The notes: generated from the sequence alone by a model not told the origin. A stretch of 64,000 nucleotides of DNA from Ignavibacteriales bacterium (GCA_037441705.1 JBBIRR010000001.1:160001-224000), one strand, 5' to 3'. Positions 1-64,000 are shown, numbered from the stretch's first letter. Numbers and translations are program-made.

Positions 1-57
1 GTCGTCCTGCGGCTCGCCTCCTCCTACGAAGAAGGAAAAGTGATTTCCCCCGCATAA
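1..57 (+). CDS. 3' end of an unidentified CDS entering from the left (partial)
   Basis: Frame +1 is open from the edge (VVLRLASSYEEGKVISPA) to TAA at 55-57; too short to identify. Confidence 0.3.
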   Translation, partial: VVLRLASSYEEGKVISPA

Positions 58-145
58 GGATGTGGGTCGAGTGAATTGCGCGACGGGAAGATCATGCAAC
101 AGGCGTGGTACCACCACCAGCTGCGTGACCGCAGTCCGACACCCA

Positions 146-784
146 CTAAATCTCTCCGCGAAGCGACTTGCTGATCACTTCCGCTTTGGAGTTGACGTGG
201 AGCTTCTTGTAGATGTTCTTGATGTGAAAGCGGATGGTGTCAATCGAAATGTTCATTCTGTCGGCGAGCATCTTGTAGCTCAGTCCGTCCACGAGACCGA
301 TGACGATTTCTTTTTCTTTGGGTGTGAGGACGGATTCAGGAGTTCTTTGCTCGACGGTGGATGGGGTGCTGAAATGTTCCATCACCTTGCGCGCGATTTC
401 GGGTGACATCACCGAGCCGCCGGCACGTACTGTTTCAATCGCCTTCTTGATTTCGCCCAGGGGGGTGTTTTTCAGGAGATACCCGGATGCGCCGGCACGC
501 AGTGAATCGAAGATCTTCTGCCAATCATTGTACACCGTCAGCATGATGATGTCGACATCGGGATGCTGTTCTTTGATGAGCCGCATGCCGTCGATTCCCG
601 ACATGCCCGGCAAGCCGATGTCGCTGAGAATCACATCAGGAAACTCGGTCTGTCTCGCTTTCGCAAGAAACTCCTCGACCGATTCCGCCGCGATCTCACA
701 CAAAACATCCTTCTGGTGACTCAGATACTTCTGAATCCCCAGCCGAATGTCCTTATCATCTTCAACGATGCCGACGGTAATCAT
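146..784 (-). CDS. NarL/LuxR-family DNA-binding response regulator
   Basis: REC domain (IVEDD, DVILSDIGLPGMSG, GASGYLLK) plus LuxR HTH (LTPKEKEI...GLSYK.LA..MNIS.DTIRFHIKNIYKKL). Start moved to ATG 784. Confidence 0.95.
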   Translation of the reverse strand: MITVGIVEDDKDIRLGIQKYLSHQKDVLCEIAAESVEEFLAKARQTEFPDVILSDIGLPGMSGIDGMRLIKEQHPDVDIIMLTVYNDWQKIFDSLRAGASGYLLKNTPLGEIKKAIETVRAGGSVMSPEIARKVMEHFSTPSTVEQRTPESVLTPKEKEIVIGLVDGLSYKMLADRMNISIDTIRFHIKNIYKKLHVNSKAEVISKSLRGEI

Positions 785-899
785 GGGGCAATAAGCCAAG
801 AAGCCTGCACAAGGTGAACCACATATTCATGTGGGGACACTGAGGCACTGCATTCTCAACCGAGGGGACTGCTTGATCGCCTCTCGACCCAAAAACAGA

Positions 900-1045
900 A
901 CGGAGGCTGACCAAAAAGTAGTATTACGTCATTCTGAGCCTCGTTTCTCAGAGGCGAAGAATCCAGAACCGAGCCATTTACTGGATTCTTCACTCCGCTT
1001 CGCTACGTTCAGAATGACAATGGTTACTTTTTGTACAGCCTCCGT
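900..1045. mobile_element. MITE/REP-like element with terminal inverted repeats and nested palindromes
   Basis: 21-bp terminal IR acggaggctgACcaaaaagta (900-920) / tactttttgTAcagcctccgt (1025-1045), 2 mismatches; inner IR gtcattctga (928-937) / tcagaatgac (1009-1018); innermost perfect IR gaagaatccag (956-966) / ctggattcttc (981-991). Confidence 0.75.
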
Positions 1046-1051
1046 CGCCTG

Positions 1052-1125
1052 TCGGAGCGGCGGGATTTGAACCCACGACCCCTTGCACCCCAAGCAAGTG
1101 CGCTACCGGGCTGCGCCACGCTCCG
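1052..1125 (-). tRNA. tRNA-Pro (anticodon GGG)
   Basis: Reverse complement CGGAGCGTGGCGCAGCCCGGTAGCGCACTTGCTTGGGGTGCAAGGGGTCGTGGGTTCAAATCCCGCCGCTCCGA folds into a cloverleaf: acceptor CGGAGCG/CGCTCCG, anticodon arm CTTGC-TTGGGGT-GCAAG, T loop TTCAAAT. CCA is not encoded. Confidence 0.97.
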
Positions 1126-1201
1126 AAGTTTCAAACTGCATCCCCAAGATACGAAACGCTGCCAACGAGTGCAAGCACACGGCTGATTTCGTTCGTTATG
1201 G

Positions 1202-3259
1202 CTAACGGCTCGGCTCTACCGCCTTGCGCCCTCCTTCAAGCGGTCCGAAGAAGTTTCCCGTCTGAAGAAACAGCGTGAGCGTTCGAATACTCCAGTTGTA
1301 GTAGTTGTTCTCCAGAGGAAGAGTCGTTGCGACGTTGATGCGATAGGCGGCATCGGCAAATGCCTGGTACGCGGGCCCCGCCGCCATCGCCGCGGCACCG
1401 AACGGGCCGATGAAGATGCTCGTCGGCTCGCTGCGCACCGGCTTGCCGTCGAGGTAATACCCGTTGGCAATATTCGCCGCCCCGATGGACGATGCGAAGC
1501 GAACGATTTTCTCGCAGAACTGCCGCGCGTCTTCGTTGCCGTACCACAGATAGTCCAGCGCGATGCGCCACGGCGTGCGCGCTGCATCCCAATAGTAGTA
1601 ATAGCTCTGCGCGCGTTCGGGCGCAGGCGAGCCGTCCGCGCGACACCAGTCGGGCACCAGACCCGTTTCGGGGTGTGCGCATTTCTTGAGAATCTCATAG
1701 CATCGAGCAATCACTTTGCGCCACCCGGCGTTTCCCGTCGCCGCCTCGAAGGCGCGGTAGTACGCGGGAGCGAAGTAGGACGGATTGAGCATGTGCGAGC
1801 CGCCCCAATCGCCGTCGCCGGGCTTGAGAACGAACGTGTTCTTTTCGACTTCATGTTCCCAGATGCGATTGATGAGAAGCACTGCTTCGTGTTTGTAGTT
1901 GATGGCGCCGTCACTGCACCACTGCCGGTCGGCGAGCAGCAGTGCGAATGCGGCATCCTCATCGGCATCCGTTGCGGCGCCTCCTTCGAGCACCTCGCAG
2001 GTGCTGCCGATGTGCCATTCCATCAGCCCGCGCTCATTCATGAACTTCTTGTAATACAACCAGAGATCATCGAAGAGCGGACGGTCGTTGAAGTTCACGG
2101 CAAGCAGCATCCCATAGCCGATGCCCTCGGACGTCGTCGAGCTCATGTCATCGAACAGAACGCGACGAAGTCCGCACGCGCTATCGCCTGTCACATACGC
2201 ACTCTTCCAACTTTCGTACGACCGCTGCGCGTCAACATGGTTCCGGTATTTGCTCATGATGCCGAACGGGTATGCTGCATTCTGCGGAAAGGGAAACGTC
2301 ACGCAGCCGCCGGCGTTCTTCGTTGACAGGATGGTGCCACTCGTGCCCACGATCAGGCCAACGACAGAATCGGCCATCGCAACGCCGCGCAAATCCTGTT
2401 CGGTCCCACTCGGTCGGCTCACCCACGTGAAACCACCGTCGGTCGAGCGGAGGATGGTTCCGCGTGACCCCACAACCGTCGCGTCGTGCAACGAAGAGGT
2501 CGCCACGTCCCAAAGATCGTGCGTCGTTCCCGATCGTACAGCAGTCCAGCTCACGCCTCCGTTTTCGGTCCGCAAGATGGTTCCTTTATCTCCGACGGCA
2601 AATCCATGTCTGTTTGTGGCAAAACGCATGCGGTAGAGCATCCCCTCCGATCCCTCGGCCACACGCGTCCACGATTCACCTGCATTCGTGGTCCGCAGGA
2701 TGATGCCGTTCGAACCGCAAGCCAGAAAGGTCATCGCTTCAAGGCACTGGACGCCGCGCAAGTCGTTGTTAAACCCGCTCGTACTTTCGGTCCATGTCGT
2801 TCCTCCATCCGTCGTTCGAAGAACAACCCCGCCGTATCCTACGGCAAGGCCCGTCGTTGCCGTGCAGAATGAGACGTCGTACAACGACTTCGCCGTTACA
2901 CGCTGAACCGAGGTCCAGGTTTTTCCTCCATCCGTCGTTCGAAGAATGACGCCGTTCCATCCAACAACATAACCAACAAAAGGAGACACGAAGGCAACAC
3001 CGCTGAGCCAGGTGCCCGTTCCGCTTTGCTGCGCGCTCCACGTTGTTCCGCCATCCGCGCTGAAGAGAATCGTACCGCGTGCGCCGACGGCGACAGCGGT
3101 TCTTCTGTCGACAAAAGTAACGTCAGAGAGCGGAACGGTGACGCCGCTGGTTTGCTGCACCCACTGGGCGTGCAGGCGAGGACTGGCCGGCAGAAGAGTG
3201 AGAAGCCAGCAGGCGATTAAACGGAGAACAGGTTTCAGGCAAGATGTTGTGCGTAGCAT
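1202..3259 (-). CDS. Secreted YCF48/BNR-repeat beta-propeller fused to a glycoside hydrolase family 8 domain
   Basis: Signal peptide ending ...LHA-QW; about 7 repeats of VG..G.ILRT.DGG.TW; C-terminal GH8 motifs TSEGIGYGMLLAV, ATDADEDAAFALLLA, NPSYFAPAYY, GLVPDW, YYWDAARTPWR. No T9SS CTD. Confidence 0.88.
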   Translation of the reverse strand: MLRTTSCLKPVLRLIACWLLTLLPASPRLHAQWVQQTSGVTVPLSDVTFVDRRTAVAVGARGTILFSADGGTTWSAQQSGTGTWLSGVAFVSPFVGYVVGWNGVILRTTDGGKTWTSVQRVTAKSLYDVSFCTATTGLAVGYGGVVLRTTDGGTTWTESTSGFNNDLRGVQCLEAMTFLACGSNGIILRTTNAGESWTRVAEGSEGMLYRMRFATNRHGFAVGDKGTILRTENGGVSWTAVRSGTTHDLWDVATSSLHDATVVGSRGTILRSTDGGFTWVSRPSGTEQDLRGVAMADSVVGLIVGTSGTILSTKNAGGCVTFPFPQNAAYPFGIMSKYRNHVDAQRSYESWKSAYVTGDSACGLRRVLFDDMSSTTSEGIGYGMLLAVNFNDRPLFDDLWLYYKKFMNERGLMEWHIGSTCEVLEGGAATDADEDAAFALLLADRQWCSDGAINYKHEAVLLINRIWEHEVEKNTFVLKPGDGDWGGSHMLNPSYFAPAYYRAFEAATGNAGWRKVIARCYEILKKCAHPETGLVPDWCRADGSPAPERAQSYYYYWDAARTPWRIALDYLWYGNEDARQFCEKIVRFASSIGAANIANGYYLDGKPVRSEPTSIFIGPFGAAAMAAGPAYQAFADAAYRINVATTLPLENNYYNWSIRTLTLFLQTGNFFGPLEGGRKAVEPSR

Positions 3260-4386
3260 CAGTGCTCCGTGGGAATTGATGATTCGGCAGCTTTGCGCAG
3301 TGTTTCGAGAATGACTTCTGCGTTGCGCTTCAGGTTGAATTCCCGCTCCGCTTTACGCCGTGCATTGGCGCCAAACTCACGACGAAGAGCGGGGTTGTTC
3401 ATCAGCAGCAACAACCTCTCCGCCAGTGCCGCCTCATCCTCTCCACGAATCAGGAAGCCGGTGGTACCGTCCGTCACCATTTCGTCAATGCTGCCAAGCT
3501 CGGTAGCCACTACCGGAAGGTTCATGGCCATTGCTTCCATGATGGCAAGCGGAAAGAAGTCCGCGCGTGTCGGCAGCACGAACACGTCGGCCTGCTTGTA
3601 GAGGTGCAGGAGTTCGGGACTGTTGGGAGAGATGTTCGAATGAATGACGACATTCCGCGGCCTTTCGCCGGCCGCGCTGTTTGTCACAAGATGAAACTCG
3701 CAATTCCTGAACGGCTCATGGCGGGCGATGTTACACAGCAAATCTCCACCCTTCCGCATAAAATGATTGCCCACAAACAGGATGCGCACCTTCGACCCCG
3801 GCATTCGTTCAGAACTTTTCCAGAGATCGAGATCCACGCCCGGCGCAAGGACGCGAATTCTCCTCTCATCCACCCCATAATGTTCGATCAGCGATCGTTT
3901 CACCCAGTTCGACCAGGGCAGAAGAAAGGTCGTGTTCCGATACGTCCGACACGTTTGGAGAAACTTGATGCGTTCGATCAAATGCTTTTGCGATGAAGTA
4001 GGAACGCCGTACCACGCGCGATGCTCTTCCATCAGCAACGGTGTCACATCCATCGCCATCACGCTGGGGACGCGCTTGCGGAAGGTGTTCAAGAACGTCG
4101 CAGGAATGTGGTCGTTGAAATAGACTGCGTCGAATTTCTTTCCCGCTTTCAGCTCCCTGCGGATGCGCGACCGAGCAATCCATCCCCCCTTCAGAGTCCA
4201 GTTCAGCGAAATCGGAGGAATGCGCGCAAGAAGCTCCGGCGGACTGTACTCGATGGGAAGCCACGTGCACTCGACATCGTCACGCGCAGAGACGACGCCC
4301 CGCAGGTTCTGCAGCACCGTCGCCGTACCGCCAAACCACATGCCGGTGAACAAGAAACTCGGTTTGCCCTTATCCGACGAATTCAT
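3259..4386 (-). CDS. Glycosyltransferase family 4
   Basis: GT-B motifs ILFVG..F.RKGG and ADVFVLPTRADFFPLAIMEAMAMNLPVV; start moved to ATG 4386. Confidence 0.9.
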   Translation of the reverse strand: MNSSDKGKPSFLFTGMWFGGTATVLQNLRGVVSARDDVECTWLPIEYSPPELLARIPPISLNWTLKGGWIARSRIRRELKAGKKFDAVYFNDHIPATFLNTFRKRVPSVMAMDVTPLLMEEHRAWYGVPTSSQKHLIERIKFLQTCRTYRNTTFLLPWSNWVKRSLIEHYGVDERRIRVLAPGVDLDLWKSSERMPGSKVRILFVGNHFMRKGGDLLCNIARHEPFRNCEFHLVTNSAAGERPRNVVIHSNISPNSPELLHLYKQADVFVLPTRADFFPLAIMEAMAMNLPVVATELGSIDEMVTDGTTGFLIRGEDEAALAERLLLLMNNPALRREFGANARRKAEREFNLKRNAEVILETLRKAAESSIPTEH

Positions 4387-4438
4387 GATGCCGTGTTTCC
4401 ATTTGAATTTTTTGTTCGGGTAATGATATTCAATTCGC

Positions 4439-5806
4439 CTACCGCACCAATCGCCCATCCGTGAGGTACGCAGTAAGCAGCCTCGCAACAAAAGCATGCC
4501 CTCGTTCATTCCAATGAGGGTCATCATCAAGCACGAGCGGAAACTCCTCACAGGCACGAAATGCAGGCAGCAGGTTGAACACTACGTAAGGCAACTGCGG
4601 CGCCGCTTCATCAAAGAATCTGAAGTACTCATCCTGATATGGCTCCGAGAGTGCGTACTCGTTTTTCTCCCAGTTGTTGGGACATTCATTCGGATTCCAA
4701 TGCTGAAATCGAGGAGTGACGACCAGAATGAACATCGCGCCAATGTCGTTGGCCTTTGAGGCAATACGATTGATGTGCGCCAGAGTGTTCAAGAAGTACC
4801 CTCGTGTGCTTGCCAGAGGATGTCGGTAAATGAAGAATCGGTTGTGCTCAACGACGCCATCAATCTTCACTGCAAAGTCATAATAGTCATATCCCGCCTG
4901 ACGGGTCACGCTTGCTCTTGCATCGCCCCTGTTCGACAGAGCGTAGCGCACGACACTGAACGGGTAGCTGAGATATCGGCGTATCTTTTCAAGTTGGAAG
5001 GATGACACGTTCCCAAGCGCAGTGTGAAAGCCCATCTCCTCGGTAGACGATTCAGCCAAGTTGAATTGGCTCTGGTCACCATCGCCCTGTATCTCTGCTG
5101 CATATTTCATGTCATCACCGATATCCGTTGCATCCAGAAAAAGGATAACGTGAGTGGGCGCGTAATGGATCACGATGCCGGAGAACAGTCGCTCTTCCAG
5201 AAGTGGCGAGTAGCTGTTGATCCCGGCATTGAGCACCGCAACGTCATTGCGGCCCAGTTGTTCTCGGAGCAGACGCTCGGCGACAGCCGGAAAAGCAAAC
5301 TCCTGTCTCACACACTTTCCGAAGGTGAAGGAATCGCCAAGAAGAGCAATTCGGGTCTTGAAGGCGCGGAATGCTTCACGCGAGTACAAGCTCCTGAGGC
5401 CGTCCTCATTCGTTCGGACAATAACCCGCTTCCCATCGAAGATGCCTGCATTCATTTCCGCGTTCTTCGGAAGCAGATGGTGGTATGTTCTGGAACTGAT
5501 GCCATGGAACTCCGGCATGGCAGCAGGCGGATTGAACATGCGCAGACCCAATTCCACCCCCACCAGGGTTACCAGTACCGTACCCACCAGAAGGAGAATT
5601 TCTCTCCATCGCTGGCGTCCTCTGAACGCGAGGAAGATTCCGATGATGCTGAGGAGCCAATAGGCAACCAGCGAGCCAATGAGTGCCTCGTCAACTTTCC
5701 CGTCCGCCGCAATGAAATCAAGAAGATGCCAGTACACAGCCAGAGCGGCCATCAGGAAGAAGGCCGTAATCGCAACCATGAGGGTGCTATCGGTATTCCA
5801 CTTCAT
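4439..5806 (-). CDS. Membrane-anchored SGNH/GDSL hydrolase-family protein (possible polysaccharide O-acetylation)
   Basis: About three N-terminal TM segments; block I IALLGDSFTFG, VLNAGINSYS, block V DDPHWNERGH. Confidence 0.8.
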   Translation of the reverse strand: MKWNTDSTLMVAITAFFLMAALAVYWHLLDFIAADGKVDEALIGSLVAYWLLSIIGIFLAFRGRQRWREILLLVGTVLVTLVGVELGLRMFNPPAAMPEFHGISSRTYHHLLPKNAEMNAGIFDGKRVIVRTNEDGLRSLYSREAFRAFKTRIALLGDSFTFGKCVRQEFAFPAVAERLLREQLGRNDVAVLNAGINSYSPLLEERLFSGIVIHYAPTHVILFLDATDIGDDMKYAAEIQGDGDQSQFNLAESSTEEMGFHTALGNVSSFQLEKIRRYLSYPFSVVRYALSNRGDARASVTRQAGYDYYDFAVKIDGVVEHNRFFIYRHPLASTRGYFLNTLAHINRIASKANDIGAMFILVVTPRFQHWNPNECPNNWEKNEYALSEPYQDEYFRFFDEAAPQLPYVVFNLLPAFRACEEFPLVLDDDPHWNERGHAFVARLLTAYLTDGRLVR

Positions 5807-6996
5807 GCAGCAAAGTCGTTGCAGCTGTTGGATGATTTCCGTTCTACAACATTCCTCAACTCGTGGAGGCTTTCCGCGTTCCAGCGCTCGACAAAGCGAT
5901 ACGCAGCGCGAGCCAGTGAACGGGCACGAGCGGCATCGCGGGCGACATGCAACACGGCTTGCGCAAAATCGTCGGGCGAGTCTGCAACGAGAAACGCCTG
6001 CCCGGCTCCATCCTCAAGACCACGCGACCCGGCAGACGTTGTGACGACCGGCCTCCCGTAGCCAAGCGCCTCGATGGTCTTGATGCACAGTCCGGTGCTG
6101 AACTCAATGGGATTTACGACAATATCAGCCACTTCGTACAGAGAATCAAGATCATCCACCACGCCGTGCTTGATGCAGCCCTCGGCATCCGGCACGTTGT
6201 CACAAATCTGCCCGGCAAGGTGTAACATGGCGTGCGGTACTACGCGTCGAATGCGCGGAAACGTTTGTGCGAGAAAGGAACGAAGACCGTGAATGTTCGT
6301 CCCCGCATCCGAACCGATAAACAGGAGGTTCGCCTCATTTCTCTCTCGCGGAGGCAGGGCGCGAAGCGGAGCAATATGCCGGACGGTAATGACCGGCCTG
6401 GATGTGAGCCGCGAGAAATATTCCCTTTCCTGATCCTGAATTGCTACAACGACATCGGCGCGGTTCAAGGCTTTCGCTTCTTCCTTCGCGGTAGTACAGT
6501 ACCATCCGTAGTCTTGCCCCGCTTTGCGATACAGCATGTGTCGCCTGGTGAATACGTCGTGCGTGTCGATGATCTTCAGAACGCTATCGTCGAAACAGTC
6601 CAACGCTTTCGACCAAAAGATATATTCGACAATCACCACATCGAAGCGTGTGGACTTCGCCAACTCTCGCAGGACGAGATCGAGCGCGTTGTCGTACCGA
6701 TAGTCCACCGGCTGGATTTCCAAGAATCCCGGCTCGAAGAGAAAACGCAAGCGGGAGATGTAGCGCCGGAGACTCCGCGGCGGATGACGATACGCGACAC
6801 GATAGAAATGCTTGCCCCACCACCGTGCCATCGCCTCCTCGTCCGCCTTCCATGGTTCGGTGTTCACGCAGAGAAAGTGCACTTCATGTCCCATGTCACG
6901 CAGACTTTGCAGCAGCCGCTGAATGCGCGTGCGGTTACCCGCGATCTGGGGGTGGGTGGGGATGGGTGAGATGAGGAGAATGCGGCGCCTCATCAT
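5803..6996 (-). CDS. Glycosyltransferase family 4
   Basis: ILLISP.P.HP..AGN..RI; ADIVVNPI...TGL.IKTIEALGYGRPVVTT. Confidence 0.88.
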   Translation of the reverse strand: MMRRRILLISPIPTHPQIAGNRTRIQRLLQSLRDMGHEVHFLCVNTEPWKADEEAMARWWGKHFYRVAYRHPPRSLRRYISRLRFLFEPGFLEIQPVDYRYDNALDLVLRELAKSTRFDVVIVEYIFWSKALDCFDDSVLKIIDTHDVFTRRHMLYRKAGQDYGWYCTTAKEEAKALNRADVVVAIQDQEREYFSRLTSRPVITVRHIAPLRALPPRERNEANLLFIGSDAGTNIHGLRSFLAQTFPRIRRVVPHAMLHLAGQICDNVPDAEGCIKHGVVDDLDSLYEVADIVVNPIEFSTGLCIKTIEALGYGRPVVTTSAGSRGLEDGAGQAFLVADSPDDFAQAVLHVARDAARARSLARAAYRFVERWNAESLHELRNVVERKSSNSCNDFAA

Positions 6997-8258
6997 CGCT
7001 TCCCGCTCAGGTGATTCTGTATCAAGGACTTCAGTACGTCAAGTGTCTCGCGAATCATCCGGTCTTCCGAAAACTGCTGCACCCTTGCCTCCGCAGCGAT
7101 GGCCATCGCCCTCATCTGGTCAGGATGGGTTAACGCCCATTGGAGCGCTTCTGCCCAACCGTGCACGTCGCTTGCGGACACGATCAGACCGTCTACGCGA
7201 TGACGAATGACTTCGGGGATTCCTCCTACATCCGAGGCAACAACAGGAACTCGCTGTGCCATGGCTTCGAGTATGGTAAACGGCAGCCCTTCGAATTCTG
7301 TGGGCAATACAAAAAGATCTGCCGCGCGCATCAGGCGCGGCACATCCGACCGATATCCGAGAAAGAGAACGTTGCTGGCGATGCGATGCTCGGCCGCTTC
7401 TCTTGCAATGCACTCTTTATCTTTTCCCTCCCCCACCCATACACAACACACGTGGGAAAAATCTCGGATGATATCGGGTAGCACACGAACGAGAAGCCCA
7501 AAGCCTTTCGTCAACTCCAATCGGGCAACCGTGAGAAGCATGATCGAACGATCCGACAGGCCAAGTTCCGCTCGGACCTCCTCACGAACGGTGGCCGCAT
7601 CATCACGAGGGCTTGGCGATGTCAGACGAATCCCATTATAGATTCTGACAACTTCGTCTTTATCCAGGCCGAAGGTCTGACTGATAAGCGACCGGTTGAA
7701 ATCGGACACTGTGACCCAGCGCTGACGACGTTGTCGCGCCCAGTGGTAAACTCTTCGCTTCGCTGCGCGAAAGGCGAAAGGAAAAGGATACCCATGAAAA
7801 ACGACAGCCGTGGGGACGTTCACAACGGCACATCCGGCAATTATGCCAAGCCCGAAGGTTCCCCAGCATATGTTCAGAAGGACAACATCAGGTTGTACAC
7901 TTCGCAGGAGTTTCACCGTCCGCATCAACTGCGAGACCGTGCGCTGAACTTCGGCAAGCCGATGAAAGGTTCGCTCAACGCCTCTGAGCATTCGTCGAAC
8001 CACACTGCGCTCCCGCGGTCGTTCGTGTTTCCACGTGTGCTCGGTTTGCAGCACTGCAAAATGTTGTAGCGGGAGACGAAACGTATGGCACGCGATCCCA
8101 TCGTGCGTCAGTTCCTCGACCAACGGTAGCGTCTGCGGGGTCTCGGTCACAGCAGCATGAACATCCCATCCCTGAATGCAGGCGCGTGCAATGGTCTGCG
8201 CGTACTTTTCGGCACCTCCGCGTTCCACCGCAGGTATGATGACCAGAAGCTTCTTCAT
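6993..8258 (-). CDS. Glycosyltransferase family 4
   Basis: GGAEKY, RIYNGI, ADLFVLPTEFEGLPFTILEAMA..VPVVASDVGGIPEVI; ATGA overlap with the upstream stop. Confidence 0.92.
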   Translation of the reverse strand: MKKLLVIIPAVERGGAEKYAQTIARACIQGWDVHAAVTETPQTLPLVEELTHDGIACHTFRLPLQHFAVLQTEHTWKHERPRERSVVRRMLRGVERTFHRLAEVQRTVSQLMRTVKLLRSVQPDVVLLNICWGTFGLGIIAGCAVVNVPTAVVFHGYPFPFAFRAAKRRVYHWARQRRQRWVTVSDFNRSLISQTFGLDKDEVVRIYNGIRLTSPSPRDDAATVREEVRAELGLSDRSIMLLTVARLELTKGFGLLVRVLPDIIRDFSHVCCVWVGEGKDKECIAREAAEHRIASNVLFLGYRSDVPRLMRAADLFVLPTEFEGLPFTILEAMAQRVPVVASDVGGIPEVIRHRVDGLIVSASDVHGWAEALQWALTHPDQMRAMAIAAEARVQQFSEDRMIRETLDVLKSLIQNHLSGKR

Positions 8259-9283
8259 TGCTTCGAACCTGCAAGCCATTGCAGCATCTGGCGTTCGAAC
8301 TGTTCTCCGTTCCAATCCAAAACAGAGAATCGAGGGAGTTGGAAGCAATCCATCCCTATCGTGACAGGGCTGTGCGTGACAGAACACGCAGCCACGTAGC
8401 CTTCGTTCCGTACGATTGCAGCTGTTTCATCCGTGTAGCGGCCAAAGGGATAGGAGAATGTGGTTATCTCCTGCTTCAGAAGCTCGCGAAGATACGACCT
8501 GCTTTCTCGGATCTCGTGCCGCTGCTGTTCCAGGGGTAGTTCCGTGAGCAGGGCGTGGGTGACCGTATGCGCGCCAATGCTGACAAGCCCTCCATCGGCC
8601 AACGTACATACTTCCTGGGGAGTGAGCGAACGGTGGCTTTCGCGCAGGCTGGGTTCGGTTGCTGCCCACGATTGGATCTCTGTCAGCAACTGCGTTCGGT
8701 GCTGATGCGGTACAGAGCGGAGTTTTTCCCACACGGCGTAGTAGAACTGCGTGCGCCGACTGGGCTCGCGCGTGTGCCTGCAATCGTGATGGTACTCCTC
8801 TTCACTGTAGACTTCGGCTCCTCCGAGGTCCCAGGTCCACTCCCCATCGCGAAGCGTGAGCCTCGATGGCAATCTACCGGGACGCAGCAGTGCTTGCTCT
8901 AATTCATCCCACCAGTACTCTTTGCGGGCGCCGAGATACCCTGTCGTCACAAAGACCGTCGCCGGGATTTCGTATCGTTCGAGGATGGGTTTGGCCTGAT
9001 ACAGGTTGTTTGCGTATCCATCATCGAAGGACACGACAACCGAGCGGTCCGCTAAACGTCCCTGATCCAAAGCGACCGGGAGTTCATGAAGATGAATGGG
9101 CCGCGCCCGCGTGCGGAGGATTCTCATCTGCATATCAAAATGTTCCGGGCTCACTCGGAGATACCACGGGTCGGCGTCAAGGTCACCCACCCGATGATAC
9201 ATGAGAATGATCGCGCGCGGCTGCTGCAATCCTCTGAAGTTCTGCTTCACCCACTGCAGGCGTGTAAGGCCGGGTACTCTCAT
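8255..9283 (-). CDS. Polysaccharide deacetylase (CE4/NodB domain)
   Basis: ILMYHRV, VVVSFDDGYANN, ATVFVTTG, IGAHTVTH, FSYPFG; ATGA overlap at 9280-9283. Confidence 0.92.
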   Translation of the reverse strand: MRVPGLTRLQWVKQNFRGLQQPRAIILMYHRVGDLDADPWYLRVSPEHFDMQMRILRTRARPIHLHELPVALDQGRLADRSVVVSFDDGYANNLYQAKPILERYEIPATVFVTTGYLGARKEYWWDELEQALLRPGRLPSRLTLRDGEWTWDLGGAEVYSEEEYHHDCRHTREPSRRTQFYYAVWEKLRSVPHQHRTQLLTEIQSWAATEPSLRESHRSLTPQEVCTLADGGLVSIGAHTVTHALLTELPLEQQRHEIRESRSYLRELLKQEITTFSYPFGRYTDETAAIVRNEGYVAACSVTHSPVTIGMDCFQLPRFSVLDWNGEQFERQMLQWLAGSKQ

Positions 9284-10185
9284 CGCGACAAACTCCTTTG
9301 AATCCGATCCTTCAGGCGCCGGACTTGTGCCGAGAGCCGCACGAGACGCGGATGCCGATACGGGAATAGCATACCTCGCACGATCTCCCACGTTGAAGTA
9401 TGCTTCAGCCCGTTTGCTGCGAGATAGCTTTCCAGCCAGAGCAAGAACATCTTGCGTGTTGATGCCCACAGTCCGGCCTGATGCGATTGCGTTGTACACG
9501 CTTTCTCGTGCTGGCGGTATCGGTACCAGCATTCGCTCGAAACAAACACAGGAAACCGCGCGCAGAGCTTGGCGTGAAACGCTTGATCTTCATACATGCC
9601 GCGAAACATATCGTCGTATCCCCCTACCGTCTCGATGGCGCTGCGTCGAACCATGATATCACACAGGCTCGCCCATTCATCCTGCAAGAACATATCCAGC
9701 ACAGCCGGTGGTTGGATTACGGTATCGAGGGGGACACTGTACTTCTGTAGAAAGTCTCGACTCTGATCTTCGGGCTTTCGCGTCCAGCTATACCACCACT
9801 CCGTGCGGCCACAAACAAGCGCGGCCTCGGGCTGAGAGGTGAGAATCTCCACCTGTCGCTCGAGTTTGTGCGGAAGCCACACATCGTCGGCATCAATGAA
9901 CGAGATGAACGTCCCACGAGAGCGGGCGATACCCAGGTTTCGCGACGCACTCATCCCGCGATTCAGGTGTCCATCATGTTCGAGATAGATAAAGCGTGAT
10001 GGATCGGATGCCACATAGCTTCGAGCGATCGCGCTGCTGCTATCGGTCGATCCATCATCCACCAACAGCAGCTCCCAATCTTGAAACGATTGCTTCACGA
10101 CACTCTCGATTGCTTCGCGAAGAAACTCCTCTCCGTTAAGAAAGATCAACACAACTGAGACGTGAGGTGTCCGGGCTGCGTTCAT
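9280..10185 (-). CDS. Glycosyltransferase family 2
   Basis: VSVV...N.EEFL.EAIESV, LVDDGSTD, SASRNLGI, FIDADDVW.P.KLE.QV. Confidence 0.93.
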   Translation of the reverse strand: MNAARTPHVSVVLIFLNGEEFLREAIESVVKQSFQDWELLLVDDGSTDSSSAIARSYVASDPSRFIYLEHDGHLNRGMSASRNLGIARSRGTFISFIDADDVWLPHKLERQVEILTSQPEAALVCGRTEWWYSWTRKPEDQSRDFLQKYSVPLDTVIQPPAVLDMFLQDEWASLCDIMVRRSAIETVGGYDDMFRGMYEDQAFHAKLCARFPVFVSSECWYRYRQHEKACTTQSHQAGLWASTRKMFLLWLESYLAANGLKHTSTWEIVRGMLFPYRHPRLVRLSAQVRRLKDRIQRSLSR

Positions 10186-12119
10186 ATTGCCTTCCAATCG
10201 CTGGGGGTTGTACCAAGCGCACGCAACAGCGCAGATTCGAAGTAGGCGAAGGAGTGGACTTCCGCAATGTAGCGCTGGGCTTGTCTTCCGACGCCTTCTT
10301 TGTCGAACCTGCCCGTCACAACCTGTTCGATTGCTCCGGAGAAGAGGTCAAGCGTTTCGGCATCGCTGCCATCGCCGGACCTCTCGCCTACGAAAATCCC
10401 GAATCTCTTTGTCAGGTCATCTGGATTGAGCGCGGCGATGCAGGGTTTCGCAAACGCAAATCCCTCCAGCATCGCCACGGGCACCCCTTCGTGGATGCTG
10501 GTGTTGATGGTTGCCCACGCCGTCTTCAACAGCTTTTCCTTTTCTGCACCATCCACTCTTCCCAGAACTTTCAGATTAGGAATATCCCGATAGCGGGCGA
10601 GAATGGGGTTCATGATATGAGGATGGTGTGTTGTACCAGCGAGAAAGAAATCGCAGTGCGGGAACCGCCGTGCCAGTTCACAAAACACCCACGGACGCTT
10701 GATCGGGTCGAGGCGAGCAAGAAAAAGGAAACTGGGACGTTCGGAAGACGACGGCGCCCCGGGGGCAACAGGAATCGGCTTGGGCCAATGAAACGCCTCT
10801 ATGTGATCGAGGCCATAGAGCCGCCGCGCGATTTCGGCGAGATGGTTCGCCTCTGCGGCAAACAGCACCTTGCGACCGTAGGCGCGGCTGAGGTCCAGCA
10901 TCCGTCGCAAGGATTCGCCTCGGCGCTCTCCCTGTTCAATCAACTCGTCTACGGTGGTCGCACCCCATACCTCGATTTCCAGCGCAATCGTCCCAAGCTT
11001 GGCCCATACCTCCCGGTCTTTTGGGTCTTTGATCCAAATAATCCATGGGATGTAAGGAAAATGTTGCAGGTAGAATTCGTAGGATGGATAGTGATCAACA
11101 CCGACCCAGAGGTTCGTTCCGCGCCGAACAACGAGCTGTGTACATTGGAGGTGCGCTTTCACGCCCGGCCACCGCGGGAGAAATACAAGCTCGGCATTGT
11201 GATATTTCTTCATCGTAACCCGGGCAACATCTTTGCGTTCGCAAATGAAAACATCGCCCCGCAGCGGTCCAACATGCGTGTTCATGTGGTCTGTCACGTA
11301 CTTCAAGGTCATGCCGTATCCCCCGAAGGGCATCAAGTCCGGATGACTGAACTCGTCGCTCAAGAACCCGATATGCCACGATCGCCGCTGTCGCCCGATC
11401 TGTCGCGCCCTAAAGAGGAAGCGGCCGGCTTGAACAATCAACAACCCGATCAGTTTCTTCACGTTTTCCTTCATTCCCTCCGATGGTGTTCTCTGAGGAG
11501 GGACAACGCCGCGGTGGAGAAGTTCCTGCCAGGTCACTTTCGCGTTGCCGAGAACCTTCGCCCTCACCGACCGCCTTCCGAGGACGTAGTGCACGGCGAA
11601 TCGGTGATGTCCATGTTTGATGACATAGTAGTCGCTGCCGGCAATCTTCGCCACACTCAAGAATTCCTCCGGCACGGACGGATCATTCGAGGCATGTCGG
11701 GCAGGCGTTCCGTTCTTTATCGCGCGGTAAAGATCGAGAAAGACTTGCGCGCGCTCGATTACGCGTTCCGGCTGTGTAATGCCGAAGAACGAGCCGAAGA
11801 CCGCAATATCCTCGCAGCCGTGCTTGTAGTAGTCCGTTTTGGTGAAGCGTTCGAGATCGATCGTTGCTGCGCTCCTGAATTCCCGGAGGAACTTCACATG
11901 GGGAGAGTGATCGAGCAGGCAGTGCTTGCGTTCAGTGAATCCGCCCGTCAACAGTTTGTCAAGAGGGATGCGGCGCGCTGTCAGCCGAAAAACGAATCGG
12001 TGCCACATACGTATCCACCGCTGAAACGTTTTTGCGTGACCGAGGCGATAGGCAGTTCGCTGCAGCGCCCATATCGGATCAGCCGCTGCTCGCTGCACAT
12101 ATGTGGCAAGTGGTTTCAT
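10182..12119 (-). CDS. Glycosyltransferase family 4 with an N-terminal ParB/sulfiredoxin-like domain
   Basis: C-terminal GT-B (FLARLDPIKRP, INTSIHEGVPVAMLEGFAFAKP); the N-terminal ~215 aa contain YYVIKHGHHRFAVHYVLGRRSVRAKV, resembling the ParB/Srx xGxHR motif. Confidence 0.75.
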   Translation of the reverse strand: MKPLATYVQRAAADPIWALQRTAYRLGHAKTFQRWIRMWHRFVFRLTARRIPLDKLLTGGFTERKHCLLDHSPHVKFLREFRSAATIDLERFTKTDYYKHGCEDIAVFGSFFGITQPERVIERAQVFLDLYRAIKNGTPARHASNDPSVPEEFLSVAKIAGSDYYVIKHGHHRFAVHYVLGRRSVRAKVLGNAKVTWQELLHRGVVPPQRTPSEGMKENVKKLIGLLIVQAGRFLFRARQIGRQRRSWHIGFLSDEFSHPDLMPFGGYGMTLKYVTDHMNTHVGPLRGDVFICERKDVARVTMKKYHNAELVFLPRWPGVKAHLQCTQLVVRRGTNLWVGVDHYPSYEFYLQHFPYIPWIIWIKDPKDREVWAKLGTIALEIEVWGATTVDELIEQGERRGESLRRMLDLSRAYGRKVLFAAEANHLAEIARRLYGLDHIEAFHWPKPIPVAPGAPSSSERPSFLFLARLDPIKRPWVFCELARRFPHCDFFLAGTTHHPHIMNPILARYRDIPNLKVLGRVDGAEKEKLLKTAWATINTSIHEGVPVAMLEGFAFAKPCIAALNPDDLTKRFGIFVGERSGDGSDAETLDLFSGAIEQVVTGRFDKEGVGRQAQRYIAEVHSFAYFESALLRALGTTPSDWKAI

Positions 12120-12145
12120 GGACGTGTACTTGAAAGCAAGATGGG

Positions 12146-13303
12146 TTAGTTACGTAACACCGAACTGTAGTGTGCTTCCAGCACGTTCAGCTCCTTGTCA
12201 ATGTCATGGTATGTTTCGATAAACGCACGCCCAACTCGTCCCATCTGTGCCCACATCTCCTGGTGGTCGATCAACTGCACGACGTTGGCGGCCATTGCTT
12301 CACAATCCCGTTCCGGCGAGAGGAGAGCACTCTGGCCAGGCACGACAACGTTCGGAATGTCTGCGTGAAGAGTACTGACAACGGGGATTTCCATTGCCTG
12401 GGCTTCGAGGATTGTTGTGGGCGCGCCGCCTTCACTGTTTCCGTCATCAGCGGTAATACTGTGGTGCAGATAGATGTCGGCCTTGCTCATCTCTTCAAGA
12501 TAGGCATGGTGATTCAACGGCCCGAGAAGTCGAACGCAGTCGTGCATGCGATGATCACGGATGAAATTTTCGATTGCCGGTTTCATTACGCCATCACCGA
12601 CAATGCGGAACTCAAACGTTTTTCCCTGCTGCCGCACGAGGTCGAGCGCCTTCAGCGCGTATAGGACGCCCTTCTTCTCCACCAGCCGACCGCAAAAGAA
12701 AAAAACGGGCGGTTCATTGTGCTTTTTCGGCATGCGTGCACGAAAGGGGGTTTTGGAAAGCGGTATGCCAATTCTCTGAATACCGACCTTCTCCGCTGAG
12801 GCTCCCATGGCAACGAGACGTGACTTCATAAACTCTCCCTCTACAAGAAAGCGCGCCCCTTCCTGAAAGAGCCGCTTGTACTTCTCGCGCCATTCTTCTT
12901 GCTCAGCATAGCGTGAGACGTCGTACCCGTAGAAGCTGGTGATAATCGGGATCCTCTGTTTGCCCCTCAGCTCCAACGCTTGCCAGCCCCGTGGTCCAAA
13001 ATGAGCATGAATGAGCCGTACCTCGCGGCGTTTGAGGATTTCTTCACTCAAGGACAATGACCGACCGCTGAGACGGCGACCGATACCGCGCCGAAACCAA
13101 CGCCAGGAGTATTTTTGAGGGGCGCGCAAGGGGAGTGTATAGGCGTCACGTTCCGGAATCCGATAGTGCGTCAAAGGACGGAACTCTTCCGCAAAGTACA
13201 CGTTCCGGAATCGCCTCAATCGCAAAAGGAATTCATAGATGAAAGGCTGAATCTCTAGAAAAAAGCAATCGTTCATCTGAGCAACGACGGGCCTGGTGTT
13301 CAT
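12146..13303 (-). CDS. Glycosyltransferase family 4 (WcaL-like)
   Basis: LIHAHFG, SFYGYDVS, GRLVEKKG, YLHHSITADDGNSEGGAPTTILEAQA. Confidence 0.9.
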   Translation of the reverse strand: MNTRPVVAQMNDCFFLEIQPFIYEFLLRLRRFRNVYFAEEFRPLTHYRIPERDAYTLPLRAPQKYSWRWFRRGIGRRLSGRSLSLSEEILKRREVRLIHAHFGPRGWQALELRGKQRIPIITSFYGYDVSRYAEQEEWREKYKRLFQEGARFLVEGEFMKSRLVAMGASAEKVGIQRIGIPLSKTPFRARMPKKHNEPPVFFFCGRLVEKKGVLYALKALDLVRQQGKTFEFRIVGDGVMKPAIENFIRDHRMHDCVRLLGPLNHHAYLEEMSKADIYLHHSITADDGNSEGGAPTTILEAQAMEIPVVSTLHADIPNVVVPGQSALLSPERDCEAMAANVVQLIDHQEMWAQMGRVGRAFIETYHDIDKELNVLEAHYSSVLRN

Positions 13304-13309
13304 TCTGCA

Positions 13310-14500
13310 TCACCCATCTCGTTGAAGGATTGACCGCACCGCACGGATAACATCATCTACGTCTTGATCCGAGAGCTTTGGGGAGAGCGGCAAGGAGACG
13401 GTCCGATCCGAAATCCACTCCGCATTCGGAAAATCGCCTCGCCGGTAGCCGAAGGTTTTCCGATAAAAGGGATGCAGGTGGAGAGCAATGTAATGCACGC
13501 CGACGCCGATCCGTGCCTCCGTCATCTTCTGAAGAAAGACGCCACGTCGCATTTTGCATCGTTGGATATCCAACAACAGGGTGTAGAGATGGAACGCATG
13601 ACGTGTGTTCGGCTCAGGATCCCGCGGAAGAATCACAGGTAAGTCGGCAAACGCTTCGTTGTAGCGCAGCCAGATCTGTTGCCGCCTCTGCCAGTACCGA
13701 TTGACACGCGGCAACTGATGGATGCCGATGGCCGCCTGGATATCCATCATGTTGTATTTGAATCCGGCATGAACCACCTTGTAGTGCTTGTAGCCTGCAT
13801 CGCTGAAACGACGCCAGGCATCTTTGCTCATGCCGTGCAGCGCCAGCACCTTGATGCGCTCCGCATAAGCCTTTCGGCGGGTAATGACCATCCCTCCTTC
13901 GCCAGTTACGATGTTCTTCGTGACGTAAAAACTGAAGCAGCCTAAGTCGCCAAATGTCCCGGCGTGCTTGCCGTGATATTCTGTCTCGATTGCATGTGCG
14001 CAATCCTCAATCACTTTCAATCGGTGTTTGCGCGCCAGAGCCATAATGTCATCCATGTCGCAGGGCCGTCCTGCGAAGTGCACGGGGATGACGGCCCGTG
14101 ACCGTGAAGTTATCTTGCGCGCAAGATCATCAGGCGAGATGTTCTGCGTGTCCCGTTCACAGTCCACGAAGACGGGTCGGCCGCCTGCATGGATCACCGC
14201 ATTGGCGGTTGCGGCAAACGTCATTGCCGGCACAAGCACCTCATCGCCTGGCCGCACTCCGATGGCAAGAAGCGAGAGATGCAGGGCAGCCGTGCACGAG
14301 TTGAGCGCAAGGCCGTATGGACTTCCCTTGTATTGCGCAAACATTTCCTCAAACTGCTTGACCTTGGGTCCGGTTCCGAGCCATCCCGACTGCAATGAGC
14401 GCGTAACTTCTGCAATTTCCTCAGCCTCTATGAGCGGATTCCCAAATATCAGGAACGTGCTTCTTTTTGTTGGCGGCGTTGGTTGTGCTCGACCTGACAT
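13310..14500 (-). CDS. DegT/DnrJ/EryC1/StrS nucleotide-sugar aminotransferase
   Basis: SGWLGTGP, NSCTAALHL, PVHFAG, IEDCAHA, FSFYVTKNIVTGEGG (PLP lysine), GFKYNMMDIQAA; AGGAG RBS before ATG 14500. Confidence 0.95.
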   Translation of the reverse strand: MSGRAQPTPPTKRSTFLIFGNPLIEAEEIAEVTRSLQSGWLGTGPKVKQFEEMFAQYKGSPYGLALNSCTAALHLSLLAIGVRPGDEVLVPAMTFAATANAVIHAGGRPVFVDCERDTQNISPDDLARKITSRSRAVIPVHFAGRPCDMDDIMALARKHRLKVIEDCAHAIETEYHGKHAGTFGDLGCFSFYVTKNIVTGEGGMVITRRKAYAERIKVLALHGMSKDAWRRFSDAGYKHYKVVHAGFKYNMMDIQAAIGIHQLPRVNRYWQRRQQIWLRYNEAFADLPVILPRDPEPNTRHAFHLYTLLLDIQRCKMRRGVFLQKMTEARIGVGVHYIALHLHPFYRKTFGYRRGDFPNAEWISDRTVSLPLSPKLSDQDVDDVIRAVRSILQRDG

Positions 14501-14513
14501 GGAAACTCCTGAA

Positions 14514-15815
14514 TCAATGAACCTCAACGGTTTCGGGCACACTCCACTGATAGTCAAAATGGAGATACCCTTTAGCCCACGTATAATGGCCTGCACTTCT
14601 TTGGTTGCCGGAGGTAGGACGAATGCTGAAGAAGGCAGCCTCCGGGAGATGGTCCTGCCGCGCTCCATCTCCGAAGAGACGCAGCATGAGGACATACTCG
14701 CCTGAACGCAAGTAGTTCGGATCGAATCGAAGCTGAATGCTGTAGCGACCGGGATCGAACCGATGAGAAAACTCCGGCGAGGCGACGGTAAAGAGTTTGA
14801 TCTCCTCTTTCAGTGTCTTGATCGTGCAGCCCAGCTGCAGATGCTCCAGCGGTTCGTCCACACGAAAGCCGAGTTCGACAACGAACGGCTCCTGTTCATA
14901 GACTGAAGGCGTTTCTTCTCCCTTACTATTGACAAGGCGAACCCATTCGTACCGTGCCTTGGTGCCGACAATACTCTCATCGCGTTCAAGGTCAATCAGA
15001 GAGGCTCTGCTCTTTCGCTCGACCTGTGCCTCTATGTGCTGGACATACTGCCGCACCACCTCATTCGTAGGACCAGAGGCAACAATCTGCCCCGCTTCGA
15101 GCATGAAGCTACGCTGGGTTAGGTTGAGAATGGAGGACATGTTATGACTGACGAACAACAGTGTGCGTCCTTCACTGGCAACGCTCTCCATTTTTCCGAG
15201 GCATTTCCGTTGAAAAGCAAGATCGCCAACGGCCAGCACTTCATCCACAATGAGAATCTCCGGCTCGAGGTGTGCTGCCACGGCGAACGCCAGCCGCACA
15301 TACATGCCGGACGAGTACCGCTTCACGGGCGTGTCGAGGAATTTCTCTACCTCCGCGAACGCAACAATCTCATCGAACTTCTTCTTGATCTCGGCCTTGC
15401 TCATTCCTAATACAGCACCATTCATGAAGATGTTCTCGCGTCCGGTCAATTCAGGATGAAAGCCCGTTCCAACTTCCAGCAGACTGGCGACGCGTCCTTT
15501 GATGCGGATGCGTCCCGTGGTCGGCTCGGTGACGCGGCTGAAAATTTTCAGCAGCGTGGATTTGCCGGCACCGTTCCTGCCGATGACGCCGATCCGCTCG
15601 CCCTGCCGGATTTCCAGCGATATGTTCTTCAAAGCCCAGAATTCTTCCCGCGTGGAATACATCCCGCCTGCGTGCTGCGGCGAACGAACTTTGCGCAACA
15701 GCGTCTGCGCTGCAGCCGAGAGGGCATCCTTGAGTGTCGGATTCCGGTTCTGCTGACGGTGGACAAGGATATATTTTTTTCCCACGTTCTCGACGCAGAT
15801 AACGGGTTCAGCCAT
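14514..15815 (-). CDS. wzt: Polysaccharide ABC transporter ATP-binding protein with Wzt C-terminal domain
   Basis: FWALKNIS, Walker A GRNGAGKST, GFHPELTGREN, YSSGMYVRLAF, ILIVDEVLAVGD; C-terminal extension. Confidence 0.95.
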   Translation of the reverse strand: MAEPVICVENVGKKYILVHRQQNRNPTLKDALSAAAQTLLRKVRSPQHAGGMYSTREEFWALKNISLEIRQGERIGVIGRNGAGKSTLLKIFSRVTEPTTGRIRIKGRVASLLEVGTGFHPELTGRENIFMNGAVLGMSKAEIKKKFDEIVAFAEVEKFLDTPVKRYSSGMYVRLAFAVAAHLEPEILIVDEVLAVGDLAFQRKCLGKMESVASEGRTLLFVSHNMSSILNLTQRSFMLEAGQIVASGPTNEVVRQYVQHIEAQVERKSRASLIDLERDESIVGTKARYEWVRLVNSKGEETPSVYEQEPFVVELGFRVDEPLEHLQLGCTIKTLKEEIKLFTVASPEFSHRFDPGRYSIQLRFDPNYLRSGEYVLMLRLFGDGARQDHLPEAAFFSIRPTSGNQRSAGHYTWAKGYLHFDYQWSVPETVEVH

Positions 15816-15871
15816 GGCGCAAGCACAGCAAACAACGACAGGGTCTGGAAAGAGTTCGAATCATGATTCGC

Positions 15872-17353
15872 TCAAGGACTTGGCAGCGGGAGACGTCCGG
15901 AAACTGCCACAAGAGCATACAAAAAGCAGATGATAATGCCTGTTGGCAACATCACCCAGGCCCAATGGTGCCGGTGTTTGAAGCCCACGATTCCCTTCAT
16001 GCTCAGAGGCAAAAGCAATGGAATCACATCAATAGCATAGAGCATTCGTGCGGCAACCGCCATGTGGATGAGCGTAAAAGTCCCAACAGCCACAACAATC
16101 GGCCACGCGCGCGTCGGTAGGGCACGCGCACCACCGAGAAGGGCAAAGGCAAGAAACAGCCCGTGCTCCAGCATTAGAAAATAGTCGGAGAAGCTGGCTG
16201 CTTGACCGTAGGCCTCAGGAACTTTCCAGTTGAACCACAGCGGCAGGGCACGGTAGAAGGAAAGGAGAACGTACTCTCCGGGATGCGAGAGGATAATGCG
16301 CGCAGATTCCTTCTGCAACAGGCGGTCGAATTCTGCTTCGTTTTCGCGCCCCGTGAGTTCTGGATGTTTTGACACAAAGGCCAACAGCGCACGCTCGGTC
16401 CCCGGGCCCGCCACAAACGGTACGAACTTGCCCTCTTCCAAGAAATGGTTCTGACGATAGAGATTATACCCAAACAACGTTGTCCCAATAACCGGACGGC
16501 CGAACGCGAGATAGTTCCTCGCAATCCAAGGCAGTTGGACGGCAGAGAAGACAAGCAGGAATAAACCAACGGCACGGGCGTTCATCGCTGCACGTTGGTT
16601 GTTCAACGCCGGTTTCTTCCATGCAATCACAGCCAACCCCGTCAGCCCCAGAGCCACAGCCATGAATGCAGAGCGAGACAACACCGCCAGGCCCAGCATC
16701 AGGCCCGAGGCTGCCCACCAGCCGGTGCCGCCATCAGACCAAGCACGCGCGAAGAAGGCAAGCGACCATACGGCACACGCAGCAGCGATAAGGTCAACCT
16801 CCTTGGCGGAGACTTCTCGAATTGCCGGAAGGTACACAACCCAGAACAACGCGGAGATCATCGCAAGCCGGTTGTCCTCAAGCCTCCGTGCAAGAGCGAC
16901 GATGCCAAAGAGGGTTATGATCCGGATAGCGATGTGGAACGCGCCGAGCGCAAAGTACGAACCGCCTGCAAGCAGACCGATCCCGGCAAAGAGCAAGACG
17001 GGCACAGGCTCTCGTGCCGCGCTCACCTTATTGCTCGGACTGCTGAACGGGAAATACGATGGCGCAATGAAACTGTATCCTTCGCCCTTCCGCAGTGACT
17101 CGGCAATATCCCACGACATTCCGGTAAACGATATTGCTGAATGCCGTGAATGCCAAACATGATAACCATCGATCGCCACAATCATCAACGCCAGGGCGAG
17201 GAGGATGGTTATGGAAGAGCGATCGCCCCGAAGCAGGAATTGCTCCTTCACCATCCTCACAACACCTTCTATCCGTTTTCCAAGGTTCTGACTCATAAGA
17301 GAAAGAAGTTGAGCTTTTTGTGTGTCAGACGTGTGACGCCCACGAGTTGCCAT
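15872..17353 (-). CDS. Polytopic GT-C fold glycosyltransferase (ArnT/PMT-like)
   Basis: Many TM segments; IA.SL..GEGYS, REPVP.LL, GLAVLSR, PWIARNY..FG. Start codon uncertain (17353, 17298 or 17254). Confidence 0.7.
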   Translation of the reverse strand: MATRGRHTSDTQKAQLLSLMSQNLGKRIEGVVRMVKEQFLLRGDRSSITILLALALMIVAIDGYHVWHSRHSAISFTGMSWDIAESLRKGEGYSFIAPSYFPFSSPSNKVSAAREPVPVLLFAGIGLLAGGSYFALGAFHIAIRIITLFGIVALARRLEDNRLAMISALFWVVYLPAIREVSAKEVDLIAAACAVWSLAFFARAWSDGGTGWWAASGLMLGLAVLSRSAFMAVALGLTGLAVIAWKKPALNNQRAAMNARAVGLFLLVFSAVQLPWIARNYLAFGRPVIGTTLFGYNLYRQNHFLEEGKFVPFVAGPGTERALLAFVSKHPELTGRENEAEFDRLLQKESARIILSHPGEYVLLSFYRALPLWFNWKVPEAYGQAASFSDYFLMLEHGLFLAFALLGGARALPTRAWPIVVAVGTFTLIHMAVAARMLYAIDVIPLLLPLSMKGIVGFKHRHHWAWVMLPTGIIICFLYALVAVSGRLPLPSP

Positions 17354-17365
17354 CGCCGTCGTCGT

Positions 17366-18190
17366 TCAGATGACATCGGCAAATGTTCGCTCCGTTCGGC
17401 GGAAGTACCACATGCCCGAAAGCATCAACAGAGCGACAATCGAAATCGAAAGCACGAGCCCCGGCAGAAACAACTGCTGCGCTCCACCCAGGAGCGACCA
17501 GCGGATGCCGTCAATCCCCGCTGCCATTGGATTGACGTAGTACAGCAATCGCCATTGTTCCGGGATGACGCTGCTGGTGAACCCCACAGGCGAGACGTAC
17601 ACGCCAAGCTGAATGACAAATGGAATGATGTGCTGAAAATCCCGATACTTCACATTCAGCGCAGCGAACCACAGGCCCAGGCCGAGCGACGCGCCGAGTG
17701 TGAAAAGCAGAAACAGCGGAAACAGCACCACGCGGCCATCGGGAACGACGCCGTACCATCCCATCAGTCCCGCCAGCATCAGTGCGGAAATGCCGAAGTC
17801 AACCAGACTTGTGATGATGGCACTGAGCGGTATGATGAGACGCGGGAAATACACTTTCGAGATCATTCCTGCGTTCTTGGTCATGCTGTAGCTGCATTCG
17901 GACAGCCCGTTGGCAAAAAGTTGCCATGGAAGAATGCCGGCGAAAACCAGGAGAGGATACGGGACTCCTTCGGAAGGAAGCCCGGCGATTCTGCCGAAGA
18001 TGATCGTAAAGATGACCATTGTGAGCGCCGGACGCACAAACGCCCATGCAACGCCGATCACCGTCTGCTTGTAGCGGACGAGAATGTCGCGCCAGGCGAG
18101 AAAGAGGAACAGTTCGCGGTAGCGCCAGATATCGCGCCAGTACTGTGCTTCCGTCCTTCCTGCTTCGATGATGACTTCGGGTGTCTCCAC
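17366..18190 (-). CDS. wzm: Polysaccharide ABC transporter permease
   Basis: YRELFLFLAWRDILVRYKQT.IG.AW, KVYFPR, YRDF.HI.PF, Y.SPV, NP; ends ERTFADVI. Confidence 0.95.
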   Translation of the reverse strand: METPEVIIEAGRTEAQYWRDIWRYRELFLFLAWRDILVRYKQTVIGVAWAFVRPALTMVIFTIIFGRIAGLPSEGVPYPLLVFAGILPWQLFANGLSECSYSMTKNAGMISKVYFPRLIIPLSAIITSLVDFGISALMLAGLMGWYGVVPDGRVVLFPLFLLFTLGASLGLGLWFAALNVKYRDFQHIIPFVIQLGVYVSPVGFTSSVIPEQWRLLYYVNPMAAGIDGIRWSLLGGAQQLFLPGLVLSISIVALLMLSGMWYFRRTERTFADVI

Positions 18191-18227
18191 GGCGCCTGAA
18201 AAGTTTTGATAAGGTTCTGATTCTGAT

Positions 18228-19334
18228 TCACAGGGATCCGCTTCGAAGACGCGCCATCCGACCGTGATGAATTCTGTCGTACAACCGGCGCGGGCGTGCG
18301 TTTTCTCCTGTCGGAGGTTCCTGCTGAGCTGTGTGCGGCTGCGCGGCAGGTTCGGAATTCCCTTCTTTCTTTGTCAGAGCACCACGCAACGAACGCCACC
18401 CGCGGTCGTCCTGCAACAATCGTGATGTCACCGGATGGGTAATGAACCGAATCAGTGCCTTCAGCAGCGTGAGATGGAACTCGGAGGACACAATCCGCAA
18501 CAGGTCGGCGGCAAAGCTCCTCCACAGATACACAAGCGTCACTCCGTACTGACTCTGCCGGTTACTCTTGCCCGTAAGATATAAATAGAAGTAACTCTTG
18601 GAATATCGTGTGATAGATGCCGGCACCCGGGGATTGCGATGACGAAGTTCCGTCGTAAAAGCCGCAAAGGCCCGCTCCATCCGCCGGTGGTTTGCCGAGA
18701 GGCTGGTCAACACTTCGCGGTAGCCGACGAGAATCTTCGGCACAAGCCGATACTGAAAGCGTTCGGCAATCCGAAGGTACATATCCCACTCCTCGCACGG
18801 TGTCGTGGCGCCGTTGTACAGGCCCACAGCATCGAAGCAAGACCGACGGATCAACGCGCAGCTTCCGTTGCCGAGAAAGTTGGAGAACATGAGGTCGGCG
18901 ACCACATTACCCTCATATCTGTGCGTGATGGGAACAATGGGCCGATCATCTTCATCAATAATCATGGACCAGCAATAGATGAGGCCCACGCTGTCCTCGC
19001 AGTCCTGCATTACCCTCACCTGCTCGCTCAGTTTTTCCGGATACCACACGTCGTCCGAATCGAGCGGGGCAATAAGGTCGCCCTTCGATTGCTGAATGCC
19101 GAGGTTGCGTGCCGTGGCGACGCCGCCGTTGTCTTTCCGCAGCAGAACGACGCGCCCATCCTGCTGGCAGAATGACTCAACGATCTGCGGCGTCTCATCG
19201 GTCGAGCCGTCATCCACCACGATGATTTCCATGTTGGGATACGTCTGCCCCACCGCCGAACGCAGCGTGCGCTCGATGAAGCGTGCCGCGTTGTACGAAG
19301 GAATGACAACAGAAACCAAGGGATGTGTGGGCAC
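18228..19334 (-). CDS. Glycosyltransferase family 2
   Basis: VSVVIPSYNA..FI..TL.S, VVDDGSTD, GGVATARNLGI, LDSDDVW.PEKL. Confidence 0.94.
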   Translation of the reverse strand: MPTHPLVSVVIPSYNAARFIERTLRSAVGQTYPNMEIIVVDDGSTDETPQIVESFCQQDGRVVLLRKDNGGVATARNLGIQQSKGDLIAPLDSDDVWYPEKLSEQVRVMQDCEDSVGLIYCWSMIIDEDDRPIVPITHRYEGNVVADLMFSNFLGNGSCALIRRSCFDAVGLYNGATTPCEEWDMYLRIAERFQYRLVPKILVGYREVLTSLSANHRRMERAFAAFTTELRHRNPRVPASITRYSKSYFYLYLTGKSNRQSQYGVTLVYLWRSFAADLLRIVSSEFHLTLLKALIRFITHPVTSRLLQDDRGWRSLRGALTKKEGNSEPAAQPHTAQQEPPTGENARPRRLYDRIHHGRMARLRSGSL

Positions 19335-19433
19335 GGGTCTTCAGGGATCAAAGAGTTTGGTTCTACCGAAGCAACGTGAGAGAATTCCGGCTGCCATCGC
19401 ATGTTGCCGTCACAGGCGAGGGCACCGCCATCC

Positions 19434-22109
19434 TCATCGAACGAGAACAAGCTTACGTGTGGCAACGAAACTGCCTGCTCGGAGACGATAGTAGTATACA
19501 CCGCTGGCAAGCCCGTCACCATGAAAAACCACTTGATGATACCCGGCTTCCTGATGCTGCGCCACGAGGCGTGCCACCTCACGGCCGAGGCCATCATAGA
19601 CAACCAGCGAAACGACGCTTGCGCGCGGCAGACCGAACCGAATGAGCGTTGTCGGGTTTGCCGGATTGGGATAGTTTTGCAGCAGTTCGAATGCCTTCGG
19701 TGTTTCTGCAGCCTCGGCCACGTCAGTCAGATGAACACGAAAGTTCCGCACCTCACCGAACTGGCCCCATCCTGCTTCGTTCCTCGCTCGCACCCTCCAC
19801 CAATAACTTCTCGAGTTGGCAAGTTGCCGCGCAGTCGTTGTCGTATCAACCAGCAAGGAGTCGACAAGCGGCGAAGAGAAGAGCGAGTCTGTGGCCAGTT
19901 CAAGCCAGTAGCGCACAACGTCCGGCCGACTTTGACGCCAGATGAGACGGACCGTGTCCGTACCGATCAGCGCATTGGGCGCAGGCGAAACCAGCGCCAC
20001 CGGCTCGGGCAGCTGAACGAGCGTCCGGAAACTCCAGCGATCCGACCACGGACTTGTCCCACCGGCGTTCGTTGCATTAACCCTCCAGTAGTACCACTGG
20101 CCGCGCTGCAATCCTGCAACCGTGCGAGCTGTGTCGCTCAACGTGGAGTCATCGACCTCGAGCGCCGTGAACAGCGAATCGGCCGCCACCTGAAGGCGAT
20201 ACCGATCAGCCTCCGCGCTTCGATGCCAGACGACAGGAAGCGTCGTCGGGTGACCGACAGAGAGATTGGCCGGTGAAAGCAATTGCGGCGCAAGGGGCGC
20301 TGCAAGGACGGTCATGAAATTCCACCACGGACTGAATTCTCCCCACCCCATATCGTTCCTCGCACGTGCGCGCCAGTAGTAGCGCGTGTTGTTCGCCAGT
20401 TGGCTCACAGTCGTGGTCGTGTCGGTGAGAGATGTATCTCGCACGGCAGGCTGCGCGCTCGTGTCGGTTGAAAGCTCAAACCAGTATCCGCTTACGTTCA
20501 TTGGTCCATCACTCTCCCACCATAGTTTTTTTGTTGGTGAAATGACGGACGTTTGGTCCGCGCCGCGATGCCACATGAACGTCACGCTCGTCGGCTGGTT
20601 CAGAGCATTGTTGGGAGGGCTGAGCAAAGCAACCTGCATCGGAACGCCAAGCGTCTTGAAGCTCCGCCATGGAGAAAACGCGCTGGTGCCCGCGCCGTTC
20701 CTCGCATTCACCTTCCAATAGTACCACGTCAACGGCTGAAGATTCTCCAGTTGATAGGTCGTGTCGGTGATCAGCGAATCATTGACAACGAGTTGGATGA
20801 ACGACGTGTCGAGTGCAACCAGCACGCCATAGCTCGAGGCGGTGGACGACGTGCGCCAGAGAAGTGCTGTTGACGGTGGGTGACCGACGGACCCATTCAG
20901 CGGCGACACAAGCTCCGGGGCACTCGGCGGCAGAATCGGAACGCTGTCCAGCGGATTGAAGAAGTTCCCCGTCTGCAGGAACAGGGTGAGCGTTCTGAGG
21001 CTCCAGTTGTAGTAGTTGCCGTTCACAAAGGGCGGGACGGTTGCGACGTTATCGTCGTAGGCCGAATCGCAAAATGCCTGATACGCCGGAGTGGTCCCCA
21101 TCGAGCCGGCGGCAAACGGCCCGACGAACACGTTGATGTGCTGCTGCCCGATGGGAGTGCCGTCAAGGTAGTATCCCTCGCGGATATTGACTGAACCAAT
21201 CCCGCGTGCGAAGTCGGATATTTTTTGCAGGAACACTCTCGCCCGGTTGTCGCCAAACCACACGTAGTCAACGGCAATGCGCCAGGGCGTGCGGGTCGCG
21301 TCGTAGTAATAATAGTAGGCGAACCCGGGTGCCGGCTGCCCGCTCGCCTGACACCAGTCGGGCACGAGACCGGTGTTGACATGCGCGGCGCGCTGGAGAA
21401 TCTCATAACACTTCGTCACAACGCTATCCCATCCCGGATTGCCCGTGACGGCACGAAAGGCTCGATAGTACGCAGGAGCAAAGTAGGATGGATTGAGAAC
21501 GTGCGACCCGCCCCAGTAATCGCCGGGCTTCAGCACGTACGTGTTGGGTTCAACTTCGTACTGGTAGATGCGATTGATTTGGGTGATTGCATGCTGAAGA
21601 TAATTGATCGCGCCGGTACTGCCCCACTGCTTATGTGCCAGCAGCAAAGCAAAGGCAGCATCTTCATCGGCGTCGGTTGCTCCGCCATCACCCAGAATCT
21701 GACCGCAATTACTGCCGATCCACCAGTGCATCATGCCGCGCGGGTCCATGTGCGCCATGTAGTAACGCCACAGATCATCGAACAACGCGCGATCGTTGTA
21801 GTTCACCGACAGCAGCATGCCGTAGGCAATCCCCTCCGAGTACGTCGAACTCATATCATTGAAGAGCACGCGGCGGTACCCGCATGCCCCGCTGGTGGTC
21901 ACATAGTTGTTTTTCCAGGCAAGGTACGACGATTCGGCAGGAACATGGCTTCGCGCGGTGGGCATGATGCCGTACGGGTACGTGGTGTTCTGGGGAAAGG
22001 GGTATCGCGCCTGCGCGTGTGCCGGCTCTACAGCGATGAAGCAGAGAAGCACAGCCTTGCATGCCGCAAGCAGTATTACGTCCGACGCGCGCGTAGGTTC
22101 ACCTCTCAT
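19434..22109 (-). CDS. Secreted GH8 hydrolase with fibronectin-III-like repeats and T9SS C-terminal domain
   Basis: Signal peptide (AHA-Q); GH8 motifs YSEGIAYGMLL, ATDADEDAAFALL, YYYDATRTPWR; four P.LxSP.N...YYWRV.A.N..G...S...F repeats; CTD LLQNYPNPANPTT.IRF...GVYYYRL...KLVLVR. Confidence 0.9.
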   Translation of the reverse strand: MRGEPTRASDVILLAACKAVLLCFIAVEPAHAQARYPFPQNTTYPYGIMPTARSHVPAESSYLAWKNNYVTTSGACGYRRVLFNDMSSTYSEGIAYGMLLSVNYNDRALFDDLWRYYMAHMDPRGMMHWWIGSNCGQILGDGGATDADEDAAFALLLAHKQWGSTGAINYLQHAITQINRIYQYEVEPNTYVLKPGDYWGGSHVLNPSYFAPAYYRAFRAVTGNPGWDSVVTKCYEILQRAAHVNTGLVPDWCQASGQPAPGFAYYYYYDATRTPWRIAVDYVWFGDNRARVFLQKISDFARGIGSVNIREGYYLDGTPIGQQHINVFVGPFAAGSMGTTPAYQAFCDSAYDDNVATVPPFVNGNYYNWSLRTLTLFLQTGNFFNPLDSVPILPPSAPELVSPLNGSVGHPPSTALLWRTSSTASSYGVLVALDTSFIQLVVNDSLITDTTYQLENLQPLTWYYWKVNARNGAGTSAFSPWRSFKTLGVPMQVALLSPPNNALNQPTSVTFMWHRGADQTSVISPTKKLWWESDGPMNVSGYWFELSTDTSAQPAVRDTSLTDTTTTVSQLANNTRYYWRARARNDMGWGEFSPWWNFMTVLAAPLAPQLLSPANLSVGHPTTLPVVWHRSAEADRYRLQVAADSLFTALEVDDSTLSDTARTVAGLQRGQWYYWRVNATNAGGTSPWSDRWSFRTLVQLPEPVALVSPAPNALIGTDTVRLIWRQSRPDVVRYWLELATDSLFSSPLVDSLLVDTTTTARQLANSRSYWWRVRARNEAGWGQFGEVRNFRVHLTDVAEAAETPKAFELLQNYPNPANPTTLIRFGLPRASVVSLVVYDGLGREVARLVAQHQEAGYHQVVFHGDGLASGVYYYRLRAGSFVATRKLVLVR

Positions 22110-22253
22110 TCGTGATTGTGTACAATGCCGGCGAGTGTGGGAAAATCATCGGCTGCAACCGGCACAGGACCCCTCAATGCAGTGACCGTCTCGGAGGGAA
22201 TATACGTGAGTCCATCACCGTAGTCAAGTTTCTGCGCTGCGAACGCTCGGCCC

Positions 22254-23432
22254 TTACGGGCGTGGATTTCGTGGCCTAAATTCAGCGACGCGCTTGCGAG
22301 AAAAGCCGAAGGAATTCTTGATGATGGCCACGATTCGCTGTGCCGCTTTCCCATCGCCGTAGGGGTTGACAGCGTTTGCCATCCTGCGGTACTCACGCTG
22401 ATCGTTCAGCAGTACAGTTGCTGCGCGGAAAATTCGCTCTTCGTTCAGCCCTACCAGACGTGCCGTACCGAATTGAATGGCCTCAGGACGCTCTGTCACC
22501 TCTCTCAGCACCAGCACCGGCTTTCCCAGCGCCGGCGCCTCTTCCTGTATCCCGCCTGAATCGGTGATGATCAGATGAGCCTTCGCCATGAGATGGATGA
22601 ATTCCAGATAGCCCAACGGCTCCAGAAGGCAGACGTTGGAGAGGCCGCCGAGAATCGGAACAACAACCTCGCGCACGACCGGATTGAGATGAACCGGAAA
22701 GACGAAGAGGTCCTCCGGATGACGCGACGCGAGCTTTTTCACTGCACGGCATGCGCCGCGCATCGGTTCCCCCCAATTCTCACGCCGGTGCATGGTCAAG
22801 AGAACAATCCGACGCGGCAATTGCATGATACGTGCAACGGTCCGTGCATGCGGCTTGAAGGGCCGTTGAAGCGCAATCCGTAGCGCGTCGATGACAGTAT
22901 TGCCGGTGACAAAAATCCGCTCGGGTGGATAATGCTCGGCGAGCAGTGCGTCCTTTGCCGCTTGCGTCGGGGCGAAGTGCAGGTCGGTCACCGAACTTGT
23001 AAGCCTGCGGTTGATTTCTTCCGGAAACGGATGCGCCTTGTCGTTCGTTCGTAAGCCGGCCTCAACATGTCCAACGGGAATGCGGCGATAGAAGGCCGCC
23101 AGGCTTCCCACGAACGTCGTGGTCGTATCCCCCTGGACGAGAACCATGTCCGGCTGTTCCTTTTCCAGAACGGCATCCAGGGCCGACATCGTTCTGCTGG
23201 TGAGCGTCGCAAGAGATTGCCGCGGCTGCATCAGGTTCAAATCGTGTTCGGGCCTGATGGCAAATACGTCCAACACCTGATCAAGCATGTGGCGGTGCTG
23301 CGCGGTCGCAATCGTTACCACACGAAACAACCGCGCTTGGTTCCTGAGGGCGAGAATGACGGGAGCTAATTTGATGGTATCCGGGCGCGTGCCGAAAATG
23401 ACTGCAATGCGTTTGCGCTGTTTCCGTTTCAT
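22254..23432 (-). CDS. wecB: UDP-N-acetylglucosamine 2-epimerase (non-hydrolysing)
   Basis: FGTRPD.IKLAP, QHR.MLDQ, VQGDTTT, HVEAGLRT, FPEEINR, HRREN, TDSGGIQEEAP, TERPE, NPYGDG. Confidence 0.96.
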   Translation of the reverse strand: MKRKQRKRIAVIFGTRPDTIKLAPVILALRNQARLFRVVTIATAQHRHMLDQVLDVFAIRPEHDLNLMQPRQSLATLTSRTMSALDAVLEKEQPDMVLVQGDTTTTFVGSLAAFYRRIPVGHVEAGLRTNDKAHPFPEEINRRLTSSVTDLHFAPTQAAKDALLAEHYPPERIFVTGNTVIDALRIALQRPFKPHARTVARIMQLPRRIVLLTMHRRENWGEPMRGACRAVKKLASRHPEDLFVFPVHLNPVVREVVVPILGGLSNVCLLEPLGYLEFIHLMAKAHLIITDSGGIQEEAPALGKPVLVLREVTERPEAIQFGTARLVGLNEERIFRAATVLLNDQREYRRMANAVNPYGDGKAAQRIVAIIKNSFGFSRKRVAEFRPRNPRP

Positions 23433-23511
23433 GAGGTTCCGAGAGTATCCAGGCGCGGACACCAAGAAAGTACGTAATTCGGCAACGTCTTCCAACGCTC
23501 TGTGTGCTCTC

Positions 23512-23538
23512 TGGTTGAAATGATGGTTGAAATGATGG
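23512..23538. promoter_or_regulatory. 12-bp direct repeat in the divergent promoter region
   Basis: tggttgaaatga twice (23512-23523, 23524-23535) plus tgg, between wecB and the sensor kinase; function unproven. Confidence 0.3.
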
Positions 23539-23607
23539 GTCAATTTCTCTACATTGGCTCGGCGCTCTCCCCTGCCTCGTATTTAATTCGTCGTCCAGGT
23601 ACCGACC

Positions 23608-25695
23608 ATGCGTCACAGGACAACCAAGCCTCCCCTCAAAATTGCACTGACATACGCAATCGTGGCCAGCCTCTACATCATGATCTCCGACAAGCTCGCC
23701 GGCACACTCGCCTCCACGACCGAAGCGCTCACCGGGATCTCCCAAATCAAAGGACTGATGTTTGTCGCCCTCACCAGCCTGATGCTCTACCTGATGGTCC
23801 GGCGACTTACCAACGCCCAGCACCGCGTTCAAGAGGAATTGGTGAAGAGCAACGAACGCCTCGCGCTTATCACCTCAACGACGCCGGTCTTTCTTTTTGA
23901 GATTGATCGAACAGGAACCATCCTTCACGCAACGAAGCCGTTCCAAGGAATACCGACGACGGATATCCTCAGCACGAACTTTTTCTCGTTCCTCCCCGAG
24001 CATCGGCGCGGAGCGCTCGCCGCGGTTATCGAAGCGACGTGCGCCACAGCGACAGCGCAGTCGTTCGAGTACACGACACGGACAGACGGACAGGAGCCGA
24101 GAACCTTTTCTCTGACGATTGCCCCACTTCATCACAGCAACAACTCGCCTCACCTGCTGGTGACCGTCCACGACATCACCGACCAGAAACAGAAAGAGGA
24201 TGCACTCCGACAATCGCATCAACGCTTCGAGTTAGTTTCCCGCGCCTCCAACGACACCATCTGGGATTGGGATATCGTCTCGGGCAAGCTCTGGGTCAGC
24301 GACGCGTTCTTTCAAAAATACGGCTATCCCCGAACCGCATCGCTGACGCTCAGTGATTGGGATTCACACATCCATCCGGAGGATCGCGAGCGCGTGGTGA
24401 AAAGCCGGCTCACCGCGGTGCAGCAGAGAGCAACTTCGTGGGAGGAAGAATTCCGCTTCGTGCATGCGAACGGATCAACCAGTTACGTTGTGGATCGCGG
24501 GTTTCTCGTGTTCGACGATCAGGGCACGCCGGTGCGGATGATCTGCTCCATGGTGGATGTGACAACGTTGAAGCTCGCAGAGCTGGACCAGCGGTACTTA
24601 GCGGAAGAGCGGCAAAAGCTGCTGCATCAATTGCGCCTGCAGTTCGAGCGCATGCCGATCGGGTACGTCCTGGCCGACAGAAACTTCCGCATCGTCGAGT
24701 GGAATCCTTCCTGTGAGAAAATCTTCGGCTACACACGCGCGGAGGTGATCGGGCGGTCACCGTTCGATGTTGTGATCCCCTCCGTGCTCAAGCCCTTCAT
24801 TCATGAGTTCATCGAACGGCTCAAGACGGGAAAAGAGACGCTGACCGCCATCAACGAAAATCTCACGAAAGACGGACGTACGATCCTGTGCGAATGGTTC
24901 GACACGCCGCTGTTTGACGAGTACGGTAACTACACCGGCATGATCGCGATGGTGCAGGATATTACCGAGCGTCGGCATGCAGAGGAGGAGCTGAAGAAAT
25001 CGAACATTCAGTTACGCAACCTTTCGGCCTACTTGCAGACGGTTCGCGAGCAGGAACGTAAACACATCGCGCGCGAGATACACGATGAACTGGGCCAGGA
25101 ACTGACGGCGCTGAAGATGCAGGCAGCACTGATGCAGAAAGCGATCGCCAAGCTGGATGCAGCCGCGCCGAAGTCCGAACTTCTGGACCTCACGCACTCG
25201 CTCACCGTCATGGCCGACACGGCGATCAAGACCGTTCGCCGCATCGCGACAGAGCTGCGCCCCGATGTGCTGGACAAAGTGGGGCTGATCGACGCGCTGA
25301 AATGGCAGGCGCAGGAGTTCGAGAAGCGAACCGGCGTCCAGTGCATCTTTCGCTCGCGCGTGGACGAGTGGGACTTCCCCGACGACGTGGCAACGGCGCT
25401 CTTTCGGATTTTTCAGGAGGCACTCACCAACGTCTCGCGCCACGCTCGCGCAACGCGCGTTGCCGCCGAGCTTTCGCTGCGCGAGGATTGGGTGGACTTC
25501 CGCGTGGAAGATAACGGCCGAGGCATCAGCAAAGAACAGATCGAGAACACGTCGTCGCTCGGACTGATCGGCCTCGTCGAGCGCGCAAAACTCCTGGGCG
25601 GAACCGCCACGATTGTCGGCGTGCCTGGCGCGGGCACCACCATCAACGTGCATATTCCTCTCCCATCATCGAACGCGGAGAACGGACAGTCATGA
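23608..25695 (+). CDS. Membrane PAS-domain sensor histidine kinase (HisKA_3, NarX/UhpB type)
   Basis: Two N-terminal TM segments, three PAS domains, ERKHIAREIHDELGQ.LT, FRIFQEALTNV.RH, VEDNGRG, SLGL.G..ER. Confidence 0.93.
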   Translation: MRHRTTKPPLKIALTYAIVASLYIMISDKLAGTLASTTEALTGISQIKGLMFVALTSLMLYLMVRRLTNAQHRVQEELVKSNERLALITSTTPVFLFEIDRTGTILHATKPFQGIPTTDILSTNFFSFLPEHRRGALAAVIEATCATATAQSFEYTTRTDGQEPRTFSLTIAPLHHSNNSPHLLVTVHDITDQKQKEDALRQSHQRFELVSRASNDTIWDWDIVSGKLWVSDAFFQKYGYPRTASLTLSDWDSHIHPEDRERVVKSRLTAVQQRATSWEEEFRFVHANGSTSYVVDRGFLVFDDQGTPVRMICSMVDVTTLKLAELDQRYLAEERQKLLHQLRLQFERMPIGYVLADRNFRIVEWNPSCEKIFGYTRAEVIGRSPFDVVIPSVLKPFIHEFIERLKTGKETLTAINENLTKDGRTILCEWFDTPLFDEYGNYTGMIAMVQDITERRHAEEELKKSNIQLRNLSAYLQTVREQERKHIAREIHDELGQELTALKMQAALMQKAIAKLDAAAPKSELLDLTHSLTVMADTAIKTVRRIATELRPDVLDKVGLIDALKWQAQEFEKRTGVQCIFRSRVDEWDFPDDVATALFRIFQEALTNVSRHARATRVAAELSLREDWVDFRVEDNGRGISKEQIENTSSLGLIGLVERAKLLGGTATIVGVPGAGTTINVHIPLPSSNAENGQS

Positions 25696-26324
25696 TCAAA
25701 ATCCTCATCGCCGACGACCATCCGATGGTTCGGGAGGGGCTGAAGAAGACGCTGAGCGAGGAACCGGATATCCACCTGCTGGGCGAGGCACGCAACGCAC
25801 AGGAAACGCGCGCGCTGGTTGCCGAACATGACGCCGATGTGCTGGTGCTGGATATCTCGATGCCCGGCACAAGCGGCCTTTCGCTCCTGCAGGACGTCCT
25901 GCGCATGAAGAACGACCTGCGTGTGCTGATCCTGAGCATGCACCCCGAGGAACGCTTTGCCATCCGCGCACTCAAGGAAGGCGCCTCCGGTTATCTCACG
26001 AAAGAATCCGCGCCGGAGGAACTTGCGCGGGCAATCCGCAAAATTGCCGCCGGCCGACGCTACATCAGTCCCACACTTGCCGAGAAGCTCGTCGAAGAGC
26101 TTCAGTCGGATAGCACCGCTCTTCCTCATGAACTCCTCTCCGAGCGCGAGTACGAAATCTTCCTCATGATTGCCGGCGGCAAAACCGTAAGCGCTATCGC
26201 GGAGGAACTCTCGTTGAGCGTTGCGACCGTGAGCACACATCGCCGACGCATCCTCGAGAAAATGAACCTTTCGAACAACGCAGAAATCGTGCAATACGCT
26301 TACGCCAACAAGCTGATGCAGTAA
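25692..26324 (+). CDS. NarL-family response regulator
   Basis: ILIADDHPMVREG, LDISMPG, LSMH, GASGYLTK, LSEREYEIF..IA.GK; ATGA overlap with the kinase. Confidence 0.95.
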   Translation: MIKILIADDHPMVREGLKKTLSEEPDIHLLGEARNAQETRALVAEHDADVLVLDISMPGTSGLSLLQDVLRMKNDLRVLILSMHPEERFAIRALKEGASGYLTKESAPEELARAIRKIAAGRRYISPTLAEKLVEELQSDSTALPHELLSEREYEIFLMIAGGKTVSAIAEELSLSVATVSTHRRRILEKMNLSNNAEIVQYAYANKLMQ

Positions 26325-26380
26325 GACCCGCCGCAACACGTCACCCCTGTTGGTTCCTTCTGCTGCAACGAGTTATCAGC

Positions 26381-26404
26381 GAAAGTATGACAGTACTTTC
26401 ATAC
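26381..26404. promoter_or_regulatory. Overlapping inverted repeats, candidate regulator-binding site
   Basis: gaaagta(26381-87)/tactttc(26394-400) and gtatga(26385-90)/tcatac(26399-404) in the 456-bp intergenic region. Confidence 0.3.
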
Positions 26405-26780
26405 CCCCGCGAATTTTGCTTCCGTGTGTTCCATCGTATCTTTCTGTTGCCATCATCCGCGTCCGGGAGACCGCCGCGGCCCCCCGATGATGCGCAACAA
26501 AACAGTCAGGGAGAGAAAAATCTTTGCAACACAACAAGCAGCACAACACACAGGGACGAGACGGGGCCGCGCGCGCGGTTCGTATGAAGAGAATAGGTAA
26601 ACTCTGTCCTCCGTTCGATGCCTCGTACACAATCCTGAGCCGCACGGAAGCATTGTGCAGGAACGGAGCGGCCCTCTGGTTCCTCGCGCAGAGAGCAAGC
26701 AGCTCTACACAACGTCCTTCACGCAGCTTGCTCATTCCGCCCTTCCCGCCAGAAACACCATGCACGCGTAAGGAGGGGCA

Positions 26781-27983
26781 GTGAAAGACGCACGCATTCT
26801 GATTGTGGAAAACGAAGCACCTCATGCCATGGACCTGAAGTACCGCGTCGAAACGCTCGGTTACCATGTGCTGGGGATTGTGGACACCGGAGAGAAAGCC
26901 GTTGATTTTGTCAAACGCTATCGCCCCGATTTGATTCTCATGGATGTCGGGCTGAATAGCGCAATGGATGGGGTTGCGACCGCGGCGGAAATCTGGAAGA
27001 AGACCAGGACGCCGTTCGTGTACATCACCGCGTATTCGGAAGAATCCATCGCGACCCGAACGGATGCCGTCGAGCCTTACGGTCTTGTCGGCAAGCCGTT
27101 TCATGATCGGGAGCTGCAGACGGCCATCGAAGTGGCGCTCTACAAGGCCGCGGTCGAAGCGTCGGTGCGCCGACGCGAACGGGAGCTTGAGACGATTCTC
27201 AACAGCATGCGCGACGGCGCGATCATCGTTGATCGGCACTCGCGTATTCGCTACATGAATCCCATTGCAGAACTCCTGACGGGTTGGAAAGCGAGCGAAG
27301 CAAACGGGCGCGAGCTTAGCAGCGTGCTGCGTCCGGCAGGGACGGACACGAAACAGGAGTTGTCCATCTGTCTCGGCATCGTCCTTCGTGAAGGCGGCGG
27401 CTTGACCGTCTCCAACATCGAGTTGCTGACAAAGGATGATGCGCCCATCGTTGTGGATGCGGCGATCGCCGTGGTGCAGAATGCAACGGGCGAACTCGAA
27501 GGAGCGGCAGTGCTCCTCCAGGACGCTTCACCGCGCCTGCGTGCCGAGCGGGAGTTGGAGATGCAGCGCGCGTTCTTCCGCCAATTGTTCGAGAAGTCAC
27601 CCCTGGCCATTGCCATTCTCGATCGCAACGATCGCTTCGTCGACATCAACCCGGCGTTCACCGAACTGTTTCAGTACACGCCGTCGGATGTCCGGGGGAA
27701 ATGTATTGCTGATCTGCTTGTCCCGCCGGAATCCGCGAGCGAGTGGATGAACTACTCCCGTATGGTTCATGACAAAGAACGAGTGACCGCCACAGGATTA
27801 CGTCGGCGGAAAGACGGAGGCATCGTTCCAGTTTCCATACATGCGATCCCCATTATGCTTTCGGACGACTCGATCGGCGTGTATGCAATTTACGGGAATG
27901 CCTCAGGGCAGGACCTCGACGCGGCCTCGCCCTCTCGCGTTCTTACGCAGACATCACCAGAAACCATGAACGAAAGCGTATGA
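26781..27983 (+). CDS. Response regulator: REC plus two PAS domains, no output domain
   Basis: ILIVENE, PDLILMDV, PFVYITAYS, PYGLVGKPF; two PAS domains; AGGAGG RBS before GTG. Confidence 0.88.
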   Translation: MKDARILIVENEAPHAMDLKYRVETLGYHVLGIVDTGEKAVDFVKRYRPDLILMDVGLNSAMDGVATAAEIWKKTRTPFVYITAYSEESIATRTDAVEPYGLVGKPFHDRELQTAIEVALYKAAVEASVRRRERELETILNSMRDGAIIVDRHSRIRYMNPIAELLTGWKASEANGRELSSVLRPAGTDTKQELSICLGIVLREGGGLTVSNIELLTKDDAPIVVDAAIAVVQNATGELEGAAVLLQDASPRLRAERELEMQRAFFRQLFEKSPLAIAILDRNDRFVDINPAFTELFQYTPSDVRGKCIADLLVPPESASEWMNYSRMVHDKERVTATGLRRRKDGGIVPVSIHAIPIMLSDDSIGVYAIYGNASGQDLDAASPSRVLTQTSPETMNESV

Positions 27984-30868
27984 CGACATCCGCGAGTATT
28001 GATCTTCAGGGCAACATCAGCTTCGATTCTTCGCACCGGTCTGTGTATGCACCGGACATCGGTGTGGAAGAACGCTATCGCATCATCACGGAATTACTGA
28101 CCGACATCATCTGCGAGACCGACCCGAACGGTATCGCGACGTACGTGAGTCCATCGTGTCAAAAGGTTCTCGGCTACTCGCCCGATCAGTTGGTAGGCCG
28201 CTCGATCTTCGACCTGATTCATCCCGATGATGTTGCCGAAGCACTCATCGTGTTCCACACGGCGATCAGCGATCGAAGCGAGGGCCGGGCCGAGGTTCGG
28301 TATCGCACCGCCGATGGTCGGTACATCTGGATGGAAGCAGTCGGACGAGCCATCTGTGAGTGGGACGGCACTGTCCGCGGCGCGATCATTATATGCCGGG
28401 ACATCACCAGACGAGTTGAACAGCAGCGTGAACTGCGCGTCCAGAACGCGCTCCGTCAGGCTGCGCTTAACAGCACCGAGAACGGATTGTTTGCAATCGA
28501 TGGCGAGTATCGGTACACCCTGTTCAATCGCCATCACGCGGAACGCATGAAGCGCTTGTTCGGCATCGAGATCCAGCCCGGCAAGAGCATTGTCGAAGCC
28601 TTCAACACTCATCCGCAGCGGGATGAGATCAAGGCGTTCCTCGACCGCCTGCTGCAGGGTGAGCAAGCAGAGCCGCATCTGTGGTCCTTCGACACGGCTG
28701 AAGGGGGAGAGTACTACTGTGAAGCCTCCGGCAATCCCATCCGCAACGGACGCGGGGGCGTTGTGGGCGCTGTTGTCGTAACCAGAGACGTTACCCATCA
28801 GCATAAAGCGGAGGTACGCCGCCAGGAGCAACTGCTCTTTCTGAACACGCTGCTTGACGGCATTCCCGCTCCTGTTTTCTACAAGGACTGTCAGGGAAGG
28901 TTCCTGGGAATGAACAGAAGCTTCGAGCAGTTCTTTGCCATCGCGAAAGAGAGTCTCATCGGCAAGACGGTGTACGATCTTCTGCACGACGAACTCGCCC
29001 ACGTAATCAGCCAGCATAACCGGCAGGTTCTCTCGACCGAACAACCGCTTGTCTATCCGACAACGGTTTACAACGCAGCCGGCCAACTGCGTCAAGTGCT
29101 TGTTCATCTGGCTCCCTTCAAGGATCGGTCAGGGGCGATTGCCGGTGTGGTGGGGGTGGTTCTGGACGTAACGGAGTTGCGGGAGACGCAACAGCAGCTC
29201 CGCGGATCACTGGAAGAGAAAGAGGTGTTGGTGCGTGAGCTGAAGCTGCAGCAGGCATTCTTCAAACAACTGTTCCAGGCATCCCCCGAGGCGGTTGCCA
29301 TCCTTGATGCTGACGGCGTGATCATAGATGTCAACGCGGCGTTCGAGCAGCTGTTCCAGTTCACAGCCGATGAAGCTCGGGGGAAAGTCTTCCGGGAGCT
29401 TATCGTGCCCGACGAACAACGGGCCGACGCAGCAGCACAGTGGAATCCCCAAGAAGCTACCGATCTTCTCCGAACGGAAACCATCCGCATGCGTAAGGAC
29501 GGTAGTCGCTTCCCGGTCGCCATCAGTGCGTCATCAATCATGCTGGACCAAAGTCGGTTGGGGGTGTGTGCTGTGTATCAGGACCTCACCCAAAGGAAGG
29601 AAGCAGAGGCACAACTTCGGCAGCTTTCGCGTGCCGTCGAGCAAAGCCCGGCTTCGATCATCATCACCGACACGACCGGAGCCATTGAATACGTCAACCC
29701 AAGATTCTGTGCACAAACCGGCTACGCACTCGAGGAGGTACTCGGCAAGAATCCGCGCATCCTCAAATCCGGGCTGACGCCGCCGGAGGTGTATCGAGAC
29801 CTGTGGCAAACGATCACGTCGGGCAGAGAGTGGATTGGAGAGCTTCACAACAAGACAAAAACCGGGGAGCTCTTCTGGGAACTCGCACATATCTCACCCA
29901 TCATGGATGAGAACGGTACCATCACCCACTACCTTGCCGTGAAGGAAGACATCACCGAGCGGAAGGGCATCGACTCGCTGCGTTCTCATCTGGAGGAACA
30001 GTTGCGCGCACGGAACGCCGAGCTGGAGCAGTCGATCGCGCAGATAAAAAAAATGCAGTCGGGCCTCATCCAGTCGGAAAAGATGGCGTCGCTGGGCTTG
30101 CTGACCGCCGGCATCGCGCACGAAATCAACAACCCGCTGGCCTACATTTCCAGCAACCTGAATCGGTTTGCCGAGTACTTCAATGACTCCGTTGCGCTGC
30201 TCGAGCGATGGAAGAAGTTCGCCGACGATGCTCGCCTCCAGGAAACACACGGTGCGGCGATCGCCGAACTGCAAGCTGAAGAAGAGCAGGTTGATCTTCC
30301 CTTCATCACAACCGATTTCACAAACCTGATGCAGCATGCCCGCGAGGGAATCGATCGCATCCGCTCCATCGTGGATCAACTACGCGGCTTCTCGCACGTG
30401 AGCAGCGAGGTGACGGATGACGTCTCGGTGGAGCGCGCCCTGGACGACACGGTGATCCTTGCCTGGAACGAGATCAAGTACAAGGCCACGATGGTTCGGG
30501 AATACGGCAACATCCCGCCGGTACGCTGCAGCGCGGGCGAGCTGAAACAGGTGTTCGTCAACCTGCTGGTGAATGCGGCCCACGCGATTGAGAAGAACGG
30601 GACCATCACGCTGCGAACGGCCACACGCGACGGACAGGCCGTGATCGAAATCGAAGACACCGGATGCGGCATTCCGCCGGAACATCTCAAGAAAATTTTC
30701 GATCCCTTCTTCACCACAAAAGCCGTCGGGAAAGGGACGGGCCTTGGCCTGTGGATTTCCGCAACCATCATCAACAAATATGGCGGAACGATCAACGTCG
30801 AGAGTCGCGTCGGTGTCGGATCGAAGTTCATCATCACCCTCCCCCTCGCTGCGGAGGCAAAAGGCTGA
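27980..30868 (+). CDS. Cytoplasmic multi-PAS histidine kinase (NtrB type)
   Basis: Five PAS domains; QSEKMASLG.LTAGIAHEINNP, QVFVNLLVNA, DTGCGIP, FDPFFTTK.VGKGTGLGL. Confidence 0.94.
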   Translation: MTTSASIDLQGNISFDSSHRSVYAPDIGVEERYRIITELLTDIICETDPNGIATYVSPSCQKVLGYSPDQLVGRSIFDLIHPDDVAEALIVFHTAISDRSEGRAEVRYRTADGRYIWMEAVGRAICEWDGTVRGAIIICRDITRRVEQQRELRVQNALRQAALNSTENGLFAIDGEYRYTLFNRHHAERMKRLFGIEIQPGKSIVEAFNTHPQRDEIKAFLDRLLQGEQAEPHLWSFDTAEGGEYYCEASGNPIRNGRGGVVGAVVVTRDVTHQHKAEVRRQEQLLFLNTLLDGIPAPVFYKDCQGRFLGMNRSFEQFFAIAKESLIGKTVYDLLHDELAHVISQHNRQVLSTEQPLVYPTTVYNAAGQLRQVLVHLAPFKDRSGAIAGVVGVVLDVTELRETQQQLRGSLEEKEVLVRELKLQQAFFKQLFQASPEAVAILDADGVIIDVNAAFEQLFQFTADEARGKVFRELIVPDEQRADAAAQWNPQEATDLLRTETIRMRKDGSRFPVAISASSIMLDQSRLGVCAVYQDLTQRKEAEAQLRQLSRAVEQSPASIIITDTTGAIEYVNPRFCAQTGYALEEVLGKNPRILKSGLTPPEVYRDLWQTITSGREWIGELHNKTKTGELFWELAHISPIMDENGTITHYLAVKEDITERKGIDSLRSHLEEQLRARNAELEQSIAQIKKMQSGLIQSEKMASLGLLTAGIAHEINNPLAYISSNLNRFAEYFNDSVALLERWKKFADDARLQETHGAAIAELQAEEEQVDLPFITTDFTNLMQHAREGIDRIRSIVDQLRGFSHVSSEVTDDVSVERALDDTVILAWNEIKYKATMVREYGNIPPVRCSAGELKQVFVNLLVNAAHAIEKNGTITLRTATRDGQAVIEIEDTGCGIPPEHLKKIFDPFFTTKAVGKGTGLGLWISATIINKYGGTINVESRVGVGSKFIITLPLAAEAKG

Positions 30869-30877
30869 GCAGGTGAC

Positions 30878-32062
30878 ATGATTGCGGTCGATGAACATAA
30901 GAGGGCACAGGAGTCGGTTGCGTCGTCGTCCATCGTCGTGGTGGATGACGAGCCGGCGATTCTTGCGTCGCTCACAAGTTTGCTGCGCCGTCAACGCTTT
31001 GCCGTCCACGGATTTGAGGCAGGAACGGAAGCCCTCGAGTTTCTTCGCAACAATCCGGTGAGTCTGATCCTCAGCGACATGAAGATGCCGGAGATGAACG
31101 GGTGCGAGGTACTTCAGAAAGCTGTGCAGCTCAATCCGGACTCTGTACGCATCCTGATGAGCGGGCATGAGAGTAAAGAGGAGATTCTGGCTGCGATCAG
31201 CGACGGCATCGCCCAATTTTACATCATCAAACCGTGGGACGACGAGGCGCTGCGCGAGACCATGGGTGAAGCCATCCGCCTGCAGCAGGAGCTGAAGGCC
31301 CTGCGTCTCAAGGAAGTGCTGAAGTCGCTGAACGCGCTTCCGTCACCCTCGCGATTTCAGACGGGGCTCTGGCAGCTTCTGGCCAAGCCCGAGAAACCCA
31401 TCCATGAACTCGCCGAAGAGATCGAGCGCAGTCCTGCGCTTGTAGCGAAGCTCCTGCGCGTCGCGAACTCGGTTTTCTTCGGGGCACGGCAGAAAGTCAC
31501 AACCGTCCTCGATGCCCTTCGCCTCGTCGGGACGCAGTACGTCGTCTCCATGGCCATTTCGATCGAATCGCTGAACGCCGCGACGGGGGGGATGTCTGCC
31601 GACACTGCCGCTCGTGTCGAGAAGATTTGGGAGCGCAGCCTGCGGAAGACACATCTGGCAAAGCAGATTGCCTCGCGCTGGCAGAACTTCCAGCAGATGC
31701 ATGCCCTGACGATCGCGTCGTTGCTGCAGGACATTGGCATAATCATCCTGATGTGTTATCGTCCCGAGGAGTATCGTCGGTATCAATCTCTGCTGGACAC
31801 CAAGGGGGCGACGCCGTACGCACTGCAGCGCGAGGTCTTCGGCATTACGCACGAGAAGTTGGGCGAAGCAGTGCTTGAGTACTGGAACTTTCCCAAAGAA
31901 ATCAGCGCCGCTGTGGGACGACACCATGGTCCGACGGAGAACGATACGATCGCTGTAATCCTTCAACTCACCAACATCCTCGACGACGAAAATGATGCGC
32001 GTCCCTACGACGAATCCATCCTGCCGTTGGTCGGGGAGTGGAGCAATATCACCGGAACATAA
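30878..32062 (+). CDS. Response regulator with HDOD domain
   Basis: VVDDEP, LSDMKMPEMNG, KPW; HDOD LP.PS, PALVAKLLRVANS.FFG, LLQDIG, H..LG..VL..WNFP. Confidence 0.9.
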   Translation: MIAVDEHKRAQESVASSSIVVVDDEPAILASLTSLLRRQRFAVHGFEAGTEALEFLRNNPVSLILSDMKMPEMNGCEVLQKAVQLNPDSVRILMSGHESKEEILAAISDGIAQFYIIKPWDDEALRETMGEAIRLQQELKALRLKEVLKSLNALPSPSRFQTGLWQLLAKPEKPIHELAEEIERSPALVAKLLRVANSVFFGARQKVTTVLDALRLVGTQYVVSMAISIESLNAATGGMSADTAARVEKIWERSLRKTHLAKQIASRWQNFQQMHALTIASLLQDIGIIILMCYRPEEYRRYQSLLDTKGATPYALQREVFGITHEKLGEAVLEYWNFPKEISAAVGRHHGPTENDTIAVILQLTNILDDENDARPYDESILPLVGEWSNITGT

Positions 32063-32087
32063 TTCGTGAACTAATGATGATTGCCCT

Positions 32088-33305
32088 ATGAGTACACCAT
32101 TTACGCCCAACCGAAAAGTCCTCTACGTTGACGACGAAGCGAATCTACTGACGTCGTTCATGTCGCTGATGCGGAAGGAACGTGTTCAGGTGAGCGTCCT
32201 CCAGCAATCGGAGCGGATCGAGAGCGTCCTGCAGGAGCAGGGGCCTTTCGCCGTCGTCTTTTCCGATCAACGTATGCCGGCGATGGATGGTGTGGCGGTG
32301 CTCGAAACGGTGATGCGTCTGCATCCGGCAACCATCCGCGTGCTGATTACGGGTCATGCAGATTACGCAGACACGGTACGCGCCATCAACCTCGGCGGCA
32401 TCAGTCACTTTATTTCCAAGCCGTGGAAAGACGATGCTTTGCGCAAGCTCGTCGGGGATTGCATTCAGCGATACAACATGGCCGAAGAGAACAAGTACCT
32501 CTTCGGTGAGCTGCAGCAAGCCAACGCCCATCTGAAGGAGTTGTTGGAGGGAACGGTGGTGGGTGCGGTGCACATCCTGAGCGATATTCTCACCTATCTC
32601 AATCCCGCTGCTGCCGCGCAGGTTGATCGCGTGCGCAAGTTAGGCCTGGCGTATTTGAACATGACGCCCGAGATTCACGGACAGGAACGATGGGAAATCG
32701 AGCGGGCGTTGGACCTGTTTAACCTCGGCATGGCATTGCTTCCGTCATGGCTGCAAGCGTCGCTCAACAAGGGGAATGCTGCGCTCCACGCCGATTCTCC
32801 TGTTCTGCAGAAGCAGCATCTTGTCGCGGCCGGATTATTGAAAGACATCCCACGTCTGGAAGGCGTTGCGCGCATCATCGCCCTGCAGACAAAGAACTTC
32901 GACGGCTCCGGCGAACCCGCCAACGAAAACATCAGCGGCAAGGACATCCCGCTGGGCGCGCGGCTGCTGCACATCCTCATCGACCTCGACAAAGCACAGA
33001 TCGAAAAAGGCCACGGCCGGCTTGCCCTCGAGCGCATGGCAACACAGCCTGCAAAGTACGACGTGGACATCATCGCTCGAATGGTGGGAGCTCAATCCCG
33101 ACCAGCAGACCAAAGCGAACGGCTGTTGCCGCTGCACGAGCTACGCCCCGGGATGATTCTGCTGGACGACATCATCACCGAAACGGGTCAACTGCTGCTG
33201 AAAGCCGACTTCGTGCTGACCGACGTCGCCCTGAAGATTCTGCGTCAGTGGCACATGAACGATCCTATCGTTCACAAATTCCGCGTGAAGGCGGCTGCGT
33301 ATTAG
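32088..33305 (+). CDS. Response regulator with degenerate HD-GYP domain
   Basis: VLYVDDE, SDQRMP.MDG, KPW; HD-GYP-like region with LFNLG in place of LHDIG and QTKNFDGSGEP in place of HHERxDGxGYP, then IPLGARLL. Confidence 0.85.
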   Translation: MSTPFTPNRKVLYVDDEANLLTSFMSLMRKERVQVSVLQQSERIESVLQEQGPFAVVFSDQRMPAMDGVAVLETVMRLHPATIRVLITGHADYADTVRAINLGGISHFISKPWKDDALRKLVGDCIQRYNMAEENKYLFGELQQANAHLKELLEGTVVGAVHILSDILTYLNPAAAAQVDRVRKLGLAYLNMTPEIHGQERWEIERALDLFNLGMALLPSWLQASLNKGNAALHADSPVLQKQHLVAAGLLKDIPRLEGVARIIALQTKNFDGSGEPANENISGKDIPLGARLLHILIDLDKAQIEKGHGRLALERMATQPAKYDVDIIARMVGAQSRPADQSERLLPLHELRPGMILLDDIITETGQLLLKADFVLTDVALKILRQWHMNDPIVHKFRVKAAAY

Positions 33306-33409
33306 TATCGAGAAATCGCGGCAGCGTTTGCACTTCCCGAAAATTCTTCGTACTAATTGGCCAGACATCCATCCAGCAATTGTGTGTTTGAGTGAAGGAG
33401 GACTTGCCA

Positions 33410-33652
33410 ATGCGGATTGCGTGTCCGAAGTGCGCGTGGGAGCCGAGCGCAGGAGACCAGTGGCGATGTGCACCCGGCTGCGATTATGTCTGGAATACAT
33501 TCGAGACGATGGGACGATGCCCGCAGTGCGGCAAACAGTGGCGCGAAACCTGTTGCCTCGAGTGTAAGCGGTGGAGCCCACACCTCGACTGGTATCACGA
33601 TCTGCCCGATGTGCTCGATGAGGTGGAAGACGCCGTCAACGCTCCCGCCTGA
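33410..33652 (+). CDS. Small cysteine-rich (zinc-ribbon-like) hypothetical protein
   Basis: GGAGG RBS; CPKC, C..GC, WNTF.T.GRCPQC, CLEC..WSPH..WY. Confidence 0.7.
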   Translation: MRIACPKCAWEPSAGDQWRCAPGCDYVWNTFETMGRCPQCGKQWRETCCLECKRWSPHLDWYHDLPDVLDEVEDAVNAPA

Positions 33653-33654
33653 CG

Positions 33655-34227
33655 TTACTCCAGCTTCAGCTTTTTCAGCTTCGGTTTGATCACGAACTGG
33701 CAGTACGGCTGGAAGGCGTTGTTGTTGTAATAGTTGTGGTGATAATCTTCGGCAACGTAGAACTTTGTCAGCGGCGCAATCTCGGTGACGATCGGCCGGT
33801 CGAAATGTTTCTGCGCTTCCTTCAACGACTTCTGCGCCGCCGCTTTCTGTTGCTCGTTGTGGTAGAAGATCACCGAGCGGTACTGTGTTCCGACGTCATT
33901 TCCCTGCCGGTTACGCGTGGTGGGATCGTGTGCCTCCCAGAAAATCTCGAGCAGCCGCTCGTAGCTGACCTTCGATGGGTCGAACGTAATCTGCGCAACT
34001 TCGGCATGCCCGGTGGTGCCGGTGCAGACTTCCTGATAGGTCGGATTATCCTTTGTGCCTCCGGCATAGCCGGGCACAACGGATGTGACGCCCGTGATGC
34101 GCTGGAACACAGCCTCGACACACCAGAAACATCCCGCGCCGAATGTTGCTTTTTCCTCGTGAACCATCTTGTCCCCTTTCTGTCCTACGCCCGGCATAAG
34201 CATGAGCAACGTCATGAATGTCATCAT
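33655..34227 (-). CDS. msrA: Peptide methionine sulfoxide reductase A
   Basis: GAGCFWC, GYAGG, PTY..VC.G.TGHAE, HDPTT.NRQGND.GTQYRS, AEDYH..YY, PYC; short hydrophobic N-terminal leader. Confidence 0.96.
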   Translation of the reverse strand: MMTFMTLLMLMPGVGQKGDKMVHEEKATFGAGCFWCVEAVFQRITGVTSVVPGYAGGTKDNPTYQEVCTGTTGHAEVAQITFDPSKVSYERLLEIFWEAHDPTTRNRQGNDVGTQYRSVIFYHNEQQKAAAQKSLKEAQKHFDRPIVTEIAPLTKFYVAEDYHHNYYNNNAFQPYCQFVIKPKLKKLKLE

Positions 34228-34299
34228 CGCGGACCCTCCTTCCCTTAAACAAACACATTTGCCATCACAGAATGTTCACGCGCCGATCACGGAAGGAGT

Positions 34300-35061
34300 T
34301 CATCGCACTCTCCCGATGAACACATCCGGTTCCCTCCGTCCCGCCTCGAACAGCTTCACCAGCACAAGACCGACTAGGAAGCCGCCGATGTGCGCAGCAT
34401 ACGCAACCCCGCCGCCTTGCGAACCGAGCGAGCCAACGCCGCTCGCCAGCTGAAACACAAACCACAGCCCGATTGCCATGAGGGAAGGAACTTCTGTGAG
34501 CATGTTGAACATGATGACGCGAACGCGTTTGCCGGGAAAGAGAATAAGATAGGCGCCGAGCACGCCCGAGATTGCTCCGGAGGCACCGAGGCTCGGAATG
34601 TACGGGTTACCTCCGAAGATGAAGGTCGAAGACACGTGGGCGAGAGAAGCAAGTACCCCGGCGACAAGATAGAAGATAAGATATCGCAGATGGCCGAGCC
34701 GATCTTCGATGTTATCGCCAAAGATCCAGAGGTAGAGCATGTTACCGCCGAGATGCGCAAAGCCTCCGTGCATGAACATGGACGTCAGCAGCGTGAGATA
34801 AACGGAAATGGGGGTCGGCTGGAGGCCCGGAATGTCGAAGATGCGTCCCGTGCGCGGATCCCGTGCCATACGATCTTCCGTAACCACGTCCGCGCCCGTG
34901 GCAATCTCTTCGGGCACGGTGGAGAACGCCATCGTGAACCTGTCGTTGGAGCCTAACCCTTGCAGGAAGACGAACACGATAACATTCAATGCGATGAGCG
35001 CATAGTTGACCAGCGGTGTCGTTGTCCGATCCGTGTTGTCATCACCGAGGGGAAGTATCAT
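34300..35061 (-). CDS. Rhomboid-family intramembrane serine protease
   Basis: SMFMHGG.AH..GNM.YL.IFGDN.ED, GASGAISG, VAY.AHIGGF. Confidence 0.95.
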   Translation of the reverse strand: MILPLGDDNTDRTTTPLVNYALIALNVIVFVFLQGLGSNDRFTMAFSTVPEEIATGADVVTEDRMARDPRTGRIFDIPGLQPTPISVYLTLLTSMFMHGGFAHLGGNMLYLWIFGDNIEDRLGHLRYLIFYLVAGVLASLAHVSSTFIFGGNPYIPSLGASGAISGVLGAYLILFPGKRVRVIMFNMLTEVPSLMAIGLWFVFQLASGVGSLGSQGGGVAYAAHIGGFLVGLVLVKLFEAGRREPDVFIGRVR

Positions 35062-35164
35062 CGAATTGGCCTTTCAGGTTTCTCATGCACGACGAGGATT
35101 CCACCGACAACTTACTCAACCCACACATGACAAGCAAGACGAGACAAATGAAGAGCCGGCAGGG

Positions 35165-35434
35165 TTAGATGACGACCGTTGTTGCCGGGTGCTTATTGAG
35201 CGCGTGATAGATACCCACCCGATCATCGTCATTGTGGACGACGACGAGTACCTTGAGCGAGATGTATCTGCCGTGCGCGCTTGTGTTGGAGAGCGTGACG
35301 GTGTGACTTCTCTCCTGAACGATTTCGCGTACGGCGGCTCGCAGTTCCAGTTCGCTCCGCCCGATGACCACGTAGGGCCATTCACAGGGGTATGAAAGCT
35401 TCAATCGTGGTTGCATTCCGGAATCTCTCATCAA
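35165..35434 (-). CDS. DUF493 (YbeD/HP0495-like) protein
   Basis: YPCEW.Y.VIG, S.TS..GRY.S, IY.AL..HP...VVI. Confidence 0.8.
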   Translation of the reverse strand: MMRDSGMQPRLKLSYPCEWPYVVIGRSELELRAAVREIVQERSHTVTLSNTSAHGRYISLKVLVVVHNDDDRVGIYHALNKHPATTVVI

Positions 35435-36912
35435 TCCATCCTCTCATAGTTATCGGCTGCGCCGTAGAGTTGATTGAGCGGCACCTGCCGAATGGTGCGG
35501 AGGTTCTGCGGATTGGAAATGTAGCGGAGAATGATTTTGTAGCTGTCGTAGTCGAATCGCGGCGTCCGCCTGAACAATTCGGTCTGGCCGAACTCGTTGA
35601 ACGTAAAGCTCGACAGCAGACACCAGTTGTCGATCACAAATGCCTGTCCTTCATTGGTTACCGGATTACGCTCCTCGATAATGATCCCCCCATTGAAGGG
35701 CCACGCTTTGATGCGGCGCGACGCAAACGCCTCCTCGACCCGCCGATTGTACGTGGCGGCTTCCTCCTCTCCCACACAGGCGCCGCTGCACTGATGAAGA
35801 TGATAGGCAAAACAGTAGGAGTGTGTCCGTTCCAAACCCAACAGCTTGTGGCAGAGGCGGTATTCCTTTGCAGAGGCGGCAAGGTATTCTTTTGCTTGCT
35901 TGATGCTCTTGAAGATTCCCATGATGGGCGCTTCGAGGTCAATGGCAATTTCGTGCACCTTTTCTAACTCGATGCGGGCGTACCCGTTGGGAGAGAGGAC
36001 GCGGCGCGCAAGCACAATGTCGCGATGGCTGCGCGAGGCAACGTTGTACACGGGACGCAGTTCCTTGATCAATTGCGACTCCAGCAGCAGCGCGCCTAAC
36101 TCGCCGCTCGTCTTTCGTGCCTCGATGCGTGCCACCTGCTGCGCCATCTCCATCTCGCGAGAGGAGCGATGATCGCCGGAGAAATGCGACATGACGCGGT
36201 CGCGAATGCAGACACTCTTGCCCACGTAGAGCAGTTCGTTCGCCTTGCCGTAAAAGAGATAAACACCCGGTGTCTCCGGCAACTCCTCGATCACTTCCTT
36301 ATCCAGATGCGCCGGCAGGCTGGACGTTTTGAGGATGGCATTCACGGCGTTCGTGAACAGCTCTCGCGACGTCTCACGTTCGAGCGCGCACAACACCTCC
36401 AGCAGCGCGCGTGCATCCCCCAATGCACGATGACGATCCCGGCAGACAATCTGATGCCGCTGCAGCATGCTGTCGAGATCGTGATGCCGATAGGCGGGAA
36501 AGAGTTTCTTCGAGAGCTTGACCGTACAGAGGCAGCGCGCGGAAAACTCTCGCCCCAACCGCCTGAACTCATTCTTGATAAACCCATAATCAAACCGGGC
36601 GTTGTGTGCGACGAAAAGTGCGCCAGCCAGCATCGTGAACAGCTCGCGGGCAATGGAGTGAAACATCGGCGCGTGGTACACATCCTCGTTGGTGATGCCG
36701 GTGAGCTGCTCGATTTCATGCGGGATGAACCGGTCGGGATTTACCAACGAGTGAAATTCCTTCACCACTCGTCCTCGCTCAAGACGAATCACGGCGACGT
36801 CAATGATGCGGCCGTACATCGCATTGCCGCCGGTCGTCTCGATATCCACAACAGCGAGCGGCCGATCATCGAGAAAGCGGAGGCGGGGTTCGAGGGTTGA
36901 GGTCAGCGTCAT
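35431..36912 (-). CDS. DEDDh 3'-5' exonuclease (DnaQ-like) fused to a UvrC/Cho-like GIY-YIG nuclease
   Basis: VVDIETTG, AHNARFDYGF, HRALGDA; LPETPGVY.F...LLYVGKS...RDRV.SHF, GELGALLLES.LIK.L.P.YN. Confidence 0.92.
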   Translation of the reverse strand: MTLTSTLEPRLRFLDDRPLAVVDIETTGGNAMYGRIIDVAVIRLERGRVVKEFHSLVNPDRFIPHEIEQLTGITNEDVYHAPMFHSIARELFTMLAGALFVAHNARFDYGFIKNEFRRLGREFSARCLCTVKLSKKLFPAYRHHDLDSMLQRHQIVCRDRHRALGDARALLEVLCALERETSRELFTNAVNAILKTSSLPAHLDKEVIEELPETPGVYLFYGKANELLYVGKSVCIRDRVMSHFSGDHRSSREMEMAQQVARIEARKTSGELGALLLESQLIKELRPVYNVASRSHRDIVLARRVLSPNGYARIELEKVHEIAIDLEAPIMGIFKSIKQAKEYLAASAKEYRLCHKLLGLERTHSYCFAYHLHQCSGACVGEEEAATYNRRVEEAFASRRIKAWPFNGGIIIEERNPVTNEGQAFVIDNWCLLSSFTFNEFGQTELFRRTPRFDYDSYKIILRYISNPQNLRTIRQVPLNQLYGAADNYERMD

Positions 36913-37892
36913 GACTTCTTCATGAACCGGACGACATGCTTCGGATACGGAATCGCCGCGGCGCCCCCGCGCTTGCGTGCAGTGAGCGCGCCGACGGCGT
37001 TTGCAAAACGACAAATGGACGTAAGCTCTTCCTCCGTCAGGTTACCGGCCGCGCGCCCCGTCGCTGCAATGCCGTGCAGCAGGGCGGCAAAGAAGGCATC
37101 GCCGCAGCCCGTCGTGTCCACGGCTTTGACCTTGAAGCCGCGCACGAAGGCCCGCACCGAAGCGGTTTGAACATAGCTTCCCTTCGCACCGAGCGTGATC
37201 GCAACGAGGTGAGGACCCGATGCACGCAGCTTTCTCGCCGCGCGGTCAAGGTCTGCTTCTCCCGTCAGGAAATTGGCTTCGTCGGCATTGAGTCGCAAGA
37301 TGGATGCACGGCGTGCCATGAGAGACAACACGCGCCGGGCTTCGGCAGCGGATTTCCAGAGCGAGAGTCGAACGTTTGCATCGAACGCAACAACCCCGCC
37401 GATGTCTCTCACCCTCTCTGCAATCTCGAAGGCCGTGGAGCGTGCCGGTTCCTTCATGAACAAAAGCGGCGCGATGTTGACGATGCACGAAGCTGCAACT
37501 GCATTGAAGTCGATGTCGGCGGTTAGAAGCTGCTCTCCGGCCGGCTCCTTCTCCCAGAATTCGAAATCTCTCTCCCCATCGCTTGAGAGTGATACAAACG
37601 CGAGGCGCGTCTTGTGCCTCTTGTCGAACACGATGCCGCGGGTGTCGACGCCGTTCTTCGACAACTCTTCCACCAAAAACGTTCCGAACGCATCCGCGCC
37701 CACCCTTCCCACAAAGCGAACGGGCGAGCCGAGCCGGGCAAGTCCGACGGCAACATTGGCACCTTCACCGCCGAGGGCTTTCACGAATCCTCGGACGTGA
37801 GACAGCGGACCCGGCGAAGTGGCAACCAAATCCACCAACGCTTCGCCGATGCAGGTAATGGTAGGAGAGTTGGCTTTCACGGTTACCAACAT
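36909..37892 (-). CDS. PfkB-family carbohydrate kinase (fructokinase-like)
   Basis: IGEALVD, GG.GANVAVGLARLG, VGADAFG, FDANVR..LW, DTTGCGDAF. Confidence 0.92.
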   Translation of the reverse strand: MLVTVKANSPTITCIGEALVDLVATSPGPLSHVRGFVKALGGEGANVAVGLARLGSPVRFVGRVGADAFGTFLVEELSKNGVDTRGIVFDKRHKTRLAFVSLSSDGERDFEFWEKEPAGEQLLTADIDFNAVAASCIVNIAPLLFMKEPARSTAFEIAERVRDIGGVVAFDANVRLSLWKSAAEARRVLSLMARRASILRLNADEANFLTGEADLDRAARKLRASGPHLVAITLGAKGSYVQTASVRAFVRGFKVKAVDTTGCGDAFFAALLHGIAATGRAAGNLTEEELTSICRFANAVGALTARKRGGAAAIPYPKHVVRFMKKS

Positions 37893-37981
37893 ACAACAGC
37901 GCAATCGTTTAATCAAGAGTTCTCTTGACTTTCTTACCCGATTCAGTAAGATTAGAGTCGGCATCATGACCAGAGGTCGCA

Positions 37982-38536
37982 ATGCAGACTCCGACCATCA
38001 TCTTCACATACGATGACTACCTGACTCTTCCCAACGACGGGAAGAGATATGAGATTATTGACGGAGATTTGCACATCACCCCCGCACCCATCCCCGAGCA
38101 CCAGCTTGTCCTTGTTTATTTGACAGAAATCTTGCTGGCCTACCTTCGCAGCCATAAATGGGGAAAGTTGTTCGTTGCACCTACCGATGTGGTGTTCTCC
38201 ATGACGGAAGTGGCACAACCTGACATCGCAGTCGTTGCAAGAGAGCGTGACCACATCATCACAAAAAGGAATATCATTGCAGCTCCCGATCTCATCGTCG
38301 AGATTCTTTCGGAGGCAACGGAGAAAACCGACCGGACAACAAAGAAGGCGATGTACGAACGGCATGGCGTGAAAGAATACTGGATCGTTGATCCGTCCGA
38401 TCGCTCCGTGGAGATCTTCGAACTCGTGGGCGGAGCGTACGCGCCGGGCACACGCTTTGCATCAACGGAAGAAGTACACTCCCCGCTTCTGTCCGGGCTT
38501 TCGTTCCGTGTGCAGACCATTTTCGACTTCGAGTAG
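37982..38536 (+). CDS. Uma2-family (PD-(D/E)xK) endonuclease-like protein
   Basis: TYDDY..LP.DGKRYEIIDG, HQ, QPD, APDLIVEILS, DR..K..MY...GVKEYWIVDP. Confidence 0.92.
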   Translation: MQTPTIIFTYDDYLTLPNDGKRYEIIDGDLHITPAPIPEHQLVLVYLTEILLAYLRSHKWGKLFVAPTDVVFSMTEVAQPDIAVVARERDHIITKRNIIAAPDLIVEILSEATEKTDRTTKKAMYERHGVKEYWIVDPSDRSVEIFELVGGAYAPGTRFASTEEVHSPLLSGLSFRVQTIFDFE

Positions 38537-38563
38537 TTTCCCATACCGAAAGGAGCCAACACC

Positions 38564-40072
38564 ATGTCACTCGCGGCAGAAGTACCCTCCATCGCCTCTG
38601 CAACAAAATCCTCCAACGGCGTTCGTGTGTTGATGAACTATGTGAACGGCTCGTGGGTGGACGCAAGAACCGGAGAGTTCCAACCTGTCATGAATCCTTC
38701 AATCGGGCAGCAGATTGCCCGGGTGCCGCTCTCGCTGCCGGAGGATGTTGATGCGGCAGTGCGCGCCGCGCGGGCGGCCTTCCCCGCATGGTCGGCAACG
38801 CCCATCAAGGAACGTGTGCAGGTTTTCTTCCGCTACAAGCGCTTGATGGAAGACCATCTGCAGGAGCTTGCCGCACTGGTGCATGAAGAAAACGGCAAGA
38901 CGATGAGCGAGGCAATCGCCGAAATCGAAAAGGCGATCGAAGTAACGGAGTTCGCATGCTCGATGCCGCAGCTTGTGACGGGAGAGATTCTCGAGGTGAG
39001 CAAAGGGGTCGAGTGCAGAATTGATCGCTATCCTGTCGGGGTCGTCGCCTCGATCACGCCGTTCAACTTTCCCCACATGGTCCCGAACTGGACGATCCCG
39101 AATGCACTGGTGCTGGGCAATACGATGATCCTCAAGCCATCCGAGCTTGTGCCGCTCAGTTCCATCCGCATCGCGGAACTGCTGAAGGAAGCCGGCCTTC
39201 CCGACGGCGTGTTCAACATCGTGCACGGCGGACAAACAGCAGTCGAAACAATTTGCGACCATCCGGGCATTGACGCACTCACGTTCGTTGGCTCGACGCG
39301 CGTCGCAAAGCTTGTGTACGCACGCGCGACGTCGCACTTCAAGCGAGCGCTCTGTTTGGGCGGGGCGAAGAATCACCTCATCGTCCTTCCCGACGCGCAT
39401 GAGGAAATGGCAGCGTCCAATATCGCCGCCTCGATGAGTGGCTGCGCCGGTCAACGCTGCATGGCCGCTTCGGCCATGGTCGCCGTCGGCAACGTGGACC
39501 ACATCATCAAGCGATTGTGTGAAGAAGCAAAGAAGATCATCCCCGGGAAAAATCTCGGCGCCGTCATCTCGAAGAAAGCGAAGGAACGCATCGAGGGCTA
39601 TATCACCGAAGCCGAACAGCAAGGGGCAAAAGTTCTCGTTGACGGACGGAACTATGTGGTCCAAGGAAAGGAGGAAGGCTTCTACGTGGGGCCAACAGTG
39701 ATTGACCACGTTCGTCCGGAAATGCGTATTGCGAACGAGGAGGTGTTCGGACCGGTTCTTGCCATCATGCGCGTCAACACGGTTGATGAGGCGCTAAAGA
39801 TTGAGAACAACAATCCGTACGGCAATGCGGCATCGGTGTTCACGCAAAGCGGGGGCGCTGCCCGCTACGTGATCGAGCGTGCAAGTGCGGGTATGATCGG
39901 CGTGAACATCGGCGTGCCCGTCCCACGAGAACCGTTCTCGTTCGGCGGATGGAATGAGTCGAAGTTCGGTGCGTGCGACATCACCGGCAAAAGCTCCATC
40001 GAGTTTCTCACCAAGCCGAAGAAGACCACCATCAAGTGGAATCCGGAATCGCGTGTGAATTGGATGAGTTAG
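38564..40072 (+). CDS. mmsA: CoA-acylating (methyl)malonate-semialdehyde dehydrogenase
   Basis: ITPFNFP, LKPSE, FVGST, GGAKNH, GCAGQRCMA, EEVFGP, PYGNAASVFT, GVNIGVPVP. Confidence 0.93.
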   Translation: MSLAAEVPSIASATKSSNGVRVLMNYVNGSWVDARTGEFQPVMNPSIGQQIARVPLSLPEDVDAAVRAARAAFPAWSATPIKERVQVFFRYKRLMEDHLQELAALVHEENGKTMSEAIAEIEKAIEVTEFACSMPQLVTGEILEVSKGVECRIDRYPVGVVASITPFNFPHMVPNWTIPNALVLGNTMILKPSELVPLSSIRIAELLKEAGLPDGVFNIVHGGQTAVETICDHPGIDALTFVGSTRVAKLVYARATSHFKRALCLGGAKNHLIVLPDAHEEMAASNIAASMSGCAGQRCMAASAMVAVGNVDHIIKRLCEEAKKIIPGKNLGAVISKKAKERIEGYITEAEQQGAKVLVDGRNYVVQGKEEGFYVGPTVIDHVRPEMRIANEEVFGPVLAIMRVNTVDEALKIENNNPYGNAASVFTQSGGAARYVIERASAGMIGVNIGVPVPREPFSFGGWNESKFGACDITGKSSIEFLTKPKKTTIKWNPESRVNWMS

Positions 40073-40092
40073 CAAGGTAAACGTCTCGGAAA

Positions 40093-40122
40093 TGGAGTGT
40101 TGGAGTTCTGGAGTTGTGGGGG
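40093..40122. repeat. Octamer tandem array (TGGAGTNN) upstream of the four-helix-bundle gene
   Basis: tggagtgt tggagttc tggagttg tggggg. Confidence 0.8.
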
Positions 40123-40195
40123 TTCCATTACATCCCTGTGGTGGACGGAGGCTTCAAGTGAGAATCTATTGCGGACCGGAAATCCGGAGTTGCAA

Positions 40196-40636
40196 ATGAC
40201 CGAATATACGAAACGAAAGAACGTCAACCGCGGCTACATGAAGCTTGATGTCTGGCAGAATAGCATCGAGCTTTACAAGATCGTTCACAACATTGTTTAC
40301 AAGGAATCCCAATTGGATTTCAAAATCCGGTCACAGATCGACGACGCCGCTCATTCCGTCTCGAGCAACATCGCCGAAGGTTATGCAAGAAGATCAATCC
40401 ACGAGTACATCCAGCACCTTTATGTTGCTGCCGGGTCACTTGCAGAAACACTCACCCGAACAATTGGACTGATGGTAACAGGTCAGATATCTGGAAAACA
40501 GTTCGAGCACATTGATGAGATGCATTATGAAGTGGAGAACAAACTGATCCGACTCATAGAAAGCTTGGAGCATAAACGTGACACCGGCTCCTGGGTCAAC
40601 AAGATATCAGAACCCATAGACGTATACAACCCGTAG
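40196..40636 (+). CDS. Four helix bundle protein (TIGR02436 / 23S rRNA IVS protein family)
   Basis: Y.KLDVWQNS, SQI..AA.SVSSNIAEGY.R, YIQHL.VA.GSL.ET; visibly more AT-rich than its neighbours. Confidence 0.92.
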   Translation: MTEYTKRKNVNRGYMKLDVWQNSIELYKIVHNIVYKESQLDFKIRSQIDDAAHSVSSNIAEGYARRSIHEYIQHLYVAAGSLAETLTRTIGLMVTGQISGKQFEHIDEMHYEVENKLIRLIESLEHKRDTGSWVNKISEPIDVYNP

Positions 40637-40644
40637 CTCCCACC

Positions 40645-40732
40645 ACTCCAATACCCCAATACTCCAATACTCCATTACTCCATTACTCCACTACTCCATC
40701 ACTGCGTCACTCCGTCACCCCATCACTCTACC
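40645..40732. repeat. Octamer tandem array (ACTCCANN x11), inverted relative to 40093-40122
   Basis: actccaat accccaat actccaat actccatt actccatt actccact actccatc actgcgtc actccgtc accccatc actctacc; overlaps the NCS1 stop codon. Confidence 0.92.
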
Positions 40733-42147
40733 CTCCTCCTCATCATCGCCGCATACACCGCGAACGCGACCGCAAAGCCGACGAACCAGGCGTAGTCATA
40801 GAGAAAGCGCAACGGCTCCACCAACAAGCCGATGAGCGCGACCACGACGCCTGCGGCAAGGGCAAGGAGCGCCCGAAGATTGAACCCCCCTGCAAACTCA
40901 TACTCTCCCCCGCGTAGATACAGATCACGCACGCTGAGGGTTCTCTTCCGCACGAGATAGTAATCCGCGATCAACACACCGGCGATGGGACCGAGAAAAC
41001 TCGAGTACCCAACAAGCCAGCCGAAGATGTACGTACCGTAATCGGACAGCAGCTTCCACGGCATCATCACGATGCCCAGCACGGCCGTGATGAGGCCGCC
41101 GGTTTTGAAGCTGATTTTTCGCGGCAGCAGATTGGCAAAGTCGTTTGCCGGCGAGACAACATTTGCAGCAATATTCGTCGTGAGCGTTGCAACGACAAGA
41201 GCAATGAGCGAGAGAAGGATGACGATGGGACTTTCGAACTTCGACAGCAAGACGACCGGATCCCAAATCGCTTCGCCAAAAAGCACCACGGTGGCGGAGG
41301 TGACCGCCACACCGATGAACGAGTACAGAGCCATCGTCGGCGGCAGGCCGATGGCCTGACCAATGATCTGCGCACGCTGGCTTCGGGCGTAGCGCGTAAA
41401 GTCGGGAATGTTGAGCGAGAGCGTTGCCCAGAAGCCGACCATGCCGGTGAGCGACGGCATGAAGAACGCCCAGAACTCGCCGGCCGTCTGGAACTTGCTC
41501 GGCTGGGCAAACATGGGACCGAAGCTGCCGATGCGCGTATAAGCCCACGCCAACAGCGCCAGCCCAACAATGATCAGAAACGGCGCGGCAAGCGCTTCCA
41601 GCCATTTGATTGATTCCGTTCCTTTGATGATGAAGTAGACGTTCATTCCCCAGAAAATGAGAAACCCGATCGCCGGTCCCCATTCGAAAATAGCCCACTG
41701 CGGAAGCAGTAGGACGATCAGCGAGTTGAATGCCTGTCCCCCAATCCATGTTTGAATGCCGAACCACCCGCAGGCAACAACAGCGCGCAGCAATGCGGGC
41801 ACATTCGAGCCGAGCGTCCCGAATGAGGCACGCGCAAGAACCGGAAACGGAATGCCGTACTTCGTTCCTGCGTGCGCGTTCAACACCATTGGAATGAGCA
41901 CAATGATGTTACCGAGCGTGATGGTGAGCAGCGCCTGCCACCAATTCATGCCGCCGGCAATCAATCCGCTGGCAAGCATGTAGGTGGGGATGCAGACGCT
42001 CATGCCGATCCAGAGTGCGGCGATGTGGTACGTGCCCCACGTGCGCTGAGCGATTTTGGTCGGGGCGATGTCGGGATTGATGAGAGGACTGTGGTTGACG
42101 GAGGAGAGATCAGCCTCAACGAGTTCGGAGGTTACCTGCGTTTGCAT
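40723..42147 (-). CDS. NCS1 nucleobase:cation symporter (uracil/thymine/allantoin family)
   Basis: N.DIAPT...RTW, LWIGMSVCIPTY, GTKYGIPFPV..RASFG, ACGWFGIQTW, FWATLSLNIPDFTRY, NIAANVVSP. Confidence 0.95.
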   Translation of the reverse strand: MQTQVTSELVEADLSSVNHSPLINPDIAPTKIAQRTWGTYHIAALWIGMSVCIPTYMLASGLIAGGMNWWQALLTITLGNIIVLIPMVLNAHAGTKYGIPFPVLARASFGTLGSNVPALLRAVVACGWFGIQTWIGGQAFNSLIVLLLPQWAIFEWGPAIGFLIFWGMNVYFIIKGTESIKWLEALAAPFLIIVGLALLAWAYTRIGSFGPMFAQPSKFQTAGEFWAFFMPSLTGMVGFWATLSLNIPDFTRYARSQRAQIIGQAIGLPPTMALYSFIGVAVTSATVVLFGEAIWDPVVLLSKFESPIVILLSLIALVVATLTTNIAANVVSPANDFANLLPRKISFKTGGLITAVLGIVMMPWKLLSDYGTYIFGWLVGYSSFLGPIAGVLIADYYLVRKRTLSVRDLYLRGGEYEFAGGFNLRALLALAAGVVVALIGLLVEPLRFLYDYAWFVGFAVAFAVYAAMMRRRVE

Positions 42148-42230
42148 AGAAGAACACCGTTGTCAATGGACAGAAAGCGTGATGCGATGGCCTCATGATA
42201 GGAAATGGAAAGCCGAAGGTCAAGCACCTC

Positions 42231-42410
42231 TTATCCCGGCAGCGAAGAGAAGTGGGGATGCTTCACGCTGACATCCCCACTTCGCGAGCTCACACCGACG
42301 AGGGGATTGCCGGCATGATCGGTCACCTTTCCGCTCACTTCTACCTCCTGCGAAAGCGCCGGGCCACCTGCCCAGACAAGAACCAGCAGCAACAGTAGAA
42401 GATGTTTCAT
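42231..42410 (-). pseudogene. Truncated N-terminus of a TonB-dependent receptor / carboxypeptidase-regulatory-like domain protein
   Basis: AAGGAG RBS, signal peptide MKHLLLLLLVLVW...ALSQ, then VSGKVTD..GNPLVGVS; stops after 59 aa. Confidence 0.6.
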
Positions 42411-42485
42411 AGGGGGTCTCCTTTGAATGTGAAAAGTTGAGTGAATTGAGAAACAACGCGCGTTCTCACCCCCCCGCATGCGCTT

Positions 42486-43874
42486 TCACCCACTTGCTAA
42501 CGGTTCGCGTTTGATGAATTTGCCGCGGCCCACCGTCCCGACAAACTTTCCGTCACGCGCCGCAACTTCGCCGCGGACGGTAACCACGTGCGGCCTGCCT
42601 TTGATCTGCCATCCCTCGAACGCGCTGTAGTCAACGTTGAGCTGATGCGTGCGCGCCGAAATCGTTCCGCGATACTGCGGATCGTACACCACCACATCGG
42701 CATCACTGCCGACGGCGATGGTGCCCTTGCGCGGGTACAAGCCGAACAACCGGGCCGCCTGCGTGCTGGCACAATTCACAAGTGTGTTCAGGTCAAGACG
42801 ACCTTCGCAGACCCCGTAGGTGTAGAGCAAGTTGATGCGATCTTCGAGCGAGGGGATGCCGTTCGGTATTTTGGTGAAGTCGTTGCGTCCCATCTCTTTT
42901 TGTCCGACAAAATCGAACGGCGCATGATCGGTGGCAACCGTTGAGACAAGTCCCTGACGTATCGCGTTCCAGAACACAGCCTGATTCCGCTTGTCGCGCA
43001 GCGGCGGGGACATGACGTACTTTGCCCCTTCGAAGTTCGGCAGCTCGGCGTAACTTTTGTCCAGCAGTAAATACTGAATCAATGTCTCGACCCGCACATG
43101 CAGGCCGCGCTGCATGGCAAGCAGCGCTTCTTGCAGCGCTTCTTCACAGCTAGTATGGACAATGTAGCAGTGCGTGCCGTGCAGCTCGGCAAAGGTCAGC
43201 AGATGATGCACGCCTTCCGCCTCGATGCGCGGGGGGCGGCTCCAATAGTGCCATTCGGGTCCCGTCTTTCCTTCGCCGAGCAGCTTCTGCTGCAGTTCGA
43301 ACACGGCGTCCGCATTCTCGCAGTGTGCCGTAACAGTAACGCCGAGTTCTTTCGCGAGCCGCATGGTGTGGTACAGCTCCTCGTCCGTAATGCCGAACGC
43401 GCCTTTGTATGCGAGGAACACTTTGAAACTCGTTATCCCGCTGCGGACGATTTCCCTCAACTCCCCTTCAGTCTTCTTGTCGAACCGCGTCACGGCTTGA
43501 TGAAATGTGAAATCGCATGCACTCTTGCCCTCGGCTTTTCCTCGCCACAACTCGAATCCATCGCGCAGCGGGTTCTCGGCTCTCGACTGACAGATCATTT
43601 CGATGAACGTCGTCGTCCCTCCAACGAGTGCCGCCTTGCTTGCCGTTTCATGCGTGTCTTTCGCGAACGTTCCCATGAACGGCAGATAGATGTGCACGTG
43701 CGGATCAATGAAGCCGGGAAAGACATACTTTCCCGTCGCATCAATTATCGTTGCGTTCGGCGGCGCGTCCAGGTGCTTGCCGATGCGAGTGATTTGTTCA
43801 TTCTCGCAATAGATATCTGCCACGTAGTCCTGATCGGCAGTGATGATCCGACCGTTTTTGATGAGGATGGACAT
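42486..43874 (-). CDS. hydA: Dihydropyrimidinase
   Basis: ILIKNG, PGFIDPHVH, GGTTT, SFKVFLAY, HCEN, YVMSPPLR, ATDHAPF, IPNG, KGTIAVGSDADVV. Confidence 0.96.
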   Translation of the reverse strand: MSILIKNGRIITADQDYVADIYCENEQITRIGKHLDAPPNATIIDATGKYVFPGFIDPHVHIYLPFMGTFAKDTHETASKAALVGGTTTFIEMICQSRAENPLRDGFELWRGKAEGKSACDFTFHQAVTRFDKKTEGELREIVRSGITSFKVFLAYKGAFGITDEELYHTMRLAKELGVTVTAHCENADAVFELQQKLLGEGKTGPEWHYWSRPPRIEAEGVHHLLTFAELHGTHCYIVHTSCEEALQEALLAMQRGLHVRVETLIQYLLLDKSYAELPNFEGAKYVMSPPLRDKRNQAVFWNAIRQGLVSTVATDHAPFDFVGQKEMGRNDFTKIPNGIPSLEDRINLLYTYGVCEGRLDLNTLVNCASTQAARLFGLYPRKGTIAVGSDADVVVYDPQYRGTISARTHQLNVDYSAFEGWQIKGRPHVVTVRGEVAARDGKFVGTVGRGKFIKREPLASG

Positions 43875-43947
43875 TGATGGCTCCTTGATTCATGAGGTTC
43901 AAGATTAGGGTTTAGACCTTCTCGTCCAGCGGGCGGCTAATGCCGTC

Positions 43948-44175
43948 TCACGCGTTTGAGACGCCGGAGGCAGTTTGCCATTCAAGAACAAGCAAAGCCT
44001 GAATCTGAACAGGAACAGTGGCAAGAGTTTCGCCGTCTGAGTTGCTGAACTCCACAAGAACATTTTCATCATCAAGCGGCTCAACGACCGTCCCAACCAT
44101 CCCACGGATGAGTTTTTCGTCTGGGATGTCCTGAAGCAGTGCGACGACATCATAGGGCTTTGGTTTCGCCGTCAT
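43948..44175 (-). CDS. DUF4926 domain protein
   Basis: YDVVALL.DIP...L.RG.VGTVVE......LVEFS...GET.A. Confidence 0.82.
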   Translation of the reverse strand: MTAKPKPYDVVALLQDIPDEKLIRGMVGTVVEPLDDENVLVEFSNSDGETLATVPVQIQALLVLEWQTASGVSNA

Positions 44176-44350
44176 TTCATTCTCCTCCTAACAAAACAAG
44201 AAATCAGTCGTGCTTTCGCGGAACGTCTTGGAACCATCCATATACTCCGAAGAATTTCCTTGCCCTTCACGCCGTCAATCTCATAATCAATTCGGAAGTA
44301 CTCACCGTACTTGTCACTTCGAACCAGTTGAGCTTCAGCTTCTTCCGTGG
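44172..44350 (-). pseudogene. C-terminal fragment of a DUF6883-like (toxin-like) protein
   Basis: D.YG..F.IDY...G..G...LRSIW.V......RLISCFV directly upstream of DUF4926; no recognisable N-terminal half. Boundary approximate. Confidence 0.55.
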
Positions 44351-44441
44351 GAAGACTTCTTCTACTTTTCTGAGCCGCGAAAGACGGATGCCGGACAATT
44401 CCGTATTGCCGTTGCCCGGCATCCAATGAGTTACGGTATTG

Positions 44442-44861
44442 TTATGCTGTCGCTGCGCCCTTCTTCATCACAGCCGCGACAACGGCACCGAGAATCACAT
44501 ACCAGATGATGCCGTAGATCGTCATGATCCACGATAGCCCGTACGGAAACCCGTTGAACATCAGGTTCATGAAGATGTATGTCGGGAAGCTCATGAGGAT
44601 CCCGAGGTAGAGACCCGCGGTTGCACCGTCCTTCACCGTTGTGCCGAACGAAGCGGCAACCTTGTCATACACCCATGCGAAAACGAACACTGCAACGAAG
44701 TCGCCGATAACGAACCATGCCACGTTCCCTTCCTGACGAAACAGTGCCGTGTTCTGCATGATGTACGCCGGTTGAAGCCACAAACTCCACACAAGCCAAT
44801 CCAGCACATTTACCACCACACCACCCACCAACACCGCGAGCCAGAACTTGCCGCTTTTCAT
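44442..44861 (-). CDS. Small 4-TM membrane protein (DUF1761-like)
   Basis: GGAGG RBS before MKSGKFW; four hydrophobic helices. Confidence 0.7.
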   Translation of the reverse strand: MKSGKFWLAVLVGGVVVNVLDWLVWSLWLQPAYIMQNTALFRQEGNVAWFVIGDFVAVFVFAWVYDKVAASFGTTVKDGATAGLYLGILMSFPTYIFMNLMFNGFPYGLSWIMTIYGIIWYVILGAVVAAVMKKGAATA

Positions 44862-44981
44862 AGTGCCTCCTATTGATGTTTGTTTGTTGTTTGGGTGATG
44901 ATTCGGTTGGCATAAAGGGACAATGTCATCCGAACCGTACATGTTCGTGTTCAAGAAGCAGGGCGTTGCCCCAGCGTCATG

Positions 44982-46316
44982 TCAGTGAATTTCAATCCCA
45001 TGTTTCTTCTGGAAAGCTCGCAGCGCATCCCACGTGAGCGGCTGCGGAAGCTCTTTGACCAACTGGTTCCAGGTCTTGGATTCCTTCCCATCATCGAGCC
45101 GCACCATCGAGATGCAGTTTTCCACGGGGCAAACGATGTAACAGAGCCGGCAGCCAACGCAATCTTCTTCGCGAACTTTCGGTTGGAGGATTGTCTCGGA
45201 CGCGCCGTTCTTTCCGACTTGCTTCGGAATCCTGTCGATGCACTGATGCGCGCTGTCTTCACAGGCAATGTAGCAGAGATTGCATTGAATGCACTTCGCC
45301 TCGTCAATGCGCGCAACGGATTTGTACAGAAGGTTGAGATTCCCGAAATCGTCTATCCCGCGCAGCGCTTTGCCGCGAACCTGCTCGAGCGAGGTGTAGC
45401 CCTTCTCCTCCATCCAGTGTTCCAAACCTTCGATCATATCCTCCACGATCCTGAAGCCGTAGTGCATGACTGCGGTGCAGACTTGCACGCTGGTTGCGCC
45501 AAGAAGAACAAACTCCAGCGCGTCGCGCCAGGTTGAAATGCCGCCGATGCCGGAAATAGGAAGTTGAATTTCGGGATCAAGGGCGATTTGCGAGACCATA
45601 TTGAGGGCAATCGGTTTGACGGCCGGACCGGCATACCCGCCATGACCGCCTTTGCCGTCAACCGCCGGTTTCAGCTCGAACGTGTCAAGATCAACGCCCA
45701 TGATCGTGTTGATGGTATTGATGAGCGAGATGCCGTTCGCGCCTGCTCGCTTCGCCGCGCGGCCCGGATAGCGGACGTCTGTTACGTTCGGCGTGAGTTT
45801 GACGAGCACGGGAACCGTCGAGGCTTCCATCACCCATTCGGTGATCATCTGACAATACTCGGGAACTTGTCCCACCGCCGAGCCCATGCCGCGCTCACTC
45901 ATGCCGTGCGGACAGCCGTAGTTGAGTTCAATCCCATCGGCGCCCGTGTCAATCGTTCGCTTCACGATGTCGTGCCACGCTTCGCGCTTCGACTCGACCA
46001 TCAGTGAAACGACAACGGCGCGATCGGGCCAGAGTTTCTTCGTCTCGGCGATCTCACGCAGGTTCACCTCAATTGGCCTGTCGCTGATCAGCTCGATGTT
46101 GTTCAGGCCGAGGATTTTCTGTCCGTTGTAATCCACCGCGCCGTAGCGGTTGCAGACATTCATCACCGGCTCGCCGATGGTTTTCCAGACGGCGCCGCCC
46201 CAGCCGGCTTCGAAGGCTTTGCACACTTGATACGCAGAGTTTGTCGGCGGGGCAGAAGCGAGCCAGAAGGGGTTGGGGGATGTGATGCCGGCACAGTTTA
46301 CTGAAAGATCAATCAT
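44982..46316 (-). CDS. preA: NAD-dependent dihydropyrimidine dehydrogenase subunit PreA
   Basis: NPFWLASAPP, NNIELISDR, GCPHGMSERGMG, KLTPNVTD, INT, GPAVKPIAL; two C-terminal [4Fe-4S] motifs (CIQCNLC..AC, CVGCRLC..VCP). Confidence 0.96.
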   Translation of the reverse strand: MIDLSVNCAGITSPNPFWLASAPPTNSAYQVCKAFEAGWGGAVWKTIGEPVMNVCNRYGAVDYNGQKILGLNNIELISDRPIEVNLREIAETKKLWPDRAVVVSLMVESKREAWHDIVKRTIDTGADGIELNYGCPHGMSERGMGSAVGQVPEYCQMITEWVMEASTVPVLVKLTPNVTDVRYPGRAAKRAGANGISLINTINTIMGVDLDTFELKPAVDGKGGHGGYAGPAVKPIALNMVSQIALDPEIQLPISGIGGISTWRDALEFVLLGATSVQVCTAVMHYGFRIVEDMIEGLEHWMEEKGYTSLEQVRGKALRGIDDFGNLNLLYKSVARIDEAKCIQCNLCYIACEDSAHQCIDRIPKQVGKNGASETILQPKVREEDCVGCRLCYIVCPVENCISMVRLDDGKESKTWNQLVKELPQPLTWDALRAFQKKHGIEIH

Positions 46317-46332
46317 CGTTGCTCACTCCTTA

Positions 46333-46515
46333 CAAATTTCAAAACTGAAACCGCAAATTACAAACAAAGTCCAAATCCCAAAAACCAAGCAAGCTGCAAA
46401 CCATTTGGAATTTGAAACTCTTGTGATCGGCGGCTCCGGGAAGCCTCCACTTTGTAGTTTGAATTTTGAAGCTTGCGATTTGTTTGGAATTTGGGATTTG
46501 AGATTTGATGCTTCT
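46333..46515. repeat. Inverted heptamer arrays (CAAATNN / NNATTTG) forming an ORF-less hairpin element
   Basis: Left arm caaatttcaaa...caaattacaaacaaagtccaaatcccaaaaacc; right arm tttgaagcttgcgatttgtttggaatttgggatttgagatttg; ends at the preA RBS. Confidence 0.8.
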
Positions 46516-46582
46516 GATCTGTTGCTCCTTGGAGTCTTCTTCGGTACTTTGAATTGGGAGCTTCTGATTTCCAGCTCCACCG

Positions 46583-46659
46583 TCATCTTGTGCCGACGAG
46601 GAATCCAAGGATCCCCTGCCCGCCTTCTTTCCATCAGCCGCGGCATTCACCGCTTCCTT
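46583..46659 (-). pseudogene. Relic duplicate of the preT 3' end
   Basis: KEAVNAAADGKKA versus preT KEVVNAAADGKQA; 34/40 nt identical to 47175-47214. Confidence 0.8.
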
Positions 46660-46871
46660 CATGAATTGCCATTTTCTGTCTTCAGTTCGAAGGTCATAGC
46701 ACTTGGCTGTGTTATATGCTGCGTTGCATTGAGGATTTCGAATCCGACGATGTTGCCATCATAACCAAAGTCAACAACGATGCCTTCTCGTATTTCATCG
46801 CTTTCCTTGATTCGCTCGTCCCTGAAAACGACGTTCATGGTATCGGTATGTGGGTCATAAATCACTTTCAT
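46659..46871 (-). CDS. DUF2283 domain protein (putative antitoxin)
   Basis: MKVIYDP.TD.M.V.F....I.ESDEI..GIVVDF..DG.IVGFEILNA; GAGGAG RBS. Confidence 0.88.
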   Translation of the reverse strand: MKVIYDPHTDTMNVVFRDERIKESDEIREGIVVDFGYDGNIVGFEILNATQHITQPSAMTFELKTENGNS

Positions 46872-46879
46872 CGTTCTCC

Positions 46880-47134
46880 TCACATATATTTTTTGATATT
46901 CGATGTCTTGTACACCGTAATAACAGAATACGCATTCTCCAACACTTCAACAACAACTCGATAGAGCATAGGCTTCAAGAGAATCCGGTCATGAATGACT
47001 TTCTGATAGATTCTCCTACCGAGGCGTCCTTCGATGGTCTTGTCTGGTTCTGCAATCGTAAGTTCCACATCCGACTTGTCAATCTCACGCAACGTAAGCT
47101 CAAGAAGAGCACGAGAGCTGAATACCAACTTCAT
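46880..47134 (-). CDS. DUF4258 domain protein (putative RelE-like toxin)
   Basis: FS.RA...L..R.I....V...I..PD....G..GR.IYQK......LYRVVVE......VITVYKTS...KY; TAATG overlap with the preT stop. Confidence 0.8.
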   Translation of the reverse strand: MKLVFSSRALLELTLREIDKSDVELTIAEPDKTIEGRLGRRIYQKVIHDRILLKPMLYRVVVEVLENAYSVITVYKTSNIKKYM

Positions 47135-48486
47135 TATCTATTCTGCGGGATCAGGAGTTGGTTTATTCCATGGGCCGCCTGCTTCCCATCGGCTGCAGCA
47201 TTCACCACTTCCTTGCCGCCGTTGATGCAATCGCCGCCGGCAAAGTATTTGGGATTGCTTGTCTGCATTGTTTCCGAGTTCACCCACACCCTGCCGCGTT
47301 CGATGCGTAATCCCGGAATCGTGCCGAGGAACGTCTCTTCAATCCGCTGCCCCACAGACTTGATAACCATGTCCACAGGAATTCGGAACTCCGAGCCGGG
47401 CACGGGCACAGGTCTGCGCCTGCCTTCTTCATCCGGCTCGCCGAGCTTCATCTGCACACACTCGATCGCCTCCACGTGCGTGTTGCCGATGATGCGGACC
47501 GGAGCGGTGAGAAACTGAAAGTGAACACCATCGCTCTTCGCCAGCTCATATTCGAACTCGTACGCCGGCATTTCCTCACGACTTCGTCGGTAGATGATCA
47601 TGACGTGTTCGGCACCGAGACGCCGCGCTTCGGTCACCGCATCAATCGCCGTGTTGCCCGCGCCGATGACCGCAACGCGACGACCGACATCTATTGCAGG
47701 CCAGTTGCGCGTCGTAACGCGTTCGATGAAATCAATGGCATCCACCACGCCCGACAGATCTTCGCCGGGAATGTTCAAACGCGATGATATCCCCAACCCC
47801 ACGCCGAGAAAAATTGCGTCGTGCCGCTGCTCAAGCTCTGCAAGCGTTACGTCCTTGCCGACTTTGACGCCTGAGTGAATCTTCACGCCGAAACTCTCGA
47901 CCAGTTTCACTTCCTTGAGGGCATCCTCCTGCGACATCTTGTAGGGCGCGATGCCCCAGGTGTTCAACCCGCCCGGCTTCGGCTTTGCGTCGTACACCGT
48001 CACATCGAACCCAAGCAGCGCCGCTTCGGCAGCACAGGCAAGTCCCGCCGCGCCCGCACCGATGACTCCAACGGACTTGCCGTTCTTCGGCTTCGGCTGG
48101 AACAGCGGCGGCATTCCGTGTTCGAAGTACCAGTCAAGCGCATAACGCTGCAAGCGTCCGATTTGAATCGGCTGCTCGCCGCGTTCGTTGTACACACACG
48201 CGCCTTCACACAGCACATCCACGGGACACGCCTTCGCACACGTCAACGCAACCCAATTGGACTTCAAAATCGTTTTTGCCGATCCCTTCAGATTGCCCGT
48301 CGCGATTTTTTTGATGAATGTAGGAATATCAATGTGCGTCGGGCACGCCTTTGTGCACGGCGAGTCGTAACAATACAAACACCTATTCGCCTCCGCCACA
48401 GCGGAGTTGGTGCTGAACGGGGGATGCAGCTCCGCGAAGTTGGCTTCGTATTGCTCAGGAGTAAGTTTGGGAGCGAGAGTGTTCAT
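47134..48486 (-). CDS. preT: Dihydropyrimidine dehydrogenase subunit PreT (GltD-like)
   Basis: EANRCLYCYDSPC..ACP, C..ACP...LCEGAC, VIGAGAAGL, VIGAGNTAID, YRR, FAGGDC.NGG.EVV.A. Confidence 0.93.
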   Translation of the reverse strand: MNTLAPKLTPEQYEANFAELHPPFSTNSAVAEANRCLYCYDSPCTKACPTHIDIPTFIKKIATGNLKGSAKTILKSNWVALTCAKACPVDVLCEGACVYNERGEQPIQIGRLQRYALDWYFEHGMPPLFQPKPKNGKSVGVIGAGAAGLACAAEAALLGFDVTVYDAKPKPGGLNTWGIAPYKMSQEDALKEVKLVESFGVKIHSGVKVGKDVTLAELEQRHDAIFLGVGLGISSRLNIPGEDLSGVVDAIDFIERVTTRNWPAIDVGRRVAVIGAGNTAIDAVTEARRLGAEHVMIIYRRSREEMPAYEFEYELAKSDGVHFQFLTAPVRIIGNTHVEAIECVQMKLGEPDEEGRRRPVPVPGSEFRIPVDMVIKSVGQRIEETFLGTIPGLRIERGRVWVNSETMQTSNPKYFAGGDCINGGKEVVNAAADGKQAAHGINQLLIPQNR

Positions 48487-48953
48487 AGAGGGTTGGGGTC
48501 GTCAGATTCTGGATTCATGATGTTTGATTGGGGACTCAAGAACAGATCATAATCAGAAGTTGGCTCTTTTAGGAATCCTGGAGTTGAGTGAGAAGCCTCC
48601 ACAGCTTCGATGAACCGGAGCAGCATTTTGCTCTGTCGAACATATTCCGAGACGAGATCCTTGTACAAGCTTTGATCCGTTAGTGAACCTGTTTCAAGCA
48701 GAAAGGTCAAATGCTCTGTCGTCTCTTCACATGATCCGTATGCCCGATAGACATAGTGAAGAAACTCAGCTTTATACTTACGCAGAGCAAATCCTTCTAC
48801 TATCTGGGCGGAGATGGATTTTGATGACCTTCTGACCTGACTGCCTTCTTCATACCACTCAAACTTCGGCAAAGCCAGAGTCATTTGATGAACTCTCACG
48901 GCGAGCGAATGGGAAAGTTTGTAGCTGTCCAATCGTTTGTACCCAGCTTCCAT
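48483..48953 (-). CDS. Four helix bundle protein (TIGR02436 family)
   Basis: YKRLDSY, LPKFE.YEEGSQVRRSSKSISAQIVEG, F..Y...AYGSC.ET..HL; ATGA overlap with the preT start. Confidence 0.92.
   Translation of the reverse strand: MEAGYKRLDSYKLSHSLAVRVHQMTLALPKFEWYEEGSQVRRSSKSISAQIVEGFALRKYKAEFLHYVYRAYGSCEETTEHLTFLLETGSLTDQSLYKDLVSEYVRQSKMLLRFIEAVEASHSTPGFLKEPTSDYDLFLSPQSNIMNPESDDPNPL
48503..48537. repeat. Heptamer array (TGGATTC-like) inside the 3' end of the four-helix-bundle gene
   Basis: cagattc tggattc atgatgt ttgattg gggactc; reverse complement of the array at 48993-49048. Confidence 0.6.
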
Positions 48954-48992
48954 TCCTCAATCCTCCTTTCTTTGATTAACCGTCCATCTGCA

Positions 48993-49048
48993 GACCCAGA
49001 ATCCAGCAGCCACAATCTTGAATCCAGCATCCACAATCCGGATTCAAC
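48993..49048. repeat. Heptamer array (AATCCAG-like) upstream of the four-helix-bundle gene
   Basis: gacccag aatccag cagccac aatcttg aatccag catccac aatccgg; abuts the aminotransferase stop at 49044. Confidence 0.8.
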
Positions 49049-50384
49049 TAAGCAGTACAACCTCCTCATCAGCTATCCTCAACGCCTCATCCAGCGCTGT
49101 CACGCCGCTGTCGATTTCTTCTTTCGTGATGATCAACGGCGGAGCGATCACGAAATGGCTGATCCACGCCTGCACGAACACACCGTTCTTCATCATCTCG
49201 GCGGCGACCTTGTCCACCACAAGCGGCTTGCCGGAGACTTTGTCGGCCTTGGTGTTGAAAGGCTCTTTCGTTTTCTGATTCTTCACCAACTCGACTGCCC
49301 AGAAGAGTCCGATGCCCCGAACATCACCGATGCTTTTGTGCTTTGACTTCAGCGCGTGCAACTTCTCGCCGAGGTAGGTCCCCAGTTCCCGTGCCCGCGT
49401 GTTCGTATCCAGTCTTTTCATTTCTCGAATTGCTGCAATGGCGGGTGCCAGCGTCAACGGATGGGCTTCGTACGTGTGCCCGTGCGAGAAGTAGTGATCG
49501 TCGAAATAGGCTGCGATGGATTTCGTCGTGGCACACAAGCCGAGCGGCACGTACGCCGTCGTAATACCTTTTGCCGTTGTGAGGATGTCGGGCTTCACGC
49601 CCCAGTGATCGACAGCGAACCACGCGCCGGTGCGGCTCCATCCGCTCATGACTTCATCGGCAATCAGCAGTACGTTGTGCTTGTCGCAGATCGCCCGCAA
49701 GCGCGGCAGGTATTCCTTCGGCGGCACGAGCACGCCGTTGGTTCCAACAACAGGCTCGACCAGCACAGCGGCGACATCGCCTTCATTTTCAATCATGTGC
49801 TCGATGTACTCGACGCACGCGATGCCGCACTCGGGATAGTGATGCAACAGCGGACATTTGTAGCAGTTCACCTCCGGTGCGAAGATGACACCGGGAATCT
49901 TCCCGGCCGGCTCCATTGCCCAGCGCCGCGGATCGCCTGTTGCGGCAATCGAACCCATCGTCGAGCCGTGGTAACTCCGATAGCGCGCGATGATCTTCGT
50001 TCTGCCTGTATACATGCGCGCAATCTTGAACGCCGCCTCATTCGCTTCCGTCCCGGACGTTGTGAAGAAAAATTTCTCCAATCCTTGCGGCAAAACATCC
50101 AGCAACTCCATGCTCAGCTCGGCACGCACCTCCGTTGCGTACCCGGGACCGATATAGGGAAGTGTGCGCGCTTGCTGCTCGATGGCTGCAATAACCGCCG
50201 CATTCTTGTGTCCCAGATGGACGCACATCAGTTGCGAGGAGAAGTCAAGATAGCGCTTGCCATTCCCATCAACAAAGTAGCAACCTTCGGCATCGGCGAT
50301 GTGCAGAGGTTTCCAGCCTTTTTGGAAGCGCCACGTGCCGTAGGTGTATCGGGCGGTGAGGTCGGTGATTTCTTGTGAAGTCAT
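49044..50384 (-). CDS. Class III PLP aminotransferase (likely beta-alanine transaminase)
   Basis: YLDFSSQL, SGTEANE, SYHGST, EPVVG, LIADEVMSG..RTG, PDILTTAKG, HGHTY.AHP, DVRG.GL; pyrimidine catabolism context. Confidence 0.9.
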   Translation of the reverse strand: MTSQEITDLTARYTYGTWRFQKGWKPLHIADAEGCYFVDGNGKRYLDFSSQLMCVHLGHKNAAVIAAIEQQARTLPYIGPGYATEVRAELSMELLDVLPQGLEKFFFTTSGTEANEAAFKIARMYTGRTKIIARYRSYHGSTMGSIAATGDPRRWAMEPAGKIPGVIFAPEVNCYKCPLLHHYPECGIACVEYIEHMIENEGDVAAVLVEPVVGTNGVLVPPKEYLPRLRAICDKHNVLLIADEVMSGWSRTGAWFAVDHWGVKPDILTTAKGITTAYVPLGLCATTKSIAAYFDDHYFSHGHTYEAHPLTLAPAIAAIREMKRLDTNTRARELGTYLGEKLHALKSKHKSIGDVRGIGLFWAVELVKNQKTKEPFNTKADKVSGKPLVVDKVAAEMMKNGVFVQAWISHFVIAPPLIITKEEIDSGVTALDEALRIADEEVVLLS

Positions 50385-50443
50385 GTTCTTGAGTCTTAGC
50401 GCGACGTGAAGGATCGGTGGTTTCTTGTGATGGTAATTATTCT

Positions 50444-50484
50444 GGTTCGGGGTTCGGCGTTGGGGTTCAAGGTTCAAGGTTCAG
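50444..50484. repeat. Solo heptamer array (GGTTCRR)
   Basis: ggttcgg ggttcgg cgttgg ggttcaa ggttcaa ggttcag in the intergenic region. Confidence 0.75.
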
Positions 50485-50501
50485 GCACATGTGCACATCT
50501 C

Positions 50502-51371
50502 TCACATTTCGACAAGCTGTTTGTACAGGTCGGGCCGGCGATCCCGGAAGAACTGCCACACCTCCCGCACTTCTTTGATCATGTCCAGATCGAGATCGGC
50601 AACAACCAGCTCATCTTTGTCGCGACTGGCTTGCGCGATGATTTTGCCGCGCGGGTTGCAGAAGTAACTCTTGCCATAAAACTCGCCGATGTTCCACGGC
50701 GCTTCGATGCCGACCCGATTGATCGCGCCGACGAAGTACCCGTTGGCAACGGCATGTGCCGGCTGTTCCAACTCCCAGAGATATTCCGAGAGTCCCGCGA
50801 CCGTTGCCGACGGATTGAAAACTATCTCCGCCCCATTTAGTCCGAGGCAGCGCGCCCCTTCCGGAAAATGGCGATCATAACAAATGTACACACCCACTTT
50901 AGCGTAGCGTGTGCTGAACACCGGGTAGCCGAGATTGCCGGGACGAAAATAGAATTTTTCCCAAAATCCCGGATCCACCTGCGGGATGTGCGTCTTGCGA
51001 TACTTACCGAGATACGATCCATCGGCATCGAGCACGGCAGCGGCGTTGTAATACACTCCCGTCATCTCTTCTTCGTAGATCGGTACAACCATCGCCATCT
51101 TATATTTCTTTGCAAACTCCTGCATCAGCTTCACCGTCGGTCCGTCGGGGATCTTTTCCGTCATGTTGTACCATTTGGATTTCTGTTCCGCGCAGAAGTA
51201 GGGTCCGTAGAAAATTTCCTGCAAGCAGAGAATCTGCACGCCTTTCTTCCCCGCCTCCTCGATGAAGGGAATGTGCTTGTCAATCATCGCCTTCTTGATG
51301 ACGTCGAGAGGCCGGTCGTTGGAGGTGGCAATGGAACACTGGATCAAACCGCAGGTGACGGTACGTGGCAT
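50502..51371 (-). CDS. Nitrilase-superfamily amidohydrolase, probable beta-ureidopropionase
   Basis: Catalytic E-K-C triad: LCLQEIF, YRKTHIP, ICYDRHFPEG; FWEKFYF.PG; first gene of the preTA-hydA operon. Confidence 0.88.
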   Translation of the reverse strand: MPRTVTCGLIQCSIATSNDRPLDVIKKAMIDKHIPFIEEAGKKGVQILCLQEIFYGPYFCAEQKSKWYNMTEKIPDGPTVKLMQEFAKKYKMAMVVPIYEEEMTGVYYNAAAVLDADGSYLGKYRKTHIPQVDPGFWEKFYFRPGNLGYPVFSTRYAKVGVYICYDRHFPEGARCLGLNGAEIVFNPSATVAGLSEYLWELEQPAHAVANGYFVGAINRVGIEAPWNIGEFYGKSYFCNPRGKIIAQASRDKDELVVADLDLDMIKEVREVWQFFRDRRPDLYKQLVEM

Positions 51372-51439
51372 CGGTCAAGTCCTTCTGAAATGATGAGAGA
51401 GAAAATGAAAATCTTACGACGGCATATGCGAGGACGTTC

Positions 51440-52777
51440 TTATCGAACAAGAACCAGTTTCTGAACTCGCAGTTCATTCTCCGCTTCGAGCCGATAGAAA
51501 TACACCCCCGACGGAATATCGGACAGATCAAGATGCACGGCATAATAGCCCGCGCTCTGATGTTCCGCAACGAGCGTGCGAACCGGACGACCGAGAAGGT
51601 CGTACACGCGTAACAACACATGTGCAGCGCGCGGAATTCCGTAGCGGATTGTCGTTGACGGATTGAGAGGATTGGGATAGTTCTGAAACAGTACCAGTGT
51701 CGAAGGCACCAGGGGCTGCATCGAAGCCACAGAAGATGGATTGAAATACCGCACGGCACGCCTCCAGAAAATCGCCACCGTGTCCGTACCGGAAACGACG
51801 CGTGCCGAGATCGTGTCGGTTCCCGGAAGCGTCGGGGCGGTGAGCGTCGCGGAGTATGTGCCATTCCCGTTGTCGCTGACGGCCCCGAGGGTTCCGGCTC
51901 CTGTGTTGCGCAGCAGGATCGTTCGTCCCGGCGCAAGCAGCGTGTCGGAATTGTTTTTGGGGATGATCAGAATCGCTGCCGCAGACGTTCCGTTGGCCGG
52001 CAGAGAATCGGGCGTGACAGCAAGTTGTGAGAGGAACGGATCGACACGCGTGCGAAGCGAATCCTTCCATTGATCGAACATCGTGTGCAGGATGGTGATC
52101 GGATCGCTTCCGACGGGGGAATCCGGAACGATCTTCTGCAGGTAGGGAACGGACCCGTCGCCGATGCGCACAACTTTGATGAACGACGAACGAGACGACG
52201 TGCCGCGCGAGGCACACCGCGTATCCGCCCCGATGATTTTCGCCGCTTCGAGTGTTGCCATCAAACGATCGGCAAGCGGTCCCGGCGTGCGCAGGAAGGT
52301 ATTCTTCATCGTGTCAATAATCATTTGGCCGGAGAGAATGTTGCCCTGAACGGCGTACCCTCTCCCCGTTGCGTGATTCTTGTAGTCTATGCAATTCACG
52401 CCGGTGTAGGCGGCGCTTTCGCCGCGTCGACGAAGATCAACCACGCCGTACTGACGGATCGTGGGATTGTTCTGCGCATCGTGCGCAACCATGTAATCAA
52501 TGATCTGCTGGGGGGAATCGCCGGCAAGCATGCGCTGTCGCGCCGTAAGCTGATTGGCTTCAAGGTAGGAGGCCTGCGTGTGGATAGCGCCGATCCCTTC
52601 CAGCACGTCGCTGAGAATAAACGCCCCGACGCCGTTGATGGCACCAACGCACGATGCCCCTGCGCTGCCGATTTCGCCCGTCACGGTGTCCACCGCAACA
52701 ATGGAAAAGGTATCCTGCGCAACGGCAGACCCCAAAAGAACAAACACCAACCCCACGCATGCAAGCTCTTTCTTCAT
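51440..52777 (-). CDS. Secreted DUF1028 (Ntn-hydrolase-like) protein with invasin/Big_1 domain and T9SS CTD
   Basis: Signal peptide then TFSIVAVD..TGEIGSAGASC, TQA, RQYGVVD, QGNIL; LPANG...DNGNGTYSATLT (Big_1); LFQNYPNPLNPSTTIRY. Confidence 0.85.
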   Translation of the reverse strand: MKKELACVGLVFVLLGSAVAQDTFSIVAVDTVTGEIGSAGASCVGAINGVGAFILSDVLEGIGAIHTQASYLEANQLTARQRMLAGDSPQQIIDYMVAHDAQNNPTIRQYGVVDLRRRGESAAYTGVNCIDYKNHATGRGYAVQGNILSGQMIIDTMKNTFLRTPGPLADRLMATLEAAKIIGADTRCASRGTSSRSSFIKVVRIGDGSVPYLQKIVPDSPVGSDPITILHTMFDQWKDSLRTRVDPFLSQLAVTPDSLPANGTSAAAILIIPKNNSDTLLAPGRTILLRNTGAGTLGAVSDNGNGTYSATLTAPTLPGTDTISARVVSGTDTVAIFWRRAVRYFNPSSVASMQPLVPSTLVLFQNYPNPLNPSTTIRYGIPRAAHVLLRVYDLLGRPVRTLVAEHQSAGYYAVHLDLSDIPSGVYFYRLEAENELRVQKLVLVR

Positions 52778-52852
52778 GGTTATCACCGAAGCTGGTGGGT
52801 TGAAGTGGCTACGTACAACGATAGTAGAATTGGGGAAGGAAAGCAAGAATGC

Positions 52853-53083
52853 TCAAGCAGGATTGGGCGCTTTGAAAACAGGCGCCTGCCGCCCCGAGAT
52901 GCTGTAGCGCTCCTTCAAACAGTGCAGACACATCTCTTCTTTCGCTCCCACACTGGGGTATTCCAGAACGGTTTCATAGTCGTGTGCGCCCAACAGGCAC
53001 CGCAGGCGCTTGACCAGATCGCCGAACGACGGATGATAGATGACGGTTCGGCGCGGAGAATGCTGCACGCGAAGGAGTCTCAT
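52853..53083 (-). CDS. Small hypothetical protein with C-x4-H and CxxC (DUF1660-like)
   Basis: AAGGAAGG RBS; LRCLLGAHDY...CLHC. Confidence 0.5.
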   Translation of the reverse strand: MRLLRVQHSPRRTVIYHPSFGDLVKRLRCLLGAHDYETVLEYPSVGAKEEMCLHCLKERYSISGRQAPVFKAPNPA

Positions 53084-53312
53084 GGCCTTCCTTTCGGTGA
53101 AACGAGTTTTGGTATCGGTGAAGATTGAATGCGAGAGGATTGTGGTTGCAATATACAACGCACACGTTCACAACACAAGAGGCAAGACCACGTTTCTCGA
53201 GAAATCTTCTTCTCCATTTCTCCCCGACATAATGGGAGATGGGTGACCGCGTACCTTTCAACACATTACGATGACATGAAGCCTCGCGGCAGTTTGCGTA
53301 GACGCACAGAGC

Positions 53313-55850
53313 CTAACGTATGAGCAGCATCTTCCTGGTCAAGACAAAACGTCCCGCGCGTAGTTGATAGAAGTACACACCGCTGGCCAACCCAGTGCCG
53401 TCAAACCTCACCGACTTGAACTGGGGGCCTGTGGCGCCATGACGCTTCTCGCCACCTGCATCCTGAACCCCATCCACCAGTGTTGCCACCTCGCGCCCTT
53501 GCACGTCGTACACCTTCAACGACACAAGACCTGAACCGTGAAACTTGAATCGAATGGTTGTCCAGGGGTTGAACGGGTTTGGATAGTTCTGTTCCAGCAC
53601 CATGACTGCCGGCTGCTCAGGTTCCTCTCCCACAGCAGTAAGGGAGCTGAGAAGTCGTCGCTCATACACACCATTGCTGTGCGTCGCTGCACGCAGCACG
53701 CGGTGGGATGGCGAGACGACGAGGTCGGCAACAATCACAGCTTCGGGCAATCCGTCGTTGAAGCTCATCCACGCTGCGCCGCCATTGGTCGAGACGAACA
53801 CGCCGACGTCCGTCCCAACATACACATGATTCGTATTGAACGGATCAATCGCAACCGCGGTGGCAGGCACATTCAGCAGCGTGCCGCTGATGTCACTCCA
53901 GCTCAGGCCGCAATCCACTGACTTTGCGACCCGCATCGTATCGAAGCCACCGATGGCCACGTACACAACACGCGCATCGCGCGGGTCAACGGCGATATCC
54001 ATGTAGTAGCGGTTCGGAAGCGGACCGGTGACATCCTCCCACGTGATTCCGCCGTTCGTCGTCCTGAACAGATGAGGGCGTGCGATGCCCGGCACCGTAC
54101 CCACGAAAACCGTGTCGGGATGTGTCGGCGCAATCGCCATCGAAAGCATCGGATTGCCGTCGAGCGGCACACCGGCGTTGGTTGCAAACCAGCTCGTGCC
54201 CCCGTTCGTCGTCTTAGAAACGACGCTTCTTCCAAAATAGAGGACGTTTGGATGCGACGCCGAAAGAACAAACGGAGTATTCCAGCATGCCGCCCCGCTG
54301 AAATTCCCCGGCAGCGAACTGAACGAGACGCCGCGGTTCGTTGATCGGTAGATGCTGCCGCCTCCGCGGTTTCCCGCATACTGAATCAGATCGTTCTGTT
54401 GATTGATCGCCGTCCACCCAATCTCATCCACGCCGCCCGAGGGCCATGAAAGCGAGCCGACGTATTTGAAGCCGAAATGATCCTGCACGTGGCCCAATGC
54501 CATGAACGAATCCTGCGCCGAGCAGGAGAAGCCGTTGTAGAACTGCGACGTCAGCAGTCCCTGACTCGCGTTCTCATACGTCTCGCCGAAGTCCGTCGAA
54601 CGGTAGACGCCGCCATCACTCACCACATACAGTATGTTGGGGTTGGTAGGATGATGAGCGAAGTTGTGCATGTCGTAGTACGCACCGGATCGCTGCGAAG
54701 AGGTGACGCCGCCGTTGGTTGACTTGAAAATGTACACGCCGCCTCGCACCACCTGATTTGCGTCGGTGGGGTGCACGGCAGCGAATTGCGAGTACCAGCC
54801 CTGGACGCCGTAGAGCGCCTCGCTGCTCAGAAGTGTCCAGCTTGCACCGAAGTCCGTCGTGCGCCAGAGTGTGCCCGTACCCGTGGTGCTATCGGCAAGA
54901 CTTGCGAGTACGTACAGCGGGTTCGACCTTTGTTGCGAAAGCATCCCTTTGCCCGAGAACGCCGGCAGTCCGCCGATCATCGAAAAGGATTCGCCGCCAT
55001 CGGTCGAGCGATAGACGCCGCGACCCGGTGAGCCGAAGTTGCCGCATGTTGCAAGCACCTGTGTTGTATCCCACGCGTTGATGACGATGTCCTGTGCAAG
55101 CAGCGCGCTCAGTGTCTGATACCATGTTGCACCGGCATCCTTCGATTTGAAAATCCCTTCCGAGGTTGCTGCAAACACTGTGTTCGGGTTCAGAGGATTC
55201 AGCCTGATAGCTTGCACCCCGCGCTGTTGATGGTACGACCAGTCGAGGCTCCTCGTCCATGTTGCGCCGCCGTCGGTGGTCTTCAAAACGCCCATGCCGT
55301 AACTTCCGCGCGTCGTACGGATGACGATGCCGCCCGTCGAACCCTGGTAGCGATACACCTCCCCCGTCCCGATGTAGATGGTGTTCGTGTCGGTTGGATG
55401 GATGGCAATGGCGTTCACACCAAGCACCGGGTAACCGGTTTCCACTCGATGCCAGTCCCCGCCGAGCCCGCCGGTAAACGAGCGCCACAACCCGCCGCTT
55501 GCCGAGCCTGCGTAAACCGTCGAGGGATTCAGCGGATTCAACGCCACGGCGAGCATTCTTCCCGCGAAGTTGATCGGGCCGATCGATCGCCACATATCGA
55601 GCGCCGACGAGCGCGCCTCGGTCATTGTCTGCTTCACGTTTTCGAAAGCCCGGTACTGGGCATCGGGCGAGATATCGGCAAACGGGTACGCGCGCGACTG
55701 CGTCCACAACTGCAGCGCCTGCAGTGCATCCGAAGCGCTTTCCCGATCTCTGAGATCAAGCGGCAGAACGAACGTGAGAAAGAAGAGCAGAACCGAAAGA
55801 AGAATGAACTGTTTACGGTAATTGGTCACCATGCGATCAGACTGGCTCAC
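53313..55850 (-). CDS. Secreted BNR/VPS10-type beta-propeller protein with T9SS CTD
   Basis: WRSIGP...GR, YAGSASGGLW, many S/T.DGG.TW Asp-box repeats, YVGTDVGVF, ATHSNGVY; CTD LEQNYPNPFNP.TTIRF. Start may be ATG 55832. Confidence 0.88.
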   Translation of the reverse strand: MSQSDRMVTNYRKQFILLSVLLFFLTFVLPLDLRDRESASDALQALQLWTQSRAYPFADISPDAQYRAFENVKQTMTEARSSALDMWRSIGPINFAGRMLAVALNPLNPSTVYAGSASGGLWRSFTGGLGGDWHRVETGYPVLGVNAIAIHPTDTNTIYIGTGEVYRYQGSTGGIVIRTTRGSYGMGVLKTTDGGATWTRSLDWSYHQQRGVQAIRLNPLNPNTVFAATSEGIFKSKDAGATWYQTLSALLAQDIVINAWDTTQVLATCGNFGSPGRGVYRSTDGGESFSMIGGLPAFSGKGMLSQQRSNPLYVLASLADSTTGTGTLWRTTDFGASWTLLSSEALYGVQGWYSQFAAVHPTDANQVVRGGVYIFKSTNGGVTSSQRSGAYYDMHNFAHHPTNPNILYVVSDGGVYRSTDFGETYENASQGLLTSQFYNGFSCSAQDSFMALGHVQDHFGFKYVGSLSWPSGGVDEIGWTAINQQNDLIQYAGNRGGGSIYRSTNRGVSFSSLPGNFSGAACWNTPFVLSASHPNVLYFGRSVVSKTTNGGTSWFATNAGVPLDGNPMLSMAIAPTHPDTVFVGTVPGIARPHLFRTTNGGITWEDVTGPLPNRYYMDIAVDPRDARVVYVAIGGFDTMRVAKSVDCGLSWSDISGTLLNVPATAVAIDPFNTNHVYVGTDVGVFVSTNGGAAWMSFNDGLPEAVIVADLVVSPSHRVLRAATHSNGVYERRLLSSLTAVGEEPEQPAVMVLEQNYPNPFNPWTTIRFKFHGSGLVSLKVYDVQGREVATLVDGVQDAGGEKRHGATGPQFKSVRFDGTGLASGVYFYQLRAGRFVLTRKMLLIR

Positions 55851-55987
55851 GCCAAATAGACTCAGAGTCGATGACAGGGCACGAACGAATCAATTGTTCT
55901 CACGAGGAATAAGGCTGCACCCGAAAAACACAAGCGGTCGTCTCAGGCCTGAGATGACCGCTTTCAAATGTCCTCTGCGATGATGCG

Positions 55988-56323
55988 TTATGGTGTTTTT
56001 GATTCGAGCGCCGATATCCGCTGCTCATGGTCATCCAGTGTGCTCTTTGTTTTGGAGTAGTCGCGCCGGATTTCTTGAACAAGGTTTGTAAAATGGTACT
56101 GCATCTTCTCGTCCAACCGGGCGACAGTTGCGTCCGTGTAGGCCTTGAGCGTCTCCACGACGACCCCCAGCTTGGCATTGAGCTTTTCTTCAAGCTTTTC
56201 TTCAAGCTTTCGTTCGAGCTTTTGCTCGATCTTTTTCTCAAGGCGTGCACCAAAAGCAGCAAGCTCCTTCTGGAGAATAGCCTTTGTTACGATTTGACCG
56301 TTGATGGGTTTTTGTTTTGCCAT
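55988..56323 (-). CDS. Small coiled-coil hypothetical protein with (L/I)ExK repeats
   Basis: LEKKIEQKLERKLEEKLEEKLNAKL encoded by 12-bp repeats; ends LDDHEQRISALE. Confidence 0.65.
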   Translation of the reverse strand: MAKQKPINGQIVTKAILQKELAAFGARLEKKIEQKLERKLEEKLEEKLNAKLGVVVETLKAYTDATVARLDEKMQYHFTNLVQEIRRDYSKTKSTLDDHEQRISALESKTP

Positions 56324-56424
56324 CGAAATACTGAAGGTACGTGCGGCGTGTTCCGTTCGACCCAATGTACAATACACAATGTCGGAAGTCAAGGAAAATT
56401 CTTGAATCGCATCCGCCCGTTTCC

Positions 56425-57669
56425 TCACACATTCCTGTGGCAGCTGTAGCACGCCGGACTCGCATAGATGTATCCCTGTCGGTTCCGATGCTTATCGTCC
56501 ATGCGGGTTTGTTCGTGCTCATGGCAACTGAGGCAGGTGAAGACTTGATATTGTGTCGGGGTAGGATGGCATTGGGTGCAGGACGTCCACTTGTTGCGGT
56601 GTTTTCCCGAATAGATTCTGAACGAGCGCGCATCGTGATCGAACGTCGAAGGTTGCCACGCCGTTGTGGTATGACACGGCGTGCAGTCGTGGCTGAATTG
56701 TGAGGCGACGTGATTCGGATTCGCCGCCTGCTCGAATTGCTGCGCGTGACACTGGTAGCAGTCCTGGTACGTCAGAGCGTAGTTGTTGTTGATGTGACAC
56801 GATGCGCACACGGTGGTCGCGTGCCTGCCGGTAAGAGGGAAGCCCGTGCTGGCGTGGTCGAACGTTGCCGGTCGCCAGGTAGACTGCGTGTGGCAGGAGC
56901 GGCACTCGGTGGAGAACCCGTTTGCGGCGTGTGCAGGATTCGTTGCGTTCGCGTACTCCGAGCGATGACAGCCAACGCACGCTGCATCCAATCCGCGGAA
57001 ACGATTGCCGGCGTGACACTGTGAGCAGGCAGTTGCGGCGTGTGCACCCACAAGCGGAAAGGCTGTGCGCGCATGATCGAACCCCGTGCCCCAGCTTCGC
57101 GCGGCCGGCTGATGGCACTGCAGGCAATCGGTAGAAAACTGCGCCGCCGCATGATTGGGCGATGCCGTCTGCGCGTACTCCCTGCGGTGGCACGCCACAC
57201 ACTCGATCGGTGTGCCGGCATACAACTGCTGGGCAGCATTGGTATGACATGCTTCGCATGTGAGCGAGGCATGCCTGCCAAGCAGGGCAAACCGCGTCGC
57301 CTGATGTTTCTGCAGCATGTCGGTGACTTTCCACGATGTTGTGGTGTGGCACCGCACGCAGAGCATACCGAGTTCTGCCTTGTGCACATCCGTGTGGCAG
57401 GCGGTGCACGCGGAAGAGGTTTTGACAAACTTCAACCCGGCGTGGCAGCTCGCACACTTCACAGCCTCATGTGCGCCGGTGAGTGCAAAGCCCGTTGATG
57501 CGTGGCGAAACGTCGCGTCCCTTTTCATCTTCCACGAGTCCGTGCTATGACACGATGCGCAGGCTAAGCGTATCGGGCCGTGCGGAGATTCCTGAGAAAC
57601 AAGAAAGGATGGAAGCTGGGTGAGAAAAACCGTCATCATCGTCCGGCGCAAAATCTTCCCTGTCGTCAT
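56425..57669 (-). CDS. Multiheme c-type cytochrome, 16 CxxCH motifs
   Basis: AGGAGG RBS, signal peptide, 16 CxxCH counted, F.H..T.F.L.G.H repeats; paralogue of 60662-63232. Confidence 0.93.
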   Translation of the reverse strand: MTTGKILRRTMMTVFLTQLPSFLVSQESPHGPIRLACASCHSTDSWKMKRDATFRHASTGFALTGAHEAVKCASCHAGLKFVKTSSACTACHTDVHKAELGMLCVRCHTTTSWKVTDMLQKHQATRFALLGRHASLTCEACHTNAAQQLYAGTPIECVACHRREYAQTASPNHAAAQFSTDCLQCHQPAARSWGTGFDHARTAFPLVGAHAATACSQCHAGNRFRGLDAACVGCHRSEYANATNPAHAANGFSTECRSCHTQSTWRPATFDHASTGFPLTGRHATTVCASCHINNNYALTYQDCYQCHAQQFEQAANPNHVASQFSHDCTPCHTTTAWQPSTFDHDARSFRIYSGKHRNKWTSCTQCHPTPTQYQVFTCLSCHEHEQTRMDDKHRNRQGYIYASPACYSCHRNV

Positions 57670-57689
57670 CGTTGTTCCTCCTTTCCTGG

Positions 57690-59009
57690 TTAGGCTGCCG
57701 CTGCCTGTGCTTCGACCTCCACCGGTCGCATCTTGATGCCGCATCGTTTCAGCAGTTCGGTCGGCATCTCTCCTCCAGCAAACACAAAGACGAAGTCGTT
57801 GCGCAAGTTGTGCATAATGTTCCCGCGCTCCTGCACAATCACGGCGTCGGACTTGATCTCCACAACCTGCGAGGAGAAGATGACGTTGAGCTTGCCGGAT
57901 TCAATGAACTGCTGCACCTTCTGTTCGTTCTTCTCCTTCAACCGCACGAATTCTTCCTTGCGATAACTTATCGTCACGGTATTTCCGACCTGACTTGCAA
58001 GGCCGATAGCAGCTTCCACCGCGCTATCACCGCCGCCCACGACGAGGATGTGTTTGTGCTTGTAGGTTTCGGCTTCGATCAATCTATACATCACCTTCGT
58101 GAGCTGCTCGCCCGGCACGCCCAGTTTGCGCGGGCTGCCGCGCCGACCCAACGCAAGCATAACGTTGGCGGCTCGGAATTCCGCACCTTGCGTCTTCACG
58201 ATGAAGTGATCGTTCAACGCGTGGATCGCCTCCACCTTCTGGCCGGTCAGGATGTTCAGCCGGAACCGCCCGACAATGTCCTGCCAGATGGCAAGCAATT
58301 CTTCTTTCGAGATTTCAGAAACTTTCAGCTTGCCGTAGAGCGGCAGCTCGACGGGGCTGGTGAGGACGAGCTTTTGTCGCGGATAGTGGAGAATCGCGCC
58401 GCCGATTTCGTCCTGCTCGAGCACGACATAGCGCATGTTTTTTGCTTGTGCTGCAAGCGCGGCGGCAAGTCCGGCAGGCCCCGCACCGACAATCACGACA
58501 TCGAAATCGGCCACGTGTTTCGAGCGACGCGACGAGGCAATGTGCTCGAGACCTTTGATTCCCTGATGCACCGCGTTCTTGATCAAGCCGATCCCGCCCA
58601 ATTCACCCACAATATAGAGTCCGGCGACGTTCGTTTGAAAGTTATCGTCGTAGAACGGAATTTCCATCCCCTGGCGCGGCGTACCGAATGCAAGGGTCAC
58701 GGCCCCGACGGGACACACATCGGCACACAGACCGTGACCGACGCACTTTGTGCCGTTGATGATGGCCGGTCGCCCCTGAACAATTCCGAGCACATGCTCG
58801 GGACAGGCGCGCACGCAGCTCGCGCAGCCGATGCAATCCGTCAGATCGAAATGCGGATGCAGCGTCACAGGAGCCGTAATGCCCATTCGCCGACTCTTCT
58901 CATATTTTTCCGCGGCCTCACGATGATGGCGGGCAACGCGACGCCAGTACGGAACGGCAACCAGGCTCACAAGAATCAGGAAAATGACCGACGTGTAGAT
59001 GGTCTCCAT
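57690..59009 (-). CDS. Membrane-anchored 2x[4Fe-4S] / thioredoxin-reductase-like FAD-NAD(P) oxidoreductase
   Basis: N-terminal TM helix; CIGCASCVRACP; CVGHGLCADVCP; DVVIVGAGPAGL; ILVVGGGDSAVEAA; SYRK. Confidence 0.88.
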   Translation of the reverse strand: METIYTSVIFLILVSLVAVPYWRRVARHHREAAEKYEKSRRMGITAPVTLHPHFDLTDCIGCASCVRACPEHVLGIVQGRPAIINGTKCVGHGLCADVCPVGAVTLAFGTPRQGMEIPFYDDNFQTNVAGLYIVGELGGIGLIKNAVHQGIKGLEHIASSRRSKHVADFDVVIVGAGPAGLAAALAAQAKNMRYVVLEQDEIGGAILHYPRQKLVLTSPVELPLYGKLKVSEISKEELLAIWQDIVGRFRLNILTGQKVEAIHALNDHFIVKTQGAEFRAANVMLALGRRGSPRKLGVPGEQLTKVMYRLIEAETYKHKHILVVGGGDSAVEAAIGLASQVGNTVTISYRKEEFVRLKEKNEQKVQQFIESGKLNVIFSSQVVEIKSDAVIVQERGNIMHNLRNDFVFVFAGGEMPTELLKRCGIKMRPVEVEAQAAAA

Positions 59010-59066
59010 CTCGTTATCTCTCCTGCTCGATGTGCATGCTTGTGAGTGAAATGAAAATCAACGCCC

Positions 59067-60665
59067 TCAAAACCTCACGCTCAGTTCAGCGAAAACGGAG
59101 TTCGATATCGTGCCGTAGCCGTCCAGCCTATCGAACGTCGTCATCAAGGTAAGGGACTGAGTGATGAAGACGAGAAGGTCGGCGCCGAGGGTTGTACTGT
59201 GGTCGCGCTGGTTTGTCTGACGCACGGTGTAACCGCTACGTTGGATGCGCGCGGTGACATCGAACAGCGCGCCGAACGCCCGCTGCACGGCAACACCGTA
59301 GCCCGATGCGTGCGTGTAGCGGTTCGCATGCAGGTTCACCGTCGAACGCACGGCAATGCCTGAGGAAAGAATGTCGTTGAATGAAAGGGATGAGATGTTG
59401 GAGTATTCCCTGCCGAAGGCTGCCTCCGGTGCGTTGCGCGGCCGGTAGGTGTTTGTCAGAGCGATGCCCGCGGGAAGGAACCAATTGAACGTCAGGCTCA
59501 ATCCGGATCGCAGATCATCAATGAGCAGCGAATCGGGGATGTCGCGGACCGCGCGGAAGCTGTAATACGGACGCGCAGCGTCGGCACCGACTCCTACGCT
59601 GAGCGACCCTGCGATGCGATACGTGAGATGGATATAGGCAGCGGTCAAACGCGGCGAGAGAATGAACTCGCTCCCCGCCTTCTTCCGCAAATCTGTCTCG
59701 ACATTCCCATACACAAAGAGGCTGCTGCCAATCGAAGCGTTGAGCAGCAGGCTCGCCACTTCGCGGTCGAGAGCGGAACGATAGTACGTCCTCGCATACG
59801 CCGCACCAACGGAGAGTTGCGACGGCGCGGGCACCGACACTTGCGCGAACAGGGCGACCTTCTTGTACTCGGTGGAGATACTCCGGAGCGTGAAGTCCGG
59901 CTGATACCCAAGCGTCGTTCCGACAAGCAGGGGACCGAGCTTTGCCGAAGCCATCAGCCCGTCCACATAACCGATGGACGGCGCATAGATGGGGATGATC
60001 CTTCCAACGGAGAGAATCCGATCACCGTCGTCGTATGTTACCGAAAGTCCGTAGATGCGGGATTGGTTAACCGCGCGCTTCGAAAACGGACTCCGATTGC
60101 CGATGGTGAGCGAGCGAAGGTTGGCAAGGATTTCGACCTGCAGCGGCACATCACGCAGCCCGCCGCGCAAGTTCAGCACAACACCCGGTTGCGTAATGTT
60201 GAAGGCAGAGTTCTCATAAAGCGACGTGAAGTACTGTGCACTCACGCGTCCCTGCAGCGTGAACGGCGAGCGTTCTGCGATGGATGACGATCGAACCGGC
60301 TGAGGATTCGGCAGCGGCTCGCCGGACGTTCGCTCCAGTTGGGGTGCGGCGGGGTCGGCTTTCTTCTGCTCGAGCAGGATGACTCTCGCCCACACCTCAT
60401 CGCCGACCACAATCTGACGCAGCGCGCTCACGACCCTGCATACCGACGACTTGGAACTCACAGCGTACACCTTCAGCACCGCAGTGGTATCCCGTCCGGC
60501 AACGACGTACAGCAGCGTCGAGTCCTGCACGCCGCTTCCGCGACCCAGCGAGGTGTACACACTCCCGCCCGCAAGGTAGGTAACGGTTCCACGAACAATC
60601 TTCTCTTCCGCCTGCAGCATGCACGCCGCAAGCATTCCTATCACCACCACGGTCTTCTTCATCAC
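59067..60665 (-). CDS. Putative outer-membrane beta-barrel (porin-like) protein with N-terminal small beta domain
   Basis: Signal peptide; Pro-rich linker; alternating amphipathic strands; C-terminal ...VFAELSVRF (terminal Phe typical of beta-barrels); lies between cytochrome genes. Confidence 0.7.
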   Translation of the reverse strand: MMKKTVVVIGMLAACMLQAEEKIVRGTVTYLAGGSVYTSLGRGSGVQDSTLLYVVAGRDTTAVLKVYAVSSKSSVCRVVSALRQIVVGDEVWARVILLEQKKADPAAPQLERTSGEPLPNPQPVRSSSIAERSPFTLQGRVSAQYFTSLYENSAFNITQPGVVLNLRGGLRDVPLQVEILANLRSLTIGNRSPFSKRAVNQSRIYGLSVTYDDGDRILSVGRIIPIYAPSIGYVDGLMASAKLGPLLVGTTLGYQPDFTLRSISTEYKKVALFAQVSVPAPSQLSVGAAYARTYYRSALDREVASLLLNASIGSSLFVYGNVETDLRKKAGSEFILSPRLTAAYIHLTYRIAGSLSVGVGADAARPYYSFRAVRDIPDSLLIDDLRSGLSLTFNWFLPAGIALTNTYRPRNAPEAAFGREYSNISSLSFNDILSSGIAVRSTVNLHANRYTHASGYGVAVQRAFGALFDVTARIQRSGYTVRQTNQRDHSTTLGADLLVFITQSLTLMTTFDRLDGYGTISNSVFAELSVRF

Positions 60666-63232
60666 ACATTCCTATGGCAACTGTAACATGCTTGACTGTT
60701 GTACTGATAGTTCGGAACGTTCTGATGCTCGCGATCCATCTCGCTCTGGCGATGTTCGTGACAACTGATGCAGGTAAAGATCTGGTACTGCCCGAGGGTC
60801 GGGTGACATTGTGAGCAGGAGGTCCACTTCCCGCGGTGTTTGCCCGAATAAATCCTGAAATACTGCAGGTCGTGGTTGAATGTTGACGGCCTCCAGGCAG
60901 TCGTCGTGTGGCACGGTGTGCAATCGTGGCTGAACTGGAGCGTCACGTGATTGGGGTTCTGCGGCTGTGCATACTGCGCAGCATGGCATTGATAACAATC
61001 CTGATACGTCAAGTTGTAGTTGTTGTTGACATGACAGGAGACGCACGGCGTCGTTACGTGCCGTCCCGTGAGCGGGAATGCAGAGTTGTTATGATCGAAC
61101 GATGCCGGACTCCACGCCGCCGTTGTGTGACACTCTGTGCAGTTCTGACTGAAGTTGCGAGCCACGTGGTTTGGGTTGGTCGTGTTGTTGAAGTCGGTGA
61201 GATGACAACCCACACACGCCGTCGGCAAACCCTGGTACTGGTTGTTCACATGGCACTGGTTGCACGACGTTGCCAGATGCGCCCCGGTCAACGGAAACGC
61301 CGTGTTCGCATGATTGAACGTGGACGGCAGCCACGCCGTCGTCGTATGGCACGGCGCGCAGTCGTGATTGAAGTTGCCCAGCACGTGGTTCGGATTCGTC
61401 GGCAATGCATACTGCGCCGTGTGACAGGGATAGCAGTTCGTGTACTGCAGCTGATAATTCCCGCTCACGTGGCAATCCTGACACTGAATCGTTGCGTGCC
61501 GCCCCGTCAGCGGGAAGTTTGTGCTTGCATGATTGAACGACGCCGGATGCCACGCCGATTGAGTGTGGCACGTCAAACAATCGTGACTGAACTGTCCCTG
61601 CTGATGGTTGGGATTGGTCGTATTGTTGAAGGCCGTCGCATGGCAATCCCAGCACGTGTGCGGAAGATTCTGATACTGATTGTTGCGATGACATTGGTTG
61701 CACGTCACCGTCTGATGCGCGCCAACTAACGGAAACGCCGTGGTCGCATGATTGAACGTGGACGGCAACCATGCCGTCGTCGTGTGGCACGGCGCGCAGT
61801 CATGATTGAAGTTGCCCAGCACGTGGTTCGGATTCGTCGGCAATGCATACTGCGCCGTGTGACAGGGATAGCAGTCCGTGTACTGCAGCTGATAATTCCC
61901 GTTCACGTGGCAATCCTGACACTGAATCGTTGCGTGCCGCCCCGTCAGCGGGAAGTTTGTGCTTGCATGATTGAACGACGCCGGATGCCACGCCGAGGTT
62001 GTGTGACACTCCGTGCAATTCATACTGAAGCCTGCCGTCTGGTGGTTCGGATTCGTCGCGTTGTTGAAGTTCGACCTGTGGCAATCCACACAATTAGAGG
62101 GGATGGTGGTGTACTGCCCGTTCCGATGACATTGCTCGCAGCTGATGGCAAGATGTGCCCCGGTCAGCGGGAACGCCGTTGTGCTGTGATTGAAAGTCGA
62201 GGGCCGCCATGCAGTCTGCGAATGGCACGTTGCACATTCGGTCGGAAAGTTGCCCGCGGTGTGGTTGGGGCTCGTGGTGCCGTTGTACGCCGGGCGATGA
62301 CAGGCCACGCACTCCGTCGGCCTGCCGGCAAATTGATTATCCGCGTGACAGGCGCGGCATTGTTGGACGTGATGCGCGCCTACAAGAGGAAAGAGAGTTT
62401 GGTTGTGATCGAACCGCGCACCCTCCCACGTTGCAGTCGTATGGCAGCTTTGACATTCGGAGGAGAACCGCGCCGCCGCGTGGTTCGGATTGGTTGTTGA
62501 AGCAAACGCCGCTTGATGGCACGCAGCACATTGCTGAGGCGTGGAGCTAAACGCCGGTGTTGTGTGACAATCCGCGCAGGCGGTGGTTCGGTGCGCGCCC
62601 GTGAGGGGAAACGCCGTCCCTTCGTGCGTAAACCCTGTGCCCCACCGAAACGCCGTCACCTGATGGCATTGCTCGCAGTTAGGAGAAAAGCGAGCGAACG
62701 CGTGATTGGGATTCGTCGTGCGAGCGTAATCGGAACGGTGACAGCCGGCGCAGACGGTCGGCGTCCCCGCAAACAGCTTCTGCGCCGCGTTGGTGTGGCA
62801 CATCTGGCATGCGAGCGTTGCGTGCTTGCCCAACAGCGGAAAGCGCGTCAGTTGATGCTTCTGCACCATGTCCCCCACCCGCCAATTATCCGTCGAGTGA
62901 CAGCGTGTACAGCCTGTGCCCAACTCGCCGCGATGGACATCCGTGTGGCAGGAGAAGCAATCCGATGAGGCCTTTGCAAATTTCAATCCTGCGTGACAGG
63001 ACGAACATTGCAGCGAAGTGTGTTGCCCTTGCAACACGAAGCCGGTTGCGGCATGATCGAAGCTTGCATCTTTTCTCAGCTTCCACGTCTCAGTGTTGTG
63101 ACAGCTCGCGCAGGCATACCGAATCGGCCCGTGCGGCGATTCCTGAGCGTACACGTTCTCACCCACACATATCGCCAGCGTCAACAGACCGGCAACGAAC
63201 AGGGCTTGTCCTGTGTGTGCTCTGTTAACCAT
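60662..63232 (-). CDS. Large multiheme c-type cytochrome, 34 CxxCH motifs
   Basis: Signal peptide (VYA-QESPHG); 34 CxxCH counted; tandem 73-aa tri-heme modules. Confidence 0.94.
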   Translation of the reverse strand: MVNRAHTGQALFVAGLLTLAICVGENVYAQESPHGPIRYACASCHNTETWKLRKDASFDHAATGFVLQGQHTSLQCSSCHAGLKFAKASSDCFSCHTDVHRGELGTGCTRCHSTDNWRVGDMVQKHQLTRFPLLGKHATLACQMCHTNAAQKLFAGTPTVCAGCHRSDYARTTNPNHAFARFSPNCEQCHQVTAFRWGTGFTHEGTAFPLTGAHRTTACADCHTTPAFSSTPQQCAACHQAAFASTTNPNHAAARFSSECQSCHTTATWEGARFDHNQTLFPLVGAHHVQQCRACHADNQFAGRPTECVACHRPAYNGTTSPNHTAGNFPTECATCHSQTAWRPSTFNHSTTAFPLTGAHLAISCEQCHRNGQYTTIPSNCVDCHRSNFNNATNPNHQTAGFSMNCTECHTTSAWHPASFNHASTNFPLTGRHATIQCQDCHVNGNYQLQYTDCYPCHTAQYALPTNPNHVLGNFNHDCAPCHTTTAWLPSTFNHATTAFPLVGAHQTVTCNQCHRNNQYQNLPHTCWDCHATAFNNTTNPNHQQGQFSHDCLTCHTQSAWHPASFNHASTNFPLTGRHATIQCQDCHVSGNYQLQYTNCYPCHTAQYALPTNPNHVLGNFNHDCAPCHTTTAWLPSTFNHANTAFPLTGAHLATSCNQCHVNNQYQGLPTACVGCHLTDFNNTTNPNHVARNFSQNCTECHTTAAWSPASFDHNNSAFPLTGRHVTTPCVSCHVNNNYNLTYQDCYQCHAAQYAQPQNPNHVTLQFSHDCTPCHTTTAWRPSTFNHDLQYFRIYSGKHRGKWTSCSQCHPTLGQYQIFTCISCHEHRQSEMDREHQNVPNYQYNSQACYSCHRNV
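61306..61996. repeat. Intragenic direct repeat, 253 bp, offset 438 bp
   Basis: 61306-61558 versus 61744-61996; six substitutions counted by eye. Confidence 0.9.
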
Positions 63233-64000
63233 TGCGGATGCTTCCTGGTGTATGACATGATTCGCACGTTGATGGCATCGGCTTGAAGCGAACGAACGCC
63301 GTCGCCCCCCGGCGTTCTTCGCGATGGCACCGGCGGCACGGCACTCGCACATGAGCGCCCGTCAACGCAAACGTGCTGTGGGTATTGTGATCGAAAATCA
63401 GATTCTTCCATCCCTGTGGCTGGTGACAGCGGGCGCAATCGCTGGAGCCGTTGACGGCAAACTGACCCGCATGCGCATCCTCGTGGCACGCCGCGCACCG
63501 CCTGTCGGTTCCTTTGTACTGCGGCACCTCGAATCCTCCAACCTTCTTCGCGCGATGACAGGCGCCGCATCTGACGCTCGCATGTTTACCCACGAGGGGA
63601 AAGTTCGTCTTTGCATGATCGAAACTCTCGGGCCGCCAGTCGGTCGTGGAATGACATGCGTCGCAGCTTCTGCCTTTCATCTCCTGAGCAAACTGCCCTC
63701 CGTGGCGATCGCGATGGCACGCCTCGCAGCGCAGGTCGGCAAAGTGAAAGCCGCGCCGCCCGTCGTCGCCGCGCACGTGACAATCCTCGCAGAGCACCGC
63801 CGCATGCGCTCCCGTCAGCGGAAAACGCGCAGCACGATGAGCAGCCACGGTAAACGTCGCAGGAACGAACCCGAACGGCGTGTGGCACGATTCACACCGA
63901 TTGCCGAAGCGGGCGGCAAAATCTCCACGATGATAGTCCACGTGGCAATCAGTACACGCATTGTGTGCCAACTTCAGGGCCGAACCTGCGCGGGAGGTTC
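63225..64000 (-). CDS. Multiheme c-type cytochrome (partial; at least 10 CxxCH; continues past the window edge)
   Basis: Frame open to the edge (...TSRAGSALKLAHNACTDCH); 10 CxxCH visible; same F.H...F.L.G.H module type; overlaps the next start. Confidence 0.9.
   Translation of the reverse strand, partial: TSRAGSALKLAHNACTDCHVDYHRGDFAARFGNRCESCHTPFGFVPATFTVAAHRAARFPLTGAHAAVLCEDCHVRGDDGRRGFHFADLRCEACHRDRHGGQFAQEMKGRSCDACHSTTDWRPESFDHAKTNFPLVGKHASVRCGACHRAKKVGGFEVPQYKGTDRRCAACHEDAHAGQFAVNGSSDCARCHQPQGWKNLIFDHNTHSTFALTGAHVRVPCRRCHREERRGATAFVRFKPMPSTCESCHTPGSIRNG

Follow-up and report, generated by a model that had tools for sequence, protein, structure and literature searches.

A PCC3-like porin-cytochrome cluster with a conserved Fe-S flavoprotein from an Ignavibacteria-like genome: a candidate NAD(P)H-fed electron conduit

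One end of a 64-kb window (the term denotes the whole stretch of DNA analysed here) carries three multiheme cytochrome (MHC) genes, a gene for a putative beta-barrel protein and a gene for a membrane-anchored Fe-S flavoprotein, which raises the question of whether these genes encode an electron conduit across the cell envelope and, if so, what donor would feed it. The closest described system is PCC3, a putative porin-cytochrome c cluster reported in 2017 from Alpha-, Beta- and Gammaproteobacteria (PMC5566968) and still called 'functionally unverified' in 2025 (PMC12442390). As far as the descriptions in PMC5566968, PMC10734462 and PMC12442390 go, PCC3-type clusters are widespread and contain some of the largest MHCs known, with no demonstration to date of their function, direction or inner-membrane electron source. 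On our reading, which we hold with about equal measures of belief and doubt, the window contains most of a PCC3-type trans-envelope electron conduit that would be fed with NAD(P)H via the flavoprotein, in an Ignavibacteria-like member of the Bacteroidota.

Gene layout, cytochromes and candidate barrel

Positions 56425-64000 of the window were resolved by ORF calling into five co-oriented genes on the minus strand, with the following features (basis of each call in brackets):

63225..64000 (ORF 63225-63998), minus strand: cytA, the first multiheme cytochrome, C-terminal 257 aa (ORF, 10 CxxCH motifs, Pfam)
60662..63352, minus strand: cytB, 34-heme cytochrome (longest ORF 896 aa, motifs, Pfam)
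61051..62229, no strand: tandem repeat inside cytB (438 bp unit)
59067..60665, minus strand: 532-aa secreted protein, candidate outer-membrane porin (sequence features)
57690..59009, minus strand: Fe-S flavoprotein, 439 aa (ORF, domains, motifs)
56425..57744, minus strand: cytC, 16-heme cytochrome, 439-aa ORF (ORF, motifs, similarity to cytB)

Reading from 5' to 3', the five ORFs contain 10 (partial), 34, 0, 0 and 16 CxxCH motifs. The three cytochrome frames hold 60 of the 63 such motifs found in the six-frame translation of the whole window, far more than chance would yield. The cytB stop and the start of the barrel gene overlap by 4 nt, and the remaining gaps between genes amount to 2, 57 and 20 nt if, as in our reading, the likely starts ahead of the signal peptides are taken. 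The locus is as described in the initial annotation, which had proposed a porin-multiheme cytochrome operon, the porin being predicted from sequence features. The flavoprotein gene casts a shadow ORF on the plus strand (57672-59045). A recent horizontal arrival of the cluster was considered and rejected, as its G+C content (0.55-0.60) is the same as that of the flanks.

The cytA gene is open at its 5' end and runs past the window edge. The encoded part matches the Pfam families Cytochrom_c3_2 (6.2e-13) and Cytochrome_C7 (5.1e-11) and is 46-61% identical to the C-terminal part of 19-23-heme proteins in eight related loci, where the full-length proteins are 503-621 aa long and start with an SPI-type signal peptide ending ...A/Q (the slash marks the end of the signal peptide). 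Such endings, recorded for all of the cytochrome signal peptides, indicate Sec/SPI export. We regard cytA as a candidate periplasmic wire, the counterpart of the 'periplasmic MHC' of PCC3, with the periplasmic location predicted from the SPI signal peptide.

For cytB, the likely start is Met41 at 63232, with a signal peptide ending VYA/QESPHG and a mature protein of ~827 aa built from 73-aa tri-heme units; Cytochrome_C7 matches it over 7 stretches (E 1.4e-35), and its 81 His are enough for bis-His ligation of 34 hemes. The hemes are spaced in a repeating 32/16/25 tri-heme unit with no decaheme pattern, in accordance with the tri-heme repeat noted initially, and the ratio of 24.3 aa per heme is alike in cytB and cytC. 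Across loci, cytB orthologues have 16-42 hemes. The tandem repeat inside cytB (a unit of 438 bp, equal to 146 aa and 6 hemes, in 2.2-2.3 copies of 81-82% identity) records the mode by which the heme number expands. We regard cytB as a candidate outer or extracellular wire, corresponding to the 'extracellular MHC' of PCC3, although a surface-export route for the large cytochromes was not evident: the signal is a plain SPI one, with neither a conserved lipobox nor a T9SS C-terminal domain. The likely start of cytC is Met26 at 57669, with a signal peptide ending LVS/QESPHG. With 49-52% identity to the N- and C-terminal parts of cytB, cytC is, judged by its sequence, a shortened cytB paralogue that has the same terminal modules and fewer internal tri-heme units. 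Among the loci compared, it was found only in the window and in the closest relative, L001. No PDB sequence matched cytC at E up to 0.01, and the cytA homologue of another locus (L002) matched only NrfH (E 1.2e-4) and one cytochrome c.

The 532-aa protein begins with a signal peptide and a ~100-aa N-terminal domain with a conserved AVSSKSS motif, followed by a variable linker and, up to the terminal ...FAELSVRF, by ~400 aa that show beta-barrel features. F532, R531 and E527 are conserved in at least 90% of the 45 barrel-family members, 18 strand-like segments were counted, and the period-2 amphipathicity is strong (z = +4.6 versus ~0 in three controls). The protein itself matched no Pfam family (E up to 0.01) and no NCBIfam family; in the family, Pfam OMP_b-brl gave a sub-threshold match in 5 of the 45 members, and MtrB_PioB matched none of them at E up to 5. 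Family searches yielded sets of 90 and 1793 relatives, among which no name other than 'hypothetical' was seen, and ten distant representatives were all 'hypothetical' or unnamed. The barrel profile had no PDB match at E up to 10, and mean-field DCA of the family (207 sequences, Meff 178) gave no usable signal, with 5 anti-diagonal stripes above 2.0 versus 11 in the parallel-diagonal control. An Atlas look-up, for which the barrel homologue P0014 served as query in place of the window's own barrel, gave named neighbours with a score of 0.86, to be taken as leads only. A lipoprotein barrel was rejected, since the LAAC that the signal peptide has in the window is not kept in relatives. Accordingly, the initial assignment of 59067-60665 to a beta-barrel stands in part, at the level of sequence features, and the protein is a candidate outer-membrane sheath (porin) of the conduit with a predicted barrel fold.

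Related loci and the inner-membrane protein

A scan of genomes for related loci was run with a 13-sequence alignment, and ten MAG loci were compared. The MAGs are labelled Ignavibacteria, Ignavibacteriae, Chlorobi or Bacteroidota, which fits the Ignavibacteria-like host proposed at the outset. The order inner-membrane protein (IMP), 19-23-heme cytochrome, 16-42-heme cytochrome, barrel and flavoprotein was found in all eight loci with enough upstream DNA, and the two truncated loci agree with it; the conservation of gene order, on which the initial annotation had made its proposal depend, is therefore observed wherever a locus is long enough to judge. In all ten loci the barrel gene lies between the large-cytochrome gene and the flavoprotein gene, the latter being 3' of the barrel gene, and in these Ignavibacteria-type loci the IMP and flavoprotein genes stand at opposite ends of the operon. 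Glutathione-peroxidase genes are present 3' of the flavoprotein gene in L008 and L010. No ccs gene adjoins the cluster in any of the ten MAG loci.

Plasmid searches for the cluster found only Emticicia oligotrophica, whose plasmid pEMTOL02 carries, in order, ccsBA, IMP, flavoprotein, 23-heme cytochrome, 40-heme cytochrome and barrel homologue. The same five parts are present in a different order, the IMP gene directly adjoining the flavoprotein gene, and the two follow immediately after the fused CcsBA cytochrome-c biogenesis gene. The Emticicia flavoprotein is 44.5% identical to that of the window, and hhalign gave probabilities of 98.9% for the barrel homologue and 100% for the IMP. A whole module, together with its own cytochrome-c maturation gene, is thus plasmid-borne in a cultured aerobe.

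The gene that heads the operon in the relatives, just beyond the window, encodes a membrane protein of ~286 aa (281-290 aa; 286 aa in the member P0107) with five predicted hydrophobic helices. P0107 comes from a contig equal in length, at 372,069 bp, to that which bears the window's own barrel and flavoprotein. The initial annotation had pointed to the DNA beyond the window edge as the place to look for a membrane cytochrome b, and in all eight loci of the relatives with enough upstream DNA the first gene does encode a five-helix protein carrying two HX13H pairs. In all 37 aligned members W88, H92, H106, S128, G129, G132, W255, H259 and H273 are invariant, which amounts to WX3HX13H on TM3, SGxxG on TM4 and WX3HX13H on TM5, that is, the IMP signature of PCC3 and PCC4 as given in PMC5566968, where the PCC3 IMP is described as a protein of ~300 aa with five helices and likened to the ferric-reductase/NOX domain. 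With 6 and 20 K+R in the K/R-rich loops 2 and 4, the two His pairs come to lie close to opposite faces of the membrane. From these features, the IMP is most likely a carrier of two b hemes, arranged one above the other across the membrane. In Pfam, only sub-threshold matches were obtained, to DUF4405 in 20 of the 37 members (best E 0.002) and to Ni_hydr_CYTB in 10 (best E 0.0019), with no Ferric_reduct match in any of the 37 at E up to 5. The IMP profile had three chance-level PDB matches (E 1.9-4.9), and hhalign showed no similarity to E. coli MsrQ (0.09%) or YodB (0.18%).

The flavoprotein and the source of electrons

The flavoprotein combines a two-motif ferredoxin domain (Fer4 families, residues 51-105) with a Pyr_redox_3 domain (E 4.8e-48, residues 172-428). 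It has a GxGxxG site for FAD, and VVGGGDSA forms a second site for a dinucleotide. One N-terminal hydrophobic helix (residues ~1-22, predicted N-out/C-in) serves as membrane anchor, and the 8 K/R that follow it place the bulk of the protein in the cytoplasm. The initial description of an anchored 2[4Fe-4S] flavoprotein is upheld as to the anchor and the two Fe-S motifs, CxxCxxCxxxCP and CxxHxxCxxxCP, and is refined in that the second has His in place of the usual second Cys, a replacement invariant in 34/34 aligned relatives. Among proteins of solved structure, it is closest to YpdA/Bdr and to thioredoxin-reductase-type ferredoxin-NADP reductases, all of 326-328 aa, which are without the extra membrane anchor and ferredoxin domain. 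Assignment to YpdA/Bdr, a putative thiol-disulfide reductase and the best family model, was rejected (TIGR04018 176.9 bits versus a cut-off of 339.9), as was thioredoxin reductase (TIGR01292 95.5 bits versus 343.45); the flavin domain contains no CxxC, 7 of the 8 Cys in the protein lying in the two Fe-S motifs. The flavoprotein is a candidate entry point on the NAD(P)H side.

The contacts between the proteins, the direction of flow and the NAD(P)H donor that we infer for the five conserved parts (an IMP with two probable b hemes, a ~20-heme, putatively periplasmic cytochrome, a long cytochrome of variable heme number, a predicted barrel and a membrane-anchored, cytoplasm-facing flavoprotein) would be as follows. 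Electrons would pass from NAD(P)H to FAD, to the two Fe-S clusters and to the cytoplasm-side heme b of the IMP, from there to the periplasm-side heme b and the 20-heme wire, and then through the large wire and the barrel, which would sheathe part of the heme chain in the outer membrane, to an external acceptor, e.g., Fe(III)/Mn(IV) minerals, humics, electrodes or partner cells. Reducing equivalents would leave by this conduit in a NOX-like manner, possibly independently of quinones. The conserved flavoprotein suggests such a NOX-like NAD(P)H input, and the NAD(P)H link proposed initially is made more plausible by the retention of the flavoprotein in 10/10 loci and in Emticicia. More specifically, we tentatively propose, as a possibility rather than a probability, that the PCC3-type IMP is a NOX-like transmembrane di-heme carrier, not a quinol oxidase, and is reduced directly by the NAD(P)H-oxidising Fe-S flavoprotein. 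If so, electrons from NAD(P)H would leave the cells of these Bacteroidota along a quinone-independent wire made up of FAD, two Fe-S clusters, two b hemes and >50 c hemes, which would act as a vent for reducing equivalents, with the membrane potential supplying part of the drive. Counting against such a conduit, electrons moving outwards across a di-heme carrier would draw on the membrane potential instead of conserving energy.

The main alternative, which we consider somewhat unlikely, is that we are dealing with an ordinary PCC3 that draws on the quinone pool, with the IMP as a quinol-oxidising (or quinone-reducing) di-heme cytochrome b and the flavoprotein as an accessory, e.g., an NAD(P)H:quinone reductase charging a local quinone pool or a redox-maintenance enzyme. 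The sub-threshold similarities of the IMP, to Ni_hydr_CYTB and DUF4405 and not to Ferric_reduct, point this way. Ni_hydr_CYTB relatives are quinone-reactive, which favours the quinone pool, and the separation of the flavoprotein gene from the IMP gene in the ten Ignavibacteria-type loci speaks for it as well. In addition, PMC5566968 models the PCC3 IMP as a quinone-active cytochrome b, and proteobacterial PCC3 is a set of four genes with no flavoprotein in the descriptions given by PMC5566968, PMC10734462 and PMC12442390. However, an accessory role does not readily account for a flavoprotein that is kept in the cluster in every locus, or for its gene directly following the IMP gene in Emticicia despite the rearranged cluster, and its ferredoxin domain and anchor would suit hand-over to a membrane redox partner.

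It is also conceivable, if improbable, that the conduit runs inwards, with electrons taken up from Fe(II), minerals, cathodes or partner cells and the flavoprotein making NAD(P)H or reduced ferredoxin. General bioenergetics argues otherwise, as inward transfer through a transmembrane di-heme carrier would oppose the membrane potential and the reduction of NAD(P)+ by bis-His c-type hemes would be uphill; moreover, the relatives are, from record labels and what we take to be their physiology, heterotrophic MAG lineages and an aerobic oligotroph (Emticicia), not known iron oxidisers. The case for uptake comes from the occurrence of PCC3 in iron oxidisers, where PMC12442390 and PMC10734462, in the passages concerned, discuss it as a candidate iron oxidase, and from Sideroxydans sp. 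CL21, in which the same sources describe the IMP gene of one PCC3 copy as significantly upregulated when iron oxidation is possible.

Very improbably, in our view, the IMP and flavoprotein serve the maturation or upkeep of the cytochromes, supplying periplasmic reductant for heme iron or CxxCH thiols during assembly of proteins with 20-40 hemes. The position of the Emticicia pair directly after ccsBA, the closeness of the flavin domain to the thiol-reductase-like YpdA and TrxR and the glutathione-peroxidase genes of two loci are consistent with such a role, which is opposed by the lack of an adjoining ccs gene in the ten MAG loci, by the lack of a redox-active CxxC in the flavoprotein and by the IMP motif being common to proteobacterial PCC3 and PCC4, where the IMP is, as PMC5566968 describes them, the sole inner-membrane redox candidate. 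Least credible is a system without outer-membrane crossing, in which the heme proteins would stay periplasmic as a capacitor or soluble-substrate reductase and the 532-aa protein would be unrelated, whether outer-membrane or periplasmic: the cytochromes show no surface-export signal, the barrel is assigned from sequence features and its family covariation is uninformative, but the 532-aa gene keeps its place between the large-cytochrome and flavoprotein genes in 10/10 loci and is retained in the rearranged Emticicia cluster, and its product has a signal peptide, ends on a conserved Phe and is strongly amphipathic with period 2.

Returning to the NAD(P)H-fed conduit, its conserved candidate partner for the IMP makes the feed of PCC3 testable, as NAD(P)H through the flavoprotein versus quinol, and since Emticicia oligotrophica DSM 17448 is cultured and has the whole set on one plasmid, genetic and biochemical work is feasible. 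The window and its relatives extend the PCC3 type to the Bacteroidota/Ignavibacteria group, and look-alikes in the Atlas, again leads only, indicate that the cluster may reach Acidobacteriota, Gemmatimonadota and Planctomycetota. Should the NAD(P)H route prove real, heterotrophs living in sediments, aquifers and wastewater granules would have a new means of discarding electrons, with minerals or partner cells as recipients.

Comparison with known electron-transfer systems

With MtrCAB of Shewanella (and MtoAB and PioAB) the locus would share the general principle of a cytochrome chain sheathed by an outer-membrane barrel, and the Mtrc-MtrF_II-IV_dom pentaheme domain scored above the cut-off of 30 in cytB (48.8 bits), cytC (41.6) and the L002 cytA homologue (53.2). 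However, the heme numbers here are 2-4 times larger, and family membership was rejected for MtrA/DmsE decahemes (TIGR03508 22.2, 27.5 and 46.7 bits versus a cut-off of 192.2), for MtrB (no MtrB_PioB match for the barrel) and for OmcA/MtrC (~23 bits versus 209), in agreement with the initial remark that these proteins show no MtrA/MtrB-like decaheme spacing. The Hmc and Tmc complexes of sulfate reducers couple redox chemistry of the cytoplasm to the periplasm by means of a multiheme cytochrome on the periplasmic side, a cytochrome b in the membrane and an Fe-S protein on the cytoplasmic side; they are not known to include an outer-membrane barrel, and in place of a flavoprotein they use an HdrD-like cytoplasmic subunit. 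The likeness to Hmc is weak, with 26-39 bits for the 16-heme HmcA model, far below the cut-off of 400.

The flavin module of NADPH oxidases is FNR-type, unlike the flavoprotein here, which is of the two-dinucleotide-binding TrxR/YpdA type with a ferredoxin domain, and the acceptor here would be a c-heme chain rather than O2 or Fe chelates. What the cluster has in common with NADPH oxidase, ferric reductase and MsrQ is the two HX13H pairs on helices 3 and 5 of the IMP, a parallel drawn for PCC3 in the relevant part of PMC5566968, as well as a cytoplasmic NAD(P)H-type flavoprotein encoded alongside, with an electron path that would cross the membrane from inside to outside. Membership of the IMP in these families was rejected, the resemblance being one of pattern only, given the lack of a Ferric_reduct match and the hhalign result for MsrQ.

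Among porin-cytochrome clusters, Geobacter Pcc (OmbB-OmaB-OmcB) likewise has a porin gene adjoining multiheme cytochrome genes, but its 8-heme periplasmic and 12-heme outer cytochromes, as given in PMC4245776, do not fit the heme numbers here; the same source describes in Ignavibacterium album a Pcc cluster (IALB_1837-1840) whose periplasmic cytochrome has 14 hemes in 400 aa. 'OmbB-like PCCs' with largest cytochromes of 40 and 33 hemes were reported in two Ignavibacteria MAGs, with porins named by that study's own HMMs (PMC7399161), and are possibly the same cluster type as here. The main text of that study contains 'inner membrane', 'FAD', 'flavoprotein' and 'thioredoxin' 0 times each and does not mention an IMP or flavoprotein; it also shows a Burkholderiales cluster with the order of two large MHCs and then the porin, as here. 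PCC4, as described in PMC5566968, has an IMP with the same five helices, SGxxG and double WX3HX13H, as well as extra redox genes, but its periplasmic cytochromes are three small ones, with 4, 5 and 10 hemes, and a large or extracellular MHC is absent.

The likeness is closest to PCC3, with which the cluster was compared by description. Its porin, periplasmic MHC, larger MHC and IMP all have candidate counterparts here, and the three PCC3 motifs are invariant in the IMPs of the relatives. The periplasmic MHC of PCC3 has a median of 21 hemes, and 21, 24 or 27 in Gallionellaceae, in the accounts of PMC5566968 and PMC10734462; its counterpart has 19-23 hemes in 8/8 loci and 23 in Emticicia. The larger MHC of PCC3 is predicted to be extracellular and is built of repeats with a variable heme number (median 34, range 10-85) and a low aa:heme ratio according to the same accounts; the large cytochrome here has 34 hemes in the window, 16-42 in relatives and 40 in Emticicia, and in the window it contains the tandem repeat and has a low ratio of 24.3 aa per heme. 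The candidate porin gene adjoins the MHC genes in 10/10 loci, the barrel being predicted from sequence features and the Atlas lead. Consequently, the initial claim of a distinct system does not hold as stated: the parts list and IMP motifs match the predicted PCC3, at least as PMC5566968 describes it, and OmbB-like PCCs with 33- and 40-heme cytochromes were already known from Ignavibacteria. In the literature searched, which did not extend to subscription journals, we found no report joining PCC3 with Ignavibacteria, Bacteroidota or Emticicia, or a flavoprotein with a porin-cytochrome cluster. The cluster differs from PCC3 in its Bacteroidota/Ignavibacteria-like host, in the extra 16-heme paralogue of the window and L001, in the small size of its barrel (~530 aa, compared with PCC3 porins predicted in the descriptions to have up to 42 strands) and in the conserved Fe-S flavoprotein gene, which is a new element relative to PCC3 as described.

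Gene content and surroundings of the cytochrome cluster

The five co-oriented genes with at least 60 CxxCH motifs that the initial annotation had placed at 56425-64000 were recovered as five minus-strand ORFs, in which 60 motifs were counted. By six-frame translation, 60 of the 63 CxxCH motifs of the entire 64-kb window fall in the frames of the three multiheme cytochromes, cytA, cytB and cytC.

Genes of the cluster in the window
63225-63998, minus strand: cytA, 5'-open cytochrome fragment, 257 aa, 10 CxxCH
60662-63352, minus strand: cytB, cytochrome, 896 aa, 34 CxxCH
59067-60665, minus strand: barrel candidate, 532 aa, without Cys-rich motifs, 0 CxxCH
57690-59009, minus strand: Fe-S flavoprotein, 439 aa, 0 CxxCH
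56425-57744, minus strand: cytC, cytochrome, 439 aa, 16 CxxCH

The tri-heme repeat proposed for these cytochromes is indeed present: a 32/16/25 spacing, forming a 73-residue tri-heme unit, is repeated in cytB and cytC, and the Pfam family Cytochrome_C7 matched seven stretches of cytB (E 1.4e-35) and four of cytC. As cytB contains 81 His but only 6 Met residues for its 34 hemes, bis-His ligation would be possible throughout. A 438-bp tandem unit (146 aa, six hemes) occurs in cytB in 2.2-2.3 copies with 81-82% identity, and cytC is a shorter paralogue, its N-terminal and C-terminal parts being 49% and 52% identical, respectively, to the matching ends of cytB. With the Met ahead of the signal peptide presumed to be the start (Met41 in cytB, Met26 in cytC), the intergenic distances are 2, -4, 57 and 20 nt, and the mature cytochromes have 24.3 residues per heme. 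The G + C content of the cluster region (0.55-0.60) is the same as that of its flanks.

Signal peptides were compared at 63150-63232, 57580-57669 and 60600-60665 in the window and in the ten related loci L001-L010; those of all the cytochromes end in Ala followed by Gln (AQFSPG, AQESPHG and others). An N-terminal Gln after the signal peptide is a known pattern of secreted Bacteroidetes proteins, and these ends fit the taxonomic placement. No route for exporting the large cytochromes to the cell surface was visible in the sequences.

The genes on the 3' side, encoding type IX secretion (T9SS) proteins and pyrimidine degradation, are unrelated, indicating that the operon ends at cytC; its 5' end lies outside the window. 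A homologue of the BNR/T9SS protein also adjoins the cluster in L001, L004 and L005.

Other features of the window
55988-56323, minus strand: small ORF of ~111 aa just after cytC, coiled-coil, Lys/Glu/Leu-rich, without a Pfam family; 12-bp tandem repeat at 56180-56242 (3.6-4.7 copies), a promoter-like site of its own (56392-56364) and a hairpin after it
51440-52846 and 53313-55850, minus strand: two secreted proteins with T9SS C-terminal sorting domains, one with DUF1028 and Invasin_D3, the other with BNR/Sortilin domains
40097-51371: reductive pyrimidine-degradation cluster (permease, amidohydrolase, DHO_dh + Fer4, Fer4_20 + Pyr_redox_2, class-III aminotransferase, CN hydrolase)
48483-48953 and 40097-40636: two '23S rRNA-intervening sequence protein' genes inside the pyrimidine cluster
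23608-33305: block of genes for PAS histidine kinases and for response regulators, some of HDOD and HD-GYP-like type
1202-23543: polysaccharide-synthesis region with many glycosyltransferases and two GH8 enzymes (a BNR-repeat fusion and an fn3 fusion)

Conservation of the operon and its inner-membrane protein

A single genome scan, queried with 13 closely related barrel sequences, yielded the ten loci L001-L010; the metagenome-assembled genomes (MAGs) that they come from bear the labels Ignavibacteria, Ignavibacteriae, Ignavibacteriales, Chlorobi (CHB1), Chlorobiaceae, Bacteroidota and 'Chitinophagales'. The CHB1 cluster occupies L002 5098-12926. Gene order, on whose conservation the initial annotation had staked the conduit, is the same in all eight loci with enough upstream DNA (L002-L008 and L010, read on the plus strand): a membrane protein (257-290 aa), a 19-23-heme cytochrome, a 16-42-heme cytochrome, the barrel candidate and the flavoprotein. 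The initial annotation had advised a search to the right of the window for a membrane cytochrome gene, and the membrane protein that heads the operon in these eight loci, with two WX3HX13H motifs, is a candidate for it (hereafter IMP). In L003, the barrel was recognised from one tblastn match over its full length; the contigs of L001 and L009 are short and begin inside the cluster, and their gene order agrees over the part present. Among the ten loci, only L001, the closest relative, has a 16-heme gene 3' of the flavoprotein gene. In L002 and L005 the IMP gene is preceded by a divergent gene for polyphosphate kinase, and in L007 by an acetate kinase gene, indicating that the operon begins at IMP. 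In the protein searches, the window's own barrel and flavoprotein were recovered as P0001 and P0211, both 100% identical. The IMP relative P0107 (286 aa) is on a contig of 372,069 bp, equal in length to the one that carries P0001 and P0211, and is therefore very probably the IMP encoded immediately outside the window.

IMP belongs to no Pfam or NCBIfam family, no relative was found in the PDB, and, among the 120 listed of its 691 relatives, all are nameless or 'hypothetical'. Ten residues are invariant in 37 aligned sequences (W88, H92, H106, S128, G129, G132, W255, H256, H259 and H273). Five helices are predicted, of which helices 3 and 5 each carry WX3HX13H and helix 4 carries SGxxG. Lys/Arg-rich loops follow helices 2 and 4 (6 of 18 and 20 of 130 residues) and should thus be cytoplasmic; H92 and H256/H259 would then lie close to the inner face, with H106 and H273 close to the outer one, the geometry expected of two hemes stacked through the membrane. 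Sub-threshold Pfam matches were obtained to DUF4405 (20 of the 37 members) and Ni_hydr_CYTB (10 of 37), none of the 37 matched Ferric_reduct, and comparison with E. coli MsrQ and YodB by hhalign revealed no similarity.

Short elements were also observed upstream of IMP. The perfect palindrome TGTGC-N6-GCACA, which resembles a CRP/FNR-type site, occurs once each in L007 (5329-5344), L008 (5415-5430) and L010 (5703-5718), 81-144 bp 5' of the IMP start, and at no other place in 12 loci; it hints at redox or oxygen control. Fur-box-like AT-rich repeats were noted by eye upstream of IMP in L007. Four closer loci share the element TCAGTYCTTGTTS (L002 4962-4974, L003 4503-4515, L004 1787-1799 and L005 3712-3724) 113-136 bp 5' of the IMP start; since the pattern was drawn from these four loci themselves, its uniqueness within the 12 loci is alone informative.

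Among 72,556 plasmids examined by protein search, IMP, barrel and full-length flavoprotein occurred jointly in one record only, pEMTOL02 (NC_018749.1, L011), a 100-kb plasmid of Emticicia oligotrophica DSM 17448, a cultured aerobic member of Cytophagia, with the set at 2198-13996.

Gene set of pEMTOL02, in gene order
Gene 1: ccsA, fused cytochrome-c biogenesis protein (CcsBA), 1028 aa; CcsB model 174.9 bits
Gene 2: IMP ('hypothetical protein'), 281 aa; both WX3HX13H motifs and SGxxG
Gene 3: flavoprotein ('NAD(P)-binding protein'); 44.5% identity over 429 residues, same anchor, CxxHxxCxxxCP
Gene 4: 23-heme cytochrome
Gene 5: 40-heme cytochrome; 41% identical to cytB, with 34/15/25 spacing rated the same as that of cytB
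Gene 6: hypothetical protein of 538 aa, barrel homologue

Profile comparison placed the 538-aa protein in the barrel family with a probability of 98.9% (E 2.4e-17, 516 columns) and the 281-aa protein in the IMP family with a probability of 100%. The flavoprotein gene lies directly 3' of the IMP gene here, and comparison with the MAG loci thus indicates that the five parts stay together across Bacteroidota classes while their order changes. The plasmid set resembles a self-contained and possibly mobile module for electron conduction.

The association of the parts is supported, more weakly, in two further ways. Rank correlations between the pairwise identities of the three proteins barrel, flavoprotein and IMP are 0.92-0.95 (nine genomes, 36 non-independent pairs, leaving out L007 with its split flavoprotein gene and L001 and L009 without the IMP region), which shows joint inheritance and nothing further. 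Moreover, when contigs are matched by hand on their length, of 43 barrel-bearing contigs of at least 10 kb, at least 19 recur among the 120 listed flavoprotein matches and at least nine among the 120 listed IMP matches.

The barrel candidate and the flavoprotein

The 532-aa protein is probably an outer-membrane beta-barrel, as indicated by several features of its sequence. It has a signal peptide and ends in ...FAELSVRF, a pattern like that of BAM beta-signals, with F532, R531 and E527 kept in at least 90% of 45 sequences. Its barrel region is about 400 residues long; over residues 131-532, the period-2 amphipathicity is 0.899, compared with 0.655 +/- 0.053 in 500 column shuffles (z = +4.6), and 18 strand-like segments exceed the 90th percentile of the shuffles. 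The controls were flat (z = 0.07 for the N-terminal domain of the same protein, 0.21 for the IMP alignment and 0.15 for the flavoprotein alignment). OMP_b-brl matched 5 of the 45 members below threshold (best E 0.024). For a 56%-identical homologue modelled in the ESM Atlas (pLDDT 0.75), the named clusters nearest by features are outer-membrane barrel families (0.86, a lead only), and our covariation analysis of the family was too noisy for a usable signal. No Pfam or NCBIfam family was matched at E up to 0.01, and no PDB entry at E up to 10 with the profile of the 45 relatives. The family is large, with 90 matches in the word-indexed search and, in the exhaustive search, 1793 cluster representatives (E up to 0.001), of which 425 had an E of 1e-30 or lower; all relatives whose names were checked are 'hypothetical protein' or nameless.

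The flavoprotein matches Pyr_redox_3 (Pfam, E 4.8e-48, residues 172-428) and, over residues 51-105, 4Fe-4S ferredoxin families. Its top NCBIfam model, YpdA, scored 176.9 bits, far below the cut-off of 339.9; among solved chains, the closest are a 'thioredoxin reductase' (7a76_A, E 5e-25) and YpdA/Bdr (7a7b_A), followed by thioredoxin-reductase-type ferredoxin-NADP reductases. Seven of its eight Cys residues lie in CxxCxxCxxxCP and CxxHxxCxxxCP and one close to the C-terminus, so that the flavin domain has no redox-active disulfide. The His of CxxHxxCxxxCP (window 58713-58835, residues 59-99) is present in every one of 34 aligned relatives, and this motif was found in all ten loci. In the Emticicia flavoprotein (L011 6150-7472), the first Fe-S motif reads CxxSxxCxxxCP, the second Cys being missing; these His- and Ser-bearing motifs suggest His-ligated or 3Fe clusters. 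The sole strongly hydrophobic 19-residue stretch is at the N-terminus, with no twin-arginine motif ahead of it and 8 Lys or Arg among the 23 residues after it; by the positive-inside rule, both the Fe-S domain and the flavin domain would be cytoplasmic.

A plus-strand ORF of 457 aa (57672-59045) was rejected as a shadow ORF over the entire flavoprotein gene, the strong family matches being in the minus-strand frame. In L007 (11512-12901), the flavoprotein gene is broken into two ORFs (332 and 114 aa) by either a frameshift or faulty assembly. L008 and L010, the most distant of the MAG loci, have a glutathione-peroxidase gene (12212-12790 and 12949-13305, respectively) directly 3' of the flavoprotein gene, a possible link to oxidative stress.

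Proposed electron path and comparison with known clusters

A conduit of the PCC3 type, one of the predicted porin-cytochrome c cluster types, is the probable role of this operon, and we hold it with fair assurance. The genes, their motifs and families and their conserved association are observed, and the electron path built on them is an inference. NAD(P)H would be oxidised by the flavoprotein at the inner membrane face, and the electrons would travel by way of the two Fe-S clusters to the heme b on the cytoplasmic side of IMP, from which they would move to the periplasm-side heme, the ~20-heme cytochrome and the large cytochrome, with the barrel sheathing the outer-membrane crossing. The constant heme number of the ~20-heme cytochrome suggests a fixed span, the periplasm, and the variable length of the large cytochrome suggests an unconstrained wire reaching outward. 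Outward flow would run downhill in redox terms, from NAD(P)H to bis-His c hemes, and would also be favoured by the membrane potential; reverse flow would have to fight both. Its cost would be that the membrane potential is dissipated rather than built, and the system would dispose of reducing equivalents, not conserve energy. The NOX-like NAD(P)H input through flavoprotein and IMP is advanced tentatively, its chances falling somewhat short of even. The main alternative is that the PCC3 conduit is fed by quinol through IMP, with the flavoprotein as an accessory; quinol feeding through IMP is what PMC5566968 proposes in its treatment of these clusters.

The sections of PMC5566968 on PCC3 and PCC4 give the conserved IMP of both types the signature WX3HX13H / SGxxG / WX3HX13H and liken it to the di-heme ferric-reductase/NOX domain. 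There, PCC3 consists of a porin, a periplasmic multiheme cytochrome (median 21 hemes), an 'extracellular' one (median 34 hemes, up to 85, repeat-built, with a low aa:heme ratio) and an IMP of ~300 aa, in Alpha-, Beta- and Gammaproteobacteria. Gallionellaceae PCC3 cytochromes with 21/24/27 and 10-35 hemes are described in PMC10734462, and a passage of PMC12442390 calls PCC3 'functionally unverified'. In Ignavibacteria MAGs, PMC7399161 describes porin-cytochrome clusters termed 'OmbB-like', with proteins of 33 and 40 hemes, its main text making no mention of an inner-membrane protein, FAD, flavoprotein or PCC3. The Pcc cluster of Ignavibacterium album, described in PMC4245776 with a 14-heme periplasmic cytochrome, looks like a different cluster from that of the window. 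In the open-access literature and preprints, PCC3 was not found linked with Bacteroidota, Ignavibacteria or Emticicia, nor any flavoprotein with a porin-cytochrome cluster.

Compared by published description and IMP motifs, the cluster of the window and its relatives is close to the PCC3 parts list. The 'distinct' electron-transfer system of the initial annotation is best filed as PCC3-like, a predicted kind; what stands of its distinctness, relative to proteobacterial PCC3, is the host phylum, the conserved flavoprotein and the smaller barrel, with about 400 barrel residues in the window protein against the very large porins predicted for PCC3.

What the first reader, a model, noticed from the sequence alone, without database searches (positions are those of the whole stretch)
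56425..63232. Two paralogous cytochromes with the same caps that differ by exactly six 73-aa tri-heme modules: a length-tunable heme wire
Seen: both mature proteins start QESPHGPIR.ACASCH and end FRIYSGKHR.KWTSC.QCH...CYSCHRNV. One has 16 hemes, the other 34; the 18-heme difference equals six modules (6 x 73 = 438 aa; the ORFs differ by 442 codons). Each module supplies three CxxCH and three extra His (F.H, G.H, NPNH), matching one distal ligand per heme. Inference: bis-His wires of two lengths with shared docking ends, for example a short periplasm-spanning and a long outward-reaching wire using the same porin.
Basis: partly seen in the sequence, partly recalled or inferred. Interest (0 to 1): 0.75.

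Follow-up and report, generated by a model that had tools for sequence, protein, structure and literature searches.

The report
Modular heme-wire cytochromes beside a porin
Two related secreted cytochromes, built from the same end-pieces plus three or nine copies of a 73-residue three-heme unit, sit in one porin-cytochrome operon and belong to a very large, uncharacterised family of heme wires whose length changes in steps of three hemes.

Summary
Two minus-strand genes (56425-57669, 60662-63232) encode cytochromes with 16 and 34 CxxCH motifs. Both mature proteins start at QESPHGP, and their lengths are 389 and 827 aa, a difference of 6 x 73.

Both follow one plan: a 4-heme N-cap, n tri-heme modules (n = 3 or 9), and a 3-heme C-cap. 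Each segment has at least one conserved extra His per heme.

Of 128 homologues carrying both caps, 123 have heme counts equal to 1 mod 3, from 16 to 79.

The kind of system is already described. The operon matches the predicted 'PCC3' porin-cytochrome cluster (He et al. 2017, PMC5566968): a di-heme-b-like membrane protein, a ~20-heme cytochrome, a variable large cytochrome and an outer-membrane barrel. Here it occurs in Bacteroidota/Ignavibacteria-type genomes with an added Fe-S flavoprotein. Tri-heme wires such as GSU1996 are also known.

The short gene is a lineage-specific duplicate. The 'periplasmic versus outward' roles and use of one porin are untested.

Verdict: a real, neat, new member of a known kind. 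Interest is moderate.

The parts
56425..57669 (-). Short capped modular multiheme cytochrome c. The precursor is 414 aa and the mature protein (from QESPHGP) is 389 aa, with 16 CxxCH arranged as N-cap (4), 3 tri-heme modules and C-cap (3).
   Evidence: Pfam Cytochrome_C7 E 3.8e-19, CIII and c3_2. AF2 pLDDT 88.0. Orthologues of 72-80% identity all have 16 motifs (P0023, P0060, P0110).
56659..57096 (-). The two 73-aa tri-heme modules of the short cytochrome.
57690..59009 (-). Membrane-anchored Fe-S flavoprotein. It has an N-terminal TM helix followed by a positively charged stretch, a 2x[4Fe-4S] ferredoxin domain and a Pyr_redox_3 FAD/NAD(P)-binding domain.
   Evidence: Pfam. NCBIfam closest is YpdA-like, below cut-off. 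TM at 1-26. Present after the barrel gene in 10 of 10 related loci; in Emticicia it sits next to the membrane-protein gene instead.
59067..60665 (-). Outer-membrane protein of an unnamed family: signal peptide, small N-terminal beta domain (21-96), disordered linker (106-128), a 22-strand beta-barrel (135-531) and a C-terminal Phe.
   Evidence: AF2 pLDDT 91.1, pTM 0.70. Foldseek matches only generic ushers and porins, TM 0.2-0.45. No Pfam, NCBIfam or PDB sequence hit. Ninety homologues: 84 of 520-555 aa, 4 shorter (315-439 aa, two of them labelled partial by their source) and 2 longer (574, 624 aa). Its start overlaps the stop of the long cytochrome gene by 4 nt.
60662..63232 (-). Long capped modular multiheme cytochrome c. 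The precursor is 856 aa and the mature protein is 827 aa, with 34 CxxCH arranged as N-cap (4), 9 tri-heme modules and C-cap (3).
   Evidence: Pfam Cytochrome_C7 E 1.4e-35 with 7 stretches. The closest homologue, P0375 (79% identity), also has 34 motifs; P0434 (64%) has 28.
60896..62647 (-). The eight 73-aa tri-heme modules of the long cytochrome. Modules 3-8 alternate two subtypes (A: G-A-H ... FNN.TNPNH; B: G-R-H ... Y.[DN]CY.CH).
61051..62229 (.). 438-nt (two-module, six-heme) tandem DNA repeat inside the long gene.
   Evidence: TRF period 438, 2.2-2.3 copies, 81-82% matches. Direct-repeat families with 219-nt spacing and a 300-nt pair at 85%.
63225..63998 (-). 3' part (257 codons, running off the window) of the conserved ~20-heme cytochrome that precedes the modular cytochrome in related clusters.
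   Evidence: 61% identical over 256 aa to residues 294-549 of the 549-aa, 20-CxxCH protein of L002. Pfam c3_2 and C7. With start 63232, the long cytochrome gene overlaps its end by 8 nt.

Best explanation
The two genes are paralogous members of a very large, uncharacterised family of Sec-exported c-type cytochromes in which every heme is probably bis-His ligated. The plan is a 4-heme N-cap, then n tandem tri-heme modules of about 73 aa (class III, c3/c7-like), then a 3-heme C-cap. Here n = 3 and n = 9.

They lie in one apparently co-transcribed cluster of the 'PCC3' porin-cytochrome type. In relatives the order is: a 5-TM membrane protein with two WX3HX13H motifs (probably di-heme b), a ~20-heme cytochrome, the capped modular cytochrome, a 22-strand outer-membrane barrel, and a membrane-anchored cytoplasmic Fe-S flavoprotein. 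This lineage adds a second, short capped cytochrome at the end.

Inferred mechanism: electrons pass between the inner-membrane module and the ~20-heme periplasmic cytochrome. They then move along the capped modular cytochrome, which is held in or at the barrel, to an extracellular acceptor; the direction could be the reverse. The reach and capacity of that last wire are set by module number. Module number changes by unequal recombination or duplication of one- or two-module units. The 16-heme paralogue is an alternative wire with the same ends.

Shown: sequence architecture, conserved ligand census, the 3n+1 law, operon conservation, the barrel fold, and the paralogue history.

Inferred: heme ligation, linear shape, location, binding to the barrel, and direction of electron flow.
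For: Architecture and His census.

Family size: 5911 hits (227-725 aa) and 7867 hits (470-1498 aa) at E<=1e-3 among 8000 scored candidates each. The C-cap alone hits 813 representatives.

The 3n+1 law: 123 of 128 homologues with both caps have counts equal to 1 mod 3. These 128 were picked by regex out of 388 distinct listed proteins.

Operon: 10 loci were found with the barrel as query.
- The Fe-S flavoprotein follows the barrel in 10 of 10.
- A capped cytochrome lies immediately upstream in 9 of 10. One of these (L001) is cut by the contig end with 10 motifs visible, and L009 is too short to tell. The 8 complete ones have 16, 22, 25, 31, 31, 37, 40 and 43 motifs.
- The ~20-heme cytochrome and the membrane protein with 2x WX3HX13H + SGxxG are present in 8 of 10; the other two contigs end too early.

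The same cluster is on plasmid pEMTOL02 of the cultured Emticicia oligotrophica DSM 17448, with a 40-motif capped cytochrome.

Barrel: AF2 pLDDT 91, 22 strands.

Class III affinity: Pfam C7/CIII/c3_2. The module profile hits 16-heme HmcA 1z1n at E 5.4e-5 and 9-heme 19hc at 0.004.

Gene spacing: overlaps of 8 and 4 nt and gaps of 57 and 20 nt, with no minus-strand terminator-like site.

Duplication history: the short clade has SH-aLRT 100 and the long clade 99, both inside one Bacteroidota/Ignavibacteria group. A 438-nt tandem repeat lies in the long gene.

Literature: PCC3 definition, low aa:heme ratio, repeats and the wire idea (PMC5566968, passages). PCC3 AF2 models are 'long and mostly linear', with 21/24/27 and 10-35 hemes (PMC9900912, passages). 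Here the ratio is 24.3 aa per heme in both mature proteins.
Against: - No experiment exists for any member.
- Sequence homology to the proteobacterial PCC3 reference proteins was not tested, because no reference sequences were within reach.
- The membrane-protein gene lies beyond the window end, so its presence here is inferred from relatives.
- Foldseek found no PDB match for the cytochrome model (0 with E<=10), and I could not measure its shape.
- The barrel resembles solved barrels only generically (TM 0.2-0.45), with no specific likeness to MtrB.
- No export route across the outer membrane is evident. There is no T9SS C-terminal domain on either cytochrome, although neighbouring genes carry one.
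- 5 of 128 capped homologues break the 3n+1 rule (24, 27, 56, 57, 60).
- The lists of homologues are score-ranked and length-bounded, so they do not give the true length distribution.
Confidence: 0.65

Rival explanations
1. One reading: the 16-heme protein spans the periplasm and feeds the barrel from inside, while the 34-heme protein docks with the same end on the outside and reaches outward.
For: The paralogues share N- and C-caps (64-70% identity). There is one barrel gene between them. The short gene is kept with all 16 motifs in relatives of 72-80% identity.
Against: The short gene is present in only the window and 1 of 10 related loci (L001), plus one further contig inferred from shared contig length. 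The general system therefore works without it. A conserved ~20-heme cytochrome is already there as the likely periplasmic leg. In L008 a 16-heme capped protein sits in the barrel-adjacent slot itself, which argues for interchangeability rather than complementary positions.
Confidence: 0.15
2. The capped cytochromes are periplasmic electron-storage proteins (capacitors), as proposed for GSU1996, and do not pass through or dock to the barrel. Module number then sets charge capacity, not reach.
For: GSU1996-type tri-heme-domain wires are periplasmic and discussed as capacitors (PMC10138318 passages). Capacitor roles are also suggested for PCC3 cytochromes (PMC9900912 and PMC7399161 passages). No outer-membrane export signal is visible.
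Against: The modular cytochrome gene sits immediately upstream of the barrel in every locus that reaches that far and overlaps it in the window. The caps are strongly conserved while the middle varies, which suggests specific partners at the ends.
Confidence: 0.15
3. The short paralogue is a functionally redundant spare, or a differently regulated copy, with no length-related meaning.
For: It is lineage-specific and sits at the operon's distal end.
Against: It has stayed at 16 motifs with intact caps in four relatives of 72-82% identity, while the long paralogue varies (28 and 34) in the same lineage. That pattern suggests selection on the short length.
Confidence: 0.2
4. The repeat number is an assembly artefact of a repetitive gene.
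For: Tandem repeats can be collapsed or expanded in metagenome assemblies.
Against: The repeat copies are only 81-85% identical at DNA level. The reading frame is intact, with exact 73-aa register. An independent 79%-identical homologue has the same 34 motifs.
Confidence: 0.03

Closest known systems
'PCC3' porin-cytochrome gene cluster (He et al. 2017, PMC5566968; Gallionellaceae survey, PMC9900912). It is predicted from genomes; the passages I read give no biochemical characterisation.
   Same: - An outer-membrane barrel gene lies next to two very large multiheme cytochromes. The published medians are 21 and 34 hemes; here the numbers are ~20 and 34.
- The aa:heme ratio is low (published 22-39; here 24.3).
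- The cytochromes have internal repeats and variable heme numbers.
- There is a ~300-aa 5-TM membrane protein with SGXXG and two WX3HX13H motifs, present in 8 of 10 related loci and in Emticicia.
   Different: - It was described mainly in Alpha-, Beta- and Gammaproteobacteria. The supplementary text I could search names no Ignavibacteria, and names Bacteroidetes only in a Cyc2 table.
- Here the hosts are Bacteroidota/Ignavibacteria-type genomes.
- Here an Fe-S flavoprotein gene is a constant member (10 of 10 loci).
- A second, short copy of the variable cytochrome is added in this lineage.
- The strict 4+3n+3 rule is not stated in the passages I read.
- Sequence homology to the reference PCC3 proteins was not tested.
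GSU1996-type 'nanowire' cytochromes of Geobacter (polymers of c7-type tri-heme domains; PDB 3ov0).
   Same: A single chain of tandem tri-heme domains of about 70-80 aa. The solved example is a linear, crescent-shaped 12-heme wire (PMC10138318 passages). Pfam Cytochrome_C7 matches the modules here.
   Different: - GSU1996 has one His-Met heme per domain. Here each module has three conserved His and no conserved Met.
- The module profile matches GSU1996 pieces only at E 0.096-5.6.
- This family has distinct 4-heme and 3-heme caps and reaches 16 to at least 79 motifs in the strictly capped set. One 94-motif protein has both cap motifs but failed my end-of-chain test.
- GSU1996 is periplasmic and is not porin-linked, the latter from recall.
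Class III high-molecular-weight cytochromes: 16-heme HmcA (1z1n) and nine-heme cytochrome c (19hc).
   Same: They are the best sequence-profile matches among solved structures (E 5.4e-5 and 0.004). They are c3-like units joined in one chain. NCBIfam HmcA gives a weak hit (E 1e-6 to 2e-10, far below cut-off).
   Different: They have no regular 73-aa repeat, no caps and fixed heme numbers. HmcA belongs to a sulfate-respiration membrane complex.
MtrCAB / MtoAB porin-cytochrome complexes.
   Same: The logic is the same: a multiheme cytochrome insulated by an outer-membrane barrel. There are weak Pfam MtrC/F domain II/IV and TIGR03508 DmsE-family similarities.
   Different: The DmsE-family score is 27.7 bits against a cut-off of 192. 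The barrel here has 22 predicted strands and no family match; MtrB has 26, from recall. Heme numbers here are much larger and modular.

Membership tests
PCC3 porin-cytochrome cluster (He et al. 2017) | An outer-membrane beta-barrel gene adjacent to multiheme cytochrome genes. | tested here: met
   The AF2 barrel has 22 strands, pLDDT 91.1. It is flanked by cytochrome genes in the window and in the related loci.
PCC3 porin-cytochrome cluster (He et al. 2017) | Two large multiheme cytochromes with very low aa:heme ratio (published 22-39; medians 21 and 34 hemes). | tested here: met
   The mature ratios are 827/34 and 389/16, both 24.3. The upstream cytochrome in L002 is 549 aa with 20 motifs, and its 3' part is in the window.
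PCC3 porin-cytochrome cluster (He et al. 2017) | A ~300-aa inner-membrane protein with five TM helices, SGXXG, and two WX3HX13H motifs. | tested here: inconclusive
   The gene would lie beyond the window end, so it cannot be seen here. It is present with all motifs in 8 of 10 related loci (the other two contigs are too short) and in Emticicia.
PCC3 porin-cytochrome cluster (He et al. 2017) | Sequence homology to the reference PCC3 proteins (for example of Sideroxydans lithotrophicus ES-1). | not tested
The plasmid collection gave only Emticicia and a distant Methylophaga membrane protein.
c7-type domain polymers (GSU1996 family) | Tandem tri-heme domains of about 70-80 aa. | tested here: met
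   Pfam Cytochrome_C7 matches with 7 stretches.
c7-type domain polymers (GSU1996 family) | One His-Met coordinated heme per domain. | tested here: not met
   Each module has three conserved non-motif His. There is no Met at ligand columns, and 9 of the ten 73-aa modules have no Met at all (long module 3 has one). Ligation itself is inferred from sequence.
c7-type domain polymers (GSU1996 family) | Significant sequence similarity to GSU1996 domains. | tested here: not met
   The module profile against PDB gives 3oue E 0.096, 1rwj 0.62, 3ov0 2.5 and 3ouq 5.6. The whole protein against PDB gives 0 hits at E<=0.01.
Pfam class III cytochromes (PF14522 Cytochrome_C7, PF02085 Cytochrom_CIII, PF14537 Cytochrom_c3_2) | Score above the Pfam gathering threshold. 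| tested here: met
   The long protein scores 121.4, 88.0 and 67.6 bits. The short protein scores 68.7, 47.9 and 41.9 bits. The cut-offs are about 23-25 bits.
DmsE/MtrA decaheme family (TIGR03508) | Score above the NCBIfam cut-off (192.2 bits). | tested here: not met
   27.7 and 23.0 bits.
MtrB/PioB-type or other named porin families | A family profile match or a close structural match. | tested here: not met
   There is no Pfam or NCBIfam family and no PDB sequence hit at E<=10. The best Foldseek matches are ushers and substrate porins at TM 0.2-0.45. The Atlas neighbours are unnamed clusters.

The most novel reading that the evidence does not exclude
One barrel, two interchangeable wires. 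The cell would load the same 22-strand barrel with either a 16-heme or a 34-heme cytochrome that share docking caps, switching the reach of its outer-membrane conduit; I estimate roughly 15 versus 30 nm, by analogy with the 12-heme, 12-nm GSU1996. In addition, the conserved membrane-anchored Fe-S flavoprotein and the di-heme-b-like membrane protein would form a split, NOX/ferric-reductase-like machine. That machine would move electrons from cytoplasmic NAD(P)H straight across the inner membrane to the heme wires, bypassing quinones. The flavoprotein gene sits beside the membrane-protein gene in Emticicia. An unrelated FNR-type flavoprotein takes the same place in a Methylophaga plasmid.
Probability: 0.15. 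Interest if true: 0.8.

Novelty: new member of a known kind. Interest (0 to 1): 0.45.

Why it matters
Predicted porin-cytochrome conduits with giant cytochromes are widespread, yet in the papers I searched I found no structure or biochemistry for any PCC3-type cytochrome.

This locus shows their building rule unusually cleanly: fixed ends plus n three-heme units. Two lengths sit side by side in one operon, and there is a fresh two-module duplication in the DNA.

The rule holds from 16 to at least 79 hemes in 123 of 128 relatives. That gives a simple way to annotate these proteins, to predict their length, and to design truncated or extended versions for structural and conductivity work.

The same cluster lies on a plasmid of a cultured, non-pathogenic freshwater bacterium (Emticicia oligotrophica DSM 17448). 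This makes the questions of where the wires sit, whether length matters and which way electrons flow open to experiment.

Tried and rejected
- Complex prediction (barrel plus short cytochrome) was not available and nothing was folded. Binding to the barrel therefore stays untested.
- Foldseek of the cytochrome model against PDB gave 0 matches at E<=10. This gives no information on fold kinship, and the coordinates are not exposed, so I could not measure whether the model is elongated.
- phmmer of the short cytochrome against PDB gave 0 hits at E<=0.01. The barrel profile against PDB gave 0 hits at E<=10.
- The first related-loci run, with a 37-sequence barrel alignment, failed for lack of a conserved stretch. 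I repeated it with 13 closer sequences.
- NCBIfam gave no family above cut-off for either cytochrome or the barrel.
- Counting only CxxCH left 9 of 54 capped long homologues at 0 mod 3. Inspection showed that a CX3CH replaces the middle C-cap motif in L003-L005. Counting CX2-4CH resolved most of these cases.
- The 154-aa ORF 55988-56452 downstream of the short gene has no similarity to the ORF at the same place in L001, so I did not treat it as part of the system.
- Papers checked without relevant content: PMC11475568, 10.64898/2026.05.27.727921, 10.1101/2025.05.29.656830.
- A search for 'Emticicia' plus 'multiheme' found no paper. A search for triheme + tandem + multiheme cytochrome + porin found 4 papers, none on this family judging by title and abstract.
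- For He et al., the held text of Supplementary Tables 3 and 4 is very short (233 and 1,134 characters) and Table 4 gave only its legend. The figure showing their repeats is an unreadable PDF. I therefore could not check whether their heme counts follow 3n+1.
- An assembly artefact was considered and rejected (see rival explanations).

Full report
**1. Observation**

Four complete genes and one cut gene lie head to tail on the minus strand:

| Coordinates | Product |
|---|---|
| >63998-63225 | multiheme cytochrome, cut by the window end |
| 63232-60662 | long cytochrome |
| 60665-59067 | 532-aa protein with no Pfam match |
| 59009-57690 | Fer4 + Pyr_redox_3 protein |
| 57669-56425 | short cytochrome |

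- The long ORF has 34 CxxCH motifs and the short ORF has 16. Neither has a CX3-4CH motif.
- Both have QESPHGP directly after a signal-peptide-like stretch. From there the proteins are 827 and 389 aa, a difference of 438 = 6 x 73.
- The gaps between heme motifs are identical at the N-terminal end (35,16,16,34,19,25) and at the C-terminal end (35,15,28). In between, the triplet 32/33-16-25 occurs twice in the short protein and eight times in the long one.
- Written in 73-aa register, the ten modules align without internal gaps and 20 columns are invariant. These are the three CxxCH plus W2, F6, H8, F13-P14-L15, G17, H19, P54, H56 and F61.

My one refinement is that the 76-aa unit before the first 73-aa module is also a tri-heme module. 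The plan is therefore N-cap (4 hemes), n modules and C-cap (3 hemes), with n = 3 and 9.

**2. Ligands**

Every segment has at least as many non-motif His as hemes. I used an alignment of the short protein with 138 homologues.

- Of the 18 non-motif His of the short protein, 16 are conserved in that alignment.
- Fourteen are His in at least 95% of non-gap rows.
- H97 and H332 are His in 73-75% of rows.
- No Met occurs at any of these columns.

This fits one distal His per heme, that is, bis-His throughout. It is inferred from sequence, not shown.

**3. How the two proteins relate**

- Identities between them are: N-caps 64%, first modules 63%, C-caps 70%. The short protein's last module is 75% identical to the long protein's last module.
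- The long protein's extra modules are internal. Its modules 3 to 8 alternate two subtypes.
- At DNA level there is a 438-nt (two-module) tandem repeat at 61051-62229, with 2.2-2.3 copies at 81-82% matches.
- Modules 4 and 6 are 97% identical in protein and 92% identical over 124 nt.
- The most recent growth of the long gene was therefore by two-module (six-heme) duplication.
- Copies that are only 81-85% identical, an intact frame, and a 79%-identical homologue with the same 34 motifs argue against an assembly artefact.

**4. The family and the steps-of-three test**

*Size and range.* The short protein has 5911 homologues at E<=1e-3 among the 8000 candidates scored (length window 227-725 aa). 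The long protein has 7867 (470-1498 aa). The sources name Bacteroidota, Ignavibacteria, Calditrichia, KSB1, Latescibacteria, Zixibacteria, Gemmatimonadetes and Acidobacteria (Bryobacteraceae, Terriglobales, Vicinamibacteria) MAGs.

*C-cap search.* The 77-aa C-cap alone, searched against 1.84 billion representatives, found 813 proteins at E<=1e-3. It also matched internal modules, with up to 28 stretches in a 2321-aa protein carrying 94 CxxCH. The cap is therefore itself a diverged module.

*Counting.* I counted CX2-4CH motifs in the three printed lists of 120, 150 and 120 proteins, which hold 388 distinct proteins. I picked by regular expression those with an N-cap motif, a C-cap motif and a CxxCH within 8 residues of the end. 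That gave 128 proteins.

- 123 of the 128 have counts equal to 1 mod 3. The counts are 16, 19, 22, and so on, with every step up to 58 populated, then 64, 67 and 79.
- The five exceptions have 24, 27, 56, 57 and 60 motifs.
- Without the cap filter, the fractions at 1 mod 3 are 100 of 120, 58 of 150 and 98 of 120.
- The lists are ranked by score and bounded by length, so they show the rule, not the true length distribution.

*Tree.* I built a tree from the cap regions of 32 proteins.

- Close relatives differ in module number. Two proteins with terminal branches of 0.03-0.05 have 22 and 25 motifs. Sister loci have 16 and 22 motifs.
- The 16-motif proteins form one clade of five rows (the window, L001 and its identical P0023, P0060, P0110; SH-aLRT 100). 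Their sisters have 18 and 19 CxxCH motifs.
- The long protein groups with P0375 (34 motifs) and P0434 (28 motifs) at SH-aLRT 99.
- The short gene is therefore a duplicate that arose within this lineage and has stayed short, while the long gene kept changing.

**5. Surroundings**

*The barrel.* The 532-aa protein has 90 homologues. Eighty-four are 520-555 aa, four are shorter (315-439 aa, two labelled partial by their source) and two are longer (574 and 624 aa). None carries a Pfam domain.

- AF2 on 89 sequences gives pLDDT 91.1 and pTM 0.70.
- The model has a signal helix, a small beta domain (21-96), a disordered linker (106-128) and 22 strands from 135 to 531. The chain ends in Phe.
- Foldseek finds only generic ushers and porins at TM 0.2-0.45.

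*Related loci.* Using the barrel to fetch loci from species genomes gave 10 loci, all from MAGs labelled Bacteroidota, Chitinophagales, Chlorobi or Ignavibacteria.

- The Fer4 + FAD protein follows the barrel in 10 of 10.
- A capped modular cytochrome lies immediately upstream of the barrel in 9 of 10. L001 is cut at the contig end with 10 motifs visible, and L009 is too short to tell.
- The eight complete ones have 16, 22, 25, 31, 31, 37, 40 and 43 motifs. This counts the CX3CH that replaces the middle C-cap motif in three of them.
- Upstream of that, 8 of 10 have a ~20-heme cytochrome of nearly constant size.
- Also upstream, 8 of 10 have a 257-295-aa membrane protein with two WX3HX13H motifs and an SGxxG motif. 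L002's shows four or five hydrophobic helices. The other two contigs end too early.
- The cut gene at the window's end is 61% identical to the C-terminal 256 residues of L002's 20-heme protein.
- Only the window and L001 carry the additional 16-heme gene after the flavoprotein gene. A third contig probably does too, judged from three hits that share a contig length of 11543.

*Operon signals.* Gene overlaps are 8 and 4 nt and gaps are 57 and 20 nt, and there is no minus-strand terminator-like site. This fits one operon, although the scan is only a consensus match.

**6. What is known**

*PCC3.* The gene set matches the 'PCC3' cluster that He et al. (2017; PMC5566968; abstract and passages read) proposed from genomes of iron oxidisers and other, mostly proteobacterial, species.

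- It comprises a porin, an 'extracellular' multiheme cytochrome (median 34 hemes, up to 85), a 'periplasmic' one (median 21), and a ~300-aa membrane protein with five TM helices, SGXXG and two WX3HX13H motifs.
- They reported aa:heme ratios of 22-39, internal repeats, and the idea of molecular wires.
- A Gallionellaceae survey (PMC9900912, passages) lists PCC3 periplasmic cytochromes with 21, 24 or 27 motifs and extracellular ones with 10-35.
- That survey also reports AF2 models that 'appear long and mostly linear', and four clusters with two periplasmic cytochromes.
- Arbour et al. (PMC7399161, passages) reported Ignavibacteria genomes with 33- and 40-motif cytochromes and porin-cytochrome clusters. 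They also showed variable motif numbers among homologous large cytochromes.

*Tri-heme wires.* Modular growth and pruning of multiheme cytochromes, and GSU1996 as a wire of four c7-type tri-heme domains, are discussed in PMC11492766 and PMC10138318 (passages). GSU1996 is crescent-shaped, has one His-Met heme per domain, and is described as 12 nm in the title of the cited structure paper.

*Profile matches.*
- Pfam Cytochrome_C7, CIII and c3_2 all match above threshold.
- A profile of the ten modules hits 16-heme HmcA (1z1n, E 5.4e-5) and the nine-heme cytochrome (19hc, E 0.004).
- The same profile hits GSU1996 pieces only at E 0.096-5.6.
- No NCBIfam model reaches its cut-off.

So the kind of system is already in print: a porin-linked giant modular cytochrome of variable length. 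This particular family has no structure, no name and no experiment that I could find.

**7. A cultured carrier and the flavoprotein**

*Emticicia.* A tblastn search of the plasmid collection with L002's membrane protein found plasmid pEMTOL02 of Emticicia oligotrophica DSM 17448 (Bacteroidota). Its gene order is:
- ccsA;
- the membrane protein (both motifs);
- an Fe-S flavoprotein 44.5% identical to the window's;
- a 23-motif cytochrome;
- a 40-motif capped cytochrome (41% identical to the long protein, with the same end spacings);
- a 538-aa protein weakly similar to the barrel (20% identity, E 6e-16).

There the flavoprotein gene sits beside the membrane-protein gene.

*Methylophaga.* On a Methylophaga plasmid, a distant membrane-protein relative has 5 TM helices, HX13H, WX3HX13H and SGxxG. 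It lies between a flavoprotein with FAD_binding_6, NAD_binding_1 and Fer2 domains and a 7-motif cytochrome.

*Topology.* The window's flavoprotein has an N-terminal TM helix followed by a run of Arg and Lys, so its redox domains should face the cytoplasm.

*Reading.* He et al. noted that the membrane protein resembles the heme-b domain of ferric reductases and NADPH oxidases. Together these points suggest, but do not show, that the flavoprotein and the membrane protein carry electrons from NAD(P)H across the inner membrane to the heme wires.

**8. Most likely mechanism**

*Shown:* the architecture, the conserved His census, the 3n+1 rule, operon conservation, the barrel fold, and the paralogue history.

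*Inferred:* bis-His ligation and a linear heme chain. The evidence is 24.3 aa per heme, tandem units, high local but moderate global AF2 confidence (pLDDT 88.0, pTM 0.57), and analogy to GSU1996 and to published PCC3 models. Also inferred are that the capped cytochrome sits in or at the barrel, and that module number sets reach or capacity.

*Length estimate.* By analogy with about 1 nm per heme in GSU1996, 16 and 34 hemes would give very roughly 15 and 30 nm. This is an estimate, not a measurement.

The general system lacks the short gene and has its own ~20-heme cytochrome. In L008 a 16-motif protein itself occupies the barrel-adjacent slot.

**9. What stayed unchecked**

- Model shape, because coordinates are not exposed and Foldseek gave 0 PDB matches.
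- Homology to reference PCC3 proteins.
- The membrane-protein gene of this genome, which lies beyond the window.
- Localisation and the export route. Neither cytochrome has a T9SS tail, although two neighbouring genes do.
- The direction of electron flow.
- The metagenome and viral contig collections, bioRxiv supplements, and the body of He et al.'s Supplementary Table 4 together with their repeat figure.

**10. Verdict**

It is a new member of a known, still only predicted, kind of system. The added points of interest are the explicit building rule, two lengths in one operon, a constant Fe-S flavoprotein partner, and a cultured carrier.

Noticed in passing
window 57690-59009 (-); L011 10839-12161; L012 8049-10642: A membrane-anchored 2x[4Fe-4S] + FAD/NAD(P) flavoprotein is a constant member of the cluster (10 of 10 loci). 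In Emticicia its gene sits beside the di-heme-b-like membrane-protein gene. On a Methylophaga plasmid an unrelated FNR-type flavoprotein (FAD_binding_6 + NAD_binding_1 + Fer2) takes that place next to a distant relative of the membrane protein and a 7-motif cytochrome. This suggests a split NOX/ferric-reductase-like NAD(P)H-to-periplasm electron path.
   Followed up: partly
L011 (NC_018749.1, Emticicia oligotrophica DSM 17448 plasmid pEMTOL02) 6887-18685: A cultured Bacteroidota strain carries the whole cluster on a 100-kb plasmid, preceded by a fused cytochrome c biogenesis gene (ccsA). RefSeq annotates the cytochromes only as 'cytochrome c3 family protein'. No paper in the library pairs Emticicia with multiheme.
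   Followed up: partly
L003 7071-9956, L004 4378-7851, L005 6663-9932 (C-terminal ends): In three related loci the middle heme motif of the C-cap is CX3CH (C-x-T-[AS]-C-H) instead of CxxCH. As a result, CxxCH-only counts fall one short of 3n+1.
   Followed up: yes
window 59067-60665 (-), residues 21-128 of the protein: The barrel protein has a conserved small N-terminal beta domain joined by a disordered linker of about 25 residues rich in Pro, Ser and Gln (pLDDT < 50). It may be a periplasmic docking domain.
   Followed up: no
window 56180-56242, inside ORF 55988-56452 (-): There is a 12-nt tandem repeat (3.6-4.7 copies) in a 154-aa ORF that overlaps the 3' end of the short cytochrome gene by 28 nt. 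The ORF has no credible Pfam match and no similarity to the ORF at the same position in L001, so it may not be a gene.
   Followed up: partly
window 51440-52846 (-) and 53313-55850 (-): Two proteins carry a Por_Secre_tail (type IX secretion) C-terminal domain. One combines DUF1028 with invasin domain 3; the other has sortilin/BNR repeats. They place the organism in the FCB group. The cytochromes themselves lack such a tail.
   Followed up: no
window 40723-51371 (-): An apparent reductive pyrimidine-degradation cluster: a cytosine/uracil-type permease, an amidohydrolase, a DHO_dh + Fer4 protein, a Fer4_20 + Pyr_redox_2 protein (together like the two subunits of dihydropyrimidine dehydrogenase), a class-III aminotransferase and a CN-hydrolase. 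A '23S rRNA-intervening sequence protein' gene lies among them.
   Followed up: no
window 16001-18000 and 40001-42000: Two 2-kb bins have unusually high AT skew (0.242 and 0.205), against mostly below 0.1 elsewhere.
   Followed up: no
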